From Candidatus Uhrbacteria bacterium (lineage in GTDB: Bacteria; Patescibacteriota; Patescibacteriia; UBA9934; GWF2-40-263): a stretch of DNA of 64,000 bases. Shown one piece after another: positions 1 to 64,000 of this stretch. The notes beneath the pieces were generated by a model. It did not search any database, had not been told where the DNA came from, and worked only from the letters and a program-made list of their open reading frames with translations. Within the stretch, counting starts at the first letter, position 1. Each line of letters begins with the position of its first letter. The position numbers were made by a program, and so were the translations under genes. The stretch covers positions 1,857-65,856 of the forward strand of contig JACPHU010000006.1 in assembly GCA_016188495.1 (NCBI GenBank). The letters are read 5' to 3'.

Positions 1-2040
1 TCCGCCATGGGTCCTGGAGGACTTTCGCGTGAACGTGCTGGATTTGAAGTGCGCGACGTGCACCCAACCCACTATGGCCGCATCTGTCCTATTGCGACTC
101 CTGAGGGACCAAACATCGGATTGATCGGTCACTTAGCTTCTTACGCGATCATCAATGATTACGGATTTATCGAAACGCCTTATCGCAAGGTGATCAAAGA
201 AGAAAAGAACGGCAAAATACGTTCACGAGTCACCAACGACGTTGAGTTTATTAATGCTTTTAAAGAAGAGCGTTCCGTGACGGTTCCAGCCACTATTCCT
301 TTGGATAAAAATGGCTATTTCGTTGAGGAATTCGTAGGCGGACGCAAATATGGAGAGCCAAAAGTGGTTGGTCAGGAAGAAGTGGATTTCATGGATGTAT
401 CTTCCAAGCAAATCGTCTCTATCGGAACAGCGCTTATTCCATTTTTGGAACATGACGACGCTACGCGTGCGTTGATGGGTACCAACATGCAACGTCAGGC
501 GGTTCCAACCATTAAACCGGATGCTCCTATTTGTGGTACAGGTTCTGAAAAACGCGCAGCTCGAGATTCCGGACACGTGGTTGTAGCAGAACAGTCTGGA
601 GAAATTACGGCTGTCGAAGGCCATCACGTTGAGATTACGGATAAAGATGGAAATAAAACAGATTACGAACTCAAGAAATTTTTACGTTCCAATAATTCCA
701 CCTGTATCAATCAACGACCGGTGGTTCAAAAAAATCAGAAAGTTATCAAAGGCGACGTGATTGCCGACTCTTCCGCTGTTGATCAGGGAGAACTTGCCTT
801 GGGACAAAATTGTCTGGTCGCCTTCATGGCGTGGGACGGATATAACTACGAAGACGCCGTCATTATTTCTGAACGAATGGTTCAAGATGATCGTTTTACG
901 AGCGTTCATATTGAGCACTACACCATTGACGTGCGCGACACGAAATTGGGACCTGAGGTGGTGACTTCGGACATTCCAAACGTCTCTGAAGACAAGTTAA
1001 AAAACTTAGATGCCGAAGGTATTATTCGTGTCGGAGCTGAAGTGAAGTCCGGAGATATTCTCGTTGGAAAAATCACTCCAAAAGGTGAAACAGAACTTTC
1101 TGCAGAAGAAAAACTTCTTCGAGCCATTTTCGGTGAGAAAGCGCGTGATGTACGTGATTCTTCTTTATATCTTGAACACGGTGAACACGGTAAAGTCGTT
1201 GCTGTCACGATTTTTTCTCGAGAGGAAGGAGACAAGCTTTCCCCAGGAGTGATCAAATCTATTCAGGTCACCATTGCCGACTTACGCAAGGTTCAGGTAG
1301 GAGACAAAGTCGCCGGACGACACGGAAACAAGGGAGTTATTTCCCGCGTTGTGCCAGTTGCCGATATGCCGTTCATGTCCGATGGAACTCCCGTGGACGT
1401 AATTTTGACTCCGCTTGGAGTGGTGTCCCGTATGAACTTGGGACAGATTTTGGAAGTTCACTTGGGACTCGCGGCCAATGCCCTTGGATATAATGTGAAT
1501 ACTCCCGTGCTAAACGGAGTTCCTGAAGAATCGATTCATGACGAATTGGAACGAGCGGGATTTCCTCGCAGCGGACAACTCACATTGTTTGATGGTCGTT
1601 CCGGTGATGCGTTTGAAAATCCTGTAACGGTTGGATATATGTACATCTTGAAACTTTCTCACATGGTTGAGGACAAGATGCATCAACGTTCCATTGGTCC
1701 ATACTCTCTGATTACGCAACAGCCGTTGGGAGGAAAAGCCCAGTTCGGAGGTCAGCGATTCGGAGAAATGGAAGTGTGGGCACTGGAGGCGTATGGTGCA
1801 GCCCACATGCTTCAGGAAATTTTAACGATCAAGTCAGACGATGTTCCAGGTCGCTCAAAAGCGTATGAGGCGATTATCAAAGGCGAACCAATTAAAAAAG
1901 TAAACATTCCAGAATCCTTTAACGTGCTGGTCAGAGAATTGAAGGGATTGTGTATGGATGTAGAACTCTTAAAAGACGGGGAGAAAGTCGATCTTCCTGG
2001 AGAGAAAAAGACCGTGAGTAGCAAACCCGTTAAGTTATAA
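1..2040 (+). CDS. rpoB: DNA-directed RNA polymerase beta subunit, C-terminal ~680 aa (5' end lies outside the window)
   Basis: The ORF is open from base 1. Conserved RpoB C-terminal motifs are present ([70 protein letters not shown]). rpoC follows directly. Confidence 0.95.
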
Positions 2041-2077
2041 AAGAATGAGTTCTTTATAACTAAACGCATCATCAACT

Positions 2078-5000
2078 ATGTTTAAACAACAAGAATCTCT
2101 TAGATCTACTGACTTTGACTCCATCCGTCTTCGCCTTGCCAGTCCAGAGACCATCCGTTCTTGGTCTCATGGAGAAATCACCAAACCAGAGACCATCAAT
2201 TACCGAACACAGAAACCTGAAAAACAAGGGTTGTTTGCAGAAGAAATTTTCGGACCCTCCAAAGATTGGGAATGTTATTGTGGAAAGTATAAAAAGATCC
2301 GTTATAAAGGAATCGTTTGTGATAAGTGTGGCGTTGAAGTAACCCACTCGGTTGTTCGACGTGAGCGCATGGGGCATATCGAATTAGCCGCTCCTATTAC
2401 ACACATTTGGTTTTTGCGTGGTGTTCCTTCCAAAATCGGAACCATTCTTGATGTCTCTATTCAGAATTTGGAAAAGATCATTTACTTTGCCAGCTTTTTA
2501 GTCACAGACGTGAACGAAACAGCAAAAGAAGTCACGATTGAACAGGTAAAAACGGAACGAAAGAGCAAAGAGAAAATGATTGAAGGAGAATTCAAGCGCG
2601 ATATCGGACGTCTGGAGCAGAAGTTTGGAGCCGATACAGCTTCTATTAACAAAGAAACCAAGCGTCTTGAAGAAATTCGCGACACGAAGTTACAAGAGCT
2701 TGAAGAGGATTTCGAGGCGGTGATGCAAGACCTCAAAGAAATGAAGGTCATGTCTATTATTTCAGAACAGACCTATCATGAGTGGTCTCTCAAATATGGA
2801 CATATTTTTGAAGCAAACATCGGAGCAGAAGCCGTGAAGGACATGCTTACCCGCATCAATGTCGGAGAGACGATGAATCTTCTTGAAGAAGAACTCAAAA
2901 CAGCAACGAAAACCAAACGCAATCGTCTCTTGCGCCGAATCAAGTTGTTAAAATCTTTTTACATCAACACACTCAAGCCTGAATGGATGGTCTTAAACGT
3001 CTTGCCAGTGATTCCTCCAGATTTGCGCCCAATGGTTCCGCTTGATGGCGGACGTTTTGCGACCTCTGACCTTAACGATCTCTATCGTCGGGTCATCAAC
3101 CGCAACAATCGTTTGAAACGTTTGTACGATCTTCACGCTCCTGAAGTTATTTCTCGAAATGAGAAACGCATGTTGCAGGAGGCGGTGGACGCGCTTATTG
3201 ATAACTCCGCCAGACACAGTAAAACCGTGATCGCCGCCACAGGAAAGAAACGCCAACTGAAGTCCCTTGCTGACCAGTTGAAAGGAAAACAAGGACGATT
3301 CCGCCAAAACCTTTTGGGTAAACGTATCGATTATTCAGGACGATCCGTTATTGTAGTGGGACCAAACTTACGATTGGACCAATGTGGTATTCCAAAAAAG
3401 ATGGCATTGGAATTGTTCAAGCCATTCGTGATTTCTAAGCTTATTGAACGCGAATACGTTCATAACATTCGGTCCGCCAATCGTTTTATCGAAAGCGATC
3501 GTCCAGAAACCTGGGATATTTTGGAGGAAGTCACCAGCGATGCGTTTGTTCTCCTCAACCGTGCTCCAACGCTTCACCGATTGGGTATTCAGGCTTTTCG
3601 CCCTACCTTGATCGAAGGAAAAGCGATTAAGATTCATCCGTTGGTGTGTGACGCTTATAACGCGGACTTCGACGGAGACCAGATGGCCGTGCACGTTCCT
3701 CTCACAGAAGAAGCTCGGGCTGAGGCGCGTGAAATCATGCTTTCAACCAAAAACCTTTTGAAGCCAGCTTTCGGTGGACCAGTGGCTACGCCGGGAAAAG
3801 ATATCGCCTGGGGTATTTTCTTCTTGACCATGGAAGTGACAGACATGCCAGAAACAAAAGAAGGGCTCCTTGCGTTTTCTGATGAAACAGATGCCTTGTA
3901 TGCCGCTCAGGTTGGGAAGATCGGTTTGCGCGATTGGATTTTGGTACGACTTTCCACAAAAGAGATGATCATTACCACTCCGGGACGCATTTTGGTCAAT
4001 CAACAGTTCCCAGAGGAAATTCCTTTTAAGAACCAGGTGATGGGAAAGAAAGAGTTGGCAACGATCGTAAAGTACTATCTTGAGCTTCACGGATCTGAAA
4101 TGACAGCTTCCTTCCTTGATCGATTAAAAGAGATCGGATTCAAGTACTCCACGCGAGCAGGGTATTCATGGGGTATGGCAAACTTGCCAGACGTCAAAGA
4201 AAAAGCGGCTCTTATTACAGAAGGAGATACTCGTGTACGTGAAATCGAAGATTATTTTGCTCAAGGATTGTTGACAGCTTCCGAACGCCATTCGTCGATC
4301 GTGAAGACATGGAATGAAATTAAAGATCGCATTGCGGCCGAAGCAAAGAAAGCGCTTCCAAAAAATAACCCTGCCTATACGATGATTGAGTCCGGAGCCC
4401 GTGGATCTTGGGGACAGATGACGCAGATGGTGGGTATGAAAGGACTCGTGGCCAACCCTTCCGGAGAAATTATCGAATTGCCTGTGAAATCTTCCTTCAA
4501 AGAAGGATACGACGTGTTGGAATTCTTTATTTCTTCTCACGGTGTGCGTAAAGGATTGACCGATACGGCTTTGCGTACGGCAAACGCTGGATATCTCACT
4601 CGACGTCTCGTGGACGTGGCTCAAGACGTGATCGTGCGCCAAGAAGACTGTGGCGACGATGTAGGAGTGGTATTGACCCATGAAGAGTCAGAAGAAATTG
4701 GAGAACCATTGATCGTGCGTATTCTGGGACGTGTTGCCCTTTCAGAAATCAAAAAACCAGGAGGACGCAAAGCGATCGTGGAGCCTGGACAATTGATTAC
4801 GGAATCTCACGTGCGTGAAATTGAAGCGACAGGAAAAGAGTTATCCCAAGCGCATGTCCGTTCTGTGATGACGTGCAAGCTCCGTCGAGGCGTGTGTCAG
4901 AAATGTTATGGATACGATCTTGCCTATAACAAAATCGTGAAAATGGGAACGAGCGTGGGAATCATGGCTGCCCAATCCATCGGTGAACCTGGTACCCAGC

Positions 5001-6100
5001 TCACCATGCGTACCTTCCATACGGGAGGTGTGGCAGGAAAAGATATCACCCAAGGTCTTCCTCGTGTGGAAGAATTGTTCGAAGCTCGAAATCCAAAACA
5101 GAAAGCGATCATGTCAGAAGTTTCAGGAAAAGCGTCCCTTGAGTCTGCCCAGCGCGAGATTGTCCAAGCAGGAACAGGCAAGCAAATTCTGGATATGCGT
5201 CCTGGACAAAAAACCGTCAAGATTACCTATCAGGGAATTGAAGAAGATACGCAACTGTATGGCAAATCAGGCGAGTTGCTTGTTAAAGAAGGAGATAAAG
5301 TCAAAGAAGGACAAGTGATTGCGCGTAAATCCACAGGAAAAGAAATTTTGGCTCCGGGAACAGGAATTGTGGCAATCAAAAAGGAATCAACGGTCACGGT
5401 ATTGTACGAAGCGACGAAAATTCGCGAATACATTATTCCACCTGGATTCACTCTGTATGTAAAAGAGGGGGATGAAGTTCAGGCGGGTGATGCTCTTACG
5501 GACGGCCACCTTGATCTGCAAGTCCTCTTTAAGTACAAGGGACAGGATGCGGTTCAAAAGTATCTCTCAAAAGAAATTCAGTTTATTTATTCCAGCCAAG
5601 GACAGAAACTCAACAATAAACATATCGAGATTATCATCCGCCAGATGTTCTCTCGTATTCGTGTCGTGGATCCGGGAGATACAGATCTCTTGCCGGGCGA
5701 GATTATTGAGAAAGCGACGTTTGAAGATGCAAATGATTTTGTTGAAAAAGCACAGAAGTCAGCAACCTCTAAATCCTTGTTCTTAGGAATCACAAAAATT
5801 TCTCTTTCTACCGATTCTTGGCTTTCAAGCGCTTCCTTCCAAGAGACAGCCCGTGTACTGATCAATGCCGCTGTCACAGGAAAGGTGGATCGTCTTGAGG
5901 GGCTCAAGGAGAACGTCATCATCGGACGTCTCATTCCAGCGGGAACCGGTTTTGAGGATATGCAATATGAACTTATTGGAGACGTTGGAGAACACCGTTC
6001 AACGCGTGCCATACCCAAGGAGATTGCACAGGAAATTGATGAAACTTTTGTGAATAACAGAGCCGTTTCCGAAGGATTCGAATCTGAACGCGAACTGTAA
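2078..6100 (+). CDS. rpoC: DNA-directed RNA polymerase beta' subunit (1340 aa)
   Basis: The N-terminus has the RpoC zinc-finger region ([23 protein letters not shown]). The catalytic NADFDGD motif and typical beta' C-terminal blocks are present. It sits immediately downstream of rpoB. Confidence 0.97.
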
Positions 6101-6122
6101 ATAACCGAAACGGATTAAAAAG

Positions 6123-6181
6123 AAAACCACCCTACGTTTGTCTGCGCTGAGCAGATCGAACCGTCCAAGGGTGGTTTTTTG
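6123..6181 (+). terminator. rho-independent terminator after rpoC
   Basis: The stem aaaccaccct/agggtggttt encloses an inner hairpin and is followed by a T6 run. Confidence 0.6.
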
Positions 6182-6186
6182 TTGGA

Positions 6187-6936
6187 TTACAAGGGTTTAG
6201 AAATTTCCCAAGCCATTTGAAATAATGAAGCCATGGATTCTTTCATGTGACGATGGTTGATTCTCACAGCAAACGTATGAGTTCCAGAGAATAGTACAAG
6301 TGAATTTTTAAACATCCAAAAAGAGGATTCGACAAGTATTCCTGGTGGAAGTGTTCGGACTTGAATGTTGTATTCAAGAACATTTGGTCGAATAAATGAT
6401 TCTTGACCTGCAGGGATAAGTGATTTGGTATAAATTCCTTTACGTACTTTTTGTTTTGATAAGACGTTAAATAGTTCTTCTGTAATAATCGCTTGATAAT
6501 GTTGGGCACTAGGAGATTCAAACGTGAAAAGTTGATCTCCTTTTTCAAGTTCTTCAATAACTTTTACCATTAAATGTTCGAGTGTTTCATGCGTATCGTA
6601 GATTTCTGCGGTTGGTTTTTTATCTGCTTGATGGTATTCACTATGGAGTCTTCCGACAAGCTGTTCTATGACTTCTAGTTGAGCTTTACTCTGTTCAACC
6701 AGAACATGAGGGTCTTCAATCCAAAAGATTTTTTTGCCTTTACTTATGTGAGAGGTGACAAGGCCTTTGATTTTTAGACGATCTAAAATACTTGCAACCG
6801 TTGTGCGCGATGCTTTCGTTATATGAGCTATTTCCGCTACGCTGGCTTCTCCTAACCGAATCGAAGCAAGATAGACTCGTGTTTCAATCTCAGAAAGGCC
6901 AATGTGTTTTAAGAGAATTTTTAGAGGAGCTGGCAT
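6187..6936 (-). CDS. TrmB-family transcriptional regulator (N-terminal winged HTH, C-terminal effector domain)
   Basis: The N-terminus GLSEIETRVYLASIRLGEASVAEIAHITKASRTTVASILDRLKIKGLV matches the TrmB wHTH pattern. The 249-aa size is typical. Confidence 0.7.
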   Translation of the reverse strand: MPAPLKILLKHIGLSEIETRVYLASIRLGEASVAEIAHITKASRTTVASILDRLKIKGLVTSHISKGKKIFWIEDPHVLVEQSKAQLEVIEQLVGRLHSEYHQADKKPTAEIYDTHETLEHLMVKVIEELEKGDQLFTFESPSAQHYQAIITEELFNVLSKQKVRKGIYTKSLIPAGQESFIRPNVLEYNIQVRTLPPGILVESSFWMFKNSLVLFSGTHTFAVRINHRHMKESMASLFQMAWEISKPL

Positions 6937-7141
6937 AGGGTGATTGATATGATGACGAATAATTTCGTCACGTCTCTCTTAGAGAGAACCAAAATTTGTC
7001 TCTCAATTAAGAACAGAATACCATTTTTTATCCCATTCTCCCATTAAGAATAATGATTTTTCACACGGATCATTCTTTTTTCGGTAGTATGATTTTAGTT
7101 CTTTACAGATCAACGCTTATCCTTTTTTGGGAGAATAGGTT

Positions 7142-7762
7142 ATGGATCTTTTTATCTTATGGCGACACATGATGAAGATGTTGAATTGTTCTCAACATCA
7201 AGATCTATTTAGTGAACTCATGTTGCGTTATCAAGAATCTCAACGCCACTATCACACGATCACGCATTTGATGAGCTGCTTTTCTTACTGGCAGGAATGT
7301 GAACAGAGGTTCCAAGATTCATTCGCTGTTGCGTTAGCTCTTTTTTATCATGATGCGATTTATGACGTTTATCGATCAGATAACGAAGAGTTGAGCGCAA
7401 ATTTATGGCGTTCTCATGGGAGGAAGATGGGTTTATCAACGCTGTTTATTGAAAAAGTTGCGGGAATGGTTCTTGCGACGAAACTTCATAAGACGGAAGA
7501 TGCAGATACACAGATTTTTTTAGATATTGATTTATCGATTCTAGGGGAACAAGAGGAAGCATTTGATCAGTTTGAATGTGCCATTCGTTCTGAATATCAG
7601 TGGGTTCCAGAAGACATGTTTCGAAATCGGCGTGAACAGATTCTTCGAGAATTTCTTGAACGCGATCAGATTTTTTACACCCCTTCTTTTCATTCATTCG
7701 AACGACAAGCGCGTAAGAATCTATCGCGTCGCATTGTTGAGCTGGAGAGAACACCAGCATAA
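7142..7762 (+). CDS. HD-domain metal-dependent phosphohydrolase family protein
   Basis: An H...HD motif pair is present (HYHTITHL, then FYHDAIYD). A GGGAGAA RBS-like sequence sits 6 nt upstream of the ATG. Confidence 0.6.
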   Translation: MDLFILWRHMMKMLNCSQHQDLFSELMLRYQESQRHYHTITHLMSCFSYWQECEQRFQDSFAVALALFYHDAIYDVYRSDNEELSANLWRSHGRKMGLSTLFIEKVAGMVLATKLHKTEDADTQIFLDIDLSILGEQEEAFDQFECAIRSEYQWVPEDMFRNRREQILREFLERDQIFYTPSFHSFERQARKNLSRRIVELERTPA

Positions 7763-7859
7763 CGACAAAAACCGTTGACAAAATCGTTAAAATAGTCCAT
7801 TATTTAATGTTTTGTCGTTCTTTACATCGGTTGAAAAACTTTGCAATGAGAGGTGTTCC

Positions 7860-9011
7860 ATGTCTGACGAATTGTTTGATCGCGGCCTTGTGCCCATTTC
7901 GGGCGATCCGGTCACCAATGGCCATGTTGATTTGATCGCTCGGGCTTCCAGAAAATGCAAAACATTGCTTGTCTTGGTTGCCAACAATAAGACAAAGACT
8001 GATAAATATCTCTTTTCACTTGAAGAGCGTCTGGAGATCGCTCGACGAGCTCTTTCGCATCTGCCAAATGTAGAGGTGGTTGCCAGTAGCGGGCTTCTTG
8101 TGGATGTTTTTATGGAGCAGGGATGCGACCGGGTGTTCCGAGGGATCAGGAACGAGGAAGATCGCGCGTATGAACTTCATCTTGCTTCTCTTAACAACAC
8201 CCTGTTTCCTGGGTTAGGGGAGAAGTTTGAGTTTTTGTTGGCGCCTCCGGAACTGACACATGTTTCGAGTTCCTTGGTAAAAGAACTCGTCCTTCAGAGG
8301 GTCGATGTTTCTCGCTTCGTTCCTATCTTCATTAAAGCTCTGCTTGAGGTGAGGTTGCGAGGACAGACGATGATCGGGATTACTGGTGGAATTGCCAGCG
8401 GTAAGACGTGGGTTGGAAAACAGCTTGCTTATAGGCTCGGAGGAACTTACCTCAATTTTGATGATTTGATCAGGGAGCTCTATGAGGAATCCTCTCGTGG
8501 GGCTCAAATGGTTCGCAATGAATTGGCAAAACTCTTCGGATCAGATGTGTTGAGTGGTGACGGAATTCACGTTGATCGAGACGTTCTCAAGAGACGTATT
8601 TTCACTCATTCGTCTTCCGACGAAATGATGAAAAAGGTTGTTGAACTGACGTCTCCGCATGTGATGCGGCTCTACCGACAAAAACTGACCCAAGCAAAAG
8701 GGTTTGTGATCGTCGAGTGGGCGCAGATGGCGCAGATGGAAATGAGTTATCTCGTTAACCATCAAGTCATCGTCGTTGAGGCCGCTGATCGAGAAGTGTT
8801 TCTTCAGAAACGCGGTATCGATCAGGAAGCGTTTACTCGCGTTTCTTCTCATCAATGGGGTGCTCAACGACAGGTAGAAGCACTTCAAACAGTGATTGAT
8901 CGTGACGGGTATGGCAAGGTTTTGTCATATGAAAACCACTATGATCCCGTTCAATCAGATGAGGGTTTGGCAGGACTAGTAGATGCGATTAGAGGTCTTG
9001 TTGTTTTCTAA
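7860..9011 (+). CDS. coaDE: Bifunctional phosphopantetheine adenylyltransferase / dephospho-CoA kinase (CoaD-CoaE fusion)
   Basis: The N-terminal ~165 aa is PPAT (PISGDPVTNGHVDLI, RGIRNEEDRAYELHLASLN, SSSLVKEL). The C-terminal ~215 aa is DPCK with a Walker A (MIGITGGIASGKTW). The start at ATG 7860 follows a GAGAGG RBS. The ORF track starts 48 nt earlier. Confidence 0.85.
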   Translation: MSDELFDRGLVPISGDPVTNGHVDLIARASRKCKTLLVLVANNKTKTDKYLFSLEERLEIARRALSHLPNVEVVASSGLLVDVFMEQGCDRVFRGIRNEEDRAYELHLASLNNTLFPGLGEKFEFLLAPPELTHVSSSLVKELVLQRVDVSRFVPIFIKALLEVRLRGQTMIGITGGIASGKTWVGKQLAYRLGGTYLNFDDLIRELYEESSRGAQMVRNELAKLFGSDVLSGDGIHVDRDVLKRRIFTHSSSDEMMKKVVELTSPHVMRLYRQKLTQAKGFVIVEWAQMAQMEMSYLVNHQVIVVEAADREVFLQKRGIDQEAFTRVSSHQWGAQRQVEALQTVIDRDGYGKVLSYENHYDPVQSDEGLAGLVDAIRGLVVF

Positions 9012-9019
9012 TTTTTTCT

Positions 9020-9083
9020 CCCCGATGAAACGCATCGGGGATTTTGTTTTGAAAAATACTGCCGGATTGATCCGGCAGTATTT
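9020..9083. terminator. pair of hairpins serving as bidirectional terminators between convergent genes
   Basis: The hairpins ccccgatg..catcgggg and tactgccgg..ccggcagta are flanked by A and T runs. Confidence 0.6.
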
Positions 9084-9758
9084 TTATCCTACCTCCCTTT
9101 GTTCTTCTTGTGTTAAGTCATTCATTCGTTGTCTGAGGTTAATCAAACCCTGGTGGGTTTCTATTTGGTTCTCTAACGTTCGAATGTTTTTTCTTAAGCT
9201 TTTCTCCAAAAAAGATTCTTTTTCTTTTTTGGCTTGCTTTAAAGCATCTTTTGCTTCCTGGAGTTCTTGTTTTTCCCGTTGAATTTGTTTCTTATAAATA
9301 TCGAACGCTCTTTCTGACAAAGCAGACATTTCCGCTTCACGTTTAGGATTTTGTTCTCTCAAAGCTTCCGGTGTCCATTCACTTTCATATTTGGTTCTTA
9401 CCAAACGAAGCGCTGTGCCGCGTTCTTTATTTTCACTCTGTATTTGTTTGGCCCGCTCCAGTTTTGCTTGCGCAAGTCTTAATTTTGTTGTGTTTATTTC
9501 GGGTTCTTTTTTCAAAGCTTCTATCTCTTGTTCTATTTTTTGAATCAGTGCGTCTACATCAGGGTTTGCTTCTAATTGGGCTCGTACAATTTCTGCAGCT
9601 CCTATTTTAATTTTAGAATCTCTGACTCTGTTATCAAATTCTTTTGCTTTTTGAGGATAGATTCTATCGCTTTTGCCTTTTCCTCGGCTATATTCTGTCT
9701 CAGAACCCCCACTCTTTTCAGGATGAGAGGGTATTTCCGTATGTAAATTCATACACAT
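9084..9758 (-). CDS. hypothetical Lys/Glu-rich coiled-coil protein
   Basis: The ORF is 224 aa of charged heptad-like sequence with a terminator downstream. No recognizable enzymatic motif is present. Confidence 0.5.
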   Translation of the reverse strand: MCMNLHTEIPSHPEKSGGSETEYSRGKGKSDRIYPQKAKEFDNRVRDSKIKIGAAEIVRAQLEANPDVDALIQKIEQEIEALKKEPEINTTKLRLAQAKLERAKQIQSENKERGTALRLVRTKYESEWTPEALREQNPKREAEMSALSERAFDIYKKQIQREKQELQEAKDALKQAKKEKESFLEKSLRKNIRTLENQIETHQGLINLRQRMNDLTQEEQREVG

Positions 9759-9860
9759 TAGTGGATATGTTTAGATAACATTAGTATAAGCCATTTTTCT
9801 CTCGAGTAAAAATATTTAGACGTTTGATGAAAGAGTCTTGTTTTGTTACGCTTTCTTCAT

Positions 9861-10586
9861 ATGGCTCGACATTCACATTGGCACAATATTCAATTGACCA
9901 AGGGAAAAGCGGATGCCAAACGCGCACAATCCTTTGCGAAATTAGCAAAGTCTCTTACCGCTGCCGCAAAAGAAGGAGGAAGCGATCCTGCATTTAATGT
10001 GTCTTTACGGATGGCCATGGATGCCGCGCGTGCGGCGAACATGCCTAAGGACAATATTGATCGTGCGATTGCTTGCGCAACAGGGGAGGGTGCGGAAGGG
10101 GTTTCCATTGAAGAGATTTTGTATGAAGGATTTGGACCGGGCGGATCGGCCCTTCTGATACAATGTCTGACAGATAATCGAAATCGATCCGTCACAGAGG
10201 TCCGCACTATCATGAATAAAAATGGAGGAACGATGGCAAGTCCCGGGTCTGTGAAATGGCTTTTTGAGAAAAAGGGAGTGGTGATTATTCAAGATATTTT
10301 TTTGATTCCAGATCGTGAAGCATTTGAACTGGCTCTTATTGAGGCAGGAGCAGAAGATTTTATTCAAGTCAATTTCGGATTAGAGATAAGAACTCCTCTG
10401 ACTGATTTTAAATCCGTTCTTGATACCCTCGAGACATTTGGTATTTATCCCGGAGTCGCCGCTATCGAGCATCTTGCCAAAGATCCTGTCGAATTAGCCA
10501 AAGGCGATCGAGAGCTCCTTCATCGTCTGGTTGATAAGTTAGAAGAATTAGATGATGTAGAGACTGTTTTTACCAATGAAGAATAA
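9861..10586 (+). CDS. yebC: YebC/PmpR-family transcriptional regulator
   Basis: It starts with MARHSHWHNIQ..KGKADAKR, the canonical YebC N-terminus. The ORF track begins at an in-frame TTG at 9843. Confidence 0.9.
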   Translation: MARHSHWHNIQLTKGKADAKRAQSFAKLAKSLTAAAKEGGSDPAFNVSLRMAMDAARAANMPKDNIDRAIACATGEGAEGVSIEEILYEGFGPGGSALLIQCLTDNRNRSVTEVRTIMNKNGGTMASPGSVKWLFEKKGVVIIQDIFLIPDREAFELALIEAGAEDFIQVNFGLEIRTPLTDFKSVLDTLETFGIYPGVAAIEHLAKDPVELAKGDRELLHRLVDKLEELDDVETVFTNEE

Positions 10587-10750
10587 GAGACATCTCCAAA
10601 ACTCGCGATCTTGCCTTTCACGGGCGCCCGCCCGCCCGACTGAACGACGATCAATCCTGTTCAGTCGTTTGGGCGGGCAGCCTCCGCCAGAGGCGGATCT
10701 GCCTTCGGCATGACGTTCAAGGCAATCTCATCGAGTTTTGGAGATGTCTC
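10587..10750. repeat. MITE-like intergenic element (family B, copy 1) with perfect 19-bp terminal inverted repeats and a nested family-A GC hairpin
   Basis: The left TIR gagacatctccaaaactcg (10587-10605) is the exact reverse complement of the right TIR cgagttttggagatgtctc (10732-10750). The conserved shell cgcgatcttgcctttcacgggcgcc ... gttcaaggcaatctcatcga also occurs at 14499-14603. Confidence 0.75.
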
Positions 10751-10784
10751 TCAAGATAATTTTCTGTGAAGAACGATTAACACT

Positions 10785-11264
10785 ATGGAAGGACATCTTA
10801 TTTTAGGGCTTGATCCGGGATATGGACGTATGGGGTTTGGGGTCATTCATGTACAAGGAACGATGATTCAGCTCATTGATTACGGTGTGGCGACAACGAC
10901 CTCTGGTGATCGTTTTGAGAATAGATTGTTAAGTTTGGCAAACGACTTACAAGATTTATTCGTTCATCATCAGCCTCATGTGGTAGCGATTGAAAAACTT
11001 TTTTTTGGAAAAAGTTCTACTACAGCGATGAACGTGGCCCATGCTCGGGGAGTGGCTTTACTTATGGCCGCCCAAGCAGGAGTTCCTGTGTTTGAATTTA
11101 CCCCTGCACAAGTGAAGAAAGCGTTGACTGGAGATGGGAAAGCAGGGAAAGCGGCTATGCAGCAGATGATCAAGAAACTCTTGGATTTGTCCAATATTCC
11201 AAAACCTGACGATGCAGCAGATGCCCTAGCTATTGCGATTACCGCCAGTACAAAAAAATGGTAG
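10785..11264 (+). CDS. ruvC: Holliday junction resolvase RuvC
   Basis: It has the LGLDPGYGRMGFGV N-terminus and the C-terminal acidic DDAADALAIA motif typical of RuvC. Confidence 0.9.
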   Translation: MEGHLILGLDPGYGRMGFGVIHVQGTMIQLIDYGVATTTSGDRFENRLLSLANDLQDLFVHHQPHVVAIEKLFFGKSSTTAMNVAHARGVALLMAAQAGVPVFEFTPAQVKKALTGDGKAGKAAMQQMIKKLLDLSNIPKPDDAADALAIAITASTKKW

Positions 11265-11299
11265 GAATTCTCTTGATCGGAGCTATTGCACCAAAAGAG

Positions 11300-11456
11300 G
11301 AAATACGTTAGTATTTTGAGGCAAATTAGGACTGCTCCCGAATGAGATTGCAACGTTCGGACTGGCAGCCTCTGAAAACGACCTGAGTCGGTCGTTGAAG
11401 AGGTGTCAGGGTGCCTGAACGTTGCAAGATCGCTCATTAGTGAACAGTCCTGATCC
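11300..11456 (+). ncRNA. candidate rod-like structured RNA immediately upstream of tRNA-Gly (6S-like architecture, identity unconfirmed)
   Basis: A ~33-bp imperfect duplex forms between 11318-11350 and 11413-11450, interrupted by small internal loops. It encloses a 14-bp apical hairpin (cctctgaaaacgacc/ggtcgttgaagagg). There is no ORF. Confidence 0.3.
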
Positions 11457-11532
11457 GCGGGTGTCGTATAGTGGCTCATTATGTCAGCCTTCCAAGCTGA
11501 AGAGGAGGGTTCGATTCCCTTCACCCGCTCCA
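11457..11532 (+). tRNA. tRNA-Gly (anticodon TCC)
   Basis: The cloverleaf folds by hand: acceptor GCGGGTG/CACCCGC, anticodon loop CTTCCAA, T-loop GGTTCGATTCC, then discriminator T and CCA. Confidence 0.85.
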
Positions 11533-11534
11533 AC

Positions 11535-11563
11535 AAAAAACTGATGAAATTCATCAGTTTTTT
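11535..11563. terminator. bidirectional intrinsic terminator
   Basis: A perfect hairpin ctgatgaa/ttcatcag is flanked by an A6 and a T6 run. It terminates tRNA-Gly (+) and the kinase gene (-). Confidence 0.8.
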
Positions 11564-11575
11564 GTTGGAGTATTT

Positions 11576-13849
11576 TTATGAGATCAATTTTTGTGTGCCT
11601 ATTTTCGCCGCCATGCCTTCAGACGGGATACTGACGACAAACGTGGATCCTTCTCCTATTTTGGAGTTGAAGCGAATAGTGCCTCCGGTATGGTTTAAGA
11701 TGGATTTGACGAGATAGAGTCCAAGGCCTGTACCATCCACATCTATTTCTTTGGCATTATCCGCTCGGAAGAGTTTTTTAAAAATATGTTCCTGTTGCAT
11801 TTTGGGAATCCCTATTCCCGTATCTGTGACGCGAATAAAAAAGTCTTTTTCGTCTTTTCGAATTTCACATTCTATTTTTCCATCGTGAGGGGTATATTTT
11901 ACAGCATTCGAGAGGAGGTTTTGGAAGATGATCATCGTGAGTTTCGGATCAACAGAGACCAAAGGGATGGTTTCATCAAACATGGTTTGTATGACCAGAT
12001 GCTTTTCTTTGATGATTGGATCGAGTTCTTGAAGAATGGTCTGTGCTATGGAATTAAGATTCGTTGGCTGCGGTTCAACCGTAAAGGTTCCTAATTCAAT
12101 TTTTGATACGTCCAGAAGAGCATTGATGAGCAAGGTCATTCGTTGGGTGCTCGCGTAGATTTCTTGGATGGTTGTTTTTTGTTCTTCTCCCAAATTTCCT
12201 TTATCACCTGCAAGAAGCATTTCCGCATTCCATTTGATAGAAGTAAGAGGTGTGCGCATTTGATGGCTGGCTAAAGAGACAAATTGCGATTTTGCGCGAT
12301 CTATCTCATCTTCCTTTGTGATATCCATACATATTCCAAACATTTTTAGAGCCTCCCTTTGTTCGTTGCGTTGAATATGTCCTATGGCCCGTATCGTGAC
12401 CGTTTCTTGGTTTCGAAGGATTCTAAATTTTATATCCATTTTTTTTTGCGGTTGTTCTATCGCGTCTTGGACTTGATGCACCAGACGATCGCGATCATCC
12501 GGATGCAGGATAGAGATCCAAGTTTGAAAAACCCCTTTCTCTCCCTTTTTTAAGTCTATGCCAAAAAGTTCTTCCAATAAATTGTCGTTTAAGAGAGTGT
12601 CTGTCAGCACATTCCATTCCCATGTCGCGATATTGGCTGACGTTGTCGCTAAAATAAAATGCTCATTGAGCTCTTCAAATTTGTTCTGCTGGTATTTGAT
12701 TTCCGTTATATCTTCTTCTGAAGCAATAAACCCGATCATATTTTGGTTTTCGTCAAAGATCGGACTATTGTGCACGATCGCGTAATAGATTTCACCGTTT
12801 TTTTTTCGATTGGTGATTTCTGTCGTGCTTGGGATGCCGCCGGTTTTCATGCGCCAAAAATTTTCATAGAATTCAACAGGCATGAGTCCGCCCCAGAGCC
12901 TGGGTGTATTGCCGATCATTTCATCTAACGTAAATCCTGTAATCTTTTCGGCCGCCTTATTGGCATAGTAGATCGTTCCATGTATGTCCGTGATCATGGT
13001 ATGGCTGCTTGAACTATCCAACGCTGTTCGAAAAATATCATTTTCTGTCATGGGCAGCGTCTTTTTTTGCGCGTCGTCGTTTTTAGTGAGAGCTTTAAAA
13101 AAATCCGCATTTTTTATGGAAGGATAATGTTCTTCAAAAACGCATTGCGAAGGATTGATGTGATGTTGCATCAGTATGCGATAGGCGTGGTCGATGAATT
13201 TTTGCGGTCCGCTTATGAGAAAGAGGGAATGGGCAAGATTATGTATCTGTGAAAGATCTGAGAATTGGAATAAACTAGTAGAGACTGATGCGGTATTTCC
13301 TTTTTGATTGAAAAGTTCTATTTCTTCTTCGTAAGGGGTCCGGTTTTTATTACGGTCGTAATGATAGAAATGGATCGGTTCAGCATAGGTTGAAAGGGCG
13401 CGCGTGCGCATGATGCATAGGAAAGGCGCCATCGCCACGCCTCCGGAAAGAAGGACGAGAGGATATTGGAATTCTTTTTTAAGTTGGAAGGAAATTCCAA
13501 ATGGACCGATAATCGTGACAGGGCTTTCTGGAGCAAGAGCAAGAAGCGTCTGTTTAAATCCACTCTCGCTTTTTCGGAAAAGAATTTGAATCGTTGTTTG
13601 TCCGATTTTAGGAGGATTGATGATAGAAAAAGCGCGACGGGATCCTTTTGGATCGGGAGCTATCAAACGAGGAAGATCCAACCACACGTATTGTCCAGCC
13701 AGATAGCTTATCGGATGTTCTAATTTGAACGTCGCTTCAAACGTATCCTCGGCCACTTCGATGCATTTTTTGAATCGGGCCGCAACATGTCTGTTGTCGT
13801 GCGTAAGCGTTATCATAAAAAGAAAATAAAAATCCATTATTGTATCCAC
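11576..13849 (-). CDS. Cytoplasmic hybrid sensor histidine kinase: N-terminal FNR-like FAD/NAD(P)-binding oxidoreductase module, two PAS domains, HisKA and HATPase_c
   Basis: FNR-like motifs are AGQYVWLDL, RRAFSIINPP and LLSGGVAMAPF. Two PAS segments follow. The H-box is SHQMRTPLTSIKWNAEMLL and the G-boxes are DTGIGIP...GTGLGLYLV. No TM segment is present. The first codon is GTG, with an in-frame ATG at 13837. Confidence 0.85.
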   Translation of the reverse strand: MDTIMDFYFLFMITLTHDNRHVAARFKKCIEVAEDTFEATFKLEHPISYLAGQYVWLDLPRLIAPDPKGSRRAFSIINPPKIGQTTIQILFRKSESGFKQTLLALAPESPVTIIGPFGISFQLKKEFQYPLVLLSGGVAMAPFLCIMRTRALSTYAEPIHFYHYDRNKNRTPYEEEIELFNQKGNTASVSTSLFQFSDLSQIHNLAHSLFLISGPQKFIDHAYRILMQHHINPSQCVFEEHYPSIKNADFFKALTKNDDAQKKTLPMTENDIFRTALDSSSSHTMITDIHGTIYYANKAAEKITGFTLDEMIGNTPRLWGGLMPVEFYENFWRMKTGGIPSTTEITNRKKNGEIYYAIVHNSPIFDENQNMIGFIASEEDITEIKYQQNKFEELNEHFILATTSANIATWEWNVLTDTLLNDNLLEELFGIDLKKGEKGVFQTWISILHPDDRDRLVHQVQDAIEQPQKKMDIKFRILRNQETVTIRAIGHIQRNEQREALKMFGICMDITKEDEIDRAKSQFVSLASHQMRTPLTSIKWNAEMLLAGDKGNLGEEQKTTIQEIYASTQRMTLLINALLDVSKIELGTFTVEPQPTNLNSIAQTILQELDPIIKEKHLVIQTMFDETIPLVSVDPKLTMIIFQNLLSNAVKYTPHDGKIECEIRKDEKDFFIRVTDTGIGIPKMQQEHIFKKLFRADNAKEIDVDGTGLGLYLVKSILNHTGGTIRFNSKIGEGSTFVVSIPSEGMAAKIGTQKLIS

Positions 13850-13882
13850 TATAGCATTTTTATTTTTAACTCATCAGTTTTT

Positions 13883-14263
13883 ATGTCTCAACATTCGCTG
13901 CTGCTCCTTATTGAAGATGATTCTTTTATTCTTCAAATTTATAAAACGAAATTAGCCAAAGAGTCGTTTCAGGTATTGGTGGCCAAAGACGGGAAGGAAG
14001 CAATGACTATTCTTAAGGATCAAACGCCTTCTTTGGTGTTGCTTGATCTTATTATGCCGAACATGGACGGATTTGAAGTGCTGCAGAGAATGAAGCAAGA
14101 TGATCGGCTCAAGCATATTCCCGTCATCGTGTTATCTAATCTTAGTCAGGAGTCTGATAAGAAACGCGTTATGGATTTAGGGGCAAAAGCATTTCTTGTG
14201 AAATCGGACACAACGCTCGCTTCCATTGTCGATTTGATTAATGAATTCACGAAACCCACCTAG
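13883..14263 (+). CDS. single-domain response regulator (CheY-like receiver, no output domain)
   Basis: Receiver motifs are present: LLLIEDD, LVLLDLIMPNMDGFEVL and the conserved Lys region VLSNLS. It is divergent from the kinase gene. The start at ATG 13883 avoids overlap with the kinase ORF. Confidence 0.85.
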   Translation: MSQHSLLLLIEDDSFILQIYKTKLAKESFQVLVAKDGKEAMTILKDQTPSLVLLDLIMPNMDGFEVLQRMKQDDRLKHIPVIVLSNLSQESDKKRVMDLGAKAFLVKSDTTLASIVDLINEFTKPT

Positions 14264-14292
14264 TTTTTTTGAAGTTTTTTGATTTTGGTCCC

Positions 14293-14328
14293 AAAAAAAC
14301 TGATGGAATGTATTCCATCAGTTTTTTT
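14293..14328 (+). terminator. intrinsic terminator
   Basis: An A7 run precedes the hairpin ctgatggaatg/cattccatcag, and a T7 run follows it. Confidence 0.8.
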
Positions 14329-14406
14329 GTTTGTCTATTTTTTGAGAATACTAGGTTCTAGAATCTAGAGTCTAGTAACTAGATTCTAGTCCCGCCTTTG
14401 GCGGGC

Positions 14407-14484
14407 TGGTCGGGATGACAGGGCTCGAACCTGCGGCCTCTTGGTCCCAAACCAAGCGCTCTAAGCCTACTGAGCTACATCCCG
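14407..14484 (-). tRNA. tRNA-Pro (anticodon TGG)
   Basis: The reverse complement reads CGGGATGTAGCTCAGTAGG...CTTGGTTTGGGACCAAG...GGTTCGAGCCC...CATCCCGACCA. The acceptor stem is 7 bp, the anticodon loop is TTTGGGA, and the 3' end is CCA. Confidence 0.85.
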
Positions 14485-14491
14485 ATTCGTG

Positions 14492-14615
14492 GCTATCCTC
14501 AAATTCGCGATCTTGCCTTTCACGGGCGCCCAGGCACCCCGGAAGTCGTACGTTTGGGTACGTCTTCCGGGGCTGCCAGCCCGTTCAAGGCAATCTCATC
14601 GAATTGGAGAATAGC
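14492..14615. repeat. MITE-like element (family B, copy 2) abutting the tRNA-Pro 5' end
   Basis: The TIRs are imperfect: gctatcctcaaattcg versus cgaattggagaatagc (2 mismatches). The shell is the same as copy 1 (cgcgatcttgcctttcacgggcgcc ... gttcaaggcaatctcatcga). The inner hairpin differs (ccccggaagtcgtac/gtacgtcttccgggg). Confidence 0.7.
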
Positions 14616-14711
14616 CCACATGCGGGACGACTATAACAAGATTTTCTTTTTTGAGCAAGCCCAAGCGTCATTTTTGGGGGATTCTGGAAAGAGAGTATAA
14701 TTGATTCCAAT

Positions 14712-16544
14712 ATGGCAAGTCGGAGGATTCGATTTAAATTGATCGCGACATTCTTTTTTATTTCTCTTTTCTCTGTTTCCATTATTGGTATTTTAGTTTT
14801 TTTTGCCGATCGATCCAGTTTGTTATCCGAAACAGAAGTCTCTTTGCAGGTTATTGCCAATACCCAATCTCAGGACATTCAACATTTTTTTTCTCAGCTT
14901 GAAACACGGGCGATCGATTTTTCTTCGGATGGATTTATCCGAGAGTCGACAAAGACTCTGACTCAGGAATCAAATGAAAAGGTAAAGGAAGAATTGGTCC
15001 AACATTTACGCAATAATAAGTTGCCTCTGGATGCTTCTCTTTTTGTTATCGAAGTGTTTGATTTAAAAGGTTCTTTGCTTGCGACGACCGGATCTTATCA
15101 GGCAGCTTCTTTTGATGTTTCCAAACAGATACTTGAAAATCTTTCTCCGGACACGGCTGTTCTTTCCCCTTATCTTACACACGAATCTCCTCGGGGTCTC
15201 CAGAAGGTTCTTGTCGCTCTGGCGCCTATTGTCGATAAAGAAACAAATCAACGATTGGGGTATATTGCCAATCATTATTTTTTAGATTCCCTTACAGACA
15301 TTTTAAGGATGAAAAAAACGAATCCTTCCTTCGATCAATTACTTGGTTGGAAAACATTGGAATCCAATCTCGTGTCTTCAGGGGATGTGTTGATTGCCGT
15401 TTCCGATCCTGAAGACGAAAATTTTTTAAACAAAACAACAGACTTGCACGTCTTCGGAACGGTCTGCGGCAACACTGCCTCAGTACGCCAGTATATCAGT
15501 CATAATGGAAAGGAAGCGACCGGTATTGCCCATTGCGTAAATGCGAAAAACTACCTCATTGTCGAAGTTGAATCTCAAGAAATTTTTACGCGTTTGTTCG
15601 AGACGGTCAGAAACATGGTTGCCGTAGCCATAGTAACCGTTGTTCTTATGACGGTTCTGTCACTTTTTCCTGTTCGTAAGATCATCTATCCGTTGGAAGA
15701 ACTCCGCGGAGCCGTAAGGTATTTCGGGGAAGGGAAGGGATTGAGGAGTTTCGTTTATGATAAAAAAGATGAAATTGGAGAATTGTTCCAATCATTCAAA
15801 CAGATGACAGAGAATATTCAGATGGTTGAACAGCGACGTCGGGATTTTATTTCCATTGTTTCGCATCAGATGCGCACGCCATTGACGAGTATTCGTCTGT
15901 ATATGGAATTGTTGAGGAATTCTTTGAAACGGCCAAAGGTCGTCCAGAAAGAATTTATGGATAGTATCGACATTTCGGTCGATCAGATGACGCATCTGAT
16001 TAGTGATTTATTAAACGTATCGCGTATTGAAGCTGGAAAACTCCGTATCCATCCAGTTCTCGTAGACCTCTCCGAGATCATTGGACAGGTTCTTGAGGAG
16101 ATCTCTCCGTTGGCGCAACAAAGTCGCTGTACGATACATGTTACTTCAAAAAATCCTCTTGCTTCTGTGGTTCTTGATCGAGATTTTTTTCATCAAATTT
16201 TGCGTAATTTAATCGTTAACGCCATCAAATATAGTCGTGAAGATGTCTGTGAAGTTTCACTATTTGTCGATGAAATAAAAGAAAATAAACGTTCTTTCTT
16301 AAGGATTCGAGTTCAAGATGCAGGAATCGGCATTAAGCGCGAAGATCAAGCTCATATTTTTGAAAAATTTTTTCGTTCGGAAACGGCGAGGAAACGGAAC
16401 ACGGAAGGAACGGGTTTGGGGTTGTATGTGGCGAAAATGATCCTGGATCAGACAGGAGGTTTCATTTCATTTAAATCGGAGGAGGGAATCGGAACGGTGT
16501 TTACAGTCCTGATTCCAAAGACCGGCATGTCTTCTCAAAAATAG
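14712..16544 (+). CDS. membrane sensor histidine kinase (two TM helices, extracytoplasmic sensor domain, HAMP, HisKA, HATPase_c)
   Basis: TM1 is IATFFFISLFSVSIIGILVFF and TM2 is VAVAIVTVVLMTVLSLF. The H-box is SHQMRTPLTSIRLYMELL. The ATP-lid is DAGIGIK...GTGLGLYVA. Confidence 0.9.
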   Translation: MASRRIRFKLIATFFFISLFSVSIIGILVFFADRSSLLSETEVSLQVIANTQSQDIQHFFSQLETRAIDFSSDGFIRESTKTLTQESNEKVKEELVQHLRNNKLPLDASLFVIEVFDLKGSLLATTGSYQAASFDVSKQILENLSPDTAVLSPYLTHESPRGLQKVLVALAPIVDKETNQRLGYIANHYFLDSLTDILRMKKTNPSFDQLLGWKTLESNLVSSGDVLIAVSDPEDENFLNKTTDLHVFGTVCGNTASVRQYISHNGKEATGIAHCVNAKNYLIVEVESQEIFTRLFETVRNMVAVAIVTVVLMTVLSLFPVRKIIYPLEELRGAVRYFGEGKGLRSFVYDKKDEIGELFQSFKQMTENIQMVEQRRRDFISIVSHQMRTPLTSIRLYMELLRNSLKRPKVVQKEFMDSIDISVDQMTHLISDLLNVSRIEAGKLRIHPVLVDLSEIIGQVLEEISPLAQQSRCTIHVTSKNPLASVVLDRDFFHQILRNLIVNAIKYSREDVCEVSLFVDEIKENKRSFLRIRVQDAGIGIKREDQAHIFEKFFRSETARKRNTEGTGLGLYVAKMILDQTGGFISFKSEEGIGTVFTVLIPKTGMSSQK

Positions 16545-16622
16545 GACTTTCTCACTTGGTGCATAGCTTTGCCTGCCTACCGGCAGGTAGGCAGGCGCTC
16601 TGCATCCAATTGAGAAAGTCCT
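16543..16622. promoter_or_regulatory. nested palindrome between the kinase and regulator genes (17-bp outer stem plus GC-rich inner hairpin)
   Basis: The outer arms are aggactttctcacttgg and ccaattgagaaagtcct (1 mismatch). The inner hairpin is gcctgcctacc ggc aggtaggcaggc. It overlaps the kinase stop codon. Confidence 0.5.
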
Positions 16623-16640
16623 AAAGAATAAAATTTTTTT

Positions 16641-17036
16641 ATGAAACAGCAACGTCTTTTACTCGTGGAAGATGAAAAGTTGATCGCTCGCGCGTATCAG
16701 CTCGCTTTGGAAAAAGAAGGATACCTCGTAGATCTTGTCTATGACGGCCAACAGGCTCTTTCGGCCATGGATACATGCACCTATGATCTGATTCTTTTGG
16801 ATCTCATTCTTCCTCACATCGACGGATTCGAGCTGATGCAGCGAAAGAATACGCAAGGAGCCTGTAAGAACACACCAATCATCGTTCTTTCAAATCTCGG
16901 ACAAGAAACGGATATTGCCAAAGCGAAAGAGCTTGGTGCTGTTAATTATTTGGTAAAAGCAGATCATTCATTGAATGATGTTCTTCGGATCGTGAAGCGT
17001 ACGCTAGAAAAACATCAAGACCGTGGAAACGAATGA
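16641..17036 (+). CDS. single-domain response regulator (CheY-like receiver)
   Basis: Receiver motifs are LLLVEDEKLIARAY, ILLDLILPHIDGFELM and IIVLSNLGQETD. Its stop overlaps the pilB start (ATGA). Confidence 0.85.
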   Translation: MKQQRLLLVEDEKLIARAYQLALEKEGYLVDLVYDGQQALSAMDTCTYDLILLDLILPHIDGFELMQRKNTQGACKNTPIIVLSNLGQETDIAKAKELGAVNYLVKADHSLNDVLRIVKRTLEKHQDRGNE

Positions 17037-18742
17037 ATGCATCTATGACACTCACTTACCAAGCATTACAAGAGATTTTTGTGGATTCAGGAGCTGTTTC
17101 CCAAGAACAGTTCAATACATTACAAGCCACGAAAGAGGCGAAGGAATTGGGTTTAGAGAGAGTTCTTGTTTCTCGCGGATTTTTATCAGAAAAGGAAGTG
17201 GGACAGCTGATGAGTTTTTGGTATCGCGTGCCCTTTGTCGAACTTTCGAAAAAAGACATTCGTCCTCAAGACGTTGTGCTTTTGCCTGAAGCGTTTGCTC
17301 GCGCGCATCATGTGCTGGTGATCAGCCAGCAACCGGAACGAGTGATCGTGGCAAGTTCCACGCCGAAAGATACCGTATTACGCTCATCCTTAGAGAAATA
17401 TTTTCGTACAGAGGTTCAATTCCAGTATGCGACAGAACACGATCTGCGCCAGCATTTTTTCTTGTACCAAGAAGATCCCGATATCCGTATCCAATCCATT
17501 TTAAAAAGAAGTCCTGTCCCCCAAGAGCAGACGGATACGCGGGTGATCGATCTGATCGATGCGATTATCGATATGGGTTATCAACGCGGCGTTTCAGATA
17601 TCCATCTGGAACCAGAAGAAGCTTATCTGGTCATTCGGTATCGTCAGGACGGACTTCTTCATGATGTTGCCCGCATTCCAGAAGCCTTTCACGAGCGGAT
17701 CATGGCTCGATTAAAAGTCCTTTCGCGCTTGGCAACCGATGAGCATCGCAAAGCGCAGGACGGAAAGATTTCCCATAAAACCCCTTGGGGAAGCGATGTG
17801 GAAATTCGCTTGTCTATTCTTCCTACTACACAAAAGGAGAAGGCCGTTATGCGTCTGCTCTCTGAGCAGGCACAGGCGTATTCGCTGGTTGAGCTAGGTT
17901 TGCAAACGGGTGATTATCAGAAAATAGCAGATGCAATGGAGAAACCATGGGGAATGATTCTGGCAACCGGTCCCACGGGATGCGGAAAGACCACCACGCT
18001 TTATGCCATGCTTCAGGTGCTCAATCGACGGGAAGTCAATATCACCACCATCGAAGATCCGGTGGAGGTCGATCTGGAGGGAATCAATCAGATTCAAGTG
18101 GATGAAAAGACCGGACTCACCTTTGCAAAAGGATTGCGTTCTATCGTGCGGCAGGATCCGGATATCATCATGGTGGGAGAGATCCGGGACAGCGAAACGG
18201 CTAGTATCGCGATCAACGCGGCGATGACAGGACATCTGGTTCTTTCGACCCTCCATACCAATGACGCGGCAACGGCGTTCGTACGACTATTAGACATGGG
18301 AATCGAACCGTTCCTTCTCTCTTCGACCGTCAATGTTGTGGTCGCTCAGCGTTTGGTACGCAAAGTCTGTATGAATTGCATCGAATCCGTGACGTTTAAT
18401 GGGACCCAGAAAAAACTATTAGAAAAGACTCCCCAAATCCAGCCTCTGCTTCTTCGGCTTGCCCAGAAGGCAACCGTACGCGGGTTGAGGGTGTTTCACG
18501 GAAAAGGATGTAAGGTATGCCACGGGAGCGGATATAAGGGACGCATAGGGGTTTTTGAAACATTGGTTGTGACAGATGAAATCCGTGAAGCGGTGATGAC
18601 GAAAAAACACGCAGACGAAATTGAGCAAATAGCCATCAGAGAAGGGATGGATTCCATGCTTACGGATGGTTTGCGCAAAGCCTTATTAGGACAAACAACG
18701 CTTGAGGAGGTTTTACGTGTGGTTTATGAAGAAGTTTTATGA
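17033..18742 (+). CDS. pilB: type IV pilus assembly ATPase PilB/GspE family
   Basis: Walker A is GPTGCGKTTTLYAML. An Asp box, Walker B (IIMVGEIRD), a His box and a C-terminal tetracysteine motif (CMNC...CKVCHGSG) are present. Confidence 0.9.
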   Translation: MNASMTLTYQALQEIFVDSGAVSQEQFNTLQATKEAKELGLERVLVSRGFLSEKEVGQLMSFWYRVPFVELSKKDIRPQDVVLLPEAFARAHHVLVISQQPERVIVASSTPKDTVLRSSLEKYFRTEVQFQYATEHDLRQHFFLYQEDPDIRIQSILKRSPVPQEQTDTRVIDLIDAIIDMGYQRGVSDIHLEPEEAYLVIRYRQDGLLHDVARIPEAFHERIMARLKVLSRLATDEHRKAQDGKISHKTPWGSDVEIRLSILPTTQKEKAVMRLLSEQAQAYSLVELGLQTGDYQKIADAMEKPWGMILATGPTGCGKTTTLYAMLQVLNRREVNITTIEDPVEVDLEGINQIQVDEKTGLTFAKGLRSIVRQDPDIIMVGEIRDSETASIAINAAMTGHLVLSTLHTNDAATAFVRLLDMGIEPFLLSSTVNVVVAQRLVRKVCMNCIESVTFNGTQKKLLEKTPQIQPLLLRLAQKATVRGLRVFHGKGCKVCHGSGYKGRIGVFETLVVTDEIREAVMTKKHADEIEQIAIREGMDSMLTDGLRKALLGQTTLEEVLRVVYEEVL

Positions 18743-19825
18743 AAAAACATGATCAACCTTGGTATAAACGCCAGATCGATTTGTTTCCGGTGCCGCAGAC
18801 GCAGATCGTTTCCTTGGTAAAAAATTTTTCTATTATGCTCGAGGCGGGAATTGCTGTGCCGGAAGCGATTGAGGTTCTCGTTGACCAGTCGTCTGGTACG
18901 CTCAAGAGCGTCATGAAAACGGTTTCTGTGCGGCTTTCGTCAGGAGAGCGTCTTTGGGAGGCATTTTCTCATGCGCAACGAGTTTTTTCTCCGATTTTTT
19001 TAAGCGCGGTACAGGCAGGAGAGGCTTCTGGAACGCTCGCGGGAAATCTGTCTCATGTTGCCGCGCAGATGGAACAAGACTCGTCTCTTAGGCGTTCTAT
19101 TGAAGGGGCTCTTTTGTATCCCGGCGTCGTGGTGTCCGCCACGCTTATTCTCGGATTATTATTGGCAACATTCGTTTTGCCCGAACTCGCTTCCGTTTTC
19201 GCTTCGTTGAATATGCCCCTTCCTTGGAGCACAAAAACGCTTCTGTGGCTTGCCGGCATGTTTGCCCAAGACGGCTATTGGCTGACTCCGCTGCTTATTT
19301 TTTCTCTCTTCGGTTTGGTTGTTTTATGGCGCCAGCGCTTTTTGTCGCCTGTTACAGATGTTATCATTTTGCGTTTACCGGGATTAGGTCTTTTTTTTTC
19401 ACAATATCGCTCGGGCGCATTTTTGCCGAGGCATGGGCACGTTGCTTGAATCCGGAATTCCACTACAAGAAGCATTGCAGATTCAGGTCCAATCGATAGA
19501 GAATCATGCCTATCAACGGTCAGTGCTATCGATGGTTGACCAGGTTGCCTCCGGAGAAGGATTCGCGCAAGCGCTCGCCCGATATCCCCGTCTTTTTCCT
19601 CTTTTGATCCAGCGGATGGTTTTTGTCGGAGAACATTCAGGCAGACTCGACCAGCTCTTCTTTTTTCTCGCCCGATTTTATGAAGAAGATGTATCGTTGC
19701 GGGCAAAAAATCTTTCTTCGGTTATTGAGCCTCTCTTGCTAATGGTGATCGGTCTTGGGGTCGCGTTTGTCGCTTTTTCTATTTTTACGCCTATTTATTC
19801 CATTACCAGCGGTCTGGGCTTATGA
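18739..19825 (+). CDS. pilC: type IV pilus platform protein PilC/GspF, interrupted by a +1 frameshift inside a T9 homopolymer (19391-19399)
   Basis: The ORF-track pieces 18739-19449 and 19433-19825 are consecutive GspF domains. The upstream frame reads LPGLGLFF. The downstream frame, read back from 19433, gives FFFHNIARAHFCRGMGTLLESGIPLQEALQI. Joined, they give a canonical PilC junction. Confidence 0.8.
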
Positions 19826-20259
19826 GAGCTCAAGGAGGATTTACCATGATCGAACTTCTGATGAGTCTGGCGATCGCAGGCATTGTTTTGGCAGTTTCGC
19901 CTCTGACGTTTGGTTCTTTTCAGGAACAACACCAGATAGAGTTCGCTGTGCAGGCAAGCGCACAGGCATTGAGAAGAGCTCAGATACAGGCTCAAGCAGT
20001 GGCAAACGACCAAACATGGGGAGTCTTTTTTCAAAATGGAAGTGTGACGATTTTTCAGGGTTCAAGCTATGCAGCGCGCAACAGCGCTTTTGATGAGGAT
20101 CAACAGATTGCGCCGGAGGTGACCCTGGGAGGTGTTGCGGAGGTAGTCTACAGTAAACTGACCGGCGAACCTCAAACAACAGGAGTCATCACATTTGAAA
20201 CCCTGCATGAAACACGAACGTTGACGCTCCTTGAAAAAGGGGCTTTATCCTATGACTAA
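19822..20259 (+). CDS. prepilin-type minor pilin/pseudopilin (N-terminal methylation motif)
   Basis: The leader plus hydrophobic helix reads GGFTMIELLMSLAIAGIVLAV, with Gly-1, Phe+1 and Glu+5. Confidence 0.75.
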   Translation: MRAQGGFTMIELLMSLAIAGIVLAVSPLTFGSFQEQHQIEFAVQASAQALRRAQIQAQAVANDQTWGVFFQNGSVTIFQGSSYAARNSAFDEDQQIAPEVTLGGVAEVVYSKLTGEPQTTGVITFETLHETRTLTLLEKGALSYD

Positions 20260-21649
20260 TCAAGGATTTTCTCTTGTGGAGGTGATAGTGGCGATCGCCT
20301 TGCTAGGCATTGTTGCTCTTGGATTTGTCCGGTGGTTGGTTGTCGCCCAGGAGAACGTGGTTTTTTCCGGACAACGCACTCGCGCACTGTTTCTTGCAGA
20401 AGAAGGTTTAGAGGCCGTGCGGAATATGCGAGATGACGATTTTTCTTTGTTGACAAACGGAACTCACGGGTTGGCTGTAAGCGGTTGGCAATGGATTTTT
20501 TCCGGATCGTCCGATACAACAGATCTTTTTACGCGAGAAGTGACGGTTTTCCCTGTGGATGCGGATCGTAAAGAAGTGATGTCACAAATTACTTGGAATC
20601 AAACACCTTATCGTTTAGCTTCATTAGAACTCGTGACGTATCTCACCAACTGGCAGGCGGGCAATGCTCAGCCTATTCCGATTACGCCGGACGCAACGTT
20701 GAATCTTGCCGGCCCTGCGAATGGGACGGAAGTCGCTCTTTATACGGATGGAGGAACGACTTATATTTTGCTCGGACGCGTTTCTTCTAGCGAAAAGGAG
20801 TTTTATGTGATCAATGTGTCAGATCCTTCCAATCCGGTTGTTACAGCCGAACTTGAAATTGGAAGCGATGTGAATGGTGTGGCGGTTGTCGGGTCTTATG
20901 CGTTTCTTGCCACGTCAAGCAATACGGCTGAACTTCAGGTCGTCAATCTTACGAATCCTGCGAGCCCCACCTTTGCAGGAAGTTCGAATTTAGCTGGAAA
21001 CGCAGATGCAATCACTGTTGTCGGACAAGGATCAAATCTTTATGTAGGGCGCGCGTCCAATAGCAGCGGGCCAGAAATTTTTTCCCTTTCGATTGCCACA
21101 CCATCGTCTCCGAGCGTGCTTTCGAGTTTGGAAGTGGGGGATAGTGTTTGGAAAATGGTTTTGGATCAAAGCGCAAGTTTTGTGTACGCGGCAACAGGAA
21201 GCACGACAGCAGAATTACTTATTGTGAATACAACGACACCATCCTCGATTGTTCAAGAAGGTGCATTAAATATTTCTGGAACGACAGACGCAACCGCGAT
21301 CGCCGTTTTTTCAACATACACAGCACTTGGAATGGACGATGGAAATTTTTATGTGGTTGATACGTCCACACCCGCCTCTCCCTTCCTTGCAAGTAGCGCG
21401 CTTGATATTGGAATCAAAATAAACGATATGGCCATGGGGGTGGACGATGACTATCTTTTTGCTGGAAGCGGAACCGTTAATACGGAAGTGGCGGTCATCA
21501 ATGTCAGCGATCCCTCATCGCCGACCATCTATTTTTCTGTTGATCTTGCAGGTAATGAAGCGAAAGGATTGATTTGGGATCAGACATTGAATCGAGTTTT
21601 CGGAGGCGGAACGGGGAATACGGAAGAATTTTTCGTGCTTATTCCTTGA
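20231..21649 (+). CDS. prepilin-type minor pilin fused to a beta-propeller made of LVIVD repeats
   Basis: The N-terminus is NQG|FSLVEVIVAIALLGIV. Five repeats of the LVIVD type follow: YVINVSDPSNP, LQVVNLTNPASP, LLIVNTTTPSS, FYVVDTSTPASP and VAVINVSDPSSP. There is a TTG start at 20231 and an alternative ATG at 20252. Confidence 0.75.
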   Translation: MKKGLYPMTNQGFSLVEVIVAIALLGIVALGFVRWLVVAQENVVFSGQRTRALFLAEEGLEAVRNMRDDDFSLLTNGTHGLAVSGWQWIFSGSSDTTDLFTREVTVFPVDADRKEVMSQITWNQTPYRLASLELVTYLTNWQAGNAQPIPITPDATLNLAGPANGTEVALYTDGGTTYILLGRVSSSEKEFYVINVSDPSNPVVTAELEIGSDVNGVAVVGSYAFLATSSNTAELQVVNLTNPASPTFAGSSNLAGNADAITVVGQGSNLYVGRASNSSGPEIFSLSIATPSSPSVLSSLEVGDSVWKMVLDQSASFVYAATGSTTAELLIVNTTTPSSIVQEGALNISGTTDATAIAVFSTYTALGMDDGNFYVVDTSTPASPFLASSALDIGIKINDMAMGVDDDYLFAGSGTVNTEVAVINVSDPSSPTIYFSVDLAGNEAKGLIWDQTLNRVFGGGTGNTEEFFVLIP

Positions 21650-21650
21650 T

Positions 21651-22163
21651 ATGAGTATTTTTGAACATAACAAGGGATTTACTCTCGTGGAGCTTGTGGT
21701 GTATATCGGTTTGGCTTCGATCGTCTTTCTTGCCGTTATCGGCCAACAGATGACGTTTTTACAGATGAGAGTGAAGCATCAGACGATTGCCCAAGTGGAA
21801 CAGGAAGGACAGTTTGTGATGCAGCTCATCACGCAAACGCTCAGGAATGCGCAAGCGATCAATAGTCCGCCTGCTGGATCGAGTGCCAGCATCCTTTCCA
21901 TAGACGTGTTTGACGCAGTAGATGATCCTACGGTGTTTGATGTTTCCGGCGGACAGATTCGATTGACTCAAGGGAGTGCTGCAGCCGTTGAGATAACTTC
22001 CGGATTATTAAGCGTTGCGTCTTTTACTATTGAGAACGTATCCCGTCTTGATACTCCTGGGTCTGTACGAATCCAATTTACTCTTTCACGGATCAATGCC
22101 GGGGGGGTGATTCCGTATGCGTATGAAAAAACTTTTTATGGTACAGCGTCTTTACGGCCATAG
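21651..22163 (+). CDS. prepilin-type pseudopilin
   Basis: The N-terminus reads KGFTLVELVVYIGLASIVFLAVI. Confidence 0.7.
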   Translation: MSIFEHNKGFTLVELVVYIGLASIVFLAVIGQQMTFLQMRVKHQTIAQVEQEGQFVMQLITQTLRNAQAINSPPAGSSASILSIDVFDAVDDPTVFDVSGGQIRLTQGSAAAVEITSGLLSVASFTIENVSRLDTPGSVRIQFTLSRINAGGVIPYAYEKTFYGTASLRP

Positions 22164-22566
22164 AAGATGGAGAGGAACGAATCAGCAGGGATTCGTTGTA
22201 TTGTTGAGCATGCTTATGTTAACAGTTGTCGGGATGGCGCTATTGAGCTCTCTGCTGTTGTTTGGGATCATGGATGTGCAGTCAAGTTTTTCTCTTGAGC
22301 AATCAGGCCAGGCGCGCGCTCTTGCAAATGCCTGCGCAGAAGAAGCGTTGCAACAGATCAACGACGCCGTTTCTTTTTCAGGATCGAGCAGTCTTTCGTT
22401 AAGCACAGGAACCTGTAATTATACGGTTATCAGTTTATCCGGTTCTCAACGAGAGATTGAATCTGTAGGGACGGTAGGATCTAGCGTCCGCAAGGTATTG
22501 GTAACACTCGACCAGATTAACCCAAATATTCACGTTACCTCTTGGCAGGAAGTGAGCGATTTTTAA
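22117..22566 (+). CDS. PilX-like minor pilin (start uncertain)
   Basis: A hydrophobic N-terminal helix QQGFVVLLSMLMLTVVGMALL is followed by a PilX_N-like GQARALANACAEEAL segment. It overlaps the upstream gene by 47 nt, so the true start may be internal. Confidence 0.55.
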   Translation: MRMKKLFMVQRLYGHRRWRGTNQQGFVVLLSMLMLTVVGMALLSSLLLFGIMDVQSSFSLEQSGQARALANACAEEALQQINDAVSFSGSSSLSLSTGTCNYTVISLSGSQREIESVGTVGSSVRKVLVTLDQINPNIHVTSWQEVSDF

Positions 22567-22573
22567 ATCAGAT

Positions 22574-23524
22574 ATGCCTATTTTTCCTATCGGAATCGGT
22601 ATCGATCTCTCGGACACGTATGTACATGTGGCCAAGGTGTCTTATTTTGGTCGGATCATAGAGGTACAGGAAAGAGAAATCCCTTCGGGATGGGTGGTCG
22701 ATGAGAAGGTGGTTGAATCTGAAAAACTCAAGTTTTTCTTACAAAAGAATTGTTTTTCACAAGAACAGATTCTCAGATCGCGCGTGGCAATCCTTATTCC
22801 TGAATCGAGAATGTTCCGGTGTTCACTTCGACTCCCTAAAGACAAGAAAAAGCCGCTGAGAAGTGCTGTTGTAGATTTAGCCCAAAGAGAGATTCCGTTC
22901 CCTTTGTCGTCAGCTGATGTTCTTATGAATTTTTCTCAACAGAAAAATGAGATGTTCGCTGACGTGGAGGCTGTTGAAGGCGAGGTGATCAAGAATCTCG
23001 TTGCCGCTGTTCCGCAGGAACATAACCACCTGAAGGTGGTGGAACCCCGTTCCCGGGCATTGTTGGATATGGCGAACATGCGCGGTTTATTACCTAGTGG
23101 TTTTGTTGGGTTTGTTGATGCCAATGAAAGATGGGTCACGATCACGATATTCAACAAAGGACAGGTCGTGTATTCCCGCGCGATCCGTCAGCCGATTTCT
23201 TTTGATCAAAACCAAAAAAAGGTCCCTTCCGTTTTCGTTGATTTTTTAAACGATCTCTTAGACGAAATCGTGTTATACTATCAAGAGGATCATAAGATGA
23301 TTGACCGTTTTATTCTTTCAGGTCTTTTTTTTACCGATCAGCGTTTCCGAGGACCATTCAAGACAAGTCATGGGGAGGTGAGAATAGAATTTATCGACGA
23401 TCTTTTTTCTCTGAAAGAGAAAAAAATACCACATCTTTTTTTTGGCATGGCGGCTATAGGAGCTGCATTTTCCGCTACGCGGTTCACAACGTTTTCTCGT
23501 CCATGTAATTTTTTTCGTCTATGA
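22574..23524 (+). CDS. pilM: type IV pilus assembly protein PilM (actin-like ATPase fold)
   Basis: The N-terminus IGIGIDLSDTYVHVAKV is the PilM signature. The length is 316 aa. Confidence 0.7.
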   Translation: MPIFPIGIGIDLSDTYVHVAKVSYFGRIIEVQEREIPSGWVVDEKVVESEKLKFFLQKNCFSQEQILRSRVAILIPESRMFRCSLRLPKDKKKPLRSAVVDLAQREIPFPLSSADVLMNFSQQKNEMFADVEAVEGEVIKNLVAAVPQEHNHLKVVEPRSRALLDMANMRGLLPSGFVGFVDANERWVTITIFNKGQVVYSRAIRQPISFDQNQKKVPSVFVDFLNDLLDEIVLYYQEDHKMIDRFILSGLFFTDQRFRGPFKTSHGEVRIEFIDDLFSLKEKKIPHLFFGMAAIGAAFSATRFTTFSRPCNFFRL

Positions 23525-24060
23525 GTACGAACACTAATTTTAAGCAAGGTTTTACCCTTGTCGAGCTTCTTATCGTGATTGCGATCGTGGCTATTTTGGT
23601 CGCCGTGATCTTTGTGGCGTTGGATCCTGCCACGCGTTTTTCCCAAGCGCGCGATGCTGTCCGTCAAAATGACGTCGGTGAAATTCTTTCCGCAATCAAA
23701 CTTTACCAGGTCGATAACGGAGGCGATCATCTGGCCAGTATTGCTGCTCTGACGCCGGGAGACGTTTATATGGCAGTCAACGGTGCTGTTATGACAACAG
23801 GTTGCGATGATGGTAATCTCAGTTGTGATACAGATGTCACAACTGATACGGCTTGTGTGAATATTGCCGGTCTTGTGACAGGGGGGTATTTAGCATCCAT
23901 GCCTGTGAGTCCTTCGGGTGATGTCGCGTGGGATGATGGAAGCGGCGCTGCAGATGATGGAAGCGGATATACTCTTTCTATTGATGCCAATGGTATCGTA
24001 GCTGTTCGTGCGTGTGAGAGTGAATATGCAAATAATTCTGAAATTCAAATCTCACGATAA
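23521..24060 (+). CDS. type IV major pilin (paralog 1)
   Basis: The N-terminus reads KQG|FTLVELLIVIAIVAILVAV. Two Cys pairs lie in the C-terminal D-region. Confidence 0.85.
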   Translation: MSTNTNFKQGFTLVELLIVIAIVAILVAVIFVALDPATRFSQARDAVRQNDVGEILSAIKLYQVDNGGDHLASIAALTPGDVYMAVNGAVMTTGCDDGNLSCDTDVTTDTACVNIAGLVTGGYLASMPVSPSGDVAWDDGSGAADDGSGYTLSIDANGIVAVRACESEYANNSEIQISR

Positions 24061-24066
24061 GTTCGT

Positions 24067-24597
24067 ATGCCTTACGTTAAGAAATTAGGTTTCACGCTTG
24101 TTGAATTGCTGATCGTGATTGCCATCATTGGCGTTCTGGTTGCTGTGATTTTTGTGGCGCTGGATCCTGCTACGCGCCTTGCGCAAGCACGTGACGCGGT
24201 GCGTCAAAACGATGTTGGAGAAATCCTTTCAGCGATCAAGTTGTATCAGGTAGATCATGGAGGACAGTCGTTAGATACGATCGCAAATCTTTCTCAGCTT
24301 GATGTCTATATGGCCGTCGATGGTGGCGGGATGAATGAAGGGTGTGATGACAATAATGTTTCTTGTACGACTCCTGTAACGCACGATACGCATTGCGTAA
24401 ATATTCATGAATTAATTCAAGAAGGATATTTGGCTGATATGCCCGTGAGTCCTTCCGGAGAGGTGATATGGGATGTTGGGGATAACACAGGTGATAACGG
24501 ATCAGGGTATACGATTTCTCTTGATACTGAGGGAATCGTGACCGTTCGTGCTTGTGAAAATGAGGCAACAAGTGTCGAAATTCAAGCTTCGAGATAA
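24067..24597 (+). CDS. type IV major pilin (paralog 2, tandem duplicate, about 65% identical to paralog 1)
   Basis: It reads LG|FTLVELLIVIAIIGVLVAV. The block structure is shared with the previous gene (DAVRQNDVGEILSAIKLYQVD, MPVSPSG, VRACE). Confidence 0.85.
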   Translation: MPYVKKLGFTLVELLIVIAIIGVLVAVIFVALDPATRLAQARDAVRQNDVGEILSAIKLYQVDHGGQSLDTIANLSQLDVYMAVDGGGMNEGCDDNNVSCTTPVTHDTHCVNIHELIQEGYLADMPVSPSGEVIWDVGDNTGDNGSGYTISLDTEGIVTVRACENEATSVEIQASR

Positions 24598-24628
24598 AAA
24601 AGAAGGGTTCCAACAGTCCTTCTTTTTT
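24596..24628 (+). terminator. intrinsic terminator after the pilin genes
   Basis: The hairpin aagaagg/ccttctt is followed by a T6 run. Confidence 0.7.
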
Positions 24629-24683
24629 ATCATCAAGTCCTTGACCTTGGAGCGGCTTTTCAGTAAACTACTCCCGTATTTAT

Positions 24684-24705
24684 GGGCGTGTAGCTCAGGT
24701 GGTTA
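24684..24705 (+). other. 22-nt duplicate of the tRNA-Ile 5' end (pseudo-tRNA fragment) fused to a family-A hairpin
   Basis: gggcgtgtagctcaggtggtta is identical to the first 22 nt of the tRNA-Ile at 24805. It then diverges into cccgcccgactgaacgacg. Confidence 0.7.
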
Positions 24706-24753
24706 CCCGCCCGACTGAACGACGAGGACTCCTATTCAGTCGTTCGGGCGGGG
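24706..24753. repeat. family-A GC-rich hairpin repeat, copy 2
   Basis: It reads cccgcccgactgaacgacg-aggactcctat-tcagtcgttcgggcgggg. The same stem occurs at 10624-10678 and 56189-56233. Confidence 0.75.
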
Positions 24754-24804
24754 AGCGCTTTACAATACGGAAGAAAAAAGAAAAATAAACAAGATACTCA
24801 TTAA

Positions 24805-24881
24805 GGGCGTGTAGCTCAGGTGGTTAGAGCGCAACACTGATAATGTTGAGGTCGGAGGTTCGAGTCCTCCCACGCCCACCA
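24805..24881 (+). tRNA. tRNA-Ile (anticodon GAT)
   Basis: The acceptor stem is GGGCGTG/CACGCCC. The D-arm is AGCTCAGGTGGTTAGAGC, the anticodon loop is CTGATAA and the T-loop is GGTTCGAGTCC. The 3' end is A-CCA. Confidence 0.9.
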
Positions 24882-25016
24882 CCCTACACTCTGGCTGTGT
24901 TCATCAGGGCCAGAGTGTAGGGTGGTCACCCATAGCCTCCCAGGCGACGGGTGACGTAAATCGTCGCCAGAGTTTCGGGTGGCCTTCGGCCAGATAGAAT
25001 AGGAAAGATACATCTT

Positions 25017-25091
<75 letters not shown>

Positions 25092-25129
25092 GAAACACAG
25101 TCACCTTTTTGGTGACTGTGTTTCATTTT
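25092..25129 (+). terminator. intrinsic terminator after tRNA-Phe
   Basis: A 14-bp perfect stem gaaacacagtcacc/ggtgactgtgtttc has a T-rich loop and tail. Confidence 0.7.
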
Positions 25130-25165
25130 GATCAGAAGACAGATGTTTCCAACAAAGTTGGAAAC

Positions 25166-25199
25166 AAAAAAGAACCAGTGTTTGAATGGTTCTTTTTTG
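25166..25199. terminator. bidirectional terminator
   Basis: An A6 run precedes the hairpin gaacca/tggttc, and a T6 run follows. It terminates the minus-strand BNR gene ending at 25210. Confidence 0.65.
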
Positions 25200-25209
25200 T
25201 TCACGCGAA

Positions 25210-27228
25210 TTAGTAGAGCTCATCAATGCTGTCGGTTGTCTTTTTTGCATTTTCTGATGAGTAGTCTGTACTGCTATGAATCGTACTACCGATTTCGTAG
25301 CTTCCGTAAAATACGTCGTTGACTCCATCGATGCTGTTTGTCCAGTCTGTTCCAAATAAGGTTTCAGCGATTTCGCCATTGGCAATGGCGCGTAGCACGC
25401 CACCATAGGAGACAGCGTAGACCGTATTTGAGAGGAATTGAACCAGTTTTACTCCAGGTCGATGAGTCACGTTGCTTCCCAAGGGAATTTCAGACATTGC
25501 CGTACTAGAGAGAATGACGAGATCGTCGAAATCTGAAAACCAGGTATAAAAAATAGATTCGGTAGGGAATGCATGGCGTTTTCCGTCGGCTCCGTAGTAG
25601 TAGACAGGGGTACAAGGGTCATTCACATAGACATCTCCCTCGCAACCTATTTTAATCAAATCACCTCGCGACGCATGGTTTGAACCTGAACTTACGGTTA
25701 CGATTGTATTTTTTCCTGTTGTTTTATTTCCGTCATCGTCGGTACAGCGAGCGTAGAGTTCTTTGGTTCCATTTGAAGTAAATGTATGAGTGAGAGAGGC
25801 GATGTCCAAGAGAATCGTCATAGTCCCAACGTTTTCATCATCGATATACAGATCACACGATTCTATTGACCCATCGTCACTAATTCTTACAGAGTATGTG
25901 ACGCTTTCATTTTTAAGCGCCGTGGTAGGTAAGATCGCTTTTACCACAGGGGCACTGCTTGAGGCTGAATCAGCGTCTACGGTAAAATTAATGCTTACAG
26001 ATGTGCTTATATTTCCAACAAGGTCAATCGCATAGAGGGAAGCCGTGTGACTTCCATTTGTTAGAGTTATCGTAGGAGTGTAGGCCGTTGTTTTTCCAAT
26101 GTTCGCATAAGAAGCAGAGTCTAGCTTAAATGCATAACTTGCTATCGAAGATTCGTTATCGACTGCTGCCGTCCATGTGAAAGTAGGGGTTGTGTCCGTT
26201 AATGCGCTTGAGTCTCCTGTTACACTGAATGAAGTTGGTTTTTCTGGAGAAGTCGCATCGTAGCGGAAGATATCTCCATTAATACCCACGCCCCAACGCA
26301 CATCTGAAGAAACATAAGAAAGATCGAAAAGGGCTGTTGATTGAGAGGAAGAAATACTGGTCCAGGTTGTTCCGCCATCGGATGTTTGGAGTAATGTCCC
26401 GTTTAGTCCCGCCAGAATTCCATTTGATTTATCTCGAAAAGCAATGTCATTAATCGTTTCATTTGTTTCAAGACCAGATACGCTACTTACGCTCCATGTG
26501 CTTCCGCCATTGGTTGTTTTTAAAAGTGTTCTATTTTCTCCACCAATCCATCCATTTGATGAATCGACAAAAGACATAGCATTCAAGAGTTGTGTGGTTC
26601 CCGATGTAGAGGTCGTCCATGTTGTCCCCGTATCTGAACTTGAATAGATGGCACCACCTTCTCCAGCAATAATAATTTTTGTAGAACTGATTGCTCGTGC
26701 CGTGTATAAATCTGTTGTTGAGAGTTCTGCGATGGAAATATTTATTTGATTCCAACTGACACCGCCATCTGTTGTTTTAAGGACGGTTCCACTTTGACCT
26801 ACAGCAAATCCAATAGAGGAACTGGCCATCGTAATCGTATAAAGACTGGGTGAGGAATTAGTATTTGATGAAAGTAAAGAAGGAGAGATACTTTTCCATG
26901 TTTTTCCTCCATCTGTTGTTCGTCTGATGGTAGCGGAGTTTCCTACGGCTACAGCCGTACTCTCACTTAAGGCGTACACATCATTTAATTCAAAAGACGT
27001 TCCGCTTGATCCTTGGGACCAGGTTTTTCCGCTATCGTTGCTATAAAGAATCGTTCCTTCAGTTCCTACGGCGAAGAGCGTGTTTCCCGATAAGCTAATT
27101 CCTATAAGGGTGCTATTTACCGAAGAGTTATTGAGAGCCCATCCAGAAGCCCAAGTGATAGAAGGAAAAAAAAGAATGGTTACAAAGAGTGATAAAATAA
27201 AAAGAAAAGAACGATGGTATTTTTTCAT
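25210..27228 (-). CDS. secreted BNR/Asp-box repeat beta-propeller protein with C-terminal Ig-like/FN3-like domains
   Basis: It has a signal peptide (MKKYHRSFLFILSLFVTILFFPSITWA). At least six S-x-D-x-G-x-T-W Asp-box repeats follow (SNDSGKTWS, TTDGGKTWK, TTDGGVSWN, SSDTGTTWT, TTNGGSTWS, TSDGGTTWT). The distal part is Thr/Ser-rich beta-strand. Confidence 0.8.
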   Translation of the reverse strand: MKKYHRSFLFILSLFVTILFFPSITWASGWALNNSSVNSTLIGISLSGNTLFAVGTEGTILYSNDSGKTWSQGSSGTSFELNDVYALSESTAVAVGNSATIRRTTDGGKTWKSISPSLLSSNTNSSPSLYTITMASSSIGFAVGQSGTVLKTTDGGVSWNQINISIAELSTTDLYTARAISSTKIIIAGEGGAIYSSSDTGTTWTTSTSGTTQLLNAMSFVDSSNGWIGGENRTLLKTTNGGSTWSVSSVSGLETNETINDIAFRDKSNGILAGLNGTLLQTSDGGTTWTSISSSQSTALFDLSYVSSDVRWGVGINGDIFRYDATSPEKPTSFSVTGDSSALTDTTPTFTWTAAVDNESSIASYAFKLDSASYANIGKTTAYTPTITLTNGSHTASLYAIDLVGNISTSVSINFTVDADSASSSAPVVKAILPTTALKNESVTYSVRISDDGSIESCDLYIDDENVGTMTILLDIASLTHTFTSNGTKELYARCTDDDGNKTTGKNTIVTVSSGSNHASRGDLIKIGCEGDVYVNDPCTPVYYYGADGKRHAFPTESIFYTWFSDFDDLVILSSTAMSEIPLGSNVTHRPGVKLVQFLSNTVYAVSYGGVLRAIANGEIAETLFGTDWTNSIDGVNDVFYGSYEIGSTIHSSTDYSSENAKKTTDSIDELY

Positions 27229-27249
27229 AGAGTTTCTTTATTTTAACAT

Positions 27250-27283
27250 AAAAAAACACTCGCCTTGTGGCGAGTGTTTTTTG
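27250..27283. terminator. hairpin terminator downstream of the minus-strand 16S rRNA 3' end
   Basis: The stem is acactcgcc/ggcgagtgt, with an A7 run before and a T6 run after. No 23S/5S sequence follows on the minus strand. Confidence 0.65.
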
Positions 27284-27412
27284 CTCTTACTTATCTCCTA
27301 TATGATTGCAATGTTTATACCAGTTGTTCGGCCTAAATGCCCGAACGATTGATCAATGCAAGATTGATCTCGACCTAGAATCAATGTTCCAGACTTGCTG
27401 GAAAAAGTCCCT

Positions 27413-28910
<1,498 letters not shown>

Positions 28911-29188
28911 ATACCGTTCTGCGTGCAAGCACGTCAGAAGGTTCTGATGTTTTGACACAACTTAAATGTGTCTGGAATAAACGTTGCAATCACATAGTAG
29001 ACAAGATCCAGTAACCTCTATCTGTGATAGAATGGTTACACATCTGATCTCCATGTGATTTGGAGATATTTATTTGTAATGAGCGGGGGCATTGTATAAA
29101 AGGCCGTGGAACCTGTCAATAGCTCCTGGTAATGGATGGGGACAAATAAAAATCCGCACGTATGTTGTGCGGGAAGAGGAAGAATAAA

Positions 29189-30076
29189 TTAGCCTTTCTT
29201 GTCAGAATTGAGCAAGAATTTGAGCATGGCAGTAAAGTATCTGTATGAGATTTCGTAGTCCTCTTTGAATCGAGCCGTTTCTCTGAAGGGTTCCAGACAG
29301 GTGGTAAAGATTGGACAGCGCTTACAAGCATCATCGTTTTGTTCACTGCTACCCATATAAGCGCAAATGGGACACAGATCATAACGATAACTTACCCGAC
29401 CGCTTCTTCCATAATTATTGAGTTTTACGTTGAGTCCTTGAATGACCACTTCGAGATCTTTTCCAACAAGTCGTAACAGTTCTTTTTTGGTTTCATTTTT
29501 GAAATGAATACCGTCATCGATAATCGGAAGTTTAAACACTTTTAGACAACCGATGAATTCTGGATATAGGTCTTGATAGACCTCAATTGCCACTCTTTCC
29601 TCCTGGTCGATTTCATTTTTGTTATATGAATAGGCTTTAAACCCTTCATTCTTAAGAAATTTCCCAAAAGAGAACGCTTCTCCTTGCTGCTGTACATCAA
29701 GATAGACAGAACTTTTTAAGAACATCAACCTAATATCGGCTGGTTTTTGTCCAGTTGCCATCAGGTTTTTATGATGGTCGATACCGATGCGTGTTAGTTC
29801 ACTCATTAACATCCGCGAAACACCACAACCTCGAAAGTGAGGGTGAACGGCAAATCCACGAAATTTTAAGTAGTAAACCTGTTTTTGAAAAGACACCCAA
29901 CCAGCAACTCGACCATTTATTTCACAGATGAGCACCTCTTCATTTTCTGAGAGAAGAGAACTTTGTTCCCACACTCGTTTCCATTGTTGAGAAAAAACGT
30001 CCTGAAAGTGATGTCGTTTAAACTCAATCATTTCTTCTGGTAGATGTTCAGCGTTGGTAACTAGTCGTAGTTGCAT
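29189..30076 (-). CDS. GNAT-family N-acetyltransferase fused to a Cys-rich C-terminal domain resembling the distal half of thymidine kinase (assignment tentative)
   Basis: GNAT motif A is present (FAVHPHFRGCGVSRMLMSEL). The C-terminal part has IIDDGIHF, VVIQGLNVKLNN and a CPICA...CKRC zinc-ribbon-like segment. No P-loop is present. Confidence 0.6.
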   Translation of the reverse strand: MQLRLVTNAEHLPEEMIEFKRHHFQDVFSQQWKRVWEQSSLLSENEEVLICEINGRVAGWVSFQKQVYYLKFRGFAVHPHFRGCGVSRMLMSELTRIGIDHHKNLMATGQKPADIRLMFLKSSVYLDVQQQGEAFSFGKFLKNEGFKAYSYNKNEIDQEERVAIEVYQDLYPEFIGCLKVFKLPIIDDGIHFKNETKKELLRLVGKDLEVVIQGLNVKLNNYGRSGRVSYRYDLCPICAYMGSSEQNDDACKRCPIFTTCLEPFRETARFKEDYEISYRYFTAMLKFLLNSDKKG

Positions 30077-30219
30077 TGCATACTCCTCTCAATGAGAAAA
30101 GAACGATAAAGGTTCTCCAAATGTGCGATAACAAGACCTTTCTTTAAGAAAAAATAACAGATGTGTTTTAAATATGGAACAGATGTTTATAAACGTCTAT
30201 GAACATCCGAATTTTATCG

Positions 30220-30248
30220 TTGACTTTTGAGTCGATTTGACCTATCAT
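30220..30248 (+). promoter_or_regulatory. sigma70-like promoter upstream of the KH-domain gene
   Basis: TTGACT, a 17-nt spacer, then TATCAT. Confidence 0.5.
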
Positions 30249-30349
30249 TTTAAGTGTTCTGAAGCCGTGTCTGAGCAGGCTCCATGCTGCCCTGGTCGAC
30301 AGGCAAGACGGTTTCAAAACACTTGCTCGATTTAAACGTTGTAACAGCT

Positions 30350-30700
30350 ATGGCTGACAAGTATTTCGATCAGGAGTTTGTTGAGTACATTATTCGCGGA
30401 ATTGTGAATAATCCAAATGACGTTCGAACAGAACGTATTGTGGATGAACGCGGAGTTCTCATTACTCTCCACATCAACCCAGAAGACATGGGTTATGTCA
30501 TTGGTCGACAGGGTCAGACAGCTCGTGCCGTTCGAACATTGCTCAAGATTGTTGGCGCCAAGGAAAATGCCCGCGTCAATCTCAAGATCTATGAGCCAGA
30601 AGGTTCTCGCCGTCCACGTCGCGAAGATCGCGATGCAGCACCAGCGGCAGACTTCAGTAGTTCCGATGACGATGCGTCTGTAGATGATCTTGGAATTTAA
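30350..30700 (+). CDS. KH-domain RNA-binding protein (UPF0109/YlqC-like) with an acidic C-terminal tail
   Basis: The KH core is VIGRQGQTARAVRTLLKIVGAKE. The ATG at 30350 is preferred over the longer ORF-track start at 30284. Confidence 0.65.
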   Translation: MADKYFDQEFVEYIIRGIVNNPNDVRTERIVDERGVLITLHINPEDMGYVIGRQGQTARAVRTLLKIVGAKENARVNLKIYEPEGSRRPRREDRDAAPAADFSSSDDDASVDDLGI

Positions 30701-30713
30701 CTAGATCAAACAA

Positions 30714-30750
30714 AGAAAACCAGCTACTGTAAAGGTAGTTGGTTTTTTCT
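30714..30750 (+). terminator. intrinsic terminator
   Basis: The hairpin ccagctac/gtagttgg is followed by a T6 run. Confidence 0.6.
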
Positions 30751-30761
30751 TTTTTCTCTAT

Positions 30762-31883
30762 ATGTTTGCAACGAAACTTCAGCGTTTGGGATACCGTCAT
30801 CTTTGTAAACCGTTCTTTTTTCATCGGGATCCTGAATGGACTCACGATACGGTTTGTACAGTGGGAGAATATCTTGGTCGTTATAAAACCACTCGTGCAT
30901 TTGCTCGTAAGATGTGCGCCTACGAACATTCTTGTTTACAGCAAACTCTTTTGGGAATTTTTTTCCCTAACCCGATAGGTCTCACAGAAGGATTTGATAA
31001 AAATGCACGTCTCACTCGTATTCTTCCAGATGTTGGTTTTGGCTATGAAATGATTGGGTCTGTAACAGCAGAACCTTGTGAGGGAAATGCAAAACCTCGC
31101 TTATGGCGTTTGCCCAAGTCTCGGGCGCTTGTCGTCTATTATGGTTTAAAGAACGATGGAGCCGACGAGATCCATCATCGTTTAGAAAAAGAGCGGTTTC
31201 ATATTCCTGTGGGGGTGAGTATTGCCAAAACAAACGGTCCTCAGACGGTTGAGATGTCCGCTGGTATTCAAGATTATAAAAAGGGATTTACGACCATGTT
31301 GGATATCGGTCATTTTTTTGTGATCAATATTAGCTGTCCAAATGCCTTTGGTGGAGAACCTTTCAGTGATCCTGTGCGCCTGGACGCACTTCTTACTGAG
31401 CTGGATACGGTAGAGACAAAGAAACCTCTTTTGTTAAAGATCGCCGCTGATCTTTCTTTTGAAGAGCTTGATAGGTTAATTGCTGTCATGGATAATCATC
31501 GGGTACATGGAATGATTTTGGCTAATTTGACAAAAAAATACGACCGTCCTGAAATTGTGCAAACAGAATTACAATCTTTTATGAAAGGAGGTATCAGTGG
31601 TCGTCCTACATCTGAGCTTTCCAATAGCCTCATTGCTCATGCTTATTTGGAGGTAGGCGATCGTTATCTGATTATTGGAGCAGGAGGAATTTTTACCGCA
31701 GAAGATGCTTACGAGAAGATCTGCCAGGGTGCCTCGTTGGTGCAGTTAGCTACAGGAATGATTTTTGAAGGTCCTCAATTGATTGGGGAGTTAAACAAAG
31801 GGTTGGCAGAGCTGATGCAACGCGATGGATTTAAACATATTCAAGAGGCTGTTGGGAGCGCTCATAAAAAACAGTATGCCTAA
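30762..31883 (+). CDS. pyrD: dihydroorotate dehydrogenase (quinone), class 2
   Basis: The substrate-binding motif is NPIGLTEGFDKNARL, followed by the FGYEMIGSVTAEPCEGNAKPRLWRL block. The N-terminal extension is typical of class-2 enzymes. Confidence 0.85.
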   Translation: MFATKLQRLGYRHLCKPFFFHRDPEWTHDTVCTVGEYLGRYKTTRAFARKMCAYEHSCLQQTLLGIFFPNPIGLTEGFDKNARLTRILPDVGFGYEMIGSVTAEPCEGNAKPRLWRLPKSRALVVYYGLKNDGADEIHHRLEKERFHIPVGVSIAKTNGPQTVEMSAGIQDYKKGFTTMLDIGHFFVINISCPNAFGGEPFSDPVRLDALLTELDTVETKKPLLLKIAADLSFEELDRLIAVMDNHRVHGMILANLTKKYDRPEIVQTELQSFMKGGISGRPTSELSNSLIAHAYLEVGDRYLIIGAGGIFTAEDAYEKICQGASLVQLATGMIFEGPQLIGELNKGLAELMQRDGFKHIQEAVGSAHKKQYA

Positions 31884-32532
31884 ACAGAAGAAAAAACAGT
31901 TCGATCTCATCACTATTTTCCCAGGCGTTGTGGAACCTTATGTCCATGCCTCCATTCTTGGGCGAGCTCAAAAAACAGGGTTGATTGAGGTACACGCTCA
32001 TGATTTGCGAGACTGGACGACAGATAAACATCATACCGTTGACGACACTCCTTACGGAGGTGGGGCCGGAATGGTGATGAAAGTCGAGCCTTTTGAAAAA
32101 GCTCTCAAAAAGATTAAACGCCGATTAAAAAAAACGCGAGTCATTATCACATCTGCTTCAGGAAAGACATTTACCCAAGCAGATGCACAACGGCTTTCTC
32201 AATACGATCAAGTTATTTTTCTGTGCGGACGTTATGAGGGGATTGATCATCGGGTAGAGGAACATCTTGCAGACGAATCTTTTTCTATTGGAAATTATGT
32301 TCTTACCGGAGGAGAGCTTCCAGCCTTGGTAATGACCGATGCGATTGCGCGTCTTATTCCGGGGGTCATAGAAGCTCAGTCATTGGAAACAGAATCCCAT
32401 AGTGAAGAAGGATATCTGGAATATCCTCAGTATACGAAACCTGAGGAGTACAAAGGATGGAAGGTTCCGGAGGTATTGCTTTCAGGTAATCATAAAAAAA
32501 TAGAAGAATGGCGAAAGCAGCAGGGCAAATAA
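31876..32532 (+). CDS. trmD: tRNA (guanine37-N1)-methyltransferase
   Basis: TrmD blocks are present (FDLITIFPG, DDTPYGGGAGMVMKVEPF, GRYEGIDHRV, NYVLTGGELPALVMTDAIARLIPGV). It overlaps the pyrD stop by 8 nt. Confidence 0.9.
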   Translation: MPKQKKKQFDLITIFPGVVEPYVHASILGRAQKTGLIEVHAHDLRDWTTDKHHTVDDTPYGGGAGMVMKVEPFEKALKKIKRRLKKTRVIITSASGKTFTQADAQRLSQYDQVIFLCGRYEGIDHRVEEHLADESFSIGNYVLTGGELPALVMTDAIARLIPGVIEAQSLETESHSEEGYLEYPQYTKPEEYKGWKVPEVLLSGNHKKIEEWRKQQGK

Positions 32533-32581
32533 AAAAACGTTGTCACATGTGACAACGTTTTCGTTTTCGTCGGATACGAAA

Positions 32582-33112
32582 TTATCGAATGGGAATTCCG
32601 AAACTGATCGTTGGCTGCAGAACCACCCCTGCTTCAGGATGGCCAAAGATTCCAGAAGCTTGGATAGTTCCGCTCAATGTCATCCCATTGAAAAAAGCGA
32701 ACGTGGTACCTGGACCCACGGACCAGGAGACTGTCGTTGTTCCGTCGGACGCAGTGTCTTGACTGATGGACGGTACCAGATCAATCGCAAAAGGCCCCTT
32801 GGGCAGAAGCAATTCGAGCGTTCCTGTTGCGACAAAACCCCAGTTGCCAGCTCCGGGCGCTACTTCAAAGGTCACGCTCGGAATAAATGCCATATTCTCC
32901 CTGAGAGAAATATAGGCACTGGGTCCGGCATACACGTACTGTCCGATCCAGGAACCCTGTGCGATGAGACCTGTGAATCCTCCGTTCATCGAGAAGGTAA
33001 TCTGTGAATCCGTATCACTGGTCTCATGGGCAGAGACTGGGGTTGAAATCGTACTCAGACCGATCATCACAGCGAGCAAAAGAAATTTCATTCGCGTCGT
33101 CACTTCCATCAT
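32582..33112 (-). CDS. secreted hypothetical protein (signal peptide, Gly/Thr/Ser-rich beta-strand-like body)
   Basis: An AAGGAG RBS precedes MMEVTTRMKFLLLAVMIGLSTISTPVSA, which is an n-h-c signal peptide with an AxA site. The ORF track starts 22 codons earlier. Confidence 0.6.
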   Translation of the reverse strand: MMEVTTRMKFLLLAVMIGLSTISTPVSAHETSDTDSQITFSMNGGFTGLIAQGSWIGQYVYAGPSAYISLRENMAFIPSVTFEVAPGAGNWGFVATGTLELLLPKGPFAIDLVPSISQDTASDGTTTVSWSVGPGTTFAFFNGMTLSGTIQASGIFGHPEAGVVLQPTISFGIPIR

Positions 33113-33170
33113 TTCTTCATCACTCCTTTGTTGTTCATCTCCCTCTCCTTTATGATCAGGAGGTTCAGAT

Positions 33171-34214
33171 TTAAGCAACTTGATCTTTGTTCGTCAATAC
33201 AATCAACTGTCCGCAGGCGGCTGCGATGTCGTCTCCCATTGTGCGACGAGTCGTTACAATACATCCAGAACTGTGAAGAATACTCATGAAATATTCAATG
33301 GCAGATGGGGTGCTGCATTCAAATTCCATGCCTGTAAGGTTATAAGGAATAAGATTTATGCGGATGCGGCCGATTCTTCGCACAAATGTGGCGAGAGCTT
33401 TTGCATGCTCAGGGGTATCATTTACTCCTTTGAGCATAACGTATTCAAACGTAAGATGGTGTCTGCGATTTCCAAACACGGACAGATAATTTTTTGCCCA
33501 CACTTCCAGTTTTGGAAGAAACTCATCGTAAGAGGTTGGGACAATTTTTTTACGCGTTTCTGCTATGGCACTATGAAGTGAGACGGCAAGGCGTACATGT
33601 GGCCATTCTTTATCTGTGAGAATTTGTTCCAGTCGTGGAAGAACCCCTACGGTTGAAACCGTAATGCGGGTGCGGCCAATATCGGTGTAGGTTAGGATGG
33701 TATTAAGCGTCTTTTTTACTTCTTCGTAGTTAGCCAAAGGTTCACCCATCCCCATGAAAACGATATTGGAAATACGGCTTCCTAACGTTGGATTGTGTTG
33801 TAAATACTGTTGCCAAAATCGGTACTGATCGATGATTTCATCTGCTAAGAGGCTTCGGGTGAGTCCCATTTTTCCTGTAGCACAAAATCCACAGCGCATG
33901 GCGCATCCTACTTGAGAGGAAACACAGATTGTCCATGCATCACGGTTATTTTTCATGAGAACCGTTTCAATCTGTTTCCCGCCCTCAACATTCAAAAGAG
34001 CTTTGTGTGTATCGCCATTTTTACTCGTTTGAACCGTTTGAGGCACAACGGACATCCAAGGAATTTGGGTGAGACCCTCACGCATTATTTTTGAGAGGGA
34101 GGTTACTTCGCTCCAAGATTCGGCAGACGAAAAAAGACCTTGTTCGATTTGTTTCCATCGAAAGGCTGGTTCATGTGGAAAAAGCGCTTCAAATTGTTCT
34201 CGTCGAGATGTCAT
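33171..34214 (-). CDS. rlmN: 23S rRNA (adenine2503-C2)-methyltransferase, radical SAM
   Basis: The Cys cluster is CVSSQVGCAMRCGFCATG. The downstream motif is GMGEPLANY. Confidence 0.9.
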   Translation of the reverse strand: MTSRREQFEALFPHEPAFRWKQIEQGLFSSAESWSEVTSLSKIMREGLTQIPWMSVVPQTVQTSKNGDTHKALLNVEGGKQIETVLMKNNRDAWTICVSSQVGCAMRCGFCATGKMGLTRSLLADEIIDQYRFWQQYLQHNPTLGSRISNIVFMGMGEPLANYEEVKKTLNTILTYTDIGRTRITVSTVGVLPRLEQILTDKEWPHVRLAVSLHSAIAETRKKIVPTSYDEFLPKLEVWAKNYLSVFGNRRHHLTFEYVMLKGVNDTPEHAKALATFVRRIGRIRINLIPYNLTGMEFECSTPSAIEYFMSILHSSGCIVTTRRTMGDDIAAACGQLIVLTNKDQVA

Positions 34215-34229
34215 AATATTCGTATTCTA

Positions 34230-34262
34230 TCAAAAATGAGCCAATTGGCTCATTTTATTTTT
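34230..34262 (-). terminator. intrinsic terminator after rpsP (minus strand)
   Basis: The hairpin atgagcc/ggctcat has a T-run on the minus strand. Confidence 0.6.
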
Positions 34263-34658
34263 TTACTCGGTTTTTTCTTCAGGAGTGGCTTTTGTTGCTT
34301 CTTCCGCTGCTTTGGCTTTGGCAGCGGCTTCTTCGGCTTTTGCCGTTGCTTCCTTTGCTTTTGTTTCTAGTTTACCTTGGCGTTTCTTTGAAAGATGAGT
34401 CGCACCGCGCTTTTTGCCTTCAACGATTTTTTCGTCGATAAGAAGGTTCCAGACGGTATTTGTGACTTCAGCCCCTTGTTCAATCCAATGTTTCAAGCGA
34501 TCTTTTTTGATAACAAGTTCGCGTGGATTTTGTCGTGGATTGTAATGCCCTAAGATTTCAGTGGTTTTAGCCCAAGGATCGCGGTGTTTTGGCATCACCA
34601 CAATACGATAGACCGGGGCGCGTTTTGTTCCGATACGGGAAAGTCGAATAGATTGCAT
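34263..34658 (-). CDS. rpsP: 30S ribosomal protein S16 with a Lys/Ala/Glu-rich C-terminal extension
   Basis: The N-terminus is MQSIRLSRIGTKRAPVYRIVV. The tail is KAEEAAAKAKAAEE. Confidence 0.95.
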   Translation of the reverse strand: MQSIRLSRIGTKRAPVYRIVVMPKHRDPWAKTTEILGHYNPRQNPRELVIKKDRLKHWIEQGAEVTNTVWNLLIDEKIVEGKKRGATHLSKKRQGKLETKAKEATAKAEEAAAKAKAAEEATKATPEEKTE

Positions 34659-34840
34659 AATTTGATGAGTTTTGAAGGGATCTATTGTCTAAACATGAGC
34701 GTGTTTGACGGATGAACCGAAGAATAGAGGAATAAAGGGTATTGGTCAAGGTTTAGTCCTTATAATCTTCTATAGCTTGCCTCGTATCTATTACTGCCTG
34801 AGTCTGCTTGCCGTGAGCCTGTCGAACGGTCGAAGGCCGT

Positions 34841-34895
34841 ATATACACCCTTCGACTCCGGTTCGTCGCAACGTTCCTCCGCTCAGGGAATATAC
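34841..34895. repeat. family-C ~48-nt repeat unit, copy 1 (forward orientation)
   Basis: It reads tatacacccttcgactccggttcgtcgcaacgttcctccgctcagggaatata. The same unit is at 48757-48804 and inverted at 48704-48745 and 49931-49976. It is bounded by tataca on both sides. Confidence 0.7.
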
Positions 34896-35024
34896 AGTTG
34901 ATACCTCGTCAGCTCGCGTGTAAGTTTATTATTTTTTTGTCAAAATATATTATTAAAATTATCTTTTGTTCTATATTTTTACAATAAATTAAACTTAATT
35001 TAGCTAATTAGTTGTTTGTTACTC

Positions 35025-35053
35025 TTGACAAAGTTGTCAAAATCTGGTAAACT
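35025..35053 (+). promoter_or_regulatory. near-consensus sigma70 promoter facing a 1.45-kb ORF-poor region
   Basis: TTGACA, an exact 17-nt spacer, then TAAACT, embedded in an AT-rich tract. Confidence 0.55.
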
Positions 35054-35069
35054 CGTTTTTGTAAATGAT

Positions 35070-36530
35070 CAATTAAGGCATGCCCTTTATAGTCATGTCA
35101 TCTCAGAAATCCGGAGGAATACTCTGTCCGTCGTGGTAGTCCCTGAGGGGAGCCTACCAAGGAGGAGAGAGACAACCTTTCCATCGAACTTCGCAAGGGG
35201 GACGAAGGGAGGGGAGATCAAGTGGTGTAACTGGGCCTTGGCTCACTTACTCCACACACCCGATCTCCACGATCTACATTCGGGCTTGCCCAAATCACTG
35301 GATCACACTTCTCCGGATTTCTGGGATGAATAGAGAAACCAAAAAAGAAGGAACATAAAATGAGAGTTGCTGCCGGTTTTGCTTTTATTGTGTGTATGGG
35401 CGTCATTTTTGTTGTCCTTACTTCACAAATTCGCCACGCCCAGGAGAGGGCGGCGGAATGGATATGTGATATGAAAACCTCCGACCTTTCCACTGTCGAT
35501 GTGCAGGTGAAAGGGAGGAGGTGGCAGGTTACCGCCATGAGAAGTGAAAACGGGGAATGTGTCCTTGAGGCGCGTCCCTAAAAAAAGACGAAGGAGGCAA
35601 GAACATGAAGCCTTTTTACTAAGGCTCGGTCTACTCTACGCCTTCCCTGTCGGCTTGACAGGGCGGTCTGGTCACCCAGATTGACGTATAGTTTTCCAAA
35701 CCCGAGGTGGCGCGGGGGACATGGAGGGTTCATGTATCCATAATAGGAAGTCTCTGGGGGACGTAAGTCCAAGTCATCGACCAGAGATGGATTCATACAT
35801 TGATGACCCGGCGTATCATGCGTGGGTTCCAAAGCGGAGCGTGGGGAAAGCGGACTATAGGGACTGACAGAGGTTCTACCCTATGGAAAGCAAGTACGTA
35901 GCAATTCCCGTTTCAAGGAACTCTCTCGAGCAGCACACGAAAGTCTTGTTTGCTCGAGACGTCGGCGGGTGTGAAAAACACGCCTGAAGGGTCGCGCCAA
36001 AGCATGGGAGCTCTAACAGGGACCTGAGAGCTCAGAGGCCTGGCAAGCCATCAGTATCCCAACAGGCTTTCTCTTATTTGAGCCTGCTCCGCTTTGATGG
36101 GTGGAGAAATCGAATCAGAAAAAACAGGTCTTAAGAGTTGGACCTCCTACCTTGGGTAGGTTAATCCGAATTCTACTACGGGTCGTGGGGTGGAAAAGCC
36201 ACCATGGGAACGACCATTTTAACCCACGTTTAAGAAAACGGGGCGGGTAGATATCAGACGTACTGATATCCTCTGTCCATTGAGATAAAATGGACAGCTT
36301 ATCACAAAAAGATGAGCAACAGGTCAGATGACTCCTGAATGGAAAAGTCATCATCATGAATACGGAGATTCATGAAAGACTATAAATCGTGGTTTGGGTA
36401 ACTCCAGGCCATACTCGCACGAGGCCCCTGGCCCGACCTTCAACGAAGGCATCCGGGGGCCCGTTGTACTTACCCCGGTTCGCCAATACGTTGTCGGCCC
36501 GGGGTCCTCAATTGAACGCTTAACTCAGAC
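35070..36530 (+). other. ORF-poor, hairpin-dense region (candidate large structured RNA, long leader or decayed genes)
   Basis: No ORF exceeds 105 codons on either strand. Its GC is higher than its AT-rich surroundings. It has many local stems, such as ccgggggcccg...cggcccgggg near 36455-36515. A strong SD aaggagg is followed by the 5-codon mini-ORF ATG AAG CCT TTT TAC TAA at 35616. Confidence 0.3.
35360..35581 (+). CDS. possible small membrane-anchored protein (73 aa)
   Basis: GAAGGA lies 9 nt upstream of the ATG. An N-terminal hydrophobic helix VAAGFAFIVCMGVIFVVL is present. Confidence 0.3.
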   Translation: MRVAAGFAFIVCMGVIFVVLTSQIRHAQERAAEWICDMKTSDLSTVDVQVKGRRWQVTAMRSENGECVLEARP

Positions 36531-36566
36531 TTGAGAATTCGATTGAGGAAAACAACAGGAGGTCTT

Positions 36567-36833
36567 ATGTCTTATCCGACGGACTGGGGATTCATTGACG
36601 AGCTCGTCGATGAAAGGGACCTTTTGCGTCCCGAAGATTATGGATTGGATGAAGACGAGGATTCCACTGATGTTCAGTGGGGTCTCGGAGATTTCTCTGA
36701 TGTTGAATGGGATCGACATCAGGAAGAGACTCAGACGCGCCTGAAACAAAGGCGCGAATGGGAGGCGGGTTTGAAAAAACTCGCTCGAGACGAAGCCCGT
36801 GCTGAGGCTCGTCAGGCACGGGAAAATCGCTGA
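36567..36833 (+). CDS. hypothetical small acidic protein (88 aa)
   Basis: AGGAGG lies 6 nt before ATG 36567. It has a D/E-rich N-terminus, a K/R/E-rich C-terminus and a hairpin terminator at 36853-36878. Confidence 0.5.
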   Translation: MSYPTDWGFIDELVDERDLLRPEDYGLDEDEDSTDVQWGLGDFSDVEWDRHQEETQTRLKQRREWEAGLKKLARDEARAEARQARENR

Positions 36834-36881
36834 CCACCACGACCTCAAACGCGAGACGAGACTAAGGATCTCGTCTTCAAA

Positions 36882-36920
36882 CAAAAACACACCTGGATTC
36901 AGGTGTGTTTTTGTTTTTTT
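36882..36920. repeat. palindromic hairpin bracketing the HicAB module (copy 1)
   Basis: It reads aaaaacacacctg gatt caggtgtgttttt. It is nearly identical to 37416-37448. Confidence 0.7.
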
Positions 36921-37146
36921 AGAGTAGTTTTTTAAATTCTTCAGAAGTGATTCCGGCATCACGGATAAATCGGTACATCAATCCAACACCAATTTCTTTA
37001 TGTAATGGAATAGTGATTGGTCTACGGTTTGGATCGTCTTTGTGTTTAAGTCGTACATGACTTCCTTTTTGTCTTACGACTGTATAACCAATTTTTGTAA
37101 ATGCACGCACAACCTGTTTCCCTGAAATTCCTGCTAGATCAGTCAT
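36919..37146 (-). CDS. hicA: type II toxin-antitoxin system HicA-family toxin (YcfA-like)
   Basis: The HicA consensus GKQVVRAFTKIGYTVVRQKGSHVRLKH...IPLHKEIGVGLMYRFIRDAGITSEEF is present. Confidence 0.85.
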   Translation of the reverse strand: MTDLAGISGKQVVRAFTKIGYTVVRQKGSHVRLKHKDDPNRRPITIPLHKEIGVGLMYRFIRDAGITSEEFKKLL

Positions 37147-37148
37147 AT

Positions 37149-37379
37149 CTATGCGCGGATAAAATGGAGACTAATGTTGTGTTTGGATTTTTGGTGTGCG
37201 CGTTTTGGGGTATCTTCTAAACAAAGTTGAATGGCTTCTTGAATATTTTCAAGGGCTTTATCCATCGTTTTTCCTTGGCTGTAACATCCTTCAAAAACAG
37301 GACATTCCACCCAATATCCAACAGAATCATCCTTATGAACTATAACAGGATAGTCGTTTACAATATGTTTGCTTAGCAT
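37149..37379 (-). CDS. hicB: HicB-family antitoxin (UPF0150)
   Basis: NDYPVIVHKDDSVGYWVECPVFEGCYSQGKTMDKALENIQEAIQLCLED matches the HicB N-domain. It is separated from hicA by 2 nt. The ATG at 37379 is preferred over the GTG at 37397. Confidence 0.8.
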   Translation of the reverse strand: MLSKHIVNDYPVIVHKDDSVGYWVECPVFEGCYSQGKTMDKALENIQEAIQLCLEDTPKRAHQKSKHNISLHFIRA

Positions 37380-37415
37380 ATGCCTTAAAGATAACACACA
37401 ACGTTTATCAAAAAC

Positions 37416-37448
37416 AAAAACACACCTGAATTCAGGTGTGTTTTTTTT
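37416..37448. repeat. palindromic hairpin bracketing the HicAB module (copy 2)
   Basis: It reads aaaaacacacctg aatt caggtgtgtttttttt and contains GAATTC. Confidence 0.7.
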
Positions 37449-37734
37449 AAAATTCCAGTGGAATGTTTGCGTGTCTGGCGAGTTGTTTTACAAACCCTTC
37501 GAGTCTATCGTACTTGGCTCGCAAGGCAACCAATTCTGTATCCAGTTTTTGATGCAATACAACAAAACCATCTACATGTGTCATGATTTCCGTTTTTGTT
37601 TCTAAAAGAGTTTGTTGAAATTCATCTCTGGTGACCATTCTCTCTTTGAGAAACTCAACAATGTTTAAGATGTCATTCATGGTTTGTTCTTGGTTCATAC
37701 ATTCAAAGCTTAGCATGTTTCCAGTTATATTCAA
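37447..37734 (-). CDS. hypothetical coiled-coil protein (95 aa)
   Basis: It is an intact ORF between smc and the hicAB flank, with an alpha-helical charged sequence. Confidence 0.45.
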   Translation of the reverse strand: MNITGNMLSFECMNQEQTMNDILNIVEFLKERMVTRDEFQQTLLETKTEIMTHVDGFVVLHQKLDTELVALRAKYDRLEGFVKQLARHANIPLEF

Positions 37735-37770
37735 AAACCAATTTTTCTACTACTTTATGACTCTATTTTT

Positions 37771-40044
37771 TTATCTTCTCGCCGTTGCTCCGCTTGTCAC
37801 GTCTTCCAAGTGAATAGACAGAAGGTTTGAGATCCCTTCTTCACCCATGGTCACTCCGTACAGAACATCGGCTTGTTCCATAGTCGCACGGTTGTGAGTA
37901 ATGATGATGAACTGGGAGTTCTTGGAGAGTTCTTGAAGGATCGAGGCAAAACGGATGGTGTTGGATTCGTCCAGTGCCGCGTCTACTTCATCCAAGAGTA
38001 CAAATGGAGAGGGATTTACGGCCATGATCGCGCTGATGAGGGCGATAGAGGTCAACGCACGTTCTCCTCCAGAGAGAAGATTGAGTGCTTTGAGTTTTTT
38101 GCCGGGAGGCGTGGCTTGAATTTCTACACCGATGATTGGATCTTGATGTTTTTCAAGTTTTTCTTCTATGAGTTCCTCTTTTCCTCGAGCTTCCTCACCC
38201 GTGTCTGAGAACGCACGCTCTGCGGAAACTTCCGTTTCTGGTTCAGGGAGAAGTTCTTCGCGCGTAAGTTTTACCAAAGCGCAAGATCCTCCTCCGAAAA
38301 GCATTTTGAAATACCGTTCGAATTCTTTGTTGATTTTTTGAAAGATCGTCTTAGATTGCTTATCGATTTGTTCGTCTAATTCTTCGATTACCTGTTCGGT
38401 CGCTTTGATTCCTTTTTTTAAATCGTCGATCTGTCCATCTAAGAATTCGTAGCGTTCACGGGTCTCTTCATATTCTTTCATGATTTCCGGATCGATTCCC
38501 CCGATGATTTCAAGTTTATAACGCAGTCGTTGGATTTCGCTGTAGACATCGGCGGGTTGGGGCGAAGCCTGTTCCTGGGTTGGACGGTTGGATCGAATCA
38601 CGACCGCGCGTTCTTTCAGAAATTCATTCATTTCTCGGATGAGTCCTTGCTGGCGTTCCTCAAATCGCGCTAGGTTGATCTGCATGTCATTACGGCGATT
38701 TTCAAATAAATGGATTTGTCGTTGTTTTTCGCGCAACGCCCGTTGGGTTTCAATGAATTCCGTGCGTTCGGTTTTTTCCTGCTTGGCGTAAGCGTCTATC
38801 TGTGTTTCCAAGACTTTTTGTTCCTGTTCAGCGACTCGTTCTTGTTCTTTGAGATCTTTCAATTTTTGTACAAGGATAGGATCCGGTTTGATGTCTTCTG
38901 GATTGGGACGTTGAAGATTTTTAGAAAGCTTACCGGAGCGTTCCAAGAGGGCGTCGATTTTTTCAAGAATTTCAGAGAGTTCTTTTTTGTCTTTAAGTTG
39001 GCGTAATTCTTCTACGAGCCAATCGACTTCTTGCACGATTTTTAACAGCGGCAATGGAGCCCAATTGGATTGCGCCCGCACACGTGCGAGTTCGATGTTT
39101 TTTTCGGTTTGGAATTGTTCATTGCGGAGGTTGCTGTGCTTTTGCTGCGCTGCGCGATAGGCTTGCTGCAGCTTGATCAACCCCTCGTCTGGCGCCTGAT
39201 CGACCTGTTCGAGCTTATCGACGGCAGCTTCCAGCTCCGTGAGTGCTTTTCTTTCCAGTTTGATCGCATCGTTGCTTTGTTCAAACTGATGTTTTGCCTG
39301 TTCTAATTGATCGATTAATGTCCACCATTGGTCTCCATAATAGAGAGTTTCCAGTGTATGAAGTTGTGTTTGTACTTCTTCCCGCTGCTCAAGCCGGCTT
39401 ACTTGTCTTTTGAGCGAACGCAATCGCGGTTCGATTTCGCGCAATAACATCTCGACGTCGATTAAGTTTTCATGCGTGCGTTTGAGTTTTAAAATCGCTT
39501 CATGCCGTTTGATCTGAAAGGGCTTAACGCCTGTGGCATCATCAAAAAAAGCTTTGCGTTCCTCAGGGGTGGAGACCAAAATGTGATCAATCATGCCTTG
39601 ACCTACGACCGAATACGAACGTTGACCGACATTGGCTTGAGCTAAAAGCAAATGGATATCCTGTAGACGCGCGTGCGTTTCGTTGAGAAGATATTCAGAC
39701 GTTCCATCTCGAAACAAGCGGCGAGTAATCGTGACATGGGGATATTCAATCGGCATGGACGAGTCTTCGTTATTGAGACAGATGCTGACTTCTGCAAAAC
39801 CGGCTCGTCCTTTTCCTTCAGAACCCGAAAAGATGACATCTTCAGAATTTTTTCCACGCAGCAATTTGAGACTCTGTTCCCCCAAAACCCACCGGATGGC
39901 ATCAGCAAGATTGGATTTTCCCGACCCGTTGGGTCCCACAATCGCGGTAATGGGTGTTCGATCCTCGGTGGGTGGCAGGAAAGAAAGAGCTGTTTTTTTT
40001 GCAAAGGTTTTAAACCCCTGGAGTTCGATTTTCGTCAGATGCAT
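37771..40044 (-). CDS. smc: SMC-family ATPase, short form (757 aa) without a recognizable hinge domain
   Basis: The N-terminal Walker A is ITAIVGPNGSGKSNLADAIRWVLGEQS. The C-terminal signature is LSGGERALTSIALISAI with Walker B VLLDEVDAALD. The ~400-aa middle is pure coiled coil with no Gly-rich hinge and no CxxC hook. Confidence 0.8.
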   Translation of the reverse strand: MHLTKIELQGFKTFAKKTALSFLPPTEDRTPITAIVGPNGSGKSNLADAIRWVLGEQSLKLLRGKNSEDVIFSGSEGKGRAGFAEVSICLNNEDSSMPIEYPHVTITRRLFRDGTSEYLLNETHARLQDIHLLLAQANVGQRSYSVVGQGMIDHILVSTPEERKAFFDDATGVKPFQIKRHEAILKLKRTHENLIDVEMLLREIEPRLRSLKRQVSRLEQREEVQTQLHTLETLYYGDQWWTLIDQLEQAKHQFEQSNDAIKLERKALTELEAAVDKLEQVDQAPDEGLIKLQQAYRAAQQKHSNLRNEQFQTEKNIELARVRAQSNWAPLPLLKIVQEVDWLVEELRQLKDKKELSEILEKIDALLERSGKLSKNLQRPNPEDIKPDPILVQKLKDLKEQERVAEQEQKVLETQIDAYAKQEKTERTEFIETQRALREKQRQIHLFENRRNDMQINLARFEERQQGLIREMNEFLKERAVVIRSNRPTQEQASPQPADVYSEIQRLRYKLEIIGGIDPEIMKEYEETRERYEFLDGQIDDLKKGIKATEQVIEELDEQIDKQSKTIFQKINKEFERYFKMLFGGGSCALVKLTREELLPEPETEVSAERAFSDTGEEARGKEELIEEKLEKHQDPIIGVEIQATPPGKKLKALNLLSGGERALTSIALISAIMAVNPSPFVLLDEVDAALDESNTIRFASILQELSKNSQFIIITHNRATMEQADVLYGVTMGEEGISNLLSIHLEDVTSGATARR

Positions 40045-40112
40045 ACGCGTTGATTATAGCATGGGCGTTGACCATTTTTTGAGGCTAGGGTAGCTTACGA
40101 TGTTTTCTTCTT

Positions 40113-41078
40113 ATGGAATCGTATCTTCACCATCAAATCCACAACCATCTGTTAAACGCACGGCATCCCGTGTTTATTTCCGATGAACGGATCGACGGAG
40201 ACAGTTTAGGATCCGCACTGGCTTTGGCCGATTATTTGGCTCAACAAGGCAAAATCGTTCCTGTGTATGTTGCCTCACCCATCCCAGAGCAATACCAGCG
40301 TCTTCCGCGTATCCATCAGTGCACGACAGATTTGTCGATTTTCGAACATCCGAATATTGATGTGGTCGTCGTCTTCGATTGTTCTGATGCGTCTTTTATT
40401 CAAAAGATTTTGGAACGGGTTTCCTCCGATCCGATCGTTATCAACATTGATCATCATAAGACCAATAGCCGCTACGGACAGGTGAACCAGGTCATTGTGG
40501 ATGCTCCGGCGACAGCTGCGGTGATCCATCAGTTTTTTGAAACCAATCATATTCTTCCGTCTCGGGACGCTGCGACGTGTTTACTGACAGGATTATGTTT
40601 TGATACAACGGCCTTTTCTAATTCTGCCACAAATGAACGCGCTTTGGATGCCGCTTCTAAGCTTTTGTTACAAGGAGCGCGTATTCAAGACGTAATCCAA
40701 GCCATGTTTCATAATCGTTCGATTTCCGCTTTGCGCGTCTGGGGTTTGGCATTGGAACGATTAGAAGAGGATTCTAAGCAAGGGATGATTACCACCTATT
40801 TAACGCGTAAAGATATTGAGCAGAATCATGTAAGCGATGATGAAATAGATGGGCTTTCTAATTTCTTAAATCTTGTGACAGACATGGATACTCTTCAGGT
40901 CTTGCGTGAAACACCCGAGGGTCACGTGAAAGTTTCTTTGCGCTCCCTTACGAAGGATGTTTCTAAGATCGCTCAGGCTTATGGGGGAGGCGGACATATG
41001 CGCGCGGCCGGTTATGTTATTTCCAACGCCCGTTTAGTCTGCGATGCTCATCAGTGTTGGAGGGTGGAACATCAATAA
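40113..41078 (+). CDS. nrnA: DHH-DHHA1 phosphoesterase, NrnA-type bifunctional oligoribonuclease/pAp phosphatase
   Basis: Motifs are [32 protein letters not shown] and C-terminal GGGHMRAAG. Confidence 0.8.
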
Positions 41079-41101
41079 AAAACCGTGTAGACTTGGATCG
41101 T

Positions 41102-41722
41102 ATGAATAACCTTGATATTCGTTCTCAATTTGAGGACCCCACCGATTCTATTCTTATTCCAACCGTGATCGAAAAGACCCATGCAGGAGAAAGAGCGTAT
41201 GATATTTATTCCCGTCTGCTTAAAGATCGCATTATTTTTCTTGGAACAGAGATTGACGACACGGTCGCCAATCTGATTATCGCTCAAATGCTTTTTTTGG
41301 AGAGCCAAGATAAGACAAAAGATATTAAGTTGTATATTAATTCTCCTGGTGGGTCCGTCACGTCCGGTTTGGCCATTTACGATGCGATGCAATACGTAAA
41401 GCCCGACGTCTCAACCATTTGTGTGGGTATGGCCGCCTCTATGGGAGCTGTCTTATTGGCCGCAGGAGCCAAAGGGAAGCGTTTTGTTCTCCCAAATTCA
41501 GAAGTGATGATTCATCAAGTCTTGGGAGGAGTTCAGGGCCAAGCCACGGATATTAAGATTCACGCTGAGCGTATTCTTAAGATGAAGGATCAACTTAATA
41601 GTATTTTGGCTAAACATACAGGAAAGAAAAAAGCCATTGTTGAACAAGATACAGAGCGCGATTATTTCTTAGACGCTGCCGAGGCTGTGAAGTACGGACT
41701 CGTTGATAAGTTGATTAAGTAA
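41102..41722 (+). CDS. clpP: ATP-dependent Clp protease proteolytic subunit
   Basis: Motifs are [16 protein letters not shown], the catalytic Ser in [11 protein letters not shown], and the His in MIHQVLGG. Confidence 0.9.
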
Positions 41723-41796
41723 TTAAACGATAGATCACAAACCGTTTAAGAAAGGGTATATCGCGTGGATAAAAGGGGGACATGTAGCGTCAAAAT

Positions 41797-41827
41797 AAAA
41801 AATGGGCTTTTTAGCCCATTTTTTTTG
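41797..41827 (+). terminator. intrinsic terminator after clpP
   Basis: An A-run precedes the hairpin aatgggct/agcccatt, and a T8 run follows. Confidence 0.8.
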
Positions 41828-41842
41828 ATATAAATTGAAACT

Positions 41843-41871
41843 TGTCACGCTATTTTGAATGCGGTATGATG
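41843..41871 (+). promoter_or_regulatory. sigma70-like promoter with no downstream ORF
   Basis: TTGTCA, a 17-nt spacer, then TATGAT with an upstream TG. Confidence 0.45.
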
Positions 41872-41877
41872 ACTCAT

Positions 41878-42108
41878 GTCCAGATACTTGACATTTTTTT
41901 CAGATCTGTGTAGTCTTAACCGTTACCTGAGTTTTCTTTTCGCTCTCGGGTAAATATTGTATAGAGTGATCTGCGGGCACGACAAGCATGGGATTTCAAT
42001 GTGTGGATACATCAGGCTTTGCGCTCGATCTATCCTTACATGAAATTTCTTGCCTGCAGATCACTCTGTGGAATGAACAATGATTCGCCTTGTGCGGATC
42101 ATTTTTTA
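41878..42108 (+). ncRNA. candidate sRNA (~230 nt) delimited by a promoter and an intrinsic terminator in a 480-nt gap between convergent genes
   Basis: Internal 17-bp inverted repeats sit at 41963-41979 and 42050-42066. The terminator hairpin atgattcgc/gcggatcat is followed by a T6 run. Only a 31-codon ORF without an RBS is present. Confidence 0.35.
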
Positions 42109-42206
42109 TTTCTCAACATTCATCCAGTGAACATATCGATTTTACGACTGACGTGAGGCGAGTGCAAGCAAATTACTGTGGATAGATACAATCCATTCTC
42201 TCTTCT

Positions 42207-44111
42207 TTAAGATTCTTCTGGTTTTTTTTCCGTATCCGTTGGAACAGATGTTTCACTATTCTCTCCTGTTTCTTCTTCTACAACGGGTTCTACTCCAACC
42301 AGACAAATTTCTGGAAGAGGTCGATAGTGGGATTCAAATAGTGTCTCTTCTTTTTCTCCGTCGGGTCCAATGACGGTGTAGACAAACGATGTATCTGCTC
42401 CTATATGAGCGCTCTGACACTTTTGTTTTCCTGGTTCAAGATCTGTCGTTTCGATTCGTTTTGTTTCTCCTACCGGTATCCATCGTGAAACCACGGGAGG
42501 GGTGTAGGAACCCACACGTCCATCGGATGTTCCCCAGAGAGTGAATTCTAATTCTTGAGTATCGGTAAGGTTTTTTGCTTGAAAAAGAATATAGTGCCCT
42601 GTGTCGTTGGTAAATTTAAAATCTGGAGAAGGTTCGTAGATGGTTGCATCTGTTCCAGGATTTCCATTGCCGGGGTCATTGTAATAGGAGACAACTAAAG
42701 AATGGTTCCTGCGCTCTACCACAGGAAGTCCAGAGTTCATGACGGAGCGAAAGGTGGTGGTTCCAATTTGGCACAGACCGCCTCCCATTTCTGGTTCGAT
42801 TTTTTCTCCTTTAATGACCAGTTCTGGTAAGTAACCATTGGCTGAGGTAAACGGGGCGAGAGCCTTGATCAAGGAAAAAGTTTCTCCAGGAGCAATTAAA
42901 AGACCGTCAAGCAGACTGACTCCATTCTGGATATTTCCGCGTCGATTCACGGGGCTTCCTCGATAGCTTGAAGTTCCTGTTCCCAATATTTGTGTAATAC
43001 CCAGATTATTCACGTCTTGAGTTTTTACTTCTGGTTCTTCTATTTGAAGCGCGAGTTCTATGGGTTGTGAAGAGGCTGATTGAACCGCTTGCGTCAGGAG
43101 TTCTTTCATTATTGTTACATCCACTCTTTTCCCTTCTTTGCTTTCAACAAAATCAACAACACGTCCGTTTTCAATGTTCAGACGAGCGTTTTGTGCTGGA
43201 TGATCGGTTTGATCTGCGATTGGCTGGATCCAGGCCTCAAGCTGTTCTTCCGAAAGTTGAATCTGTTGTGCTCCTGGTTCAAGCATTTGCGAGAGTGTTT
43301 CGGCAGTGAGTTCCCATGTGGTTTCTTCTTGTGGCAAAACAACGGTATAAGGTGCGGTATTGAGTGCAGCAAGCGCTTCTGTTTTTTGACCGGAAGCTTT
43401 TCCTTTGGAAACCGTTGGCAACTGATTTTCCAAAGAGAGTTCGATCGTAGACGTGTCTAATAGAGAAAGATGTTGAGAGAGGGTTTCAAAAAACGCATTC
43501 CATTTAAAAACCCCTCCCGTTGTTCCTGCTTGAACCGTGACTTCCCATTGGTTATTTGGGCGGGTAAATAAAAATCCCGCGTTTTTCGCAAGGTGTTCAG
43601 CGTCAGGATAAAGAGAAGAAATATTTGTTTTGAGCCGGTCTTCTTGGAGAGAAAGAGGGATGGCTATCTCTGTTTTTTGAGTGAGCTGAATAAACATGTT
43701 CCAAGCATCTGCCAGGACGTTTCGTGCATGGGGACGCATGGCTGTTGAGAGTGCGGTATCTAAATCAAATATGACGTCTTCTCTGGCATCTGAAGAAGCA
43801 AGTGTTGCCAGATCAAGTGTTTTTTTATGATCCCGGAACGTCACTTGGATTCCTTGTGTCAATACCGTATCTATTTTTTCTTGAAGTTTTTGACGTACGT
43901 CTTCAGGATCCATACCACTGACATGCATTTGAGCAATGGATGTATTTGGAGGAATGCGCCCCTCAAATGATTGAGCCCACAGGTACAGACCCGTGGTAAA
44001 AAAAAGGATTCCGGATAAGACCGAAACCAACATGACTTTGGTGATAATCCAAAAAGTTCCCGAAAATGTATTCGAGGCGGCGTGTTTATCTTCAGGACGA
44101 TGTTCGTGCAT
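42207..44111 (-). CDS. VanW-family protein with N-terminal membrane anchor
   Basis: The TM helix is FWIITKVMLVSVLSGILFFTTGLYLW. The VanW core is GGGLCQIGTTTFRSVMNSGLPVVERRNHSLVVSYY. Confidence 0.75.
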   Translation of the reverse strand: MHEHRPEDKHAASNTFSGTFWIITKVMLVSVLSGILFFTTGLYLWAQSFEGRIPPNTSIAQMHVSGMDPEDVRQKLQEKIDTVLTQGIQVTFRDHKKTLDLATLASSDAREDVIFDLDTALSTAMRPHARNVLADAWNMFIQLTQKTEIAIPLSLQEDRLKTNISSLYPDAEHLAKNAGFLFTRPNNQWEVTVQAGTTGGVFKWNAFFETLSQHLSLLDTSTIELSLENQLPTVSKGKASGQKTEALAALNTAPYTVVLPQEETTWELTAETLSQMLEPGAQQIQLSEEQLEAWIQPIADQTDHPAQNARLNIENGRVVDFVESKEGKRVDVTIMKELLTQAVQSASSQPIELALQIEEPEVKTQDVNNLGITQILGTGTSSYRGSPVNRRGNIQNGVSLLDGLLIAPGETFSLIKALAPFTSANGYLPELVIKGEKIEPEMGGGLCQIGTTTFRSVMNSGLPVVERRNHSLVVSYYNDPGNGNPGTDATIYEPSPDFKFTNDTGHYILFQAKNLTDTQELEFTLWGTSDGRVGSYTPPVVSRWIPVGETKRIETTDLEPGKQKCQSAHIGADTSFVYTVIGPDGEKEETLFESHYRPLPEICLVGVEPVVEEETGENSETSVPTDTEKKPEES

Positions 44112-44133
44112 ATACTGAGGACGGAAGGGGATA

Positions 44134-44529
44134 TTAAAGATCTTCTATTTCTAAGACAGAAATTTTTTTGTCTTTTTCTTTCTTTTTCATTTTGATTGTC
44201 AGGATTCCTTGTTTGAGCGTTGCTTGCACGTTATCCGCATCTACTTGACTAGGAAGAATAATCGTACGGGAGAAAGATCCCCAGTGACATTCTTGCACAT
44301 GGATTTGGTCAGATGACCGTTGTTCATATTCATGACTGCGAATGCCACGAATCGTCAGTGTGTCGTCTAAAAGACTAATATCCAGATTTTGGGTTTTTAC
44401 GCCGGCAATGGCTGAGCGGACGATCAGTTCCTCTCGTGTTTCAATCACATCAACCGAAAGCTTGCCTTCTTGTGTAGAAAGCCAATCGCTCAAACCTAAA
44501 GAAAGATCCTTCTGAGACATAGATGGCAT
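44134..44529 (-). CDS. Hsp20/alpha-crystallin family small heat-shock protein
   Basis: An ACD-like region (LTIRGIRS...GSFSRTIILP...GILTI) is present. The length is 131 aa. Confidence 0.7.
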   Translation of the reverse strand: MPSMSQKDLSLGLSDWLSTQEGKLSVDVIETREELIVRSAIAGVKTQNLDISLLDDTLTIRGIRSHEYEQRSSDQIHVQECHWGSFSRTIILPSQVDADNVQATLKQGILTIKMKKKEKDKKISVLEIEDL

Positions 44530-45320
44530 TATTGTACCTTATCAAGTTTAGATTCTACTAATGTTTCCATTGTCGCGGAGATACTCCAGAGCAATTCGAA
44601 GAGTTGTTGATAGGTTTCTCGTAAGGTTCGGCTTTCTACCGCCCAATGGATCCCTTCTCCTGTGGTGGTGAAAAAAGCGACGGTATCATCCCAAAAAGAG
44701 ATGCTTGTACGAAAGGTTAATTCAGGAGGAAGGAATCGTGCCTCACGAAGTTCTCGTCCATGAACCGCCCGATTATACTTTTTTATTTCATGTTCGCGTA
44801 TGCGTAAACTTTTGAGTTTTACACCAGCTTTCACCCTTCGACGGGAATAATGATATTTTTCCCCGATGATTTCTTGAAAATCTTTTGCGGAAACGATTTC
44901 ATAAACGATCTTATTTTTGCACGCAAGACTCATGTTGAAGAGTTCTGTTACTCGTTCTCGCTGAAAGACACGAAGCTTGGGTGTCAGAGGCGAATCGGTT
45001 TTAAGTTTTTCCAGCAATGGAAGGATTCCAGCTACTCCGTTGGCTTGCTCTTTTAAGATCATGCGAAACACATCAGGATCACTCGCTTCAAAAAGACTGC
45101 GAGTTTTTTGTTTTGTGACCTCAACGACTCCTCGTTCAACCAATCGATTCATGGACGATTGGACCGTGCTTACAGGTAACCGAAGTCTTCTTGAGAGTGG
45201 GGTCAGGCTTGTTTTGCCTTGTGCCAAGAGTCCCAAATAGACCTCCTGGTCCTTTGGATTAAAGCCAAAAGAGGTAAGAACCTCGGTGATTTCTTTTTGT
45301 TCTGTGAAGCTAAGATTCAT
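44529..45320 (-). CDS. TrmB-family transcriptional regulator, translationally coupled to the hsp20 gene
   Basis: The N-terminal wHTH is KDQEVYLGLLAQGKTSLTPLSRRLRLPVSTVQSSMNRLVERGVV. Its stop overlaps the hsp20 start by 1 nt. Confidence 0.7.
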   Translation of the reverse strand: MNLSFTEQKEITEVLTSFGFNPKDQEVYLGLLAQGKTSLTPLSRRLRLPVSTVQSSMNRLVERGVVEVTKQKTRSLFEASDPDVFRMILKEQANGVAGILPLLEKLKTDSPLTPKLRVFQRERVTELFNMSLACKNKIVYEIVSAKDFQEIIGEKYHYSRRRVKAGVKLKSLRIREHEIKKYNRAVHGRELREARFLPPELTFRTSISFWDDTVAFFTTTGEGIHWAVESRTLRETYQQLFELLWSISATMETLVESKLDKVQ

Positions 45321-45507
45321 ATCTACGAGATTTTTCGTAAATAAATTTAACGATCATTTTGCTAAATGATAACACTTTTTAATTTTCTGTCTACTTTATC
45401 ACGAATATTTATAGAGAAAAAAACAAGATATCGGCATGATGGTCTTGCAAGTGAGGAGATTGCAACAAACAGATTTCAAACGTTCATTCAAAAATAAGGA
45501 GACCATC

Positions 45508-45753
45508 ATGAAAGTGATTACTGAAGGTCGGGCACAGAAGGGTTGGGCTAAAGAGTTTGTCTGTACGGGCGAGGGCAATGGCGGCGGAGGATGCGCCGCC
45601 GTGCTCTTGGTCGAATTTAATGACCTCTATATTACCCATCGGTACTGTTACAACGAACACGATACATTCACCACATTTCGGTGTGTGGCGTGTGGAGTAG
45701 AAACAGATATTAAACACTATACAGGCCCCTCTGTTACGCGGGGTCGGTCATAA
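45508..45753 (+). CDS. hypothetical small Cys-rich protein (82 aa)
   Basis: AAGGAG lies 7 nt before the ATG. It has a Gly-rich loop CTGEGNGGGGCAAV and C-terminal CVACG. Confidence 0.5.
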   Translation: MKVITEGRAQKGWAKEFVCTGEGNGGGGCAAVLLVEFNDLYITHRYCYNEHDTFTTFRCVACGVETDIKHYTGPSVTRGRS

Positions 45754-45764
45754 AGGAGAATGAT

Positions 45765-46184
45765 ATGTCGAAGGTGATCGATACGGTTGACGGAGTGTTG
45801 GTGTGCGATGGCCGTGTGCTCTTGATCGAGCGAACAAAGCCTCCGTTTGAAGACAAGTATGTCTTCCCAGGAGGTCATGTGGAAGAAGGGGAATCGTTCA
45901 CAGAGGCGGCGGTACGAGAGCTTCAGGAAGAGGTCGGGGTGGAAGTCTCCGCATCTGACCTCAATTATCTGATGAAGCTTGATGCCCCAGGTCGCGATCC
46001 TCGGCCAGGCGAACGTGTCGCTCATGTGTTCTGGATGCGAGTTTGTGCGAGCGTATTTGAAACTGCCGCAGCCGGATCTGACGCACGGGCGATTCACATT
46101 CTTTCTTTGAGCGAGATCTCTGCTGAAATGATGGGGTTTGATCACTATCTGGCTATTGAACGATTGCGGGAGGTGCTACTGTGA
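45765..46184 (+). CDS. NUDIX hydrolase
   Basis: The Nudix box is GGHVEEGESFTEAAVRELQEEVGV. An AAAGGAG RBS is present. Confidence 0.85.
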   Translation: MSKVIDTVDGVLVCDGRVLLIERTKPPFEDKYVFPGGHVEEGESFTEAAVRELQEEVGVEVSASDLNYLMKLDAPGRDPRPGERVAHVFWMRVCASVFETAAAGSDARAIHILSLSEISAEMMGFDHYLAIERLREVLL

Positions 46185-46420
46185 TGGTCCATAGCCGTCC
46201 TGAACTTCCTACGTGGAGTCTCACTCTGCACTGCACCAATCCGTGGTGTTGGATCCGAATGATTGTAGAACAGAAAGATGTTCGCTTTGGTTCTTACCCG
46301 GATGATAAACCTCTTAAAGGACAAGGCTTTTACTTTCACTGTCCTAACTGTAGGAAAGTGTTCGCTGTCCATGAAAGCATGCTCTTTACTCCTCATGTCG
46401 AGAAACTTCTGAGCGAATAA
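46181..46420 (+). CDS. hypothetical zinc-ribbon protein (79 aa)
   Basis: It overlaps the nudix stop in an ATGA arrangement. Cys pairs are CTNPWC and CPNC. Confidence 0.45.
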   Translation: MMVHSRPELPTWSLTLHCTNPWCWIRMIVEQKDVRFGSYPDDKPLKGQGFYFHCPNCRKVFAVHESMLFTPHVEKLLSE

Positions 46421-46427
46421 AAAACGC

Positions 46428-46457
46428 AAAACCCAGGAACGCATCCTGGGTTTTTTG
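46428..46457. terminator. bidirectional intrinsic terminator
   Basis: The hairpin cccagga/tcctggg is followed by a T6 run. It lies between convergent genes. Confidence 0.75.
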
Positions 46458-47168
46458 TTATTTCAATTGATATCTTCTTAACCATTCGTAGAGCGGGCCG
46501 ATCGTAAATCCGACCACGGCTGCCCAGAGAATTTCTTCCAAGGGGATTCCGCCGATGACAAAAGAAGAGAGAATATCGAATTTCCAAAAAGATGCCGCCT
46601 CAAGAGGAAATAAACGTACAAAGAATAGTTGTTCAACGATAAATATCAGCGCCGCCATAAAGAATCCTGAGAGAAGGGCGTTCATCGTGAGGTCGTGACG
46701 ATCTGCAATGACATACATCCCCACAAGCAGACCGCCCACAATGACCGCTTGAATGCTGATGAGATGAAAAACAGAAATCATCAATAAAGACACGAAGATC
46801 CATAAACCCAATACGAGAATAAGGTGTCCAACCCAATGTCCAAGATGTTTGATCTCATAACGGCTTCCACGGAATTTGTGGACATGTTTTCCAATCAATA
46901 CCTGATAGATCACGGCGGAGATTCCAAAAAAAGAAAAGGTGAAGAGCAGATCCTCAATGCCGATTGCTGAGATCGTGTCTGAAATGATATTTCGAAAATC
47001 ATGGATCGCAATCAGGAGAATTCCCGGTGAAAGAATAAGTCCCACAATACTCATGATGAACTGTTCTTTGCGCGTTTCATTTGAAAACAGAAAAAACAAA
47101 AGCCACAGAACAAAAAAGATTAACGACACTAAAAGAAAAGGAGTCATAGTGAGGGTATTGTACCTCAA
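46458..47168 (-). CDS. lycopene cyclase domain-containing integral membrane protein (two domain repeats)
   Basis: It has 6-7 TM helices and the conserved PLEE-x-LW motif (GIPLEEILWAAVVGF). Confidence 0.6.
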   Translation of the reverse strand: MRYNTLTMTPFLLVSLIFFVLWLLFFLFSNETRKEQFIMSIVGLILSPGILLIAIHDFRNIISDTISAIGIEDLLFTFSFFGISAVIYQVLIGKHVHKFRGSRYEIKHLGHWVGHLILVLGLWIFVSLLMISVFHLISIQAVIVGGLLVGMYVIADRHDLTMNALLSGFFMAALIFIVEQLFFVRLFPLEAASFWKFDILSSFVIGGIPLEEILWAAVVGFTIGPLYEWLRRYQLK

Positions 47169-47280
47169 AATGAAACGATTTTGGATAATCGACGATTGAC
47201 ATAGGCCTAGAATCTGGTAGAGTCTCGCGAGGGTTTTTATTCAGAACCCTCCACATTCTAACCTTCAGCTGTTTGAGGAG

Positions 47281-47529
47281 TTGTGTATGACAGTGGGGTC
47301 CAAAAGCTCGCCAGAATGGATTAAGGAGGTGTTGGGGTGGATTGAGGAAGAGCTTATTTCTCCTTCTCCTCAGTCTCTTTCCTCTACCTCTTCTTGCCAG
47401 AGGAATGTACAGCGTATCCCTGTGGAAGAGCAGGGACGTTCTTCTGTGGAATCTGGACAGGTTTTTTCTGATGGATTCCAACAGCTTTCTGTTCAAAGGT
47501 CGAAAGTGGGTGCCATGAACACCTACTGA
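47281..47529 (+). CDS. hypothetical small protein (82 aa)
   Basis: A GAGGAG RBS lies 8 nt before the ATG. A terminator follows at 47544-47580. Confidence 0.4.
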   Translation: MCMTVGSKSSPEWIKEVLGWIEEELISPSPQSLSSTSSCQRNVQRIPVEEQGRSSVESGQVFSDGFQQLSVQRSKVGAMNTY

Positions 47530-47543
47530 CCTTGTTCGTTCTT

Positions 47544-47580
47544 GCCGCCATATCCGATTGCTTCGGAATGGCGGTTTTTT
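47544..47580 (+). terminator. intrinsic terminator
   Basis: The hairpin gccgccat...atggcgg is followed by a T6 run. Confidence 0.7.
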
Positions 47581-47650
47581 ATATGAGTCCTATTTGAAAT
47601 AAAAAAACCTGCATCAGTATTGATACAGGATTTGTGTCTGGGTATCGTTT

Positions 47651-48043
47651 CTATTTTTTTACCATGCAGGAGGGTTCATCTGCTGCGCAGCTCCATCGGA
47701 ACTTCCAGCCAGGATTTTTTCTCCTTATTTCCTGAAACACGAACGCGTTATCGGTTTTGCTTTGAGTGCAGAGGAAACCATTGTCACTTTTCCATTCGTT
47801 TCCGTCCGGCAATCGAACGCGCTTGCCTTTCTCGCACCACACCTGAGAGGTCGTGGTGATAAGCGCCTGTATCCACACAGGCTTTGAGTCCTGTCCTCGC
47901 GGAACCGCTACGATGAGATCCGGAAGTTTTAGGGCGTCCTCATAGCTTCGCACGATCAACGTCTTATTTGCCGCGCAAGACGTCGCACAGATGAAGAAAG
48001 ACAGACACATGAGCTGGACCAAGCGACATTTGAGATCATTCAT
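47651..48043 (-). CDS. putative lipoprotein
   Basis: MNDLKCRLVQLMCLSFFICATSC|AAN is a lipobox-like signal. The ORF track starts 10 codons earlier. Confidence 0.5.
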   Translation of the reverse strand: MNDLKCRLVQLMCLSFFICATSCAANKTLIVRSYEDALKLPDLIVAVPRGQDSKPVWIQALITTTSQVWCEKGKRVRLPDGNEWKSDNGFLCTQSKTDNAFVFQEIRRKNPGWKFRWSCAADEPSCMVKK

Positions 48044-48118
48044 CCGTTCACTCCTCCTATCCACAAAAGACAATCCAACGTAAGAGCTTTTAAGAAGCTA
48101 ACATAAAGGCTCAATAAA

Positions 48119-48607
48119 TCAAGACTCCCAGATACGTCCTATTCTTCGCTCCTTTTTTTTCTGTTGTTCTTTTTGTCGGTCTTGTTGTTCTCTTTTTTTC
48201 ATTCCTTTTGATTTTTTTGTTTCTACGCGTTCTTTTTCTGGCGTTAGGGCATCACGAACCAAATGGTTAAGCCGATCCATGGCTTCCTGTTTATTTTGGC
48301 GCTGTGATCGTTCGCTTTGGCACGTGAAAATGAGCTCGTCTGCACGCGTGAGCTGACTCGCTACTTTTTGTCGTAAGAGGTTTTTTTGCTCTTCAGAGAG
48401 CGTTTTGGATGTATCAATACACCATCGTATCTCCATGTTATTGGAAGTAGTGTTGATGGCCTGTCCGCCTGGTCCTCCTCCACGTATTGCTTTTACCTGG
48501 ATCTCTTCTGTTGGAATTTCTCCTTTTTCCCAATCAAATTCTTTTGTAGATCGTTTGCACTCCTGAGTTATTTCTGGAGGCGGACCTTCTCTAAATTCTT
48601 TTGACAT
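48119..48607 (-). CDS. arfB: alternative ribosome-rescue factor ArfB (peptidyl-tRNA hydrolase with GGQ motif)
   Basis: The GGQ motif is RGGGPGGQAINTTSNNMEIR. It has a basic C-terminal tail and is 162 aa. Confidence 0.85.
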   Translation of the reverse strand: MSKEFREGPPPEITQECKRSTKEFDWEKGEIPTEEIQVKAIRGGGPGGQAINTTSNNMEIRWCIDTSKTLSEEQKNLLRQKVASQLTRADELIFTCQSERSQRQNKQEAMDRLNHLVRDALTPEKERVETKKSKGMKKREQQDRQKEQQKKKERRIGRIWES

Positions 48608-48703
48608 AGTGCATTTATCATAACATAGGAAAAAATATTCTTGGCAATTCTCGCTATTTCCGGCAAGCTGGAAGGACTATCAACTCATAATGAGTTTTAT
48701 CCT

Positions 48704-48804
48704 CATATTCCCTGAGCGAGGAGTCCTCGACGAGTCGAAGGGTGCAGACGTGTTTACCCCTTCGACTCCGGTTCGTCGAACGAACCTCCGCTCAGGGGGT
48801 ATAC
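48704..48804. repeat. family-C repeat pair (inverted unit followed by forward unit, forming a ~100-bp imperfect palindrome) upstream of ribE
   Basis: It reads atattccctgagcgaggagtcctcgacgagtcgaagggtg, then ccccttcgactccggttcgtcgaacgaacctccgctcagggggtatac. Confidence 0.7.
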
Positions 48805-48880
48805 TTTTTGATACCTCCTCAGTTTGTTGCGGGGAGTGTTGTTGCCAATTTAAAGATTACGTGCAGTCAAAATGAGATTT

Positions 48881-49507
48881 ATGTATACAGGCATTATCCA
48901 AGCATTGTGTCCGGTTCTCTCTCTTGTAAGCAAACCCGGCCTTACATCCTTTACTGTGGAGTTTCCACAGAACCTTCTGTTAGGACTCCAAACCGGCGCG
49001 AGCGTGGCCATTGACGGGGTTTGTTTTACCGCGACCCTGATCCAAGATGATCAAGTGAGCTTTGATGCCATGCAGGAGACGCTCCAAAAGACAACGATTG
49101 GAGTATTGAAGCAGGGGGATGTGGTGAATATCGAACGATCTGCAAAAATGGGAGACGAGATCGGTGGACATCCTATGAGCGGTCATGTTTCCACCATGGC
49201 AGAAATCATTGACGTACAGGTATCAGAGAATAATAAGATGATGACGTTTCAGGTTGATCCAGCTTGGATGAGATTTATTTTCTCCAAAGGATTTATCGGG
49301 CTCGACGGTGCAAGCCTTACGGTTGTCGATGCTGATAAAGAGAAAGGGACATTTAAGATTTGGTTTATTCCAGAGACTTTGCGTATGACGAGATTTGGAA
49401 ATAAACAGGTGAGGGATCAGGTGAACGTTGAAATAGATTCACAGACGCAGGTTATTGTAGAAACGGTAGAGAGGGTGATGGAGAATAAGTTAAAAAAAGA
49501 TTTATAG
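48881..49507 (+). CDS. ribE: riboflavin synthase (alpha subunit)
   Basis: It has the MYTGIIQ N-terminus and an internal duplicated barrel (SVAIDGVCFT / GLDGASLTVVD). Confidence 0.85.
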   Translation: MYTGIIQALCPVLSLVSKPGLTSFTVEFPQNLLLGLQTGASVAIDGVCFTATLIQDDQVSFDAMQETLQKTTIGVLKQGDVVNIERSAKMGDEIGGHPMSGHVSTMAEIIDVQVSENNKMMTFQVDPAWMRFIFSKGFIGLDGASLTVVDADKEKGTFKIWFIPETLRMTRFGNKQVRDQVNVEIDSQTQVIVETVERVMENKLKKDL

Positions 49508-49514
49508 TATAGAT

Positions 49515-49916
49515 ATGTCTAAAAATATCGCCATCGTTTTAGGTTCCTTCCACAAACAAGAGGTTACTCAAATGCTTGAGTGTGCTCGCGTGACCGCTCG
49601 GGAACAGGGACTTACGATTGTTGAGGAGGTCTGGGTTCATGGGTCCATGGAGAAACCTCTCGCGTTGAAACGTCTGTTAATGCGAGATGATGTTGATGGC
49701 GCTGTTGCATTGGGAATTATTGAACGAGGACAAACCAAACACGGTCTTGTCATGGGTGAGGTTGTCTATGACGCCATCGTCCGTCTCCAGTTAGAATTCA
49801 TGAAACCGATCGGTCTGGGCATTTTAGGCCCGGAGATTCTTCCAGAACAAATTCCTCCGCGTTTAGATCCTTATGCAAGAGAGGCTGTGATCGCCACAGC
49901 CCAGATGCTTAAATAG
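49515..49916 (+). CDS. ribH: 6,7-dimethyl-8-ribityllumazine synthase family protein (short, 133 aa)
   Basis: Motifs are IAIVLGSFHKQEVTQMLECA, VHGSMEKPLALKRL and AVALGIIERGQTKHG. Confidence 0.7.
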   Translation: MSKNIAIVLGSFHKQEVTQMLECARVTAREQGLTIVEEVWVHGSMEKPLALKRLLMRDDVDGAVALGIIERGQTKHGLVMGEVVYDAIVRLQLEFMKPIGLGILGPEILPEQIPPRLDPYAREAVIATAQMLK

Positions 49917-49930
49917 GATTCCTGATAATA

Positions 49931-49976
49931 ATATTCCCTGAGCGAAGCGACCCAAGGGAGCGGAGTCGAAGGGGCA
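49931..49976. repeat. family-C repeat unit, copy 3 (inverted orientation), downstream of ribH
   Basis: It reads aatattccctgagcgaagcgacccaagggagcggagtcgaaggggcataa. Confidence 0.65.
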
Positions 49977-50054
49977 TAAACGGAAGTTTTGCTTCCGTTT
50001 TTATAATCCACTTGTAACAAAAAATCCTCACGTCACACACATGAGGATGAAGAG

Positions 50055-51146
50055 TCAGTGGAGCCAGGTTTGAAGATCGTGATAGGTCACGAAGACCGTC
50101 ACAGCAAACAGGATCAACACACTCGCGATGACACAACCGTCCACTATCGCTTCCGGGAGGGCGTAGCGTCTACCAAACAGGGCAGGGATGGTCAAAAGGA
50201 TTCGTCCTCCGTCCAGCACCGGAATCGGCAACAAATTGAAGAAAATGAGGGAAAGAGACAGTCCCCATCCGTATAGAAGCAGATCCGCGATCCCTTTTTC
50301 CGCTTCCTTCATGCCGATGCGGACGATTTCCACAGGCCCTCCTACTGTATTTTTGGAATCTTTTCGGAACAGGTCCGAGATAATTTCTGGAAGCTGCTGC
50401 GTGACGATCACCATGGTGCCAAGTGTAAATAGGCTGGCGGCGGGGACCGTCCATACGCTCGTCACCTTCCACGCCTGATCTTGTTTCATCGCAAAAGCGA
50501 TGTTCGTACCCTTGGGCACACGAATGATGATCGGCTCCGGTTCGTTTTCTCTCCGGAACTGTATAGCGAGCTCGGCAGAAGACACCTGTTCCAGAAGACG
50601 GAGAGTTTCTTTGGAAGTTGTGCAGGAATGATCGTTTACATGTTCCAGAACGTCTCCTGGGCGGATTCCTTGTGTGTAAAGCCACGAAACTTCTTTCATT
50701 TCCGAGACAAATACTTTCGGATCTGTGACCTGCACCATGTTCCGAAGTTCCGGGTGCTGTTCCAGAACCGCCTCGGCGTCGTGACGACCTCCAAGGGAGA
50801 GAAAGATCGTCATGATCATAATGGCACCGACCAGATTTCCCACGACCCCGCTAATCAAAATAACGATCTGTTTGAAGGCGGATGCCTCGACAAAAGCACC
50901 TGTCGGGTCTTCTCCCTGTTCCAGTTCCATTCGGTGCATCCCTTTCAGCGTGACAAATCCTCCCAGCCAAAAGAGCCGCAGAACCCACCGAGTGTTTCGC
51001 CCTTGGTATGACCAAAGAGCGGGACCCATCCCAAGGGAAAATTCTTTGACCTGGACGCCGCAGATTCGTGCGGCAAGAAAATGTCCGAGTTCATGGATGA
51101 AAATCAGGCAGGCCAACAAGGCCAGAATCGCGATAAAATCGTTCAT
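50055..51146 (-). CDS. rseP: RIP metalloprotease RseP (site-2 protease, M50 family)
   Basis: It has HELGHFLAAR (HExxH), a PDZ-like middle, and a C-terminal LDGG motif. An AAGGTGG RBS precedes ATG 51146. The ORF track extends 62 codons further upstream. Confidence 0.85.
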   Translation of the reverse strand: MNDFIAILALLACLIFIHELGHFLAARICGVQVKEFSLGMGPALWSYQGRNTRWVLRLFWLGGFVTLKGMHRMELEQGEDPTGAFVEASAFKQIVILISGVVGNLVGAIMIMTIFLSLGGRHDAEAVLEQHPELRNMVQVTDPKVFVSEMKEVSWLYTQGIRPGDVLEHVNDHSCTTSKETLRLLEQVSSAELAIQFRRENEPEPIIIRVPKGTNIAFAMKQDQAWKVTSVWTVPAASLFTLGTMVIVTQQLPEIISDLFRKDSKNTVGGPVEIVRIGMKEAEKGIADLLLYGWGLSLSLIFFNLLPIPVLDGGRILLTIPALFGRRYALPEAIVDGCVIASVLILFAVTVFVTYHDLQTWLH

Positions 51147-51338
51147 TGTGAGCCACCTTTTTGTTTTGTAGGTGTATAAAGGACGAAGAAGAACCTTGGT
51201 GAGATTGTATGAAATTCGCTGTCCTGTCAATGGACTTGACAGAGGGTTAAGAGGAGAGTAACTTAGTGTGTGTAAGACACTATAAAGCGTTTTACCCCAT
51301 AAAATAAGGAGACTTTTGGGTAACTTTGACACGTTCTA

Positions 51339-51367
51339 TTGACAAAAACACTGAAATCGGGTATAGT
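51339..51367 (+). promoter_or_regulatory. consensus sigma70 promoter driving the GC-rich island
   Basis: TTGACA, an exact 17-nt spacer, then TATAGT, followed by a ~160-nt leader. Confidence 0.55.
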
Positions 51368-51530
51368 GCTCTCTTCGTTCATTGGCAAAGTCTGGCTTGC
51401 CACGCCTTAAATACTCTTACATCAAAGTATTTAGAGCGCGGTAAGTCAGTAATAAAAAAAGTAGTTGATAGTCACCGGCATGGTTGTTGGTGGCTCAGAA
51501 ATCCAATCCCGAAAGGGAAGGAGAAAGCAA

Positions 51531-52613
51531 ATGTTGAATGAACAGTTCAAGGTCGCTCTGGTTGCCGAAGGTGTCAACGAGGAGAATCTCAAGCTCCTCG
51601 AGTCTCAGGAGCTGTGTGATGTCAGCGATTTCGCGACCCTGCAGCCTGCGGATCTGACTGTCGTCGGAATGAAGCTCGGTGGGATCAATAAGGTCTTCAG
51701 GGTTGTTCGAAGACTGGCGGCTCCCGTGGCCTCCACTCCGGCTCCGGAAGTTCAGATTCCCGTGACTCAGGTGACCCCGGTGTCCCTTCCTCCGGTCGTT
51801 CCGGTTCAGGTGGCTCCCGTGGCCCATGCTCCGGTTTCCTCCGGTGGGGGAGATCTGGGTACGCTGTTTTCGACGCTGATTCCGCCCCAGACCCCGCAGG
51901 AAGCGGCCGAAAGGCTCTGTCGTGCCCCGAGTGACGCAAAGAGCCAGGAGTACTGGAGGCAGTTCTTCGGTCAGGAGACCCTGATCGTCTCCTCGACTCC
52001 GGGCTCCATCGATCGCGACAAGACCATGGAAGCGGTCGAAATCTGGGTGACCTCCGGTGAGGCTCCTTCGGAGCTCGATGGAGTGCCTCTGCTGAGCATC
52101 AGCGAGTTCCTCCAGTCCACCTTCGGTGCGTGCCCCTTCACCGGGGACCGTATCATCCGAGGTGGGATGTCGCTGAAGACCAACGTTCACTACGGGTTCT
52201 TGCTCGGGAATGATGTTTCGCTCTCGGCGATCCAGAATAGCCCCGGAATGAACTTCGTGGCGTTCGCCGCCGAAACCGGCAAGATCACCCGCGACCTTCA
52301 GACCTGGAAGACGCGGATGCTCGAGCTTCGCAGCATGGTCCAGGGCAAGGATATCTCCAGCCCCACGGCCATCAAGGCGGCCGTCGCCGGATCCGCGTGG
52401 GATGAAGTCGCGACCGACTACATCCGTGACGCCAATTCCGGTGGTGTCGTCGCCATGCGCGCTCGGGCACGGCTGGTGACCCAGGCCAAGCGACGGACCG
52501 TTCGGGCCCGCAACGACCTGTCGGGAATCGGAGAGGCTCTGACCTCCGGTTTCGACAAGGTCACCCGCCAGGACGGCTCCGTCCCCCGTCGGGATTTCGA
52601 ATCCCGCGGCTGA
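51531..52613 (+). CDS. island gene A: hypothetical protein (small N-terminal domain, Pro/Val-rich linker, unknown C-terminal domain)
   Basis: A GGAAGGAG RBS precedes ATG 51531. Its GC3 is much higher than the backbone. The linker is APVASTPAPEVQIPVTQVTPVSLPPVVPVQVAPVAHAPV. A terminator follows at 52728-52752. Confidence 0.65.
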   Translation: MLNEQFKVALVAEGVNEENLKLLESQELCDVSDFATLQPADLTVVGMKLGGINKVFRVVRRLAAPVASTPAPEVQIPVTQVTPVSLPPVVPVQVAPVAHAPVSSGGGDLGTLFSTLIPPQTPQEAAERLCRAPSDAKSQEYWRQFFGQETLIVSSTPGSIDRDKTMEAVEIWVTSGEAPSELDGVPLLSISEFLQSTFGACPFTGDRIIRGGMSLKTNVHYGFLLGNDVSLSAIQNSPGMNFVAFAAETGKITRDLQTWKTRMLELRSMVQGKDISSPTAIKAAVAGSAWDEVATDYIRDANSGGVVAMRARARLVTQAKRRTVRARNDLSGIGEALTSGFDKVTRQDGSVPRRDFESRG

Positions 52614-52727
52614 TAGATCGATCAACTCCGTCGGTTCCGACCATGACGGCGCAAGGGTAGCACTCAGTGCCCGGTGTCTGGTTGGACCTTCGGCCATTAC
52701 TCTATTACCCCTACGAAGGGAGTCCCC

Positions 52728-52752
52728 TGGACTCCCTTTTTCACTAGGCGAT
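52728..52752 (+). terminator. intrinsic terminator after island gene A
   Basis: The hairpin gggagtcc/ggactccc is followed by a T6 run. Confidence 0.7.
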
Positions 52753-52856
52753 TTATTTTCAAAATGAATCGTGTAGCGAAAGCATGTAGGCTTTCAATCA
52801 GTATTTTAGATCGGTCCTTTTGGATCGATTGTGTTCACAACAAAGGAGAGAATTCA

Positions 52857-54014
52857 ATGTCCAAACCCAATGAACTCAGACATGACAACCTAGTAATCGG
52901 GGTGAATTTTCCGGTCAAGTCGACTAACGCCGGGACAGGGTTGGTGGGTGGCTTCCCCTGGCCGGTACACAATGCGGCCGACTATAAGGACCGTGTTCCT
53001 GCCGCGTGGTTATCGGCCATGGGGCCTCGTCATGTGATCTTTTTCCTGGGTGCACCTGACCCGACCCGTCATTTTGATGAACAGGGTCTTGCCGAGCACG
53101 AGGTGGAACTGGATCAGAACGGCTGTCCCCGCGATCGTGAGATGTGGTTTGATTTTCAGGGGATGAATACCCTTGATCGTCACGTTGCTGTTGTGCTCGG
53201 TGTCCAGGGACTCAATGCTCTGACCGGACTTCCGACTTCTTCGGAACACAAGAGAGGACTGTACAACGGTCCCGGGTGTCCGAAACCCGAGCAGTATCCG
53301 GATGTTTGTCCGGTGCACGGTACCCCGTTCGAAGATCATCGGCGGATGTGTTCGGACTGTGGGTTCGAGTGGCCGTATCAGAATTACGTCACCAACTCCG
53401 TGACCGATCCAATGTTCCGCTTCTGGTGGGATGGGTGGCGCGGGGCGGACGGCAAGATCCAGCAATTCGCCATGCGTCCGGCTTCGGCTGGTGTCGGCGT
53501 GGCCCAGCAGGTGCTGGGCGAGGATCGTGCGCTGGGACTGAGTCTGGCTGTGTTTCTCAAGAAGCGACCCAAGCCGGCTCCGGTTTCCTCCTATCGTCAC
53601 TCCGATTTCCTCGAGTCTGACATCGTTTCCAAAGGGTTTTTGGGAGGTGGTGGAAAGAAGGTCTATTCTTTTGGAATGGGCGGAGAAGAGGAGGAAGAGG
53701 TGTATCGTTCGCCCACCCTCGGAACCACACGCGAGGCCACTCGTGGAGACACTACTCGAGGTGGTGTCCTGGGCGGCCGTCCTTCCGTTTCTCGGATCGG
53801 TGCTCCGTCTCGGATGGAGTTCGTCGCCGGTCGAACGGTCTTTCAGAAACTCTATTCCGATAATTCCACCCTGGACGAGTGGAGGGATGAACCCGAGGTG
53901 ACCTTCACCTTGATTCCCGTGGACATGGCGTGGGCGGCCGAGGTAACCAAGTACGGTCCCACCACGCGACAAGTTGCCACCGGACCGTTCGCGGGTCTCA
54001 AGAGCGTCGGCTGA
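52857..54014 (+). CDS. island gene B: hypothetical protein (Cys/His cluster, Gly-rich low-complexity segment)
   Basis: An AAAGGAGAG RBS precedes ATG 52857. It contains CPVHGTPF...CSDCGFEW and FWWDGWRGADG, which match no recognized family. It is GC-rich. Confidence 0.6.
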   Translation: MSKPNELRHDNLVIGVNFPVKSTNAGTGLVGGFPWPVHNAADYKDRVPAAWLSAMGPRHVIFFLGAPDPTRHFDEQGLAEHEVELDQNGCPRDREMWFDFQGMNTLDRHVAVVLGVQGLNALTGLPTSSEHKRGLYNGPGCPKPEQYPDVCPVHGTPFEDHRRMCSDCGFEWPYQNYVTNSVTDPMFRFWWDGWRGADGKIQQFAMRPASAGVGVAQQVLGEDRALGLSLAVFLKKRPKPAPVSSYRHSDFLESDIVSKGFLGGGGKKVYSFGMGGEEEEEVYRSPTLGTTREATRGDTTRGGVLGGRPSVSRIGAPSRMEFVAGRTVFQKLYSDNSTLDEWRDEPEVTFTLIPVDMAWAAEVTKYGPTTRQVATGPFAGLKSVG

Positions 54015-54164
54015 TTTCCGACGTAACACGGTCAAGATCGATTCCCACGGAGTCGGCCCTTGACCCTTTTCTTGGGAAGAGAAGAGGAGTAATCCTTTGG
54101 CTCTTCTGAAGAGAAGAAATTTGCTTTCGACCTTTACAAATGAAGTTGAGATAAGGAGGTTTAG

Positions 54165-55004
54165 ATGAAAGGCAATAACACAGAGGCGACCTACTATCCT
54201 GGTAAGTCAGTGGCGAAAACCCCGCATTATGAGCTGTTTTACTGTGAGACCGAGAACGGTCGGCAGTGTCTCATGCAGATCGCTAAAGCACCGGAACACA
54301 ACGGGGTACTCGATCGGTTCGCATATGTGCTGCGCGAGCTCAAGCATAAGGCAGACGAGCTCGAAGAAGAACATGAAGAGAAGAAAAAGGATCCTGCTAA
54401 TGGGATTCCTGCTCACGTGTTCTTGAATTACGATCTTGGTTTCCCCCAGGTCGTCGACAGTTTCATCAGTTCCGAACAGGGTGGATGTCGAATCAATATC
54501 TTGGCCTTTAGGGAAGTTGAGCGCGTGTCTGACATGCACCCTCTGGCAAAGTATATTCGAGTGGCCAATGAGCGGTGCGATCTGCGAACCAGTATCTGGA
54601 TCATGGGCAGGACGCTCAAGTTGATCGATCTGGTGCATATGATGGGATTTTCTCTTCAGGAGATGAAGACAGGTAATATTCTCATTCAGCCTGAAGAACA
54701 TCACGTTGTGCTGTTTAATCCTGGCATTCAAATGTGTCCGGGAGAAGTTCCTTTGGAACAGCGGCGCAAGGAGATTGCTCAGGCGACCACGTCGGTTATT
54801 CAGTTGTTGGGCGGCAATATTCTTACACGAGAATTCCCCCAAGATCTCAAGTCGGAGATTGGGTGTAAGGAATATACGGATCATCTCCTCATGCTGGCCG
54901 CCGGAGGAGAATACGACGCCCATGCGGCGTATCGTCGTTTCTATCAGCTTATTGATCGGTTTTGGGAGCGGAAGTTTCATCGTGCTCAGTTTTTGGCACG
55001 CTGA
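54165..55004 (+). CDS. island gene C: protein-kinase-fold-like protein lacking the catalytic Asp residues (possible pseudokinase or atypical nucleotide-binding enzyme)
   Basis: A TAAGGAGG RBS is present. CLMQIAK resembles the beta3 Lys segment. HMMGFSLQEMKTGNILIQPEEHHVVLFNPG resembles the catalytic loop plus DFG region, with D replaced by Q and by N. Confidence 0.55.
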   Translation: MKGNNTEATYYPGKSVAKTPHYELFYCETENGRQCLMQIAKAPEHNGVLDRFAYVLRELKHKADELEEEHEEKKKDPANGIPAHVFLNYDLGFPQVVDSFISSEQGGCRINILAFREVERVSDMHPLAKYIRVANERCDLRTSIWIMGRTLKLIDLVHMMGFSLQEMKTGNILIQPEEHHVVLFNPGIQMCPGEVPLEQRRKEIAQATTSVIQLLGGNILTREFPQDLKSEIGCKEYTDHLLMLAAGGEYDAHAAYRRFYQLIDRFWERKFHRAQFLAR

Positions 55005-55040
55005 AAATAGACGAAACATGAACGAAAAGGGAGAGAAAAA

Positions 55041-56180
55041 ATGGGAAATCGTACCCCGTCTCGTGATACGTATGAAGAGGCAAAATCGACATATGTTCCG
55101 GATTCTGGACCTGCTACAGCTCGCGCTGAACAACAAGCGCGAAGGACAGGAAAACTTCATCCGCTGGTTGATCCGGCGGAATTCGGAGTGATCCGCCCTT
55201 CGCATATGCGAATGAAACAGCTTCTAAACGGGCTTTGGTCTGTGAATGTAGGAACACCATTGCCACGTCAGCGGCGCGTAGATACGACGGCCAGTATGGG
55301 TAATAACGTCGATGTGGTTCTTGGTGTCTTGCAGGATGCGTACGAGCTGGCTATGCAGGTTCTGCCTGTTGGGTATGACCTGCAGGAAGCCAATGAGATC
55401 TTCGGAGATATACAAGATAGGTTTGTGCTTTGCCGTTCGCAGTTTGAGATGCTCTCTGAGCGGATCGTGGAGCAGCTGACCTTGATGGTTCCTGAGCGTG
55501 ATGGCGGAGATGTTCCAGAAGACCCTCACTACGGGTTGTTTGGAGCAGCCTACTTGACCGATGCCTATATTAATCGCATCGGTCTTAAGGGTTACGACTT
55601 CACCGTCTCTGATGCAGAGGCTCGATACGAGTTGGAGGCACGACATCTTCGTCGAATTTTCGGAGATCAGGTCTTCGATAAGACGAAGGAAAACGGTTAC
55701 GATATTGATCCTCGGCATCTTCCCAGCACCAAAGAGGTGGTTCGTGAGCTTGCCAAACGATCTCATTATTTCTTCCTTCAGATCAAGTCCTCTTCACAGG
55801 CGACTCGTTTCTGGACGGATGTGTTCGGTTCTGAACGGGTCGTGCTGGTACCAGATGCCAAATATGTCCCTCATATTGAAGCCGTGATCATGGGTCTGAC
55901 CGAAGGGACCCTGAGTCTGTCGGACGTCACTCCGTTTCTCATGAAGAATGGCGTCGATCGCAATGACGCTCAACGAATCGTCCGGGCTGTGGGACATATT
56001 CCGATCGGCGCGCAGGCTGCTTTGCCCAACGTTGCCCGGCGTCCCAAAGCAGGTGACCTGTTTCGAGAGAAGCCTGTCGGTACGCAGACCAGTCCTTGGC
56101 CGCTGACCCCCGAGGAAATCGCCGCGTTTAATCTCGACTCTTCGGCAGAGCAGGACGAAGGCGAGATCAGCTGGGTCTGA
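55041..56180 (+). CDS. island gene D: hypothetical protein (379 aa)
   Basis: An AAAAGGGAGAG RBS is present. It is GC-rich and has no recognizable motif. Confidence 0.6.
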   Translation: MGNRTPSRDTYEEAKSTYVPDSGPATARAEQQARRTGKLHPLVDPAEFGVIRPSHMRMKQLLNGLWSVNVGTPLPRQRRVDTTASMGNNVDVVLGVLQDAYELAMQVLPVGYDLQEANEIFGDIQDRFVLCRSQFEMLSERIVEQLTLMVPERDGGDVPEDPHYGLFGAAYLTDAYINRIGLKGYDFTVSDAEARYELEARHLRRIFGDQVFDKTKENGYDIDPRHLPSTKEVVRELAKRSHYFFLQIKSSSQATRFWTDVFGSERVVLVPDAKYVPHIEAVIMGLTEGTLSLSDVTPFLMKNGVDRNDAQRIVRAVGHIPIGAQAALPNVARRPKAGDLFREKPVGTQTSPWPLTPEEIAAFNLDSSAEQDEGEISWV

Positions 56181-56188
56181 GGTAACAA

Positions 56189-56233
56189 CCCGCCCGACTG
56201 AACGACGAGGAGTTCTGTTCAGTCGTTCGGGCA
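56189..56233. repeat. family-A GC-rich hairpin repeat, copy 3, directly after island gene D
   Basis: It reads cccgcccgactgaacgacg-aggagttctg-ttcagtcgttcgggca. Confidence 0.7.
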
Positions 56234-56238
56234 AGCGC

Positions 56239-56286
56239 GGTCGAAGTGATTCCATAGGGAGTCATTTCGACCTTTTTTTGAAGAGA
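56239..56286 (+). terminator. intrinsic terminator
   Basis: The hairpin ggtcgaa...ttcgacc is followed by a T7 run. Confidence 0.65.
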
Positions 56287-56408
56287 GAAAAGAATAGAGA
56301 ATAGTCTTTTTACTCTCTTGAAAAGAAGGAAGTGTTGAATCGATACGGCCTTCGATAGGCTCAGGCAATAATGAGGTTTTTCAACATTTTTCATTGAGGA
56401 GATGATCC

Positions 56409-57785
56409 ATGGTCAGTAATGTTATTGTCCCCACCGACCATGGTCCTGGGGACGGTGGCAAGGGCGGAGTCGTTCATCGACTTTGTTGCGATCGTCGAGT
56501 CCATACCGTTTTGAAAGAAGGGATGTTTTGCGGTAATCATGGGATCTGTACGGCTACAGGGCAGCGTTATGCCTTTAGTTTGTGGGGATGCGGAACGTTG
56601 GGAGGCGTGAGGACTCACTTTACTCAGCGATTTGTTGCCTCGGCCGTTGGGCTCCTTAATGAAGCGCGAGATTTGCGATATTTATTTGGAATTCATGATC
56701 CCTTTGAGTTGCTTACGATAGACGAACGCACCCTGTTTGCCACGTCTTATCACGGCTTCATGTCGCGTCTGAAGGAACTTGCTCTGGGGAAGAATCCGCG
56801 CGGGACCGTTGGCACAGGAGCAGGCGCTGGTTATCGCGATGCGCAGCGAGTTCCGGAACTGGCTCTTTATGCTCGAGATTTGTCACGACCGGATTTGAGA
56901 GATCGTCTCGCTGCTGTTCGTGAACAGGTTATTCGTGATCTGGAGCCGATCATTCAGAATGGGTTTCTTCCGGAGGATCAGGAAGCAGCCGATCAAGAGA
57001 TCAGTCATCTGTATGATGATGGATTTCTCGAGTATGTTGTGGATCAATTCCGGCAGGTAGCACGTCTGGTCAAAGTCGTGGGGCCTGAATATCTGGGTCA
57101 AGAGATTCTTTCCAAAGACGGCGTTGTCGTCGTGGAAAAGTCTCACGGCATTCTGACGGACCATTATCAGGGTTTCCATCCGCACACCAGTGCGATTCGG
57201 ACATTGCCGTCTTTCACGCGCTCAATGCTCGAAGAGGCTGAGTACCGCGGACGGATCACGGATATTGCGGTGCATCGGGCGTATCAAATCCGTCACGGTG
57301 CAGGACCCATGCCAACGCATGATCCTGCCATGGGCGAGCACTTGTTGCCTGGCAGCAACAAGGATGAAAATCGCTACCAGGGCAAGGTCCGCGTGGGACC
57401 GCTTGATCTGGTGATGCTACGCTACGCCCTTGCCTGTGCGGGCCCTATGAACGGCCTCGCCCTCACTTGGTTTGATCAGGTTCAGCTCAACGGCGAGTGG
57501 AACATTTGTCACCGTTACCGTGGGGCAGATGATCCACGATTCTTTACACCAGAGGGCGAGATCAAGGTTCGACAGGGGGATGACGAAGATCAGCTTGCTC
57601 ACCAAGAAGCTCTTGGCAAAGCGTTGCTGGAAGTCACTCCTGAGATCACGACCTACCCAATCTCCAAGAACGCTTCGCGCGAAGAGCTGTACAAACTGTG
57701 TACGGACATCCTTCAGGAACATCTTGGAATCCCCGTAAGAATGATTTCGTTTGGCCCTACCGAACGAGACAAACTTTGCAAATAA
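56409..57785 (+). CDS. island gene E: highly divergent adenylosuccinate synthetase (PurA)-family protein
   Basis: It aligns by eye to PurA landmarks. VIVPTDHGPGDGGKGGVVHRL corresponds to VVLGTQWGDEGKGKIVDLL. GTVGTGAGAGYRDAQRV corresponds to GTTGRGIGPAYEDKVAR. EKSHGILTDHYQGFHPHTSA corresponds to [21 protein letters not shown]. The C-terminal ISFGPTERD corresponds to ISTGPDRTE. Several catalytic positions are altered. Confidence 0.7.
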   Translation: MVSNVIVPTDHGPGDGGKGGVVHRLCCDRRVHTVLKEGMFCGNHGICTATGQRYAFSLWGCGTLGGVRTHFTQRFVASAVGLLNEARDLRYLFGIHDPFELLTIDERTLFATSYHGFMSRLKELALGKNPRGTVGTGAGAGYRDAQRVPELALYARDLSRPDLRDRLAAVREQVIRDLEPIIQNGFLPEDQEAADQEISHLYDDGFLEYVVDQFRQVARLVKVVGPEYLGQEILSKDGVVVVEKSHGILTDHYQGFHPHTSAIRTLPSFTRSMLEEAEYRGRITDIAVHRAYQIRHGAGPMPTHDPAMGEHLLPGSNKDENRYQGKVRVGPLDLVMLRYALACAGPMNGLALTWFDQVQLNGEWNICHRYRGADDPRFFTPEGEIKVRQGDDEDQLAHQEALGKALLEVTPEITTYPISKNASREELYKLCTDILQEHLGIPVRMISFGPTERDKLCK

Positions 57786-57789
57786 AAAC

Positions 57790-57830
57790 GACCCGAGCAG
57801 TCACGACGACCGCTCGGGTTTTTCTTTTTT
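57790..57830 (+). terminator. intrinsic terminator ending the island
   Basis: The hairpin cccgagc/gctcggg is followed by a T5 run, then an AT-rich tract. Confidence 0.7.
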
Positions 57831-57859
57831 CTTCATCCCTTTACTACTCTACTACTTTG

Positions 57860-59743
57860 CTACTCACTACCTTTTTCTTTGGATACTTTCGGCAGAAAAA
57901 CATTTCTTACAAATAATTTCGTTGCTGTCTGTCGATATCCGGAATCCCAGAACATGCTTTGCCCATCAATCTGATCGGCATGGGGTGTTTGGATGCCTCC
58001 ATACGAAGGAAAAAAGCGTTCATATCCTTTGTGCATCAAACGGTATTGCAGGGTGTCGCGTTCTAATTCTTCCAAGTAGAGACCTCTGGCTTGGCGGCCA
58101 TGAATGGCGTTTGTCGGATCATCCGTCAAATAAGGCACCAGCAGTTTTTTACGCATGTCTTGTATGGCCCGCGTGTTACCTTCCCAAGCTGCTCCAAAAA
58201 GAACATGCGTCCAGGAACGTTCGCCCATGAACGGTTCAGATGTTTTTAGATCATTGCGAATCGTGAGCGTGTCTCCAGAGGTTTCAAGCCAAAATTGCAC
58301 AGCATCTCCTTCGATTCGTTCGTGAATAAATATGCGTTTCAGAAGATTTCGTATCTCTTCTTTTTGTTCCATCGGCGTTCCGGGTTTAACAAACACCGCG
58401 ACATCGATGTCGGAGTTTTGTGAACCGTATTTAAGCCTTGATCCAAATAAGAGAATAATAGGATAAACATATTTGGACAGTTCAGGATCTTTTTCTATGG
58501 CATGCGCGATATCGTTTATCTCGCGCAATTCTTTTTTCATCAGTTTGAGATTTTCAGAAAATGGTCCCTCGAGTGTGGGTAGAGAGATGTCTAACACACG
58601 AAGTTCTTTTTCATCCACCACATCTAGGCGATAGAGCCGGCGGAATGTTTTAGAAAGAGACTCTCGCAGATCAAAGGTTTCCTGTTCCTTCCAAAGATTT
58701 ATGAGGGTTCCATGGAACTGTTCGTACATTCTTTTTGCTTTTTCTGTATCCGTGTGCGCGATTTCTTCGATGGCTTTTCGGATTCCTTCAACGAGCGCTT
58801 TCTGGGTTTCAAGATGTACGTCTGGCGCAAGAAAGGCCTTTGCTGTTTCTTCACCAAACGTTTGGGTGACGACGACTGTTTTGATTCCCTCGCTCACTGC
58901 TTCGATAGATTTTCGTTTTTTTTCCTGTCTCATCCATGCCGTACGTTTTTTTGTTTCATATTCTTCTGTATCAATTTGCGCAAAGTCTCGTCCTAGACGC
59001 GCTTGGATTGATTCTAAGGTGATGGGTTTGATTTCCGGGATTTCTTTTTTTAGTGATTGAGTCTCTTGGGGAAAAAATCCTAGATCTGCCAACACAGGGA
59101 GTGTCTCTGTAATACTTTGTTTTAAGATGTTGTCTTCCGTCGTCTCTTTGAGGTCTGACACTTCCTGTGTTGTCATGAGACCTTTTTCAACAAGTTTTGG
59201 AATCAGGTGCGCCGCTTTCACGACCCGCGGAAGATCTCCGGTGCGCAGTTCTACTTCCATCACGTCACCATCCACAAAATTCGCACGAACATCCTGGATA
59301 CTCAACAATCGTTTCCACGTGTTCATGTAGACGTCTTTGAATCGTTCCATGGCGGGACGAAGAGTATCTGATGCAGGTTTCCAACTTGAATCAGGAAGAA
59401 ATTCAAAAGGGAGATACAAAAGGATTCGTCTATATTCAGGATAGGTTTCAAGAAGATCACTTACTGAAGTATAGAGATCCTCGATTTGGCCTTCTGTCAG
59501 GCAATGCTGTTCGACGGCTTCTTGAAGCGAAACATCGGGTCGTGGAAGACGATCTATCACAACCGTTAGCCGTTCATTGAGAACTCTGCGCGATTCTAAT
59601 TCCCCTAGAAATTCTTTGTTGTGTGAGAGCTCTTTAGCCCAGGTGTTTTCAAGCCCTGTTGGACGCAAAAAGGTCTCAATCGCCGGAGAAACCACAGGGA
59701 TTTTAGGTTCCATTTCAGCTCTTTGTTCTAAATTTTCTTTCAT
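57860..59743 (-). CDS. large hypothetical protein with a C-terminal Pol-beta-superfamily nucleotidyltransferase domain
   Basis: The NTase signature is LLFGSRLKYGSQNSDIDVAVFV (GS...DxD). Codon usage is backbone-like. The N-terminal ~430 aa is helical and of unknown function. Confidence 0.7.
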   Translation of the reverse strand: MKENLEQRAEMEPKIPVVSPAIETFLRPTGLENTWAKELSHNKEFLGELESRRVLNERLTVVIDRLPRPDVSLQEAVEQHCLTEGQIEDLYTSVSDLLETYPEYRRILLYLPFEFLPDSSWKPASDTLRPAMERFKDVYMNTWKRLLSIQDVRANFVDGDVMEVELRTGDLPRVVKAAHLIPKLVEKGLMTTQEVSDLKETTEDNILKQSITETLPVLADLGFFPQETQSLKKEIPEIKPITLESIQARLGRDFAQIDTEEYETKKRTAWMRQEKKRKSIEAVSEGIKTVVVTQTFGEETAKAFLAPDVHLETQKALVEGIRKAIEEIAHTDTEKAKRMYEQFHGTLINLWKEQETFDLRESLSKTFRRLYRLDVVDEKELRVLDISLPTLEGPFSENLKLMKKELREINDIAHAIEKDPELSKYVYPIILLFGSRLKYGSQNSDIDVAVFVKPGTPMEQKEEIRNLLKRIFIHERIEGDAVQFWLETSGDTLTIRNDLKTSEPFMGERSWTHVLFGAAWEGNTRAIQDMRKKLLVPYLTDDPTNAIHGRQARGLYLEELERDTLQYRLMHKGYERFFPSYGGIQTPHADQIDGQSMFWDSGYRQTATKLFVRNVFLPKVSKEKGSE

Positions 59744-59959
59744 AAGTACCTTAAAAATACTCTAAATACGGATCTTTTTCAATAAAAACACCCCGAAACA
59801 CGTCGGGGTTTTTCTATTGACAAAATGGCTATTTTATGGTACTTTATATCGTCTTTTGGGAGGTTTTTGGATCGATTGGTCCTTTAACTCTCTTTATGAC
59901 GCAATAAGTTTTTCGTTTTCGTTTCAGTTTTTTCAACGCACAATCTGGAGGAAGTACCC

Positions 59960-60890
59960 ATGGATCCACGAGAACTCACAGACAACGAACGCCGTCTCGC
60001 CGTACCCGAAGAGAAGCGAACCGGGATTATCCTGCTCATCAAGCAGGTATTGCTCCTGGATACTCTGGAGCAAGCAGCTTCTTTCTTCGTTGCTCTGCGC
60101 GGTCGCGCCGAAGGGCGAGTTGTGCTGACCTTCGGAGAACTTCGCACCTTGGCCAACACCGCCAAGATCGTTCAGGCGGGTGCGAAAGCGGGTATCGAGG
60201 ATGTGGAGAGCCAGGCAGTGGATTTTGCCGACGTCCTGGCCTCTATCGCTGATCCCAACATGCCCATCTGCGAGAAATGTCACCGCTATGCGGTTGACGT
60301 GGAAGGCAGTGTTGTCACCCTTATCAAGGGAGTTCGTTGCCCCCGGTCTTTACGAGATCAGTGACCTGGTTCGCGACGCTCTGGAACAGGAGGGACTCAA
60401 GACCGAGGAAGGGGAGATTAATGTGGCTCACTTCCTCATGTATCTGGCCCATGATCCTTCCGTCGCTTCCCGTTTCCGAGGCAAGGACGAGGTGCTCGTA
60501 TCATTGGGTAGGCCGAGTATGTTCGGAGCCTATGATCTGACCTCGGTTCGCGCCGAAGTGAGGAAGGGGTGGAAGCCCACCTTTGGCAACGAGACGCCGC
60601 CTCCCGTTCAGAAGAAGGCGAGTTCCGGTGCTCCTCTTTCTCTGACTCGGGAACAGATAAAGATTTTGAGGAAGATCCTCGGTGAGCTAATCTATGATCC
60701 CTCTGCCATCAGAATGGTCGTCGAAGACGCAGGTCTTATCGTATGGAGGATTGAGATAAGCGGAGTGCCAGAAATAATTTGGGAGAACATCATCAAGGAG
60801 GCAGACAAAGAGGTGCGTCTGCGTGCTTTGATCGAGACGCTCAGTGAGCGTTACCCCGCCAATCAGACGCTGAAGTCTTTTCTCAACTGA
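59960..60890 (+). CDS. GC-rich hypothetical protein with a C-terminal effector-associated-domain-like (EAD-like) module, interrupted by a frameshift in a C5 homopolymer (60340-60344)
   Basis: A GGAGGAAG RBS is present. The upstream frame ends ...LIKGVRCP. The downstream frame continues GLYEISDLVRDALEQEGL with no start codon. The C-terminal part SLTREQIKILRKILGELIYDPSAIRMVVEDAGLIVWRIEISGVPEIIWENIIKEADKEVRLRALIETLSERYPAN fits the EAD-style pattern. Confidence 0.5.
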
Positions 60891-60909
60891 GGGAGACTTC
60901 ACGATACGA

Positions 60910-60938
60910 GCAGGATCTACGAAGATCCTGCTTTTTTA
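60910..60938. terminator. bidirectional intrinsic terminator
   Basis: The hairpin gcaggatct/agatcctgc is followed by a T6 run. It lies between convergent genes. Confidence 0.7.
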
Positions 60939-62011
60939 TTCTCACATTTTTTTACGATTTTTCCTTTGGTCAAAATGCCTGATTTGTAGAGTTCAAGAAG
61001 TCCTAACAATGCGGCTAAAATGGTTGGGCCGGCGATGGAGCCGACGGCACCGAACGAGGCGAGGCCTCCCAGGACGCTCAAAAGGACCAGAAAGGAATTC
61101 ATGTGCGCTTTGCCGCCGATCAGGTGCGGACCCACGACGTTGTCGATGGTACTGACAAAGACAAGAGACCAAATCAAAAGACCAAGAGCGGCTCCTGTTG
61201 AACCGGTAAAAAAGAGATAGGCAATGGCGGGGATCAATACGATCGATGTTCCCAGAAGTGGGACAAGACCAACCAGTGCTGTGAGGGCTCCCCAAATAAG
61301 CGAACCGGGAACTCCGAAGATGGTCATTCCAAGTCCGGCGATGAATCCTTGGATGATCGCCACAAGCATGACGCCAAACACCACAGAGCGAATGGTGTTC
61401 ACGATACGTTTGAGGAGTTTTTCATCCGCTCCATCTTCTAACGGTGAGAGAGCGAGAACGTCTTTATAGAGTTTGTCTCGATTCACCAGAATGTAATAGA
61501 GCGATAAGAAGAAAATAAACGCGTGCAAAATGAGTTTGGTCGTGCTTGAAAAAAGATTACCGACATTTTCAAACGCCCAGGAGGCGATAGATTTCCCCAT
61601 CTGCGCTAGATCGATTTCCATCAGTTCTTTTTGTACAGGAGCAGGAAGGGCTTGAATCAACGGGGAAGTCGCGGGATTGAGTTTTTCAAGCCAGCTTGTG
61701 TCATCAAAAGATGTCTTAATCAGATCAGAGGCTTGTGTGACCATGAGAAAAAGGGTGATAAGCAATGGAATGAAGATTAAGAAAAATGTTCCAAGCACAA
61801 GCAGGATCGCTGAAAAACGAGGACGTTTCAGCCAGACTCGAAGTTTCCGGTCAATCGGTGACAAAATAACGGCTACCACTCCGGCAATCAGCAGAACTAA
61901 GATAAATGGCTGAATGACTCGCCAAAATAAATAAAGCACGACGGCGGTTACCAGAAGAAAAAACCATTTTTCAATCGTCATGTGCTCAGGAAGTTGTTTT
62001 GTCATAGTCAT
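60917..62011 (-). CDS. AI-2E family transporter (PerM-like permease)
   Basis: It has eight hydrophobic helices. The family-typical N-terminus is FLLVTAVVLYLFWRVIQPFILVLLIAGVVAVILSP. C-terminal GxxxG-rich helices are present. Confidence 0.75.
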   Translation of the reverse strand: MTMTKQLPEHMTIEKWFFLLVTAVVLYLFWRVIQPFILVLLIAGVVAVILSPIDRKLRVWLKRPRFSAILLVLGTFFLIFIPLLITLFLMVTQASDLIKTSFDDTSWLEKLNPATSPLIQALPAPVQKELMEIDLAQMGKSIASWAFENVGNLFSSTTKLILHAFIFFLSLYYILVNRDKLYKDVLALSPLEDGADEKLLKRIVNTIRSVVFGVMLVAIIQGFIAGLGMTIFGVPGSLIWGALTALVGLVPLLGTSIVLIPAIAYLFFTGSTGAALGLLIWSLVFVSTIDNVVGPHLIGGKAHMNSFLVLLSVLGGLASFGAVGSIAGPTILAALLGLLELYKSGILTKGKIVKKCENKKAGSS

Positions 62012-62037
62012 TCTAGTTTACCTTTTTTAAAGGAATC

Positions 62038-62064
62038 AAAAAACCCGTACGTGTGTACGGGTTT
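62038..62064 (-). terminator. intrinsic terminator (minus strand)
   Basis: The hairpin cccgtacg/tgtacggg has a T5 run on the minus strand. Confidence 0.6.
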
Positions 62065-62075
62065 GCGTAGGAACT

Positions 62076-63758
62076 TTAAGGTTGTGTACTTGCACCCATA
62101 AGGTGTGATTGTGTGTTGGTACAGGAATTTTGCCAGAGCATCTGAATCTGCGCGCACATGTTTTCAATCTCGGTAGACGTAGTTTGGGTTGTCTGGATTT
62201 TTTCCCCTCGCAACCAAGCGAACGTCTGTTCTCGAGTTTCAAACGGTCCGTATACCTGATTGGTGCCAGAGTCGACGAACACCGTTGCCACCACCCTGGC
62301 ATAATCAGCTGGTGTGATGGAGAGCATCCAGAAGAGATGATCCTGACCGTCTGGGGTCACTGGACGCGGTTCAATAATGCGATAGGTTCCGCTGGAGTTT
62401 GCTCCTTCCCCTTCATGCCAGACGTAGTTGGGAAGAGCTTTCACGTACGAGATCACCTTTTTGGGTCCTTGCAGATTGCTCGGACGCCCTTCTTTGTCAT
62501 AGCGATAGACTTGTCGCTTGCCGGTTTTGCTGTTGATCAGATACACCCGCATGAGGGAGAACGCCTCCCCGTCGGGTTCTACGGTGGCAAGATAACTGTA
62601 ACTGCCATTTTCCATGGGAAGGAAGAACGGCATTTGCTCTTTTCCCGGAAGATCCGGAATTTCGATTTTCCCCGGACGTCGGATAAACCCGTACCACATT
62701 TGTTCCAAGAAGCTTTCGCCGACATCGTATCGTTCTGAGTAGATGTAGGTTTCCGCTAATTTTTCAGGGAACAGTCGTTGTGTACGAGACAGACGATCAT
62801 CGGATGCTGCTTTTGTGGGAGACAGATTTTCTACCGAGCCGTCTGCATGGAAGATCGCCACCCCGCCCCATTGCGGGATCATCAGACCCCACCAAAAACG
62901 ATAAGAGATATACGGAACCACACCAAGGATTTCCTGGACAGATCCATCTGTCTTATACACCGGGGCATAATAGATTTCAGGATAACTGTTGAGAAATCCA
63001 ACCTTTCGTATCAATTGGCGGTAGACGTCGTCTAGAACCTCCATTCCCTCGCCCCATTGGAACGGGGCGCTGGAGAGCGTCTTTACTCGTTGGGCAGCTT
63101 CGTCTGTCCCGCCATCATCGTAGTACATAAACCCTGTGTTGTGTTCAAACAGAGCATTGTACAAACCTTGGGGAACCAGAGGGGCGATATAGGCCACGCC
63201 CGTGCTGCTTCCAATAGGTCTGGTTTTTCCTGGGGTGAACTGGGAAGTTTGTGTGCGGCGCACGATTTCTTCTGCTGCCACTTGCGCAGGAGTGTAACGG
63301 ACAAGTGCATTTGAAACACGAGGAAGTGTATCGATTTCCTCAAATTGGGCATCTTTGTGGATCTGCACCCAACGCGCACCGCCTGAAAAGGCAATGACGA
63401 GAGCTGCGGCTAGCACAGAAGCCAATATCGAACTTCCGACGATAGGACTGAAGTAACCTCTCCACCCTTCTTCGGGAAAGATATATCTACGCAGAAAGCG
63501 GAAGGCCACATACAGCGTGAGCAACCCTGCAATCCACATCGGGGCTTTGAGAAAAGCGATTTCAAACACCCAGTGGTGCACCCATACCGGAGCTATTTGA
63601 TAGATCAGGAACAGACACACGCTCAACGGGATCATCATCCCTACATAATTAGCGAACAGAAATCGCATGAGACGATGAAACGTCGTTTTTTGCGTGTAGT
63701 GCTTCTCGACGTCTTTCTTGATACGTCTCATGATTTGCCACAGATCAAACGGACTCAT
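62076..63758 (-). CDS. hypothetical integral membrane protein with a large C-terminal soluble domain (560 aa)
   Basis: It is a long uninterrupted ORF with N-terminal TM helices (MMIPLSVCLFLIY, WIAGLLTLYVAF, ILASVLAAALVIAF). A terminator follows downstream. Confidence 0.6.
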   Translation of the reverse strand: MSPFDLWQIMRRIKKDVEKHYTQKTTFHRLMRFLFANYVGMMIPLSVCLFLIYQIAPVWVHHWVFEIAFLKAPMWIAGLLTLYVAFRFLRRYIFPEEGWRGYFSPIVGSSILASVLAAALVIAFSGGARWVQIHKDAQFEEIDTLPRVSNALVRYTPAQVAAEEIVRRTQTSQFTPGKTRPIGSSTGVAYIAPLVPQGLYNALFEHNTGFMYYDDGGTDEAAQRVKTLSSAPFQWGEGMEVLDDVYRQLIRKVGFLNSYPEIYYAPVYKTDGSVQEILGVVPYISYRFWWGLMIPQWGGVAIFHADGSVENLSPTKAASDDRLSRTQRLFPEKLAETYIYSERYDVGESFLEQMWYGFIRRPGKIEIPDLPGKEQMPFFLPMENGSYSYLATVEPDGEAFSLMRVYLINSKTGKRQVYRYDKEGRPSNLQGPKKVISYVKALPNYVWHEGEGANSSGTYRIIEPRPVTPDGQDHLFWMLSITPADYARVVATVFVDSGTNQVYGPFETREQTFAWLRGEKIQTTQTTSTEIENMCAQIQMLWQNSCTNTQSHLMGASTQP

Positions 63759-64000
63759 GGTTCTCCTCCCTCAGTTGATTGAGCATGTTGATTCGTTTAG
63801 ACATGTCCGGATGACTCAAGAGAAGTTCATCCATTCTGTTTCTCTGCAGATGGTCCAAAAGGGTTTTCTTTCTTTTGGGTTCATTGGTTTCATGCCAAGT
63901 CCTCATTTTTTTGAAGGCACTAATCATCGGTTCAACATCTTCTGTGAGATACGCACTGTAGGCATCGGCGGCATATTCTCGCAGTTGGGTAATGCCTGCG
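63745..64000 (-). CDS. 3' end of a minus-strand gene continuing beyond the window (hypothetical)
   Basis: The reading frame is open from the window edge to the stop at 63745. It overlaps the downstream gene start by 14 nt. Confidence 0.35.
   Translation of the reverse strand, partial: AGITQLREYAADAYSAYLTEDVEPMISAFKKMRTWHETNEPKRKKTLLDHLQRNRMDELLLSHPDMSKRINMLNQLREENHESV

What the first reader, a model, noticed from the sequence alone, without database searches (positions are those of the whole stretch)
11576..13849. Soluble histidine kinase with an N-terminal ferredoxin-NADP-reductase-like flavin module
The first ~230 aa carry the FNR-family beta-barrel and Rossmann motifs (AGQYVWLDL, RRAFSIINPP as the R-x-Y/F-S FAD-binding motif, LLSGGVAMAPF as the NAD(P)-binding GG-x-x-x-P). 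Two PAS domains and HisKA/HATPase follow. There are no TM segments.

A kinase whose input is an oxidoreductase-type flavin domain, rather than a PAS-bound flavin, would sense redox state through NAD(P)H or an electron partner. This is an uncommon architecture.
Basis: partly seen in the sequence, partly recalled or inferred. Interest (0 to 1): 0.6.

Follow-up and report, generated by a model that had tools for sequence, protein, structure and literature searches.

The report
Flavin-reductase-fused sensor kinase of CPR bacteria
A soluble histidine kinase from a candidate-phyla-radiation bacterium (Uhrbacteria) really does start with a ferredoxin-NADP-reductase-type flavin/NAD(P)H module; it belongs to a large, uncharacterised family found mainly in these tiny bacteria, which probably reports cellular redox state to small response regulators that are often encoded next to pilus genes.

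Summary
ORF 11576-13849 (-) encodes a soluble kinase with the order FNR-like module, PAS, PAS, HisKA, HATPase_c. The likely start is the ATG at 13837 (753 aa).

On the window protein alone, Pfam barely detects the FNR module, and NCBI names the protein only "PAS domain S-box protein". Other evidence is decisive:
- The N-terminus matches the T4moF reductase in the PDB at E=9.5e-9, and the subfamily profile reaches 1.4e-24.
- The AlphaFold core has pLDDT above 90.
- All 50 top Foldseek hits are FNR-superfamily reductases.
- The flavin (R-x-F-S) and NAD(P) (GGxGxxP) motifs are nearly invariant across 154 relatives. The window protein has Ala at one motif Gly.

The architecture is not rare. An exhaustive search found 1,592 clusters at E<=1e-30, and 82 of the 96 long top hits carry a kinase core. 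Close relatives in genome bins carry mostly Patescibacteria labels.

The context is conserved. Receiver-only response regulators are adjacent at most loci, type IV pilus genes lie within about 8 kb at 5 of 18 loci, and split forms encode the FNR module and the kinase as separate adjacent genes.

I found no paper describing this input type. Sensing of NAD(P)H or flavin redox state is the best inference, but it is untested.

The parts
11576..13837 (-). FNR-PAS-PAS-HisKA-HATPase_c sensor histidine kinase gene. It is 753 aa from ATG 13837; the maximal ORF starts at GTG 13849 and NCBI's call starts at Met12.
13484..13792 (-). FAD-binding beta-barrel of the FNR-like module (residues ~20-122). It contains GQY (51-54), the subfamily insertion PRLIAPDPKG (60-69), RRAFS (71-75) and SESGFKQT (94-101).
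   Evidence: Pfam FAD_binding_6; PDB alignment; AF2 strands with pLDDT >90; conservation
13121..13471 (-). Compact Rossmann-type NAD(P)-binding domain (residues ~127-243). It contains GGVAMAP (136-142), SGP (213-215) and the C-terminal F-E-E-H-Y-P (238-243).
13034..13120 (-). Poorly conserved, variable-length tether between the FNR module and PAS1 (residues 244-272).
   Evidence: low pLDDT in both models; linker length 28-45 residues across 28 orthologues
12701..13033 (-). PAS1, a generic S-box type with motif GNTPRLWGG at residues 313-321. It has no LOV Cys.
   Evidence: Pfam PAS/PAS_9; invariant columns
12332..12577 (-). PAS2 (PAS_3).
12092..12295 (-). HisKA (DHp) domain with the H-box SHQMRTPL. 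The phospho-acceptor is His529.
11621..11947 (-). HATPase_c catalytic domain with the N box (643-654), G1 DTGIGI (676-681) and G2 GTGLGL (706-711).
13883..14263 (+). Divergently transcribed receiver-only response regulator (126 aa), the likely cognate partner.
   Evidence: Pfam Response_reg at 7.9e-25; the same divergent pairing on independent contigs; receiver-only RRs adjacent in most related loci
11527..11571 (.). 20-bp-stem hairpin between the kinase stop codon and the convergent tRNA-Gly. It is a probable bidirectional terminator.
13862..13891 (-). Promoter-like site upstream of the kinase gene. This is a consensus match only, and such matches are no more frequent here than in shuffled sequence.
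14712..17036 (+). Second two-component pair: a TM-HAMP-HisKA-HATPase kinase (14712-16544) and a receiver-only RR (16641-17036).
17033..21649 (+). Type IV pilus genes: PilB-like ATPase with MshEN domain (17033-18742), PilC-like T2SSF (18739-19449) and a pilin-like protein with an N_methyl motif (20231-21649). They are a candidate downstream target, by context only.
   Evidence: the same linkage in L006, L008, L013 and L060

Best explanation
The gene encodes a cytoplasmic sensor histidine kinase whose input is a complete FNR-type oxidoreductase module, consisting of a flavin-binding beta-barrel and a compact NAD(P)H-binding Rossmann domain.

Shown:
- The fold, the conserved flavin and NAD(P) motifs, an intact kinase core, and an adjacent receiver-only response regulator.
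- The same architecture in many CPR bacteria, including split versions in which the FNR protein and the PAS-kinase are neighbouring genes.

Inferred:
- The module binds FAD or FMN and NAD(P)H.
- Its occupancy or flavin redox state is set by the NAD(P)H/NAD(P)+ ratio and by whatever re-oxidises the flavin (O2 or another acceptor).
- That state is passed to PAS1 and PAS2, probably by domain contact. The C-terminal aromatic cap (F-E-x-x-Y-P), which in FNR enzymes must move for nicotinamide to reach the flavin, sits exactly where the tether to PAS1 begins.
- This changes autophosphorylation of His529 and phosphotransfer to single-domain, CheY-like regulators.
- In a subset of lineages, including this one, the output is plausibly type IV pilus function.
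For: FNR identity:
- phmmer against the PDB: T4moF 9.5e-9 and GcoB 6.6e-7. Subfamily profile: T4moF 1.4e-24, BenC 1.4e-23, plus NqrF, SpNOX and Hmp.
- AF2 core pLDDT above 90. Foldseek top 50 are all FNR superfamily, with SpNOX DH at E=1.5e-16 and TM 0.80.

Selection on cofactor sites across 154 modules:
- R72 in 152, F74 in 141 and S75 in 153.
- G137 in 154, G139 in 145 and P142 in 136.
- GPxG G118 in 154, E239 in 132 and Y242 in 120.

Kinase competence: HisKA and HATPase_c are strong hits, and the H, N, G1 and G2 boxes are present.

Family:
- 1,592 clusters at E<=1e-30, and 82 of 96 long top hits have a kinase core.
- All ten related genome ORFs scanned combine an FNR-type domain with PAS, HisKA and HATPase hits.

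Separate-gene forms: L014 has FNR 231 aa followed by TM-PAS-HK 541 aa. L016 has FNR-PAS 402 aa followed by MASE6-PAS-HK 728 aa.

Context:
- Receiver-only RRs are adjacent in most loci.
- PilB/PilC lie within about 8 kb in the window, L006, L008, L013 and L060.
- PAS1 lacks the LOV-type flavin residues, so it is not the obvious cofactor site.
Against: - No biochemical evidence exists for flavin or NAD(P)H binding.
- The window protein is a divergent member. NAD_binding_1 is below the Pfam cutoff. Gly139 of GGxGxxP is Ala, which occurs in only 8 of 154 members. The position matching the BenC flavin-capping Phe is His. CGP is SGP, and the GxxS/T motif is shifted (SGFKQT).
- The FNR-PAS1 tether is unconserved, variable in length and modelled with low confidence. 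No rigid coupling path is visible.
- The pilus linkage is present in only 5 of 18 loci, and those loci are not phylogenetically independent. L061 has neither an RR nor pilus genes nearby.
- Many relatives are FNR-PAS proteins with no kinase, so the module is not tied to kinase signalling.
Confidence: 0.55

Rival explanations
1. The FNR module is a regulated enzymatic output, not the input. The PAS domains sense an unknown signal and control both the kinase and an NAD(P)H:acceptor reductase activity (flavin, ferric or O2 reduction).
For: Many family members are FNR-PAS or FNR-PAS-PAS proteins with no kinase: 34 of 154 modules, and L016's complete 402-aa ORF, which ends at a stop codon. Stand-alone ~230-aa versions exist (L014, L017, P0004), so the module can act as an ordinary enzyme. 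A PAS protein that modulates a flavin reductase has been described in Lactobacillus johnsonii (PMC4500961, title and abstract seen).
Against: N-terminal domains of histidine kinases are normally inputs. Short metagenome contigs truncate many of the 'kinase-less' proteins (P0001 and P0002 break off at or within PAS1). No electron-acceptor domain or partner gene is conserved next to it.
Confidence: 0.17
2. The arrangement works like flavohaemoglobin. The FNR module uses NAD(P)H to keep a redox cofactor bound in PAS1 or PAS2 (haem or flavin) reduced, and that PAS cofactor is the true O2/NO/redox sensor.
For: The best curated-family match of the window module is NO-inducible flavohaemoprotein (50.6 bits, far below the cutoff of 432), and Hmp is the second Foldseek hit. 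PAS1 is very strongly conserved in the family, with H279, W315, Y324, W328, N343 and K346 invariant.
Against: The PAS1 conservation follows the generic S-box pattern. The LOV Cys position is Pro, the flavin-contacting Gln position is Glu, and one flavin-contacting Asn position is Ala. I did not see a FixL/DOS-type proximal-His arrangement in the sequence, but this was a reading by eye and not a test. No confident FNR-PAS interface is modelled.
Confidence: 0.1
3. The module is a degenerate pseudo-enzyme. It keeps the FNR fold only as a scaffold, a dimerisation domain or a simple nucleotide-binding domain, with no redox chemistry.
For: The window protein scores at or below the Pfam thresholds. 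It deviates at Gly139 (Ala), CGP (SGP) and GxxS/T, and it has a ~20-residue deletion in the NAD domain relative to the 2Fe-2S reductases.
Against: The residues that contact the flavin and the pyridine nucleotide are the most conserved positions of the module across 154 sequences at a median identity of about 33%. That is hard to explain without cofactor binding. The compact NAD domain still models as a complete five-stranded Rossmann sheet, similar to SpNOX DH and Fre.
Confidence: 0.12
4. The fusion is an assembly or gene-calling artefact that joins an oxidoreductase gene to a PAS kinase gene.
For: Split versions exist (L014, L016), and in L001-L004 a frameshift at an A7 run breaks the ORF.
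Against: The identical 753-aa ORF occurs on two independent Logan assemblies and on a 70.6-kb NCBI contig. Dozens of 31-43%-identical full-length orthologues have the same uninterrupted architecture.
Confidence: 0.01

Closest known systems
FNR-superfamily reductase modules of the BenC / T4moF / Fre / SpNOX-DH / flavohaemoglobin type (Pfam FAD_binding_6 + NAD_binding_1)
   Same: The two-domain fold is the same. It shares the GQY strand, R-x-F-S flavin motif, GPxG hinge, GGxGxxP loop, xGP strand and C-terminal F-E-x-aromatic cap. Its compact size (~230 aa) resembles Fre and the SpNOX dehydrogenase domain.
   Different: - It has no 2Fe-2S, haem or TM partner domain. It is fused N-terminally to PAS-PAS-kinase instead.
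- It has a conserved P-x-L-x-x-P-D-P-K-G insertion before R-x-F-S and a conserved S-E-S-G-F-K-Q-T helix start.
- No curated NCBIfam model comes near its cutoff.
PAS-flavin redox sensors (NifL, MmoS, Aer) and LOV histidine kinases (from established knowledge)
   Same: In both, a flavin is proposed as the redox-sensitive cofactor of a cytoplasmic signalling protein, and PAS domains relay to the transmitter.
   Different: In those proteins the flavin sits inside a PAS fold and has no NAD(P)H site of its own. Here the putative flavin sits in an oxidoreductase module with its own NAD(P)H site, so it could re-reduce itself. PAS1 here lacks the LOV/NifL flavin residues.
Rex-type NADH/NAD+ sensing repressors, and the KinA PAS-A domain that has been studied in connection with NAD+ (Rex and the NAD+ link are from established knowledge; the KinA paper PMC5552956 appeared)
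   Same: The concept is the same: the pyridine-nucleotide pool is read directly by a regulator.
   Different: The folds differ (Rex is a winged helix plus a classical Rossmann domain) and no flavin is involved. Rex acts on DNA directly, not through phosphotransfer.
HoxJ with the regulatory hydrogenase HoxBC (from established knowledge)
   Same: A redox enzyme acts as the sensory input of a PAS-containing histidine kinase.
   Different: The enzyme there is a separate [NiFe] hydrogenase complex, not a fused FNR module. L014's two-gene form (FNR protein plus TM-PAS-HK) is the closer analogue.

Membership tests
FNR superfamily (FAD/NAD(P)-binding two-domain reductase module) | Six-stranded antiparallel beta-barrel followed by a Rossmann-like alpha/beta domain | tested here: met
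   AF2 core pLDDT above 90 with the expected strand and helix order. The Foldseek top 50 are all FNR-family, E 1.5e-16 to 7.5e-13.
FNR superfamily (FAD/NAD(P)-binding two-domain reductase module) | Significant sequence similarity to family models or members | tested here: met
   PDB phmmer 9.5e-9 and profile 1.4e-24. Pfam FAD_binding_6 scores 21.4 bits against a cutoff of 21.1, but only on the isolated N-terminus. NAD_binding_1 scores 15.1 bits against a cutoff of 22, which is not met for the window protein but is met in relatives.
FNR superfamily (FAD/NAD(P)-binding two-domain reductase module) | R-x-Y/F-S/T flavin-binding motif | tested here: met
   R72-A-F74-S75 is present and aligns to RAYS of T4moF. 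R is conserved in 152, F in 141 and S in 153 of 154 members.
FNR superfamily (FAD/NAD(P)-binding two-domain reductase module) | G-x-x-S/T phosphate-binding helix start | tested here: inconclusive
   The sequence is S96-G97-F-K-Q-T101. The canonical Ser/Thr position is Gln and a Thr follows one residue later. S96, G97 and K99 are strongly conserved in the subfamily.
FNR superfamily (FAD/NAD(P)-binding two-domain reductase module) | G-G-x-G-x-x-P pyridine-nucleotide loop | tested here: inconclusive
   The window has G136-G137-V-A139-M-A-P142. The family has Gly at position 139 in 145 of 154 members and Ala in 8.
FNR superfamily (FAD/NAD(P)-binding two-domain reductase module) | C-G-P strand and C-terminal aromatic flavin cap | tested here: inconclusive
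   The window has S-G-P instead of C-G-P, with G214 in 152 and P215 in 120 members. The C-terminal F238-E239-E-H-Y242-P aligns with FDRF of T4moF and FEKF of BenC. The position of the BenC Phe is His here, and the adjacent Y242 is conserved in 120 of 154 members.
FNR superfamily (FAD/NAD(P)-binding two-domain reductase module) | Bound FAD/FMN and NAD(P)H-dependent flavin reduction | not testable with these tools
   This needs purified protein, with UV-vis spectra and an NAD(P)H oxidation assay.
HisKA-type (class I) sensor histidine kinase | DHp domain with H-box His, and a CA domain with N, G1 and G2 boxes | tested here: met
   HisKA 1.1e-17 and HATPase_c 6.8e-26. SHQMRTPL (His529), the N box at 643-654, DTGIGI and GTGLGL are present. 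Two DHp helices and the CA fold are modelled.
HisKA-type (class I) sensor histidine kinase | Cognate response regulator | tested here: met
   A receiver-only RR is divergently adjacent, and RRs are adjacent in most related loci. Pairing is inferred from adjacency only.
LOV / PAS-flavin sensors (NifL, MmoS, Aer type) | Flavin-binding residues inside the PAS fold (the LOV NCRFLQ Cys, Asn/Asn/Gln contacts) | tested here: not met
   PAS1 has GNTPRLWGG, with Pro at the Cys position. The FWN Asn is Ala and the Gln position is an invariant Glu. This was a comparison by eye with LOV consensus motifs recalled from knowledge, not a structural test.

The most novel reading that the evidence does not exclude
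This would be a self-resetting flavin redox sensor, a new class of kinase input. The fused FNR module is reduced by NAD(P)H and re-oxidised by O2 or another acceptor. Displacement of its C-terminal aromatic cap drives the PAS-kinase, so that CPR episymbionts link their own, or their host-derived, redox or oxygen state to CheY-like regulators that control type IV pili (attachment, motility or DNA uptake).
Probability: 0.2. Interest if true: 0.75.

Novelty: new variant of a known kind. Interest (0 to 1): 0.55.

Why it matters
CPR/Patescibacteria have very few two-component systems (PMC10805038), and almost nothing is known about what those systems sense. A widespread kinase family found mainly in these bacteria, whose input is a whole NAD(P)H:flavin oxidoreductase module, would be a direct readout of metabolic redox state or oxygen in organisms with minimal metabolism.

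Its recurrent linkage to CheY-like regulators and type IV pilus genes points to control of attachment or motility. These traits are reported to vary with oxygen regime and lifestyle in groundwater Patescibacteria (PMC9938205).

For signalling biology, it would add an enzyme-fold flavin input with its own reductant site. This is distinct from PAS-flavin sensors such as NifL, Aer and LOV.

It is also a useful annotation lesson. The deposited name, "PAS domain S-box protein", and the precomputed Pfam list both miss the module in this protein.

Tried and rejected
- **Rarity.** The word-indexed homologue search with the N-terminus gave only 10 hits and suggested extreme rarity. The exhaustive HMM search showed that was a sensitivity artefact.
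- **First genome scan.** The scan with the 8-sequence alignment failed because it had no conserved stretch. It worked with a closer 5-sequence alignment.
- **AFDB50 fold search.** The library was unavailable.
- **LOV-like PAS1.** I considered PAS1 as a flavin site and rejected it on motif grounds.
- **Non-CPR fusions.** I asked whether the Gemmatimonadales and other non-CPR hits are signalling fusions. They are ordinary C-terminal FNR modules without PAS or HK domains.
- **Assembly chimera.** Rejected.
- **Paralogue.** The other 757-aa ORF, at 37771-40044, turned out to be an SMC protein.
- **Literature.** Nine full-text searches found no description of an FNR-type kinase input (one search was a look-up inside one paper). 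The library is incomplete, so this is absence of evidence only.
- **DHODH gene upstream in L001-L004.** I looked at it because PyrK is FNR-like. It is a single lineage and is not conserved elsewhere.
Full report
**Observation**

The window contains a 757-codon ORF on the minus strand, running from GTG 13849 to the stop codon that ends at 11576. The true start is probably a little downstream.
- The public gene call uses ATG 13837 and gives 753 aa. The same protein is found on two independent Logan assemblies.
- The closest homologue, P0001, starts at the equivalent Met.
- NCBI's entry starts at Met12 and gives 746 aa.

None of this affects the domains. Residue numbers below follow the 757-codon ORF unless stated.

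Pfam finds PAS (273-383), PAS_3 (425-506), HisKA (519-586) and HATPase_c (635-743) with strong scores. The H box (SHQMRTPL, His529), N box, G1 (DTGIGI) and G2 (GTGLGL) are all present. A Kyte-Doolittle scan finds a single hydrophobic 19-mer at residues 129-149. That is the beta1 strand and glycine loop of the Rossmann domain, so the protein is soluble.

**Is the N-terminus really FNR-like?**

On the window protein alone, Pfam is marginal. FAD_binding_6 scores 21.4 bits against a gathering score of 21.1, and only when the N-terminus is scanned on its own. NAD_binding_1 scores 15.1 bits against 22. The precomputed Pfam list for the public copy of the protein omits both domains.

Stronger tests settle the question.
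- **Sequence.** phmmer against PDB sequences gives the T4moF reductase at 9.5e-9 over residues 29-233 and the GcoB P450 reductase at 6.6e-7. A profile of eight subfamily members gives T4moF 1.4e-24, BenC 1.4e-23, then NqrF, GcoB, SpNOX, flavohaemoglobins, MmoC and PDR. The alignments run to the C-terminal F-D/E-x-F cap of those enzymes.
- **Structure.** An AlphaFold2 model of the module has pLDDT above 90 through the core. It shows the expected beta-barrel followed by a five-stranded alpha/beta domain.
- **Fold search.** All 50 best Foldseek matches in the PDB are FNR-superfamily reductases. The best is the SpNOX dehydrogenase domain at E=1.5e-16 with a target TM-score of 0.80.

**Are the cofactor sites maintained?**

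I aligned 154 modules from the exhaustive search, whose median pairwise identity is about 33%. The most conserved positions are the ones that define flavin and pyridine-nucleotide binding in this superfamily.

| Feature | Conservation (of 154) |
|---|---|
| G52-Q53-Y54 | 147 / 153 / 147 |
| R72-x-F74-S75 | 152 / 141 / 153 |
| R92 | 148 |
| S96-G97-x-K99 | 147 / 124 / 145 |
| G115-P116-x-G118 | 140 / 150 / 154 |
| G136-G137-x-G139-x-x-P142 | 145 / 154 / 145 / 136 |
| G214-P215 | 152 / 120 |
| E239 and Y242 | 132 and 120 |

Two features mark the subfamily. One is a conserved insertion (P-x-L-x-x-P-D66-P-K-G69) before R-x-F-S. The other is a deletion of about 20 residues in the NAD domain relative to the 2Fe-2S reductases.

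The window protein is one of the more divergent members.
- It has Ala139 where 145 of 154 members have Gly.
- It has SGP in place of CGP.
- It has His at the position of the BenC capping Phe, next to the conserved Y242.
- Its GxxS/T motif is shifted by one residue.

No curated NCBIfam model comes near its cutoff. The best is flavohaemoprotein at 50.6 bits against 432. This is therefore an unnamed subfamily of the superfamily.

**How common is it, and where does it occur?**

The first, word-indexed search returned only 10 relatives. That was a sensitivity artefact. The exhaustive profile search of 1.84 billion representatives gives 1,592 clusters at E<=1e-30. This is well above the score that classical enzymes such as BenC or T4moF would reach.

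Among the 156 proteins held after that search (mostly its top 150), 96 are at least 500 aa long, and 82 of those carry a kinase core. The remainder are FNR-PAS(-PAS) proteins, FNR-PAS-GAF, stand-alone ~230-aa modules and a few other arrangements. Short metagenome contigs inflate the non-kinase classes.

In GTDB species representatives, the close relatives come mostly from MAGs labelled Patescibacteria, Saccharibacteria, Yanofskybacteria or Paceibacterota, and four are labelled Gammaproteobacteria. All ten long ORFs I scanned combine an FNR-type domain with PAS, HisKA and HATPase hits, and four of them have a multi-TM (MASE6-like) block inserted after the FNR module. Weaker hits in Gemmatimonadales and other phyla are ordinary C-terminal FNR modules without signalling domains.

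The window protein itself is deposited as "PAS domain S-box protein [Candidatus Uhrbacteria bacterium]". Uhrbacteria belong to the Parcubacteria group of the Patescibacteria. About 60 full-length orthologues at 31-43% identity carry similarly generic names.

**Context**

The kinase gene is divergent from a 126-aa receiver-only response regulator (13883-14263). It ends at a 20-bp hairpin shared with a convergent tRNA-Gly. Downstream of the RR lie a tRNA-Pro, a second kinase (TM-HAMP-HisKA-HATPase), a second receiver-only RR, then PilB (T2SSE with an MshEN domain), PilC and a pilin-like gene.

Across 18 loci examined:
- Receiver-only RRs (one to four of them) are adjacent in most loci.
- PilB/PilC lie within about 8 kb in five: the window, L006, L008, L013 and L060.
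- In L060 the order is RR, PilB, PilC, pilins, FNR-HK, all on one strand.

For genomes of about 1 Mb, this pilus linkage is more than a random 16-kb neighbourhood should show. That is my estimate and not a formal test, and the loci are not phylogenetically independent. The linkage is also not universal: L061 has neither an RR nor pilus genes nearby.

Split forms give independent evidence that the FNR module and the PAS-kinase work together.
- L014 encodes a 231-aa FNR protein that ends at ...FEQFYPNPAS*. A TM-PAS-kinase gene starts just after the stop codon.
- L016 encodes FNR-PAS (402 aa) followed by MASE6-PAS-HisKA-HATPase (728 aa).
- The split seen in L001-L004 lies in an A7 run and looks like a frameshift.

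**Mechanism**

Shown:
- An intact FNR fold with conserved cofactor motifs.
- Two generic S-box PAS domains.
- A catalytically complete HisKA kinase.
- A neighbouring single-domain RR.

Inferred: the module binds FAD or FMN and NAD(P)H, and its nucleotide occupancy or flavin redox state modulates the kinase.

One structural detail makes this attractive. In FNR-family enzymes the C-terminal aromatic residue caps the flavin and must move for the nicotinamide to stack on it (established knowledge; the SpNOX F397 variants among the hits concern this residue). In this protein that cap (F238-E-E-H-Y242-P243) is the last ordered element before the tether to PAS1.

Against a simple mechanical model, the tether is unconserved. 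It spans 28-45 residues between the conserved Pro of the YP cap and the conserved His in PAS1 and is modelled with pLDDT 45-65. Any coupling would therefore need a domain-domain contact that I could not assess, because no PAE or dimer model was available.

PAS1 is not a LOV/NifL-type flavin site. The Cys position is Pro, the Gln position is an invariant Glu, and one Asn position is Ala.

The rivals are listed separately with their probabilities. They are the module as a PAS-regulated enzymatic output, a flavohaemoglobin-like reductase that serves a PAS-bound cofactor, and a degenerate scaffold.

**Comparison with known systems and novelty**

The protein works most like the flavin-based cytoplasmic redox sensors (NifL, MmoS, Aer) or like pyridine-nucleotide sensors such as Rex. 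It is not a member of those families. Its putative flavin sits in an oxidoreductase fold that has its own NAD(P)H site.

It passes the tests for fold and sequence membership of the FNR superfamily and of HisKA-type kinases. Several cofactor-motif features of the FNR family are inconclusive for the window protein itself.

Nine full-text searches found no paper describing an FNR-type input to a histidine kinase. The library is incomplete, so this is not proof of absence. In many relatives Pfam recognises both halves, so the architecture is visible in databases but has not been discussed.

I rate it a new variant of a known kind. It is a real, widespread and uncharacterised family found mainly in CPR bacteria, which are reported to have the fewest two-component systems (PMC10805038) and to respond transcriptionally to oxygen regime (PMC9938205).

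My interest score is 0.55. The finding is solid and testable. However, new input domains on kinases are common, and the sensing function remains an inference.

Noticed in passing
window 11527-11571 and 14292-14329: Two long hairpins share the core AAACTGATG...CATCAGTTT (2 matches, 0 expected in shuffles). They bracket the divergent kinase/RR pair, one after the kinase stop codon (shared with tRNA-Gly) and one after the RR. They are probably a reused bidirectional terminator motif.
   Followed up: partly
window ~51400-56200: A GC-rich island (GC 0.50-0.58 against about 0.44 elsewhere) holds four consecutive plus-strand ORFs (51465-52613, 52674-54014, 54165-55004, 55041-56180) with no Pfam match. 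It may be foreign or mobile DNA. It is flanked by an M50 peptidase gene and an adenylosuccinate synthetase gene.
   Followed up: partly
window 27415-28910 (-): There is a complete 16S rRNA gene, but no 23S or 5S match anywhere in the 64-kb window, so the rRNA genes appear to be unlinked.
   Followed up: no
window 14712-21649 (+): A second two-component pair (TM-HAMP kinase plus receiver-only RR) sits directly upstream of PilB (with a c-di-GMP-type MshEN domain), PilC and a pilin-like protein carrying LVIVD/beta-propeller repeats.
   Followed up: partly
L001-L004 (P0003 locus), e.g. L001 5001-7249: In four assemblies from one project, the FNR-PAS-kinase ORF is broken inside PAS_3 at an A7 homopolymer, giving 438-aa and 315-aa ORFs. 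A dihydroorotate dehydrogenase gene and a Zip transporter gene lie directly upstream. Whether this is a frameshift error, a pseudogene or slippage is undecided.
   Followed up: partly
L009, L011, L013, L015 (ORFs of 935-962 aa); L016 7184-9370: Longer relatives insert a block of 4-6 TM helices (weak to clear MASE6 match) between the FNR module and the PAS domains. This yields a membrane-anchored version in which the flavin module is presumably still cytoplasmic.
   Followed up: partly
L006, L008, L016, L018 (record titles): MAGs labelled 'uncultured Gammaproteobacteria' carry this otherwise CPR-typical kinase. L006 also has a PilB very similar to the window's (2e-142). The taxonomic labels of these bins may be unreliable.
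   Followed up: no
window 7812-9011 (+): By eye, this 399-aa ORF looks like a fusion of phosphopantetheine adenylyltransferase (CoaD-like N-terminus) and dephospho-CoA kinase (GITGGIASGKT P-loop). It was not tested with any tool.
   Followed up: no

What the first reader, a model, noticed from the sequence alone, without database searches (positions are those of the whole stretch)
18739..19825. pilC split by a +1 frameshift in a T9 tract
The two ORF-track pieces are the two GspF domains of a single PilC. The upstream frame reads LPGLGLFF. The frame of the second piece, read back from 19433, gives FFFHNIARAHFCRGMGTLLESGIPLQEALQI. Joined, they give LPGLGLFFHNIARAHFCRGMGTLLESG, a canonical PilC domain junction.

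The junction lies inside ttttttttt at 19391-19399.

This is either a homopolymer sequencing error, a pseudogene, or slipped-strand phase variation of the pilus platform protein. Taken with the C5 event at 60340, it raises the possibility of systematic homopolymer errors in this assembly.
Basis: seen in the sequence. Interest (0 to 1): 0.55.

Follow-up and report, generated by a model that had tools for sequence, protein, structure and literature searches.

The report
One-base slip breaks pilus gene pilC
In an uncultivated groundwater bacterium (Candidatus Uhrbacteria), the gene for the membrane platform of its type IV pilus is cut in two by one extra T in a run of T's; a nearly identical strain has the intact gene, so this is an ordinary, recent slippage mutation (or, less likely, a sequencing error), not a new kind of system.

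Summary
T9 lies at 19391-19399 and splits a GspF/PilC-family gene into ORF A (18739-19449) and ORF B (19433-19825). T8 or T11 restores one ORF; T10 does not.

A strain 98.4% identical in DNA, from another assembly, differs by 54 substitutions and a single indel. That indel is T8 in place of T9, and it gives an intact 361-aa PilC. Two more distant orthologs also carry an in-frame T8.

Independent Logan assemblies of two sequencing runs reproduce T9 exactly, so an assembler artefact is unlikely. A read-level homopolymer bias cannot be excluded without the reads.

No other lesion is present in pilC or in the rest of the pilus operon, and ORF B is almost unchanged. The event is therefore young.

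The "C5 event" at 60340 is not a homopolymer slip. It is the junction of a deletion of about 160 nt in an unrelated EAD1-domain gene. The other long homopolymers examined lie in intact ORFs. Systematic homopolymer error is therefore not supported.

Best reading: a real, recent T8-to-T9 replication slip that switches PilC off. Whether it is reversible phase variation or the start of gene loss needs read-level data.

The parts
19391..19399 (+). T9 homopolymer, the site of the frameshift; the ancestral state is T8 (codons CTT TTT TTT = L-F-F)
   Evidence: T8 is found at the same place in L001, L005 and L006.
18739..19449 (+). pilC piece A: first T2SSF domain plus TM1 and TM2. Native sequence runs to F220 (19398), followed by a 16-aa out-of-frame tail and a TGA stop.
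   Evidence: Deposited as MBI2473223.1.
19400..19825 (+). pilC piece B reading frame: second T2SSF domain plus TM3. The mechanical ORF starts at ATG 19433 (residue M232). Codons 19400-19432 encode residues 221-231 and are not in either ORF product.
   Evidence: Deposited as MBI2473224.1.
17033..18742 (+). pilB-type assembly ATPase; its stop overlaps the pilC start (ATGA)
   Evidence: PF00437 E 2.8e-124 and MshEN. Best NCBIfam match is TIGR02538 PilB at 507 bits, below the equivalog cut-off. The overlap is seen.
19822..20259 (+). First pilin-like gene (N_methyl motif); its ATG overlaps the pilC stop (ATGA), so it is probably translationally coupled to the intact pilC frame
20231..24597 (+). Rest of the pilus operon, all uninterrupted: four further N_methyl pilin-like genes (20231-21649 with LVIVD/beta-propeller, 21651-22163, 23521-24060, 24067-24597), one ORF with no Pfam hit (22117-22566), and a PilM-like gene (22574-23524)
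14712..17036 (+). Sensor histidine kinase (HAMP-HisKA-HATPase) and receiver-only response regulator directly upstream of pilB
   Evidence: the same gene order is seen in the Logan contig.

Best explanation
A real and recent single-T expansion (T8 to T9), produced by slipped-strand mispairing during replication, lies in the conserved Leu-Phe-Phe tract of pilC. This gene encodes the inner-membrane platform protein of the type IV pilus of a Candidatus Uhrbacteria (CPR) strain. The extra base truncates PilC after F220, just after the second transmembrane helix. That removes the second cytoplasmic GspF domain and the third helix from the main product. It also uncouples translation of the downstream pilin genes. 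In the genotype that dominates these samples the pilus platform is therefore off, or at best leaky. Shown: the tract, the frame change, the T8 allele in a sister strain, reproducibility across assemblies, and the absence of further decay. Inferred: that the lesion is in the DNA and not in the reads, that it abolishes function, and that it can revert.
For: (1) L001, from a different assembly (GCA_040960375.1), is 98.36% identical over 3357 nt with 54 mismatches and exactly one gap. That gap is T8 versus T9, and L001 encodes an intact 361-aa PilC. (2) T8 is in frame in L005 (ATT TTT TTT) and L006 (GTT TTT TTT). The T8 repair aligns without a gap to 9 homologs, with H221 invariant; T11 would add a residue that no homolog has. 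(3) Logan assemblies of SRR12113419 (9879 nt) and SRR12113418 (1899 nt) are 100% identical to the window, including T9. (4) Two other T9 tracts and all 14 other A8, T8, G6 and G7 tracts that fall inside ORFs leave those ORFs intact, and no other homopolymer-split gene was found. (5) ORF B differs from L001 by only 1 synonymous and 1 non-synonymous change in 142 codons. If it had drifted neutrally since the split, about 5-10 non-synonymous changes would be expected (Poisson P of 0.0005 to 0.044). The amino-acid differences are conservative and are shared between both lineages. (6) ATGA overlaps at pilB/pilC and at pilC/pilin indicate translational coupling that the premature stop would break.
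Against: No reads were available, so a platform-level homopolymer miscall shared by both runs cannot be excluded. The two Logan assemblies may share a library type, or even reads, with the deposited MAG. Loss of function is inferred and not measured. The T8 version of this exact strain's protein is absent from the 15-billion-protein collection, so reversibility is unproven. pN/pS in piece A (0.53; 8 non-synonymous and 5 synonymous changes) is higher than in pilB (0.11). That could mean some relaxation of selection, though the counts are small and cannot be assigned to one lineage.
Confidence: 0.6

Rival explanations
1. Sequencing or consensus error: the true genome has T8 and the gene is intact. 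There is no biology here.
For: The lesion is a 1-nt length change in the longest homopolymer class of the window. The gene is otherwise pristine and nearly identical to an intact allele. Homopolymers are the classic site of indel miscalls (own knowledge).
Against: Three assemblies covering two runs agree on T9. The other two T9 tracts and all the other long homopolymers inside ORFs leave their ORFs intact. The only other broken gene is broken by a deletion of about 160 nt, not by a homopolymer. Related MAGs of this clade come from Illumina 150-bp paired-end data. On that platform a majority miscall at a 9-mer is rare (own knowledge). That the window belongs to that project is not verified.
Confidence: 0.15
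2. Adaptive phase variation: the T8/T9 tract is a contingency switch. It reversibly turns piliation off and on, and with it host attachment or DNA uptake, within the population.
For: The tract toggles the frame, and its length differs between strains only 1.6% apart. The T8 tract is kept in three lineages down to 67% protein identity. There are precedents in membrane components of related machines: flhA of C. coli, fliP of H. pylori, and the A/T tracts of flgR in C. jejuni (PMC3930126). Pili connect ultrasmall cells to hosts in the groundwater studied by He et al., and size fraction tracks attachment (PMC7906910).
Against: Tract conservation is largely explained by TTT codon bias: TTT is 65% of Phe codons, 9 of 16 conserved Phe columns are TTT in all three sequences, and other T6-T7 runs in the gene are conserved too. 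The tract sits in mid-gene at a conserved motif, not in a 5' leader. The 60% ortholog has lost it. No within-sample T8 allele of this strain has been assembled.
Confidence: 0.15
3. Recoding: the gene is frameshifted in DNA, but full-length PilC is still made in useful amounts. This would happen through RNA polymerase slippage on the U9/A9 run or through +1 ribosomal slippage of tRNA-Phe on UUU UUU U.
For: [quoted passage not shown] An A11 run rescues the split tssM1 of a type VI secretion system at 20-25% (PMC4256274). Shigella type III secretion genes use such sites. A +1 slip on the U run keeps full codon-anticodon pairing, which can be read directly from the sequence.
Against: The frameshifted arrangement is not conserved, because the relatives are in-frame T8. 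Rescue needs -1 or +2 nt in the mRNA, whereas slippage at A/T runs gives mainly +1 insertions and deletions are rare in homopolymers. A U10 transcript is still out of frame. The AGGU just upstream of the run is not conserved in L005 or L006, and no rare or stop codon follows in the zero frame.
Confidence: 0.07
4. The two pieces work as separate polypeptides, like the single-domain TadB and TadC platform pair.
For: Each piece holds an almost complete T2SSF domain (28-148, and 5-125 of 125). The break lies in a cytoplasmic linker between TM2 and domain 2. Single-domain platform pairs exist in Tad systems (own knowledge).
Against: Residues 221-231 (HNIARAHFCRG) are lost from both products, and they include four columns that are invariant in 10 sequences (H221, R225, C229, R230). 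Piece A gains a 16-aa aberrant tail. The ATG at 19433 has only a GAGG 1 nt upstream. All relatives encode one fused protein.
Confidence: 0.03

Closest known systems
PilC / GspF / PulF inner-membrane platform proteins of type IV pili and type II secretion (Pfam PF00482 x2; M. xanthus PilC in PDB 3jc8)
   Same: The repaired protein has two T2SSF domains and three TM-like segments. It aligns end to end with the GspF and PilC models (model positions 60-399 of 401) and with 3jc8 PilC (E 4e-40). It sits between a PilB-type ATPase and the pilin genes.
   Different: It scores below every NCBIfam equivalog cut-off (227 versus 424 bits for GspF; 187 versus 700 for PilC), so no subtype can be assigned. 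It lacks the roughly 60-residue N-terminal extension of the models. In this window the ORF is interrupted.
Phase variation of machine components by homopolymer slippage: flhA (C. coli), fliP (H. pylori), flgR (C. jejuni)
   Same: A short homopolymer inside the coding region of a core component of a surface-appendage machine; a 1-nt length change truncates the protein (PMC3930126).
   Different: In those cases reversibility and ON/OFF subpopulations were shown experimentally. Here only two alleles in two strains are seen, and tract conservation is explained by codon bias.
Neisseria PilC1/PilC2 poly-G phase variation (own knowledge)
   Same: The name, and the principle of a homopolymer switch affecting piliation.
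   Different: Neisseria PilC is the PilY1-like tip adhesin, not the GspF-family platform protein (which is called PilG there). The resemblance is in name only.
Transcriptional-slippage rescue of split secretion genes: tssM1 of Citrobacter rodentium (A11), Shigella mxiE, mxiA, spa13 and spa33
   Same: An inner-membrane secretion-machine gene interrupted at an A/T run long enough for RNA polymerase slippage (PMC4256274).
   Different: There the split form is the conserved, functional arrangement, and insertion of a base restores the frame. Here the relatives are unsplit, and restoration needs -1 or +2 nt.

Membership tests
GspF/PilC platform protein (PF00482) | Two tandem T2SSF domains in one polypeptide | tested here: met
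   The repaired protein gives 2 stretches with E 4.5e-50, and each piece carries one domain. In the window as it stands, the two domains are in different frames.
GspF/PilC platform protein (PF00482) | Three transmembrane helices, with the cytoplasmic domains before TM1 and between TM2 and TM3 | tested here: met
   A hydropathy scan finds TM-like segments at about 125-150, 180-197 and 329-352. Topology was not predicted with a dedicated tool.
GspF/PilC platform protein (PF00482) | Encoded next to the assembly ATPase and the pilin or pseudopilin genes | tested here: met
   A PilB-type ATPase lies upstream, with five N_methyl pilin-like genes and a PilM-like gene downstream.
GspF/PilC platform protein (PF00482) | Reaches a curated equivalog score (PilC versus GspF versus ComGB subtype) | tested here: not met
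   The best match is TIGR02120 GspF at 227 bits against a cut-off of 424; the PilC models give 187 and 169 bits against 700. Family-level membership holds, but the subtype is inferred from context only.
Phase-variable contingency locus (simple-sequence-repeat switch) | A repeat tract in the coding region whose length change toggles the reading frame | tested here: met
   T8 and T11 give an intact frame; T9 and T10 give a broken one.
Phase-variable contingency locus (simple-sequence-repeat switch) | Tract length differs between very close relatives | tested here: met
   T9 in the window versus T8 in L001 at 98.4% DNA identity, and this is the only indel in 3357 nt.
Phase-variable contingency locus (simple-sequence-repeat switch) | The tract is maintained beyond what codon usage would give | tested here: inconclusive
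   T8 is kept in 3 lineages, but TTT bias is strong and other T runs in the gene are conserved as well.
Phase-variable contingency locus (simple-sequence-repeat switch) | High-frequency, reversible ON/OFF mixture within one population | not testable with these tools
   This needs read pile-ups or culture. No T8 allele of this strain has been assembled anywhere.
Programmed transcriptional slippage / recoding site | The frameshifted arrangement is conserved among relatives | tested here: not met
   L001, L005 and L006 are in frame with T8, and L007 has no tract.
Programmed transcriptional slippage / recoding site | An A/T run of at least about 9 nt | tested here: met
   T9. The length threshold comes from PMC5574713.
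Programmed transcriptional slippage / recoding site | Heterogeneous mRNA lengths at the tract that yield the full-length product | not testable with these tools
   No transcriptome or proteome data are available here.
Split two-gene platform (TadB/TadC-like) | Both products retain all conserved residues and have their own start sites | tested here: not met
   Residues 221-231, including invariant H221, R225, C229 and R230, are in neither product. The evidence on a separate start site is uninformative.

The most novel reading that the evidence does not exclude
The T8/T9 tract in pilC acts as a reversible switch of piliation in an uncultivated CPR episymbiont. OFF (T9) cells would be the detached, planktonic form that dominates small-pore filters, and ON (T8) cells the host-attached form. 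This would be the first contingency locus described in the Candidate Phyla Radiation. It would link a genotype to the attached-versus-free lifestyle that He et al. inferred from size fractions.
Probability: 0.12. Interest if true: 0.6.

Novelty: new member of a known kind. Interest (0 to 1): 0.25.

Why it matters
Type IV pili are regarded as the organ by which CPR bacteria attach to their hosts; this view rests on PMC7906910 and on the titles and abstracts of PMC9894109 and PMC11623550. A dominant genotype with the platform gene switched off would therefore be a natural pilus-less variant, which is worth a look in the read data. In practice the result mainly tells annotators three things:

- MBI2473223.1 and MBI2473224.1 are two halves of one gene.
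- The assembly does not show a general homopolymer problem.
- The second "frameshift" in the window has a different cause.

Taken alone, a 1-nt homopolymer frameshift in a metagenome-assembled genome is commonplace.

Tried and rejected
- **Exact-pattern scans:** scans of genome contigs and metagenome contigs for the tract with its flanks, allowing T7 to T11, found nothing.
- **Degenerate-pattern scans:** a second pair of scans (T7 or longer plus CAC RAT ANC GCT CG) gave 10 loci. None has a tblastn match to PilC, so all are chance hits.
- **Systematic homopolymer error:** rejected. The 60340 site is a deletion junction. The overlapping pairs 30762/31825 and 40113/41054 are distinct genes: DHODH and TrmD, and DHH and ClpP. 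The pair 46458/47077 is a spurious arginine-rich ORF over a real membrane-protein gene.
- **T8 tract conservation as evidence of selection:** rejected as weak after the codon-usage test.
- **A prfB-like Shine-Dalgarno stimulator (AGGU next to CUU):** considered and dropped, because it is not conserved in L005 or L006 and is also present in the in-frame T8 strain.
- **Ribosome-binding-site test for a separate start of piece B:** uninformative, because few genes in the window have a clear Shine-Dalgarno sequence.
- **Tying SRR12113418 and SRR12113419 to He et al. 2021:** the run numbers do not occur in the held supplements. Only the MAG of the 60% ortholog (JACQSF) could be traced to PRJNA640378.
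- **Not done:** structure prediction and the representative-protein search were not used, because family assignment was already unambiguous.
Full report
**1. The observation**

The window reads C-T9-C at 19390-19400. ORF A (18739-19449, 236 aa) and ORF B (19433-19825, 130 aa) lie in frames 1 and 2 and overlap by 17 nt. Each carries one PF00482 T2SSF domain.

T8 or T11 restores a single ORF.

The break falls after F220.
- ORF A is 220 native residues plus a 16-residue aberrant tail.
- ORF B starts at M232.
- Residues 221-231 (HNIARAHFCRG) are in neither product.

Hydropathy places three TM-like segments at about 125-150, 180-197 and 329-352. The break is therefore in the cytoplasmic linker after TM2, at the entry to domain 2.

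**2. What the gene is**

The repaired protein aligns end to end with the GspF, HofC and PilC NCBIfam models, although it scores below their equivalog cut-offs. It also aligns with M. xanthus PilC in PDB 3jc8 (E 4e-40).

The gene order around it is as follows:
- a histidine kinase and a receiver protein upstream;
- a PilB-type ATPase (17033-18742);
- pilC;
- five pilin-like genes with N-terminal methylation motifs;
- a PilM-like gene.

The stop/start overlaps (ATGA) at pilB/pilC and at pilC/pilin point to translational coupling. The pieces are deposited as MBI2473223.1 and MBI2473224.1 of a Candidatus Uhrbacteria MAG, on a contig of 70,580 bp. Homologs are nearly all from Uhrbacteria and other Patescibacteria.

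**3. The decisive comparison**

The 90% protein cluster of the two pieces holds a third member, P0114, which is an intact 361-aa protein. Its contig L001 comes from GCA_040960375.1 and is 3357 nt long. It is 98.36% identical to window 17098-20455, with 54 mismatches and exactly one gap: T8 in place of T9.

Two more distant orthologs also have an in-frame T8, with only the first base of the run's leading codon changed. These are L005 (ATT TTT TTT CAC, 67% protein identity) and L006 (GTT TTT TTT CAC, 70%). The 60% ortholog L007 has no tract (GTT CTT GTG CAT).

The T8 repair aligns without a gap to nine homologs, whereas T11 would add a residue that none of them has. T8 is therefore the ancestral, functional state, and the window carries a +1 T.

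**4. Is T9 real?**

Logan assemblies are built independently from raw runs. Their contigs reproduce the window exactly, T9 included.
- SRR12113419: 9879 nt, 100.000% identical.
- SRR12113418: two contigs, one of 1899 nt spanning the tract and one of 2348 nt ending at window 19275.

The assembly break in SRR12113418 lies at 19248-19275, beside an inter-strain SNP at 19259 and not at the tract. This suggests a mixture of strains there.

Within the window, the other two T9 tracts (12439, 12798) lie inside an intact 757-aa PAS histidine kinase gene. All 14 other A8, T8, G6 and G7 tracts that fall inside ORFs leave them uninterrupted.

The MAG of the 60% ortholog belongs to PRJNA640378. That project used Illumina 150-bp paired-end reads and assembled each filter separately. 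The window's MAG probably belongs to the same project, but I could not verify this.

Taken together, an assembler artefact is unlikely. A read-level bias common to both runs remains possible, and I put it at about 0.15.

**5. The supposed second homopolymer event**

The two ORFs at 59960-60364 and 60180-60890 are indeed one gene; the second piece has an EAD1 domain. However, the full-length homolog P0118 (366 aa) has 53 extra residues exactly between GVRCP and GLYEIS. The lesion is therefore a deletion of about 160 nt whose length is not a multiple of three. The C5 run is only where the junction happens to fall.

A partial paralog lies on another contig of the same MAG. Neither piece is in Logan, so a misassembly between the copies is possible.

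The other overlapping ORF pairs are separate genes or spurious ORFs. Systematic homopolymer error is not supported.

**6. Age and consequence**

The table gives the differences against L001.

| Gene segment | Synonymous | Non-synonymous | pN/pS |
|---|---|---|---|
| pilB | 24 | 9 | 0.11 |
| pilC piece A | 5 | 8 | 0.53 |
| pilC piece B | 1 | 1 | not meaningful (2 changes in 142 codons) |
| first pilin gene | 4 | 1 | 0.08 |

If piece B had drifted neutrally since the strains split, about 5-10 non-synonymous changes would be expected. The Poisson probability of seeing one or none is 0.044 to 0.0005. The frameshift is therefore much younger than the 1.6% divergence between the strains.

The amino-acid differences in piece A are conservative. 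When polarised with outgroups, they are shared between both lineages. I see no sign of long-term decay.

The premature stop removes domain 2 and TM3 and breaks the coupling to the pilin genes. I infer an OFF or strongly reduced state.

**7. Alternatives for how it works**

*Phase variation.* The tract toggles the frame and differs between close strains. Homopolymer switches are known in flhA, fliP and flgR (PMC3930126). But conservation of the T8 is largely explained by TTT bias: TTT is 65% of Phe codons, and 9 of 16 conserved Phe columns are TTT in all three sequences. No T8 allele of this exact strain has been assembled anywhere.

*Transcriptional or ribosomal recoding.* A 9-nt A/T run is slippery, and an A11 run rescues split tssM1 at 20-25% (PMC4256274). 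Three points count against it here:
- The relatives are unsplit.
- Rescue needs -1 or +2 nt.
- Slippage at A/T runs gives mostly +1 insertions (PMC5574713).

*Two working halves (TadB/TadC-like).* This is unlikely, because four invariant residues are lost from both products.

**8. Comparison with what is known, and novelty**

This is a GspF/PilC-family platform gene with an ordinary slipped-strand frameshift. It is a new instance of a well-known kind of event. Note the name trap: the phase-variable "PilC" of Neisseria is the tip adhesin, not this protein (own knowledge).

The only reading of wider interest is that the tract switches piliation in a CPR episymbiont. That can be tested directly on the public reads, by counting tract lengths per sample and per filter size fraction against the control tracts. 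I give that reading about 0.12.

**9. Verdict**

- Best explanation: a real, recent T8-to-T9 slip that inactivates pilC (confidence 0.6).
- Interest: 0.25.

Noticed in passing
window 59960-60890 (+): An EAD1-domain (effector-associated domain 1) gene is split into 134-aa and 192/236-aa pieces. Compared with the 366-aa homolog P0118, it lacks 53 residues exactly at the junction GVRCP|GLYEIS, so the lesion is a deletion of about 160 nt and not a C5 slip. A partial paralog (HYV70_04610) sits at the end of another contig of the same MAG. Neither piece appears in the Logan assemblies, so a collapse between the copies is possible.
   Followed up: partly
window 27415-28910 (-): A complete 16S rRNA gene (1450 bits) stands alone. 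No 23S or 5S rRNA match reached the Rfam gathering threshold anywhere in the 64-kb window. The nearest tRNAs (Ile-GAT at 24805, Phe-GAA at 25017) are on the opposite strand. This indicates an unlinked rRNA arrangement.
   Followed up: no
window about 50000-57000: A GC-rich stretch (0.50-0.58, against about 0.44-0.46 elsewhere). It has long ORFs on both strands (51465-52613 + / 51495-52697 -, 52674-54014 + / 53010-54035 -, 54165-55004 + / 54207-55205 -). The ORFs that were scanned have no Pfam match. This may be foreign DNA or mis-binned sequence.
   Followed up: no
window 12439-12447 and 12798-12806 (gene on the - strand, 11576-13849): Two more T9 tracts (A9 in the sense strand) lie inside one intact 757-aa PAS/HisKA/HATPase sensor kinase gene. 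They serve as internal controls for homopolymer error, and they are themselves slip-prone sites.
   Followed up: partly
window 22101-22107: A G7 tract, the longest G/C run in the window, lies at the 3' end of the pilin-like gene 21651-22163, just before the overlapping next ORF (22117/22138-22566). It is another potential slippage site within the pilus operon.
   Followed up: no
L019 / L004 (window 19248-19275): In run SRR12113418 the Logan assembly breaks inside pilC, 115-140 nt upstream of the T tract and next to position 19259, which differs between the window and the T8 strain L001. This suggests that more than one strain of this species is present in that sample.
   Followed up: partly
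window 18739-19398 versus L001: Piece A of pilC has 8 non-synonymous and 5 synonymous differences from the sister strain (pN/pS 0.53), against 0.11 in pilB and 0.08 in the next pilin gene. The changes are conservative and are split between the two lineages, so the cause is unclear.
   Followed up: partly

Follow-up and report, generated by a model that had tools for sequence, protein, structure and literature searches.

Known modular pilins and propeller-bearing tip proteins

The concept of the modular type IV pilin was set out by Raynaud et al. (2021, PNAS, PMC8179133), and its prototypes are two Streptococcus sanguinis adhesins, PilB, a pilin with a vWA module, and PilC, a pilin with a ConA-like lectin (PMC8179133). 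Dataset S1 of the same study lists the combination IPR012902 - IPR013211(xN), with 30 proteins in seven architectures (PMC8179133). The second of these entries, IPR013211, is LVIVD, which is termed there a "motif of unknown function", and the text describes a Falkowbacteria pilin of 860 residues with 12 copies (PMC8179133). The protein described here, encoded by an ultrasmall bacterium of Candidatus Uhrbacteria (Patescibacteria), resembles these modular pilins in its N-terminal pilin module, its short linker and its bulky module that is not specific to pili, as well as in its predicted location at the tip, where the module would have a binding function. It differs from the S. sanguinis proteins in its cargo, a predicted seven-bladed LVIVD propeller, and in the position of its gene in a complete H-I-J-K set of minor pilins, whereas S. 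sanguinis has PilABC in place of HIJK (PMC10191384).

A propeller-bearing minor pilin, PilX2, has also been described in Nanosynbacter lyticus TM7x, a member of the Saccharibacteria (Grossman et al., 2024, PMC11623550). Deletion of pilX2 lowered host binding from 10.6% to 4.6%, and filaments were still made (PMC11623550). PilX2 has a heptabladed propeller of the RCC1-repeat type, no predicted PilD signal and a pilin-only locus, TM7x_02975-02995 (PMC11623550), a description that sets it apart from the present protein with its LVIVD repeats, canonical prepilin signal and pilB-pilC-HIJK operon. The PilY1/PilC tip adhesins of diderm type IVa pili (IPR008707) are similar in that a propeller is placed at the tip with the four core minor pilins and serves adhesion and priming; however, PilY1 is not a pilin and binds the minor-pilin complex non-covalently, whereas the present propeller is a covalent part of the I subunit. 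No Pfam match of the protein to the PilY1/Neisseria_PilC family was found at E <= 10, and PilY1 was absent among its top 50 fold matches. The LVIVD-repeat (PF08309) surface proteins of bacteria and archaea share with it the repeat family and the four-stranded propeller units, but typical LVIVD proteins are free secreted or S-layer-associated, often with PKD domains, while the present propeller is anchored through a pilin. Beyond the Raynaud dataset, no literature linking LVIVD with pilins or with Patescibacteria was found. The fusion of a pilin to an LVIVD propeller is real, but less new than an earlier sequence-only reading of this DNA had implied: the architecture already stands in Dataset S1, the protein is annotated in NCBI and the family is widespread, so that the protein is a solid member of an already catalogued architecture and its novelty is limited. 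With modular pilins and propeller-bearing tip proteins already established, it does not represent a new kind of system.

A type IV prepilin encoded by a single reading frame

The window, i.e., the whole stretch of 64,000 nucleotides that was analysed, contains the gene of this I-position modular minor pilin at 20231..21649 on the + strand, as delimited by its reading frame, profile matches and an AF2 model. Translation from a TTG at 20231 gives 472 aa and from an ATG at 20252 gives 465 aa, with the stop codon at 21647-21649; an identical protein of 465 aa in NCBI (P0001, Candidatus Uhrbacteria) corresponds to the ATG start. In G/FSLVE, where the slash marks the predicted cut, the leader comprises 5 residues with the ATG start and 12 with the TTG start. 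This class III signal leader (20252..20266, +), identified from profiles and sequence, is MTNQG, or MKKGLYPMTNQG when read from 20231. Prepilin peptidase is predicted to cut after Gly5, giving a mature protein that starts with FSLVE and has Glu at mature position 5. The N-terminus thus reads MTNQG followed by FSLVEVIVAIALLGIVALGF, with a short charged leader that ends in Gly, a hydrophobic residue at +1, Glu at +5 and a hydrophobic alpha1N. Pfam N_methyl (PF07963) matches at 30.4 bits against a gathering threshold of 21.2 (E 2.6e-7) and TIGR02532 at 26.9 bits against 16.3, and in an alignment with 58 relatives E10 is invariant and G5 nearly invariant. As judged from its sequence, the protein is a type IV prepilin with a class III signal (G-1, F+1, E+5), the cleavage being predicted. 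The canonical prepilin N-terminus (NQG/) noticed in the sequence-only reading is borne out by both profiles, and so is its fusion to LVIVD repeats, since within one reading frame the scores of both N_methyl and LVIVD exceed the gathering threshold.

The pilus operon and the I position

The neighbouring genes, all on the + strand, form a pilus operon. A histidine kinase (14712-16544, +) is encoded upstream of a single-domain response regulator (16641-17036, +), which lies directly upstream of pilB. The PilB/GspE-type extension ATPase, recognised by Pfam together with its MshEN N-terminal domain (17033..18742, +), is followed by the PilC/T2SSF platform protein (18739..19825, +), which appears in the window as two ORFs, the reading frame changing in a T10 tract (about 19391-19401); a genuine frameshift at this site could mean that this genome has an inactive operon. 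The H-position minor pilin (19822..20259, +; 145 aa), assigned by HMM matches and gene order, is GspH/ComGD-like with Glu5 present, and its ORF overlaps the ATG start of the propeller-bearing gene by 8 nt. Only 2 nt past the stop codon of the latter begins the J-position minor pilin (21651..22163, +; 170 aa), which has Glu5 and weak matches to HpsC, PRK10557 (prepilin peptidase-dependent protein) and ComGF. The K-position minor pilin (22117..22566, +; at most 149 aa) is weakly ComGG-like in HMM searches, and a signal scan gives G/FVVLL, which is devoid of Glu5. Further downstream are a PilM-like protein (22574..23524, +), found in the operon only in close Uhrbacteria relatives, and two tandem major-pilin paralogues (23521-24060 and 24067-24597, i.e., 23521..24597, +), which are GspG/ComGC-like according to Pfam and HMM matches and very acidic, with net charges of -15 and -17. 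Among the neighbours, Pfam detected PilB, PilC, PilM and four further N_methyl prepilins, and the K-like ORF was without a Pfam match. No secretin, PilD or PilT was found within the window.

Among the four minor-pilin genes (H-I-J-K), which follow pilB-pilC and precede the genes of the major pilins, the propeller-bearing gene is the second. The arrangement PilB-PilC-H-I-J-K-pilin is kept in essentially all of the 82 related loci, which come from many Patescibacteria lineages and include four loci of environmental Saccharibacteria, and the linkage of the response regulator to pilB is found in most of them. The HMM pairings, i.e., H with GspH and ComGD, I with PilV, GspI and ComGE, J with HpsC and ComGF, and K with ComGG, agree with the H/I/J/K equivalences in Table 1 of PMC10191384. 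Glu5 is kept in H, I, J and the major pilins, whereas of the 61 K-like ORFs with a recognisable signal, 46 have Leu or Ile in its place; a K subunit without Glu5 is a hallmark of the tip-priming complex and of apical subunits (PMC10191384). Based on the H-I-J-K context and the Glu5-less K, the protein probably belongs to a tip-priming complex and would be present in one copy per pilus, and the placement of the protein as a minor pilin at the tip, already proposed from the sequence, gains strength from its context behind pilB-pilC.

The assignment to the I class draws on two kinds of evidence. All equivalog HMM scores lie below their cutoffs (PilV 24.2 bits against 52.2, GspI 21.7 against 44.35 and ComGE 20.0 against 49), and the GspI match spans positions 1-96 of 101. 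The gene order is that of a core minor pilin I, with an H-like gene, the gene itself, a J-like gene and a Glu5-less K-like gene beside the ATPase and platform genes. Together, the sub-threshold scores and the gene order weakly suggest that the carrier belongs to the GspI/PilV class. When the pilin module was modelled alone, AF2 reached a pLDDT of 93.0; comparison of this model with the PDB gave no significant fold match, and in a profile search with the carrier the only PDB sequences to match were those of geopilin and PilA, in their alpha1N. With GspI, PilV (PilI) and ComGE the protein shares the place in the H-I-J-K set, the small pilin module and Glu5, and these families give its best, though weak, HMM matches. 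Canonical I subunits are about 100-140 aa long without an extra domain, and the bulk is found on K (GspK), whereas here K is small and I is bulky.

The acidic LVIVD propeller

The pilin carrier module, which is weakly PilV/GspI/ComGE-like, comprises residues 6-132 (20267..20647, +) according to the AF2 model and HMM matches, and is modelled as a long hydrophobic alpha1 helix (8-59) and a small antiparallel pilin beta-sheet (70-132). It is joined by a linker of residues 133-144 (20648..20683, +), marked by low pLDDT with a dip around 137-140, the top sequence entropy and frequent indels, to the LVIVD beta-propeller of residues 145-465 (20684..21646, +), which is delimited by Pfam, repeats, AF2 and Foldseek. 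Pfam LVIVD (PF08309) matches in four stretches with 33.1 bits against a gathering threshold of 20.2 (E 3.5e-8), and Beta_propel (PF09826) with 24.2 bits against 22.4. At least five LVIVD repeats had been noticed from the sequence; all five are present, starting at residues 184, 228, 322, 366 and 413 in the 465-aa numbering, but the count rises to seven with two further degenerate repeats, IFSLSIATPSSP at about residue 274 and the C-terminal EEFFVLIP. The seven units begin at nucleotides 20684, 20837, 20969, 21113, 21251, 21383 and 21524.

The full-length AF2 model, built with a 58-sequence alignment, has a mean pLDDT of 92.2 and consists of a pilin "lollipop", a short flexible linker and a propeller with about 28 strands at 145-464, mostly with pLDDT >90. 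The best PDB fold matches found by Foldseek are the seven-bladed propellers WDR55, G-beta and RACK1, with TM-scores of 0.75-0.80 normalised by target length; only generic propellers were returned from viral structures, and the Pfam scan of the protein gave no RCC1 match. In the model, the LVIVD part closes into a seven-bladed propeller of four-stranded units. The propeller expected by the sequence-only reading is consequently upheld by an LVIVD profile match above threshold and by a confident structure prediction.

The propeller has no Cys, a pI of about 4.05 and a net charge of -26, and the charge is negative in all 58 aligned relatives (range -4 to -46). Gly, Ala, Ser and Thr make up 42% of its residues, compared to 20-26% in cytoplasmic controls, which fits an exposed pilin by the criterion taken from PMC11623550. 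The charge bears on a suggestion of the sequence-only reading, i.e., that the tip might bind DNA, in which case the operon would encode a Com-like DNA-uptake pilus with the propeller as its DNA receptor. Such a system would suit Patescibacteria, which cannot synthesise nucleotides and are thought to acquire DNA by scavenging, and the weak ComGD, ComGE, ComGF and ComGG matches occur in the right order in an operon with neither a retraction ATPase nor a secretin. However, a strongly acidic propeller carried by a pilus whose major pilins are themselves acidic is a poor candidate for binding DNA, no nucleic-acid-binding domain was detected in the protein by profile scans, and the other cargoes found on the same carrier have adhesion-type folds (fn3, Kelch, lectin) and include no DNA-binding ones. 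The DNA receptor was rejected as the lead hypothesis on the grounds of charge, and we regard it as very improbable.

Only two propeller positions, G249 and E321, are invariant among the relatives, and both are repeat-structural. The conserved residues of the propeller are mostly of this kind, namely the Glu ahead of each LVIVD strand and the NPxxP turns, and no conserved candidate binding site was found in the 58-relative alignment. A hypervariable face was sought by loop-class entropy, and none was clear; only the NPxxP turns, leading from strand 4 to strand 1, were conserved. Many propellers are hydrolases or lyases, and it could be argued that the product of the operon is a pseudopilus like that of a T2SS, or an enzyme displayed at the tip, with a propeller that is either catalytic or docks a secreted effector directed at the host envelope. 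This would agree with the GspG-, GspH- and GspI-type matches of the pilins, with a seven-bladed propeller phosphotriesterase (5hrm) among the fold matches, with weak choice-of-anchor B and selenium-binding-protein matches, and with the docking of secreted effectors by tip pilins of type IVb pili, e.g., CofB-CofJ (PMC10191384). It is nevertheless quite unlikely: the enzyme-family matches are far under thresholds, the two invariant residues provide no conserved catalytic constellation, and the exchange of the cargo for fn3 or lectin points to binding over catalysis.

A widespread carrier with varied cargo

The protein has at least 273 homologues, and nearly all of the 120 matches listed, which are about 450-495 aa long, cover over 90% of the query. 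The homologues stem from independent assemblies, in part from contigs of 0.7-1.1 Mb. These numbers settle the question of whether the fusion could be an artefact, in which mis-assembly or a gene-call error fused two distinct genes, one for a pilin and one for an LVIVD surface protein. The apparent frameshift in the neighbouring pilC indicates that the assembly is not error-free; however, the ORF is uninterrupted and at the junction the AF2 model is both unbroken and confident, which together with the homologues rules out a chimera and makes the chance of such an error negligible. The I-subunit gene of the pilB-pilC-HIJK operon occurs in at least 228 species-representative genomes, and the prepilin-LVIVD fusion is widespread in Patescibacteria, one of the groups in which a survey had been proposed. 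Some loci are labelled "Gammaproteobacteria", "Bdellovibrionales", "Nitrospirota" or "Weeksellaceae", but they have the same operon, and the labels, which probably reflect misnamed bins, were not counted as a sign of spread beyond Patescibacteria.

Conservation within the family is higher in the carrier (46% identity) than in the cargo (31-35%), and the linker is the most variable part and rich in indels. A search with the carrier alone returned 3,155 representative clusters of 140-1,300 aa. Among the best 150 of these 3,155 clusters, 65 have the propeller and 85 lack it; fn3 is found in 12 of the latter, some have Kelch, Laminin_G_3 or BclA_C, and most are without a Pfam cargo domain. In other lineages the same carrier thus bears larger LVIVD modules, fn3, Kelch, a ConA-like lectin, unknown domains or no cargo at all. 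In a neighbour-joining tree of 150 carrier modules, built on 130 columns, 46 cargo changes were counted compared to 48.7 +/- 3.0 in shuffles, so that the cargo is as scattered as in shuffles, and this reflects either very frequent exchange or the limited resolution of a 130-column tree.

Lineages with a propeller-less I subunit of about 200 aa retain the whole operon, which suggests that the propeller is cargo and is not required for assembly. This observation also bears on a structural role, in which the propeller would be a cap or priming device comparable to PilY1 or to the alpha-domain of GspK, stabilising the priming complex, blocking pull-back through the wall or sensing surface contact. 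A cap would explain why the gene sits inside the H-I-J-K priming set, why K is small here (149 aa) and free of a bulky domain while the bulk is on I, and why the propeller yielded no conserved ligand site; moreover, in work cited in PMC10191384, PilY1 and minor pilins prime the assembly of type IVa pili. On the other hand, the many lineages that keep the operon with a propeller-less I subunit, or with fn3, Kelch or lectin in place of the propeller, ill suit an essential structural role and better suit an exchangeable binding cargo, and the filaments of the TM7x delta-pilX2 mutant (PMC11623550) point in the same direction. A structural cap is thus unlikely, although it is the rival to which we give the most weight.

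Proposed mechanism

The reading that we favour, and consider probable, is that the protein is a modular minor pilin located at the pilus tip, with one propeller per pilus serving as a host-binding adhesive head on a conserved carrier. A prepilin peptidase encoded elsewhere in the genome would cleave H, I, J and K, which would then assemble on the PilC platform into a complex that primes filament assembly and is finally located at the distal tip. The K subunit, which lacks Glu5, would occupy the apex and the I subunit would lie just below it, so that a single propeller would be tethered at the tip of each pilus. The propeller would act as a ligand-binding cargo, most likely for a structure of the host-cell surface, either a glycan or a protein, used in the attachment of the episymbiont; this adhesin function we infer by analogy with the precedents described above. 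The conserved carrier would secure incorporation into the pilus, and the system as a whole may be viewed as combining a conserved adaptor with an adhesive head that can be exchanged.

A more far-reaching version can be put forward only tentatively. The I-position pilin may be a Patescibacteria-wide "plug-and-play" tip adaptor, the conserved carrier of which would lock into the H-J-K priming complex. Its head would be the main factor in deciding which host cell is recognised, and the swapping of heads would drive host switching across the radiation, the fusion being a covalent, monoderm-style equivalent of PilV-PilY1. The commonest head of such an adaptor would be the acidic seven-bladed LVIVD propeller, with fn3, Kelch, lectin and unknown folds elsewhere.

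Significance for Patescibacteria

A large part of bacterial diversity belongs to the Patescibacteria, whose members live in attachment to other microbes. Tests of tip-located minor pilins have been explicitly called for in a recent review (PMC11665869). The I subunit of the pilB-pilC-HIJK operon would be the best candidate for the head-piece of the tip, and it is encoded by one conserved and easily recognised gene. With its modular head, it would give knock-downs, binding assays with recombinant protein and comparative genomics of host range a concrete target.

Architecture of the LVIVD pilin

The gene is an uninterrupted reading frame on the + strand (20231-21649; 472 aa counted from TTG), and an identical NCBI protein from a Candidatus Uhrbacteria genome record (P0001) has 465 aa, so that the NCBI start is ATG 20252, in an 8-nt overlap with the upstream gene and its stop codon; residue numbers count from there. 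In agreement with the prepilin N-terminus of the sequence-only reading, the protein begins with a canonical class III signal, MTNQG/FSLVEVIVAIALLG, with Pfam N_methyl (30.4 bits, gathering threshold 21.2) and TIGR02532 (26.9 bits, cutoff 16.3) both matching above their thresholds. The same reading proposed a fusion to at least five LVIVD repeats; all five are present, starting at residues 184, 228, 322, 366 and 413, and two degenerate ones, IFSLSIATPSSP and the C-terminal EEFFVLIP, bring the total to seven. The profile scan that it recommended matches the C-terminal region in four stretches (Pfam LVIVD, 33.1 bits, gathering threshold 20.2, E 3.5e-8); Beta_propel PF09826 also scores above its threshold there (24.2 bits vs 22.4).

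The structure prediction, also recommended, yielded a propeller. In the AlphaFold2 model (58-sequence family alignment; mean pLDDT 92.2, pTM 0.73), an alpha1 helix (residues 8-59) and a small antiparallel sheet (70-132) are followed by a linker, poorly defined around residues 137-140, and by about 28 strands in seven four-stranded units (145-464). Foldseek against the PDB retrieved the seven-bladed propellers WDR55, G-beta, RACK1 and beta-TrCP, with TM-scores of 0.75-0.80 normalised to target length and identities of 10-16%; no specific solved relative was found in the PDB, and a sequence profile search gave nothing below E = 0.009. The LVIVD match above threshold and the propeller in the model thus both speak for the fusion. 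Four LVIVD strands (window 20800-21500) read V-N-x-S/T (VINVSD, VVNLTN, IVNTTT, VINVSD) where the family consensus is V-I-D-I-S-N, a variant that creates N-x-S/T sequons on the propeller.

Position in the pilus operon

The gene belongs to an operon on the + strand (14712-24597) that runs from a histidine kinase (14712-16544) through a CheY-like response regulator (16641-17036), a PilB/GspE ATPase with an MshEN domain (17033-18742), the PilC/T2SSF platform protein (18739-19825), a 145-aa prepilin (19822-20259), the LVIVD pilin, a 170-aa prepilin (21651-22163), a 149-aa protein (22117-22566) and PilM (22574-23524) to two major-type pilins (23521-24060 and 24067-24597). The NCBIfam matches of the four minor pilins are weak yet fall in an orderly sequence corresponding to H, I, J and K, the core minor pilins of the priming/tip complex: GspH and ComGD for the first, PilV, GspI and ComGE for the pilin module of the LVIVD protein, HpsC, PRK10557 (prepilin peptidase-dependent protein) and ComGF for the third, and ComGG for the fourth. 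These pairings are exactly those listed in a review table on T4aP, T2SS and Com systems (Pelicic, 2023; PMC10191384), the GspI/PilV class of the LVIVD pilin itself scoring under the curated HMM cutoffs and a fold search giving no confirmation of it. The K-like protein lacks Glu5 both in the window and in related loci; among the 61 K-like ORFs where a signal was found, 46 have Leu or Ile instead. The residue is retained in the major pilins and in H, I and J. Given this order and the Glu5-less K, the LVIVD pilin is best read as the I subunit, in which case each pilus would carry a single copy at its distal end.

The pilC gene consists of two overlapping ORFs (18739-19449 and 19433-19825), and alignment to an unbroken PilC from a related Uhrbacteria locus places the frame switch exactly at a T10 homopolymer (~19391-19401); PilC is a single ORF of 360-380 aa in nearly all of 82 related loci fetched from other genomes (exceptions L034 and L035), and an indel from sequencing or assembly is the probable cause of the frameshift, slipped-strand phase variation a possible one. 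The tandem major pilins, both very acidic (net -15 and -17), are nearly identical over the N-terminal ~50-55 residues after the leader (FTLVELLIVIAI..LVAVIFVALDPATR..QARDAVRQNDVGEILSAIK) and appear to differ in their C-terminal parts; the two could copolymerise into a heteropolymeric pilus, or each could be used as the major subunit in place of the other. In most of the 82 loci a CheY-like single-domain response regulator lies directly upstream of pilB, often flanked on one or both sides by a PAS, CHASE or HAMP histidine kinase, and this adjacency, together with the MshEN domain of PilB, suggests that pilus extension is under conserved signal control. No prepilin peptidase gene was found within the 64-kb window.

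A conserved carrier with alternative heads

Conservation is stronger in the pilin module, or carrier (mean identity to the query 46%), than in the propeller (31-35%). Column entropy has its minimum in the pilin sheet and alpha1C and its maximum in the linker, which also has the most indels. Some loci match by the pilin module alone, at ~50% identity. In Davies- and Collierbacteria the I subunit has ~200 aa and no extra Pfam domain, and in Lipton- and Buchananbacteria 514-631 aa with fn3 domains; that of Peregrini- and Peribacteria, and of some Gracilibacteria, bears a larger LVIVD module and has ~615 aa. Since the operon is kept in lineages that lack the propeller, the latter is cargo and not an assembly requirement. 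A search of 1.84 billion representative proteins with the 137-aa carrier alone gave 3,155 matches at E <= 1e-3 (1,162 at E <= 1e-10), ~140 to 1,300 aa long. Among the best 150 of these, 65 bear a propeller of the LVIVD type, the share being 48 of 49 for proteins of 440-500 aa; the remaining 85 include 12 with fn3, one Kelch propeller, one Laminin_G_3 (ConA-like lectin) and one BclA_C/TNF-like domain, most having no Pfam cargo domain at all. The conserved adaptor therefore bears one of several alternative heads, most often the propeller; parsimony on the carrier tree gave no count of head exchanges.

Distribution

A word-indexed search returned at least 273 homologues, from Uhr-, Gracili-, Jackson-, Taylor- and Dojkabacteria among others, and of the 120 listed, nearly all measure ~450-495 aa and match over >90% of the query. 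A scan with a single carrier-derived peptide pattern matched 228 species-representative genomes, adding Komeili-, Colwell-, Staskawicz-, Morani-, Kaiser-, Pacei-, Doudna-, Sacchari- and Peregrini-/Peribacteria and WWE3. When the operon proteins of the window were searched against the ORFs of the 82 loci, the arrangement (HK)-RR-PilB-PilC-H-I-J-K-major pilin(s) was found to be kept in order and orientation in essentially all of them. Some records (L011, L013, L015, L020, L022, L024, L034, L036, L059, L080 and L081) are titled Gammaproteobacteria, Bdellovibrionales, Nitrospirota or Weeksellaceae; they carry the Patescibacteria-type pilB-pilC-HIJK operon, with LVIVD pilins 34-38% identical or carriers ~50% identical, and probably reflect mislabelling or contamination of MAG bins, not genuine spread outside Patescibacteria.

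Possible function of the propeller

The sequence-only reading saw a candidate pilus-tip adhesin for host cells or DNA. A DNA receptor is argued against by the acidity of the propeller (net charge -26, pI ~4.05), which is net negative in 58 of 58 aligned relatives (-4 to -46), and by that of both major pilins. By analogy, the propeller would most likely act in adhesion or host recognition: the modular pilins PilB and PilC of S. sanguinis are adhesins (PMC8179133, PMC10191384), and deletion of the propeller-bearing minor pilin PilX2 of TM7x halved host binding while filaments were still made (PMC11623550). Gly+Ala+Ser+Thr make up 42% of the propeller vs 20-26% of PilB, PilM, the response regulator and RpoC, in agreement with the signature applied to exposed pilins in Saccharibacteria (PMC11623550). 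The conserved propeller residues are repeat-structural, and family conservation analysis identified no conserved pocket, which would fit lineage-specific ligands.

Other features of the window

Just downstream of the operon, the opposite strand encodes another putative surface protein with a propeller (25210-27228, -; 672 aa), which combines BNR/YCF48-like and Sortilin-Vps10 propeller repeats with Big_13 and PKD domains. It is acidic (net -29), Gly/Ala/Ser/Thr make up 44% of it, and two tRNA genes (24805-24878 and 25017-25088) separate it from the pilin genes. A complete 16S rRNA gene (27415-28910, -; 1,496 nt, no large insertion) is present and no 23S or 5S match occurs anywhere in the 64 kb, so the rRNA genes appear unlinked. 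The SMC_N-family protein at 37771-40044 (-) has only 757 aa (Pfam match, residues 3-739); a canonical bacterial SMC would be expected to be much longer. The region 51400-56200 has raised G+C (0.58 at 52-54 kb vs ~0.45 for the window) and long ORFs overlapping on both strands (e.g. 51465-52613 + with 51495-52697 -; 52674-54014 + with 53010-54035 -), with no Pfam matches among the + strand ORFs tested.

Relation to known modular pilins

The modular pilin is an established concept, and architectures joining IPR012902 to IPR013211, the LVIVD repeat, have already been tabulated (8+8+7+4+1+1+1 = 30 proteins), alongside an 860-residue Falkowbacteria pilin described as having 12 copies of a "motif of unknown function" (Raynaud et al., 2021; PMC8179133). 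PilY1 and PilX2 are likewise tip proteins with a propeller, but PilY1 is not a pilin, and PilX2 lacks a PilD signal and has a propeller of the RCC1 type. The searchable literature yielded no mention of an LVIVD pilin in the I position of a Patescibacteria-wide, conserved pilB-pilC-HIJK operon, of a carrier common to this pilin and many alternative heads, or of the uniform acidity of its head. The protein described here thus adds an uncharacterised member to the established class of modular pilins, an addition that is useful and not surprising.
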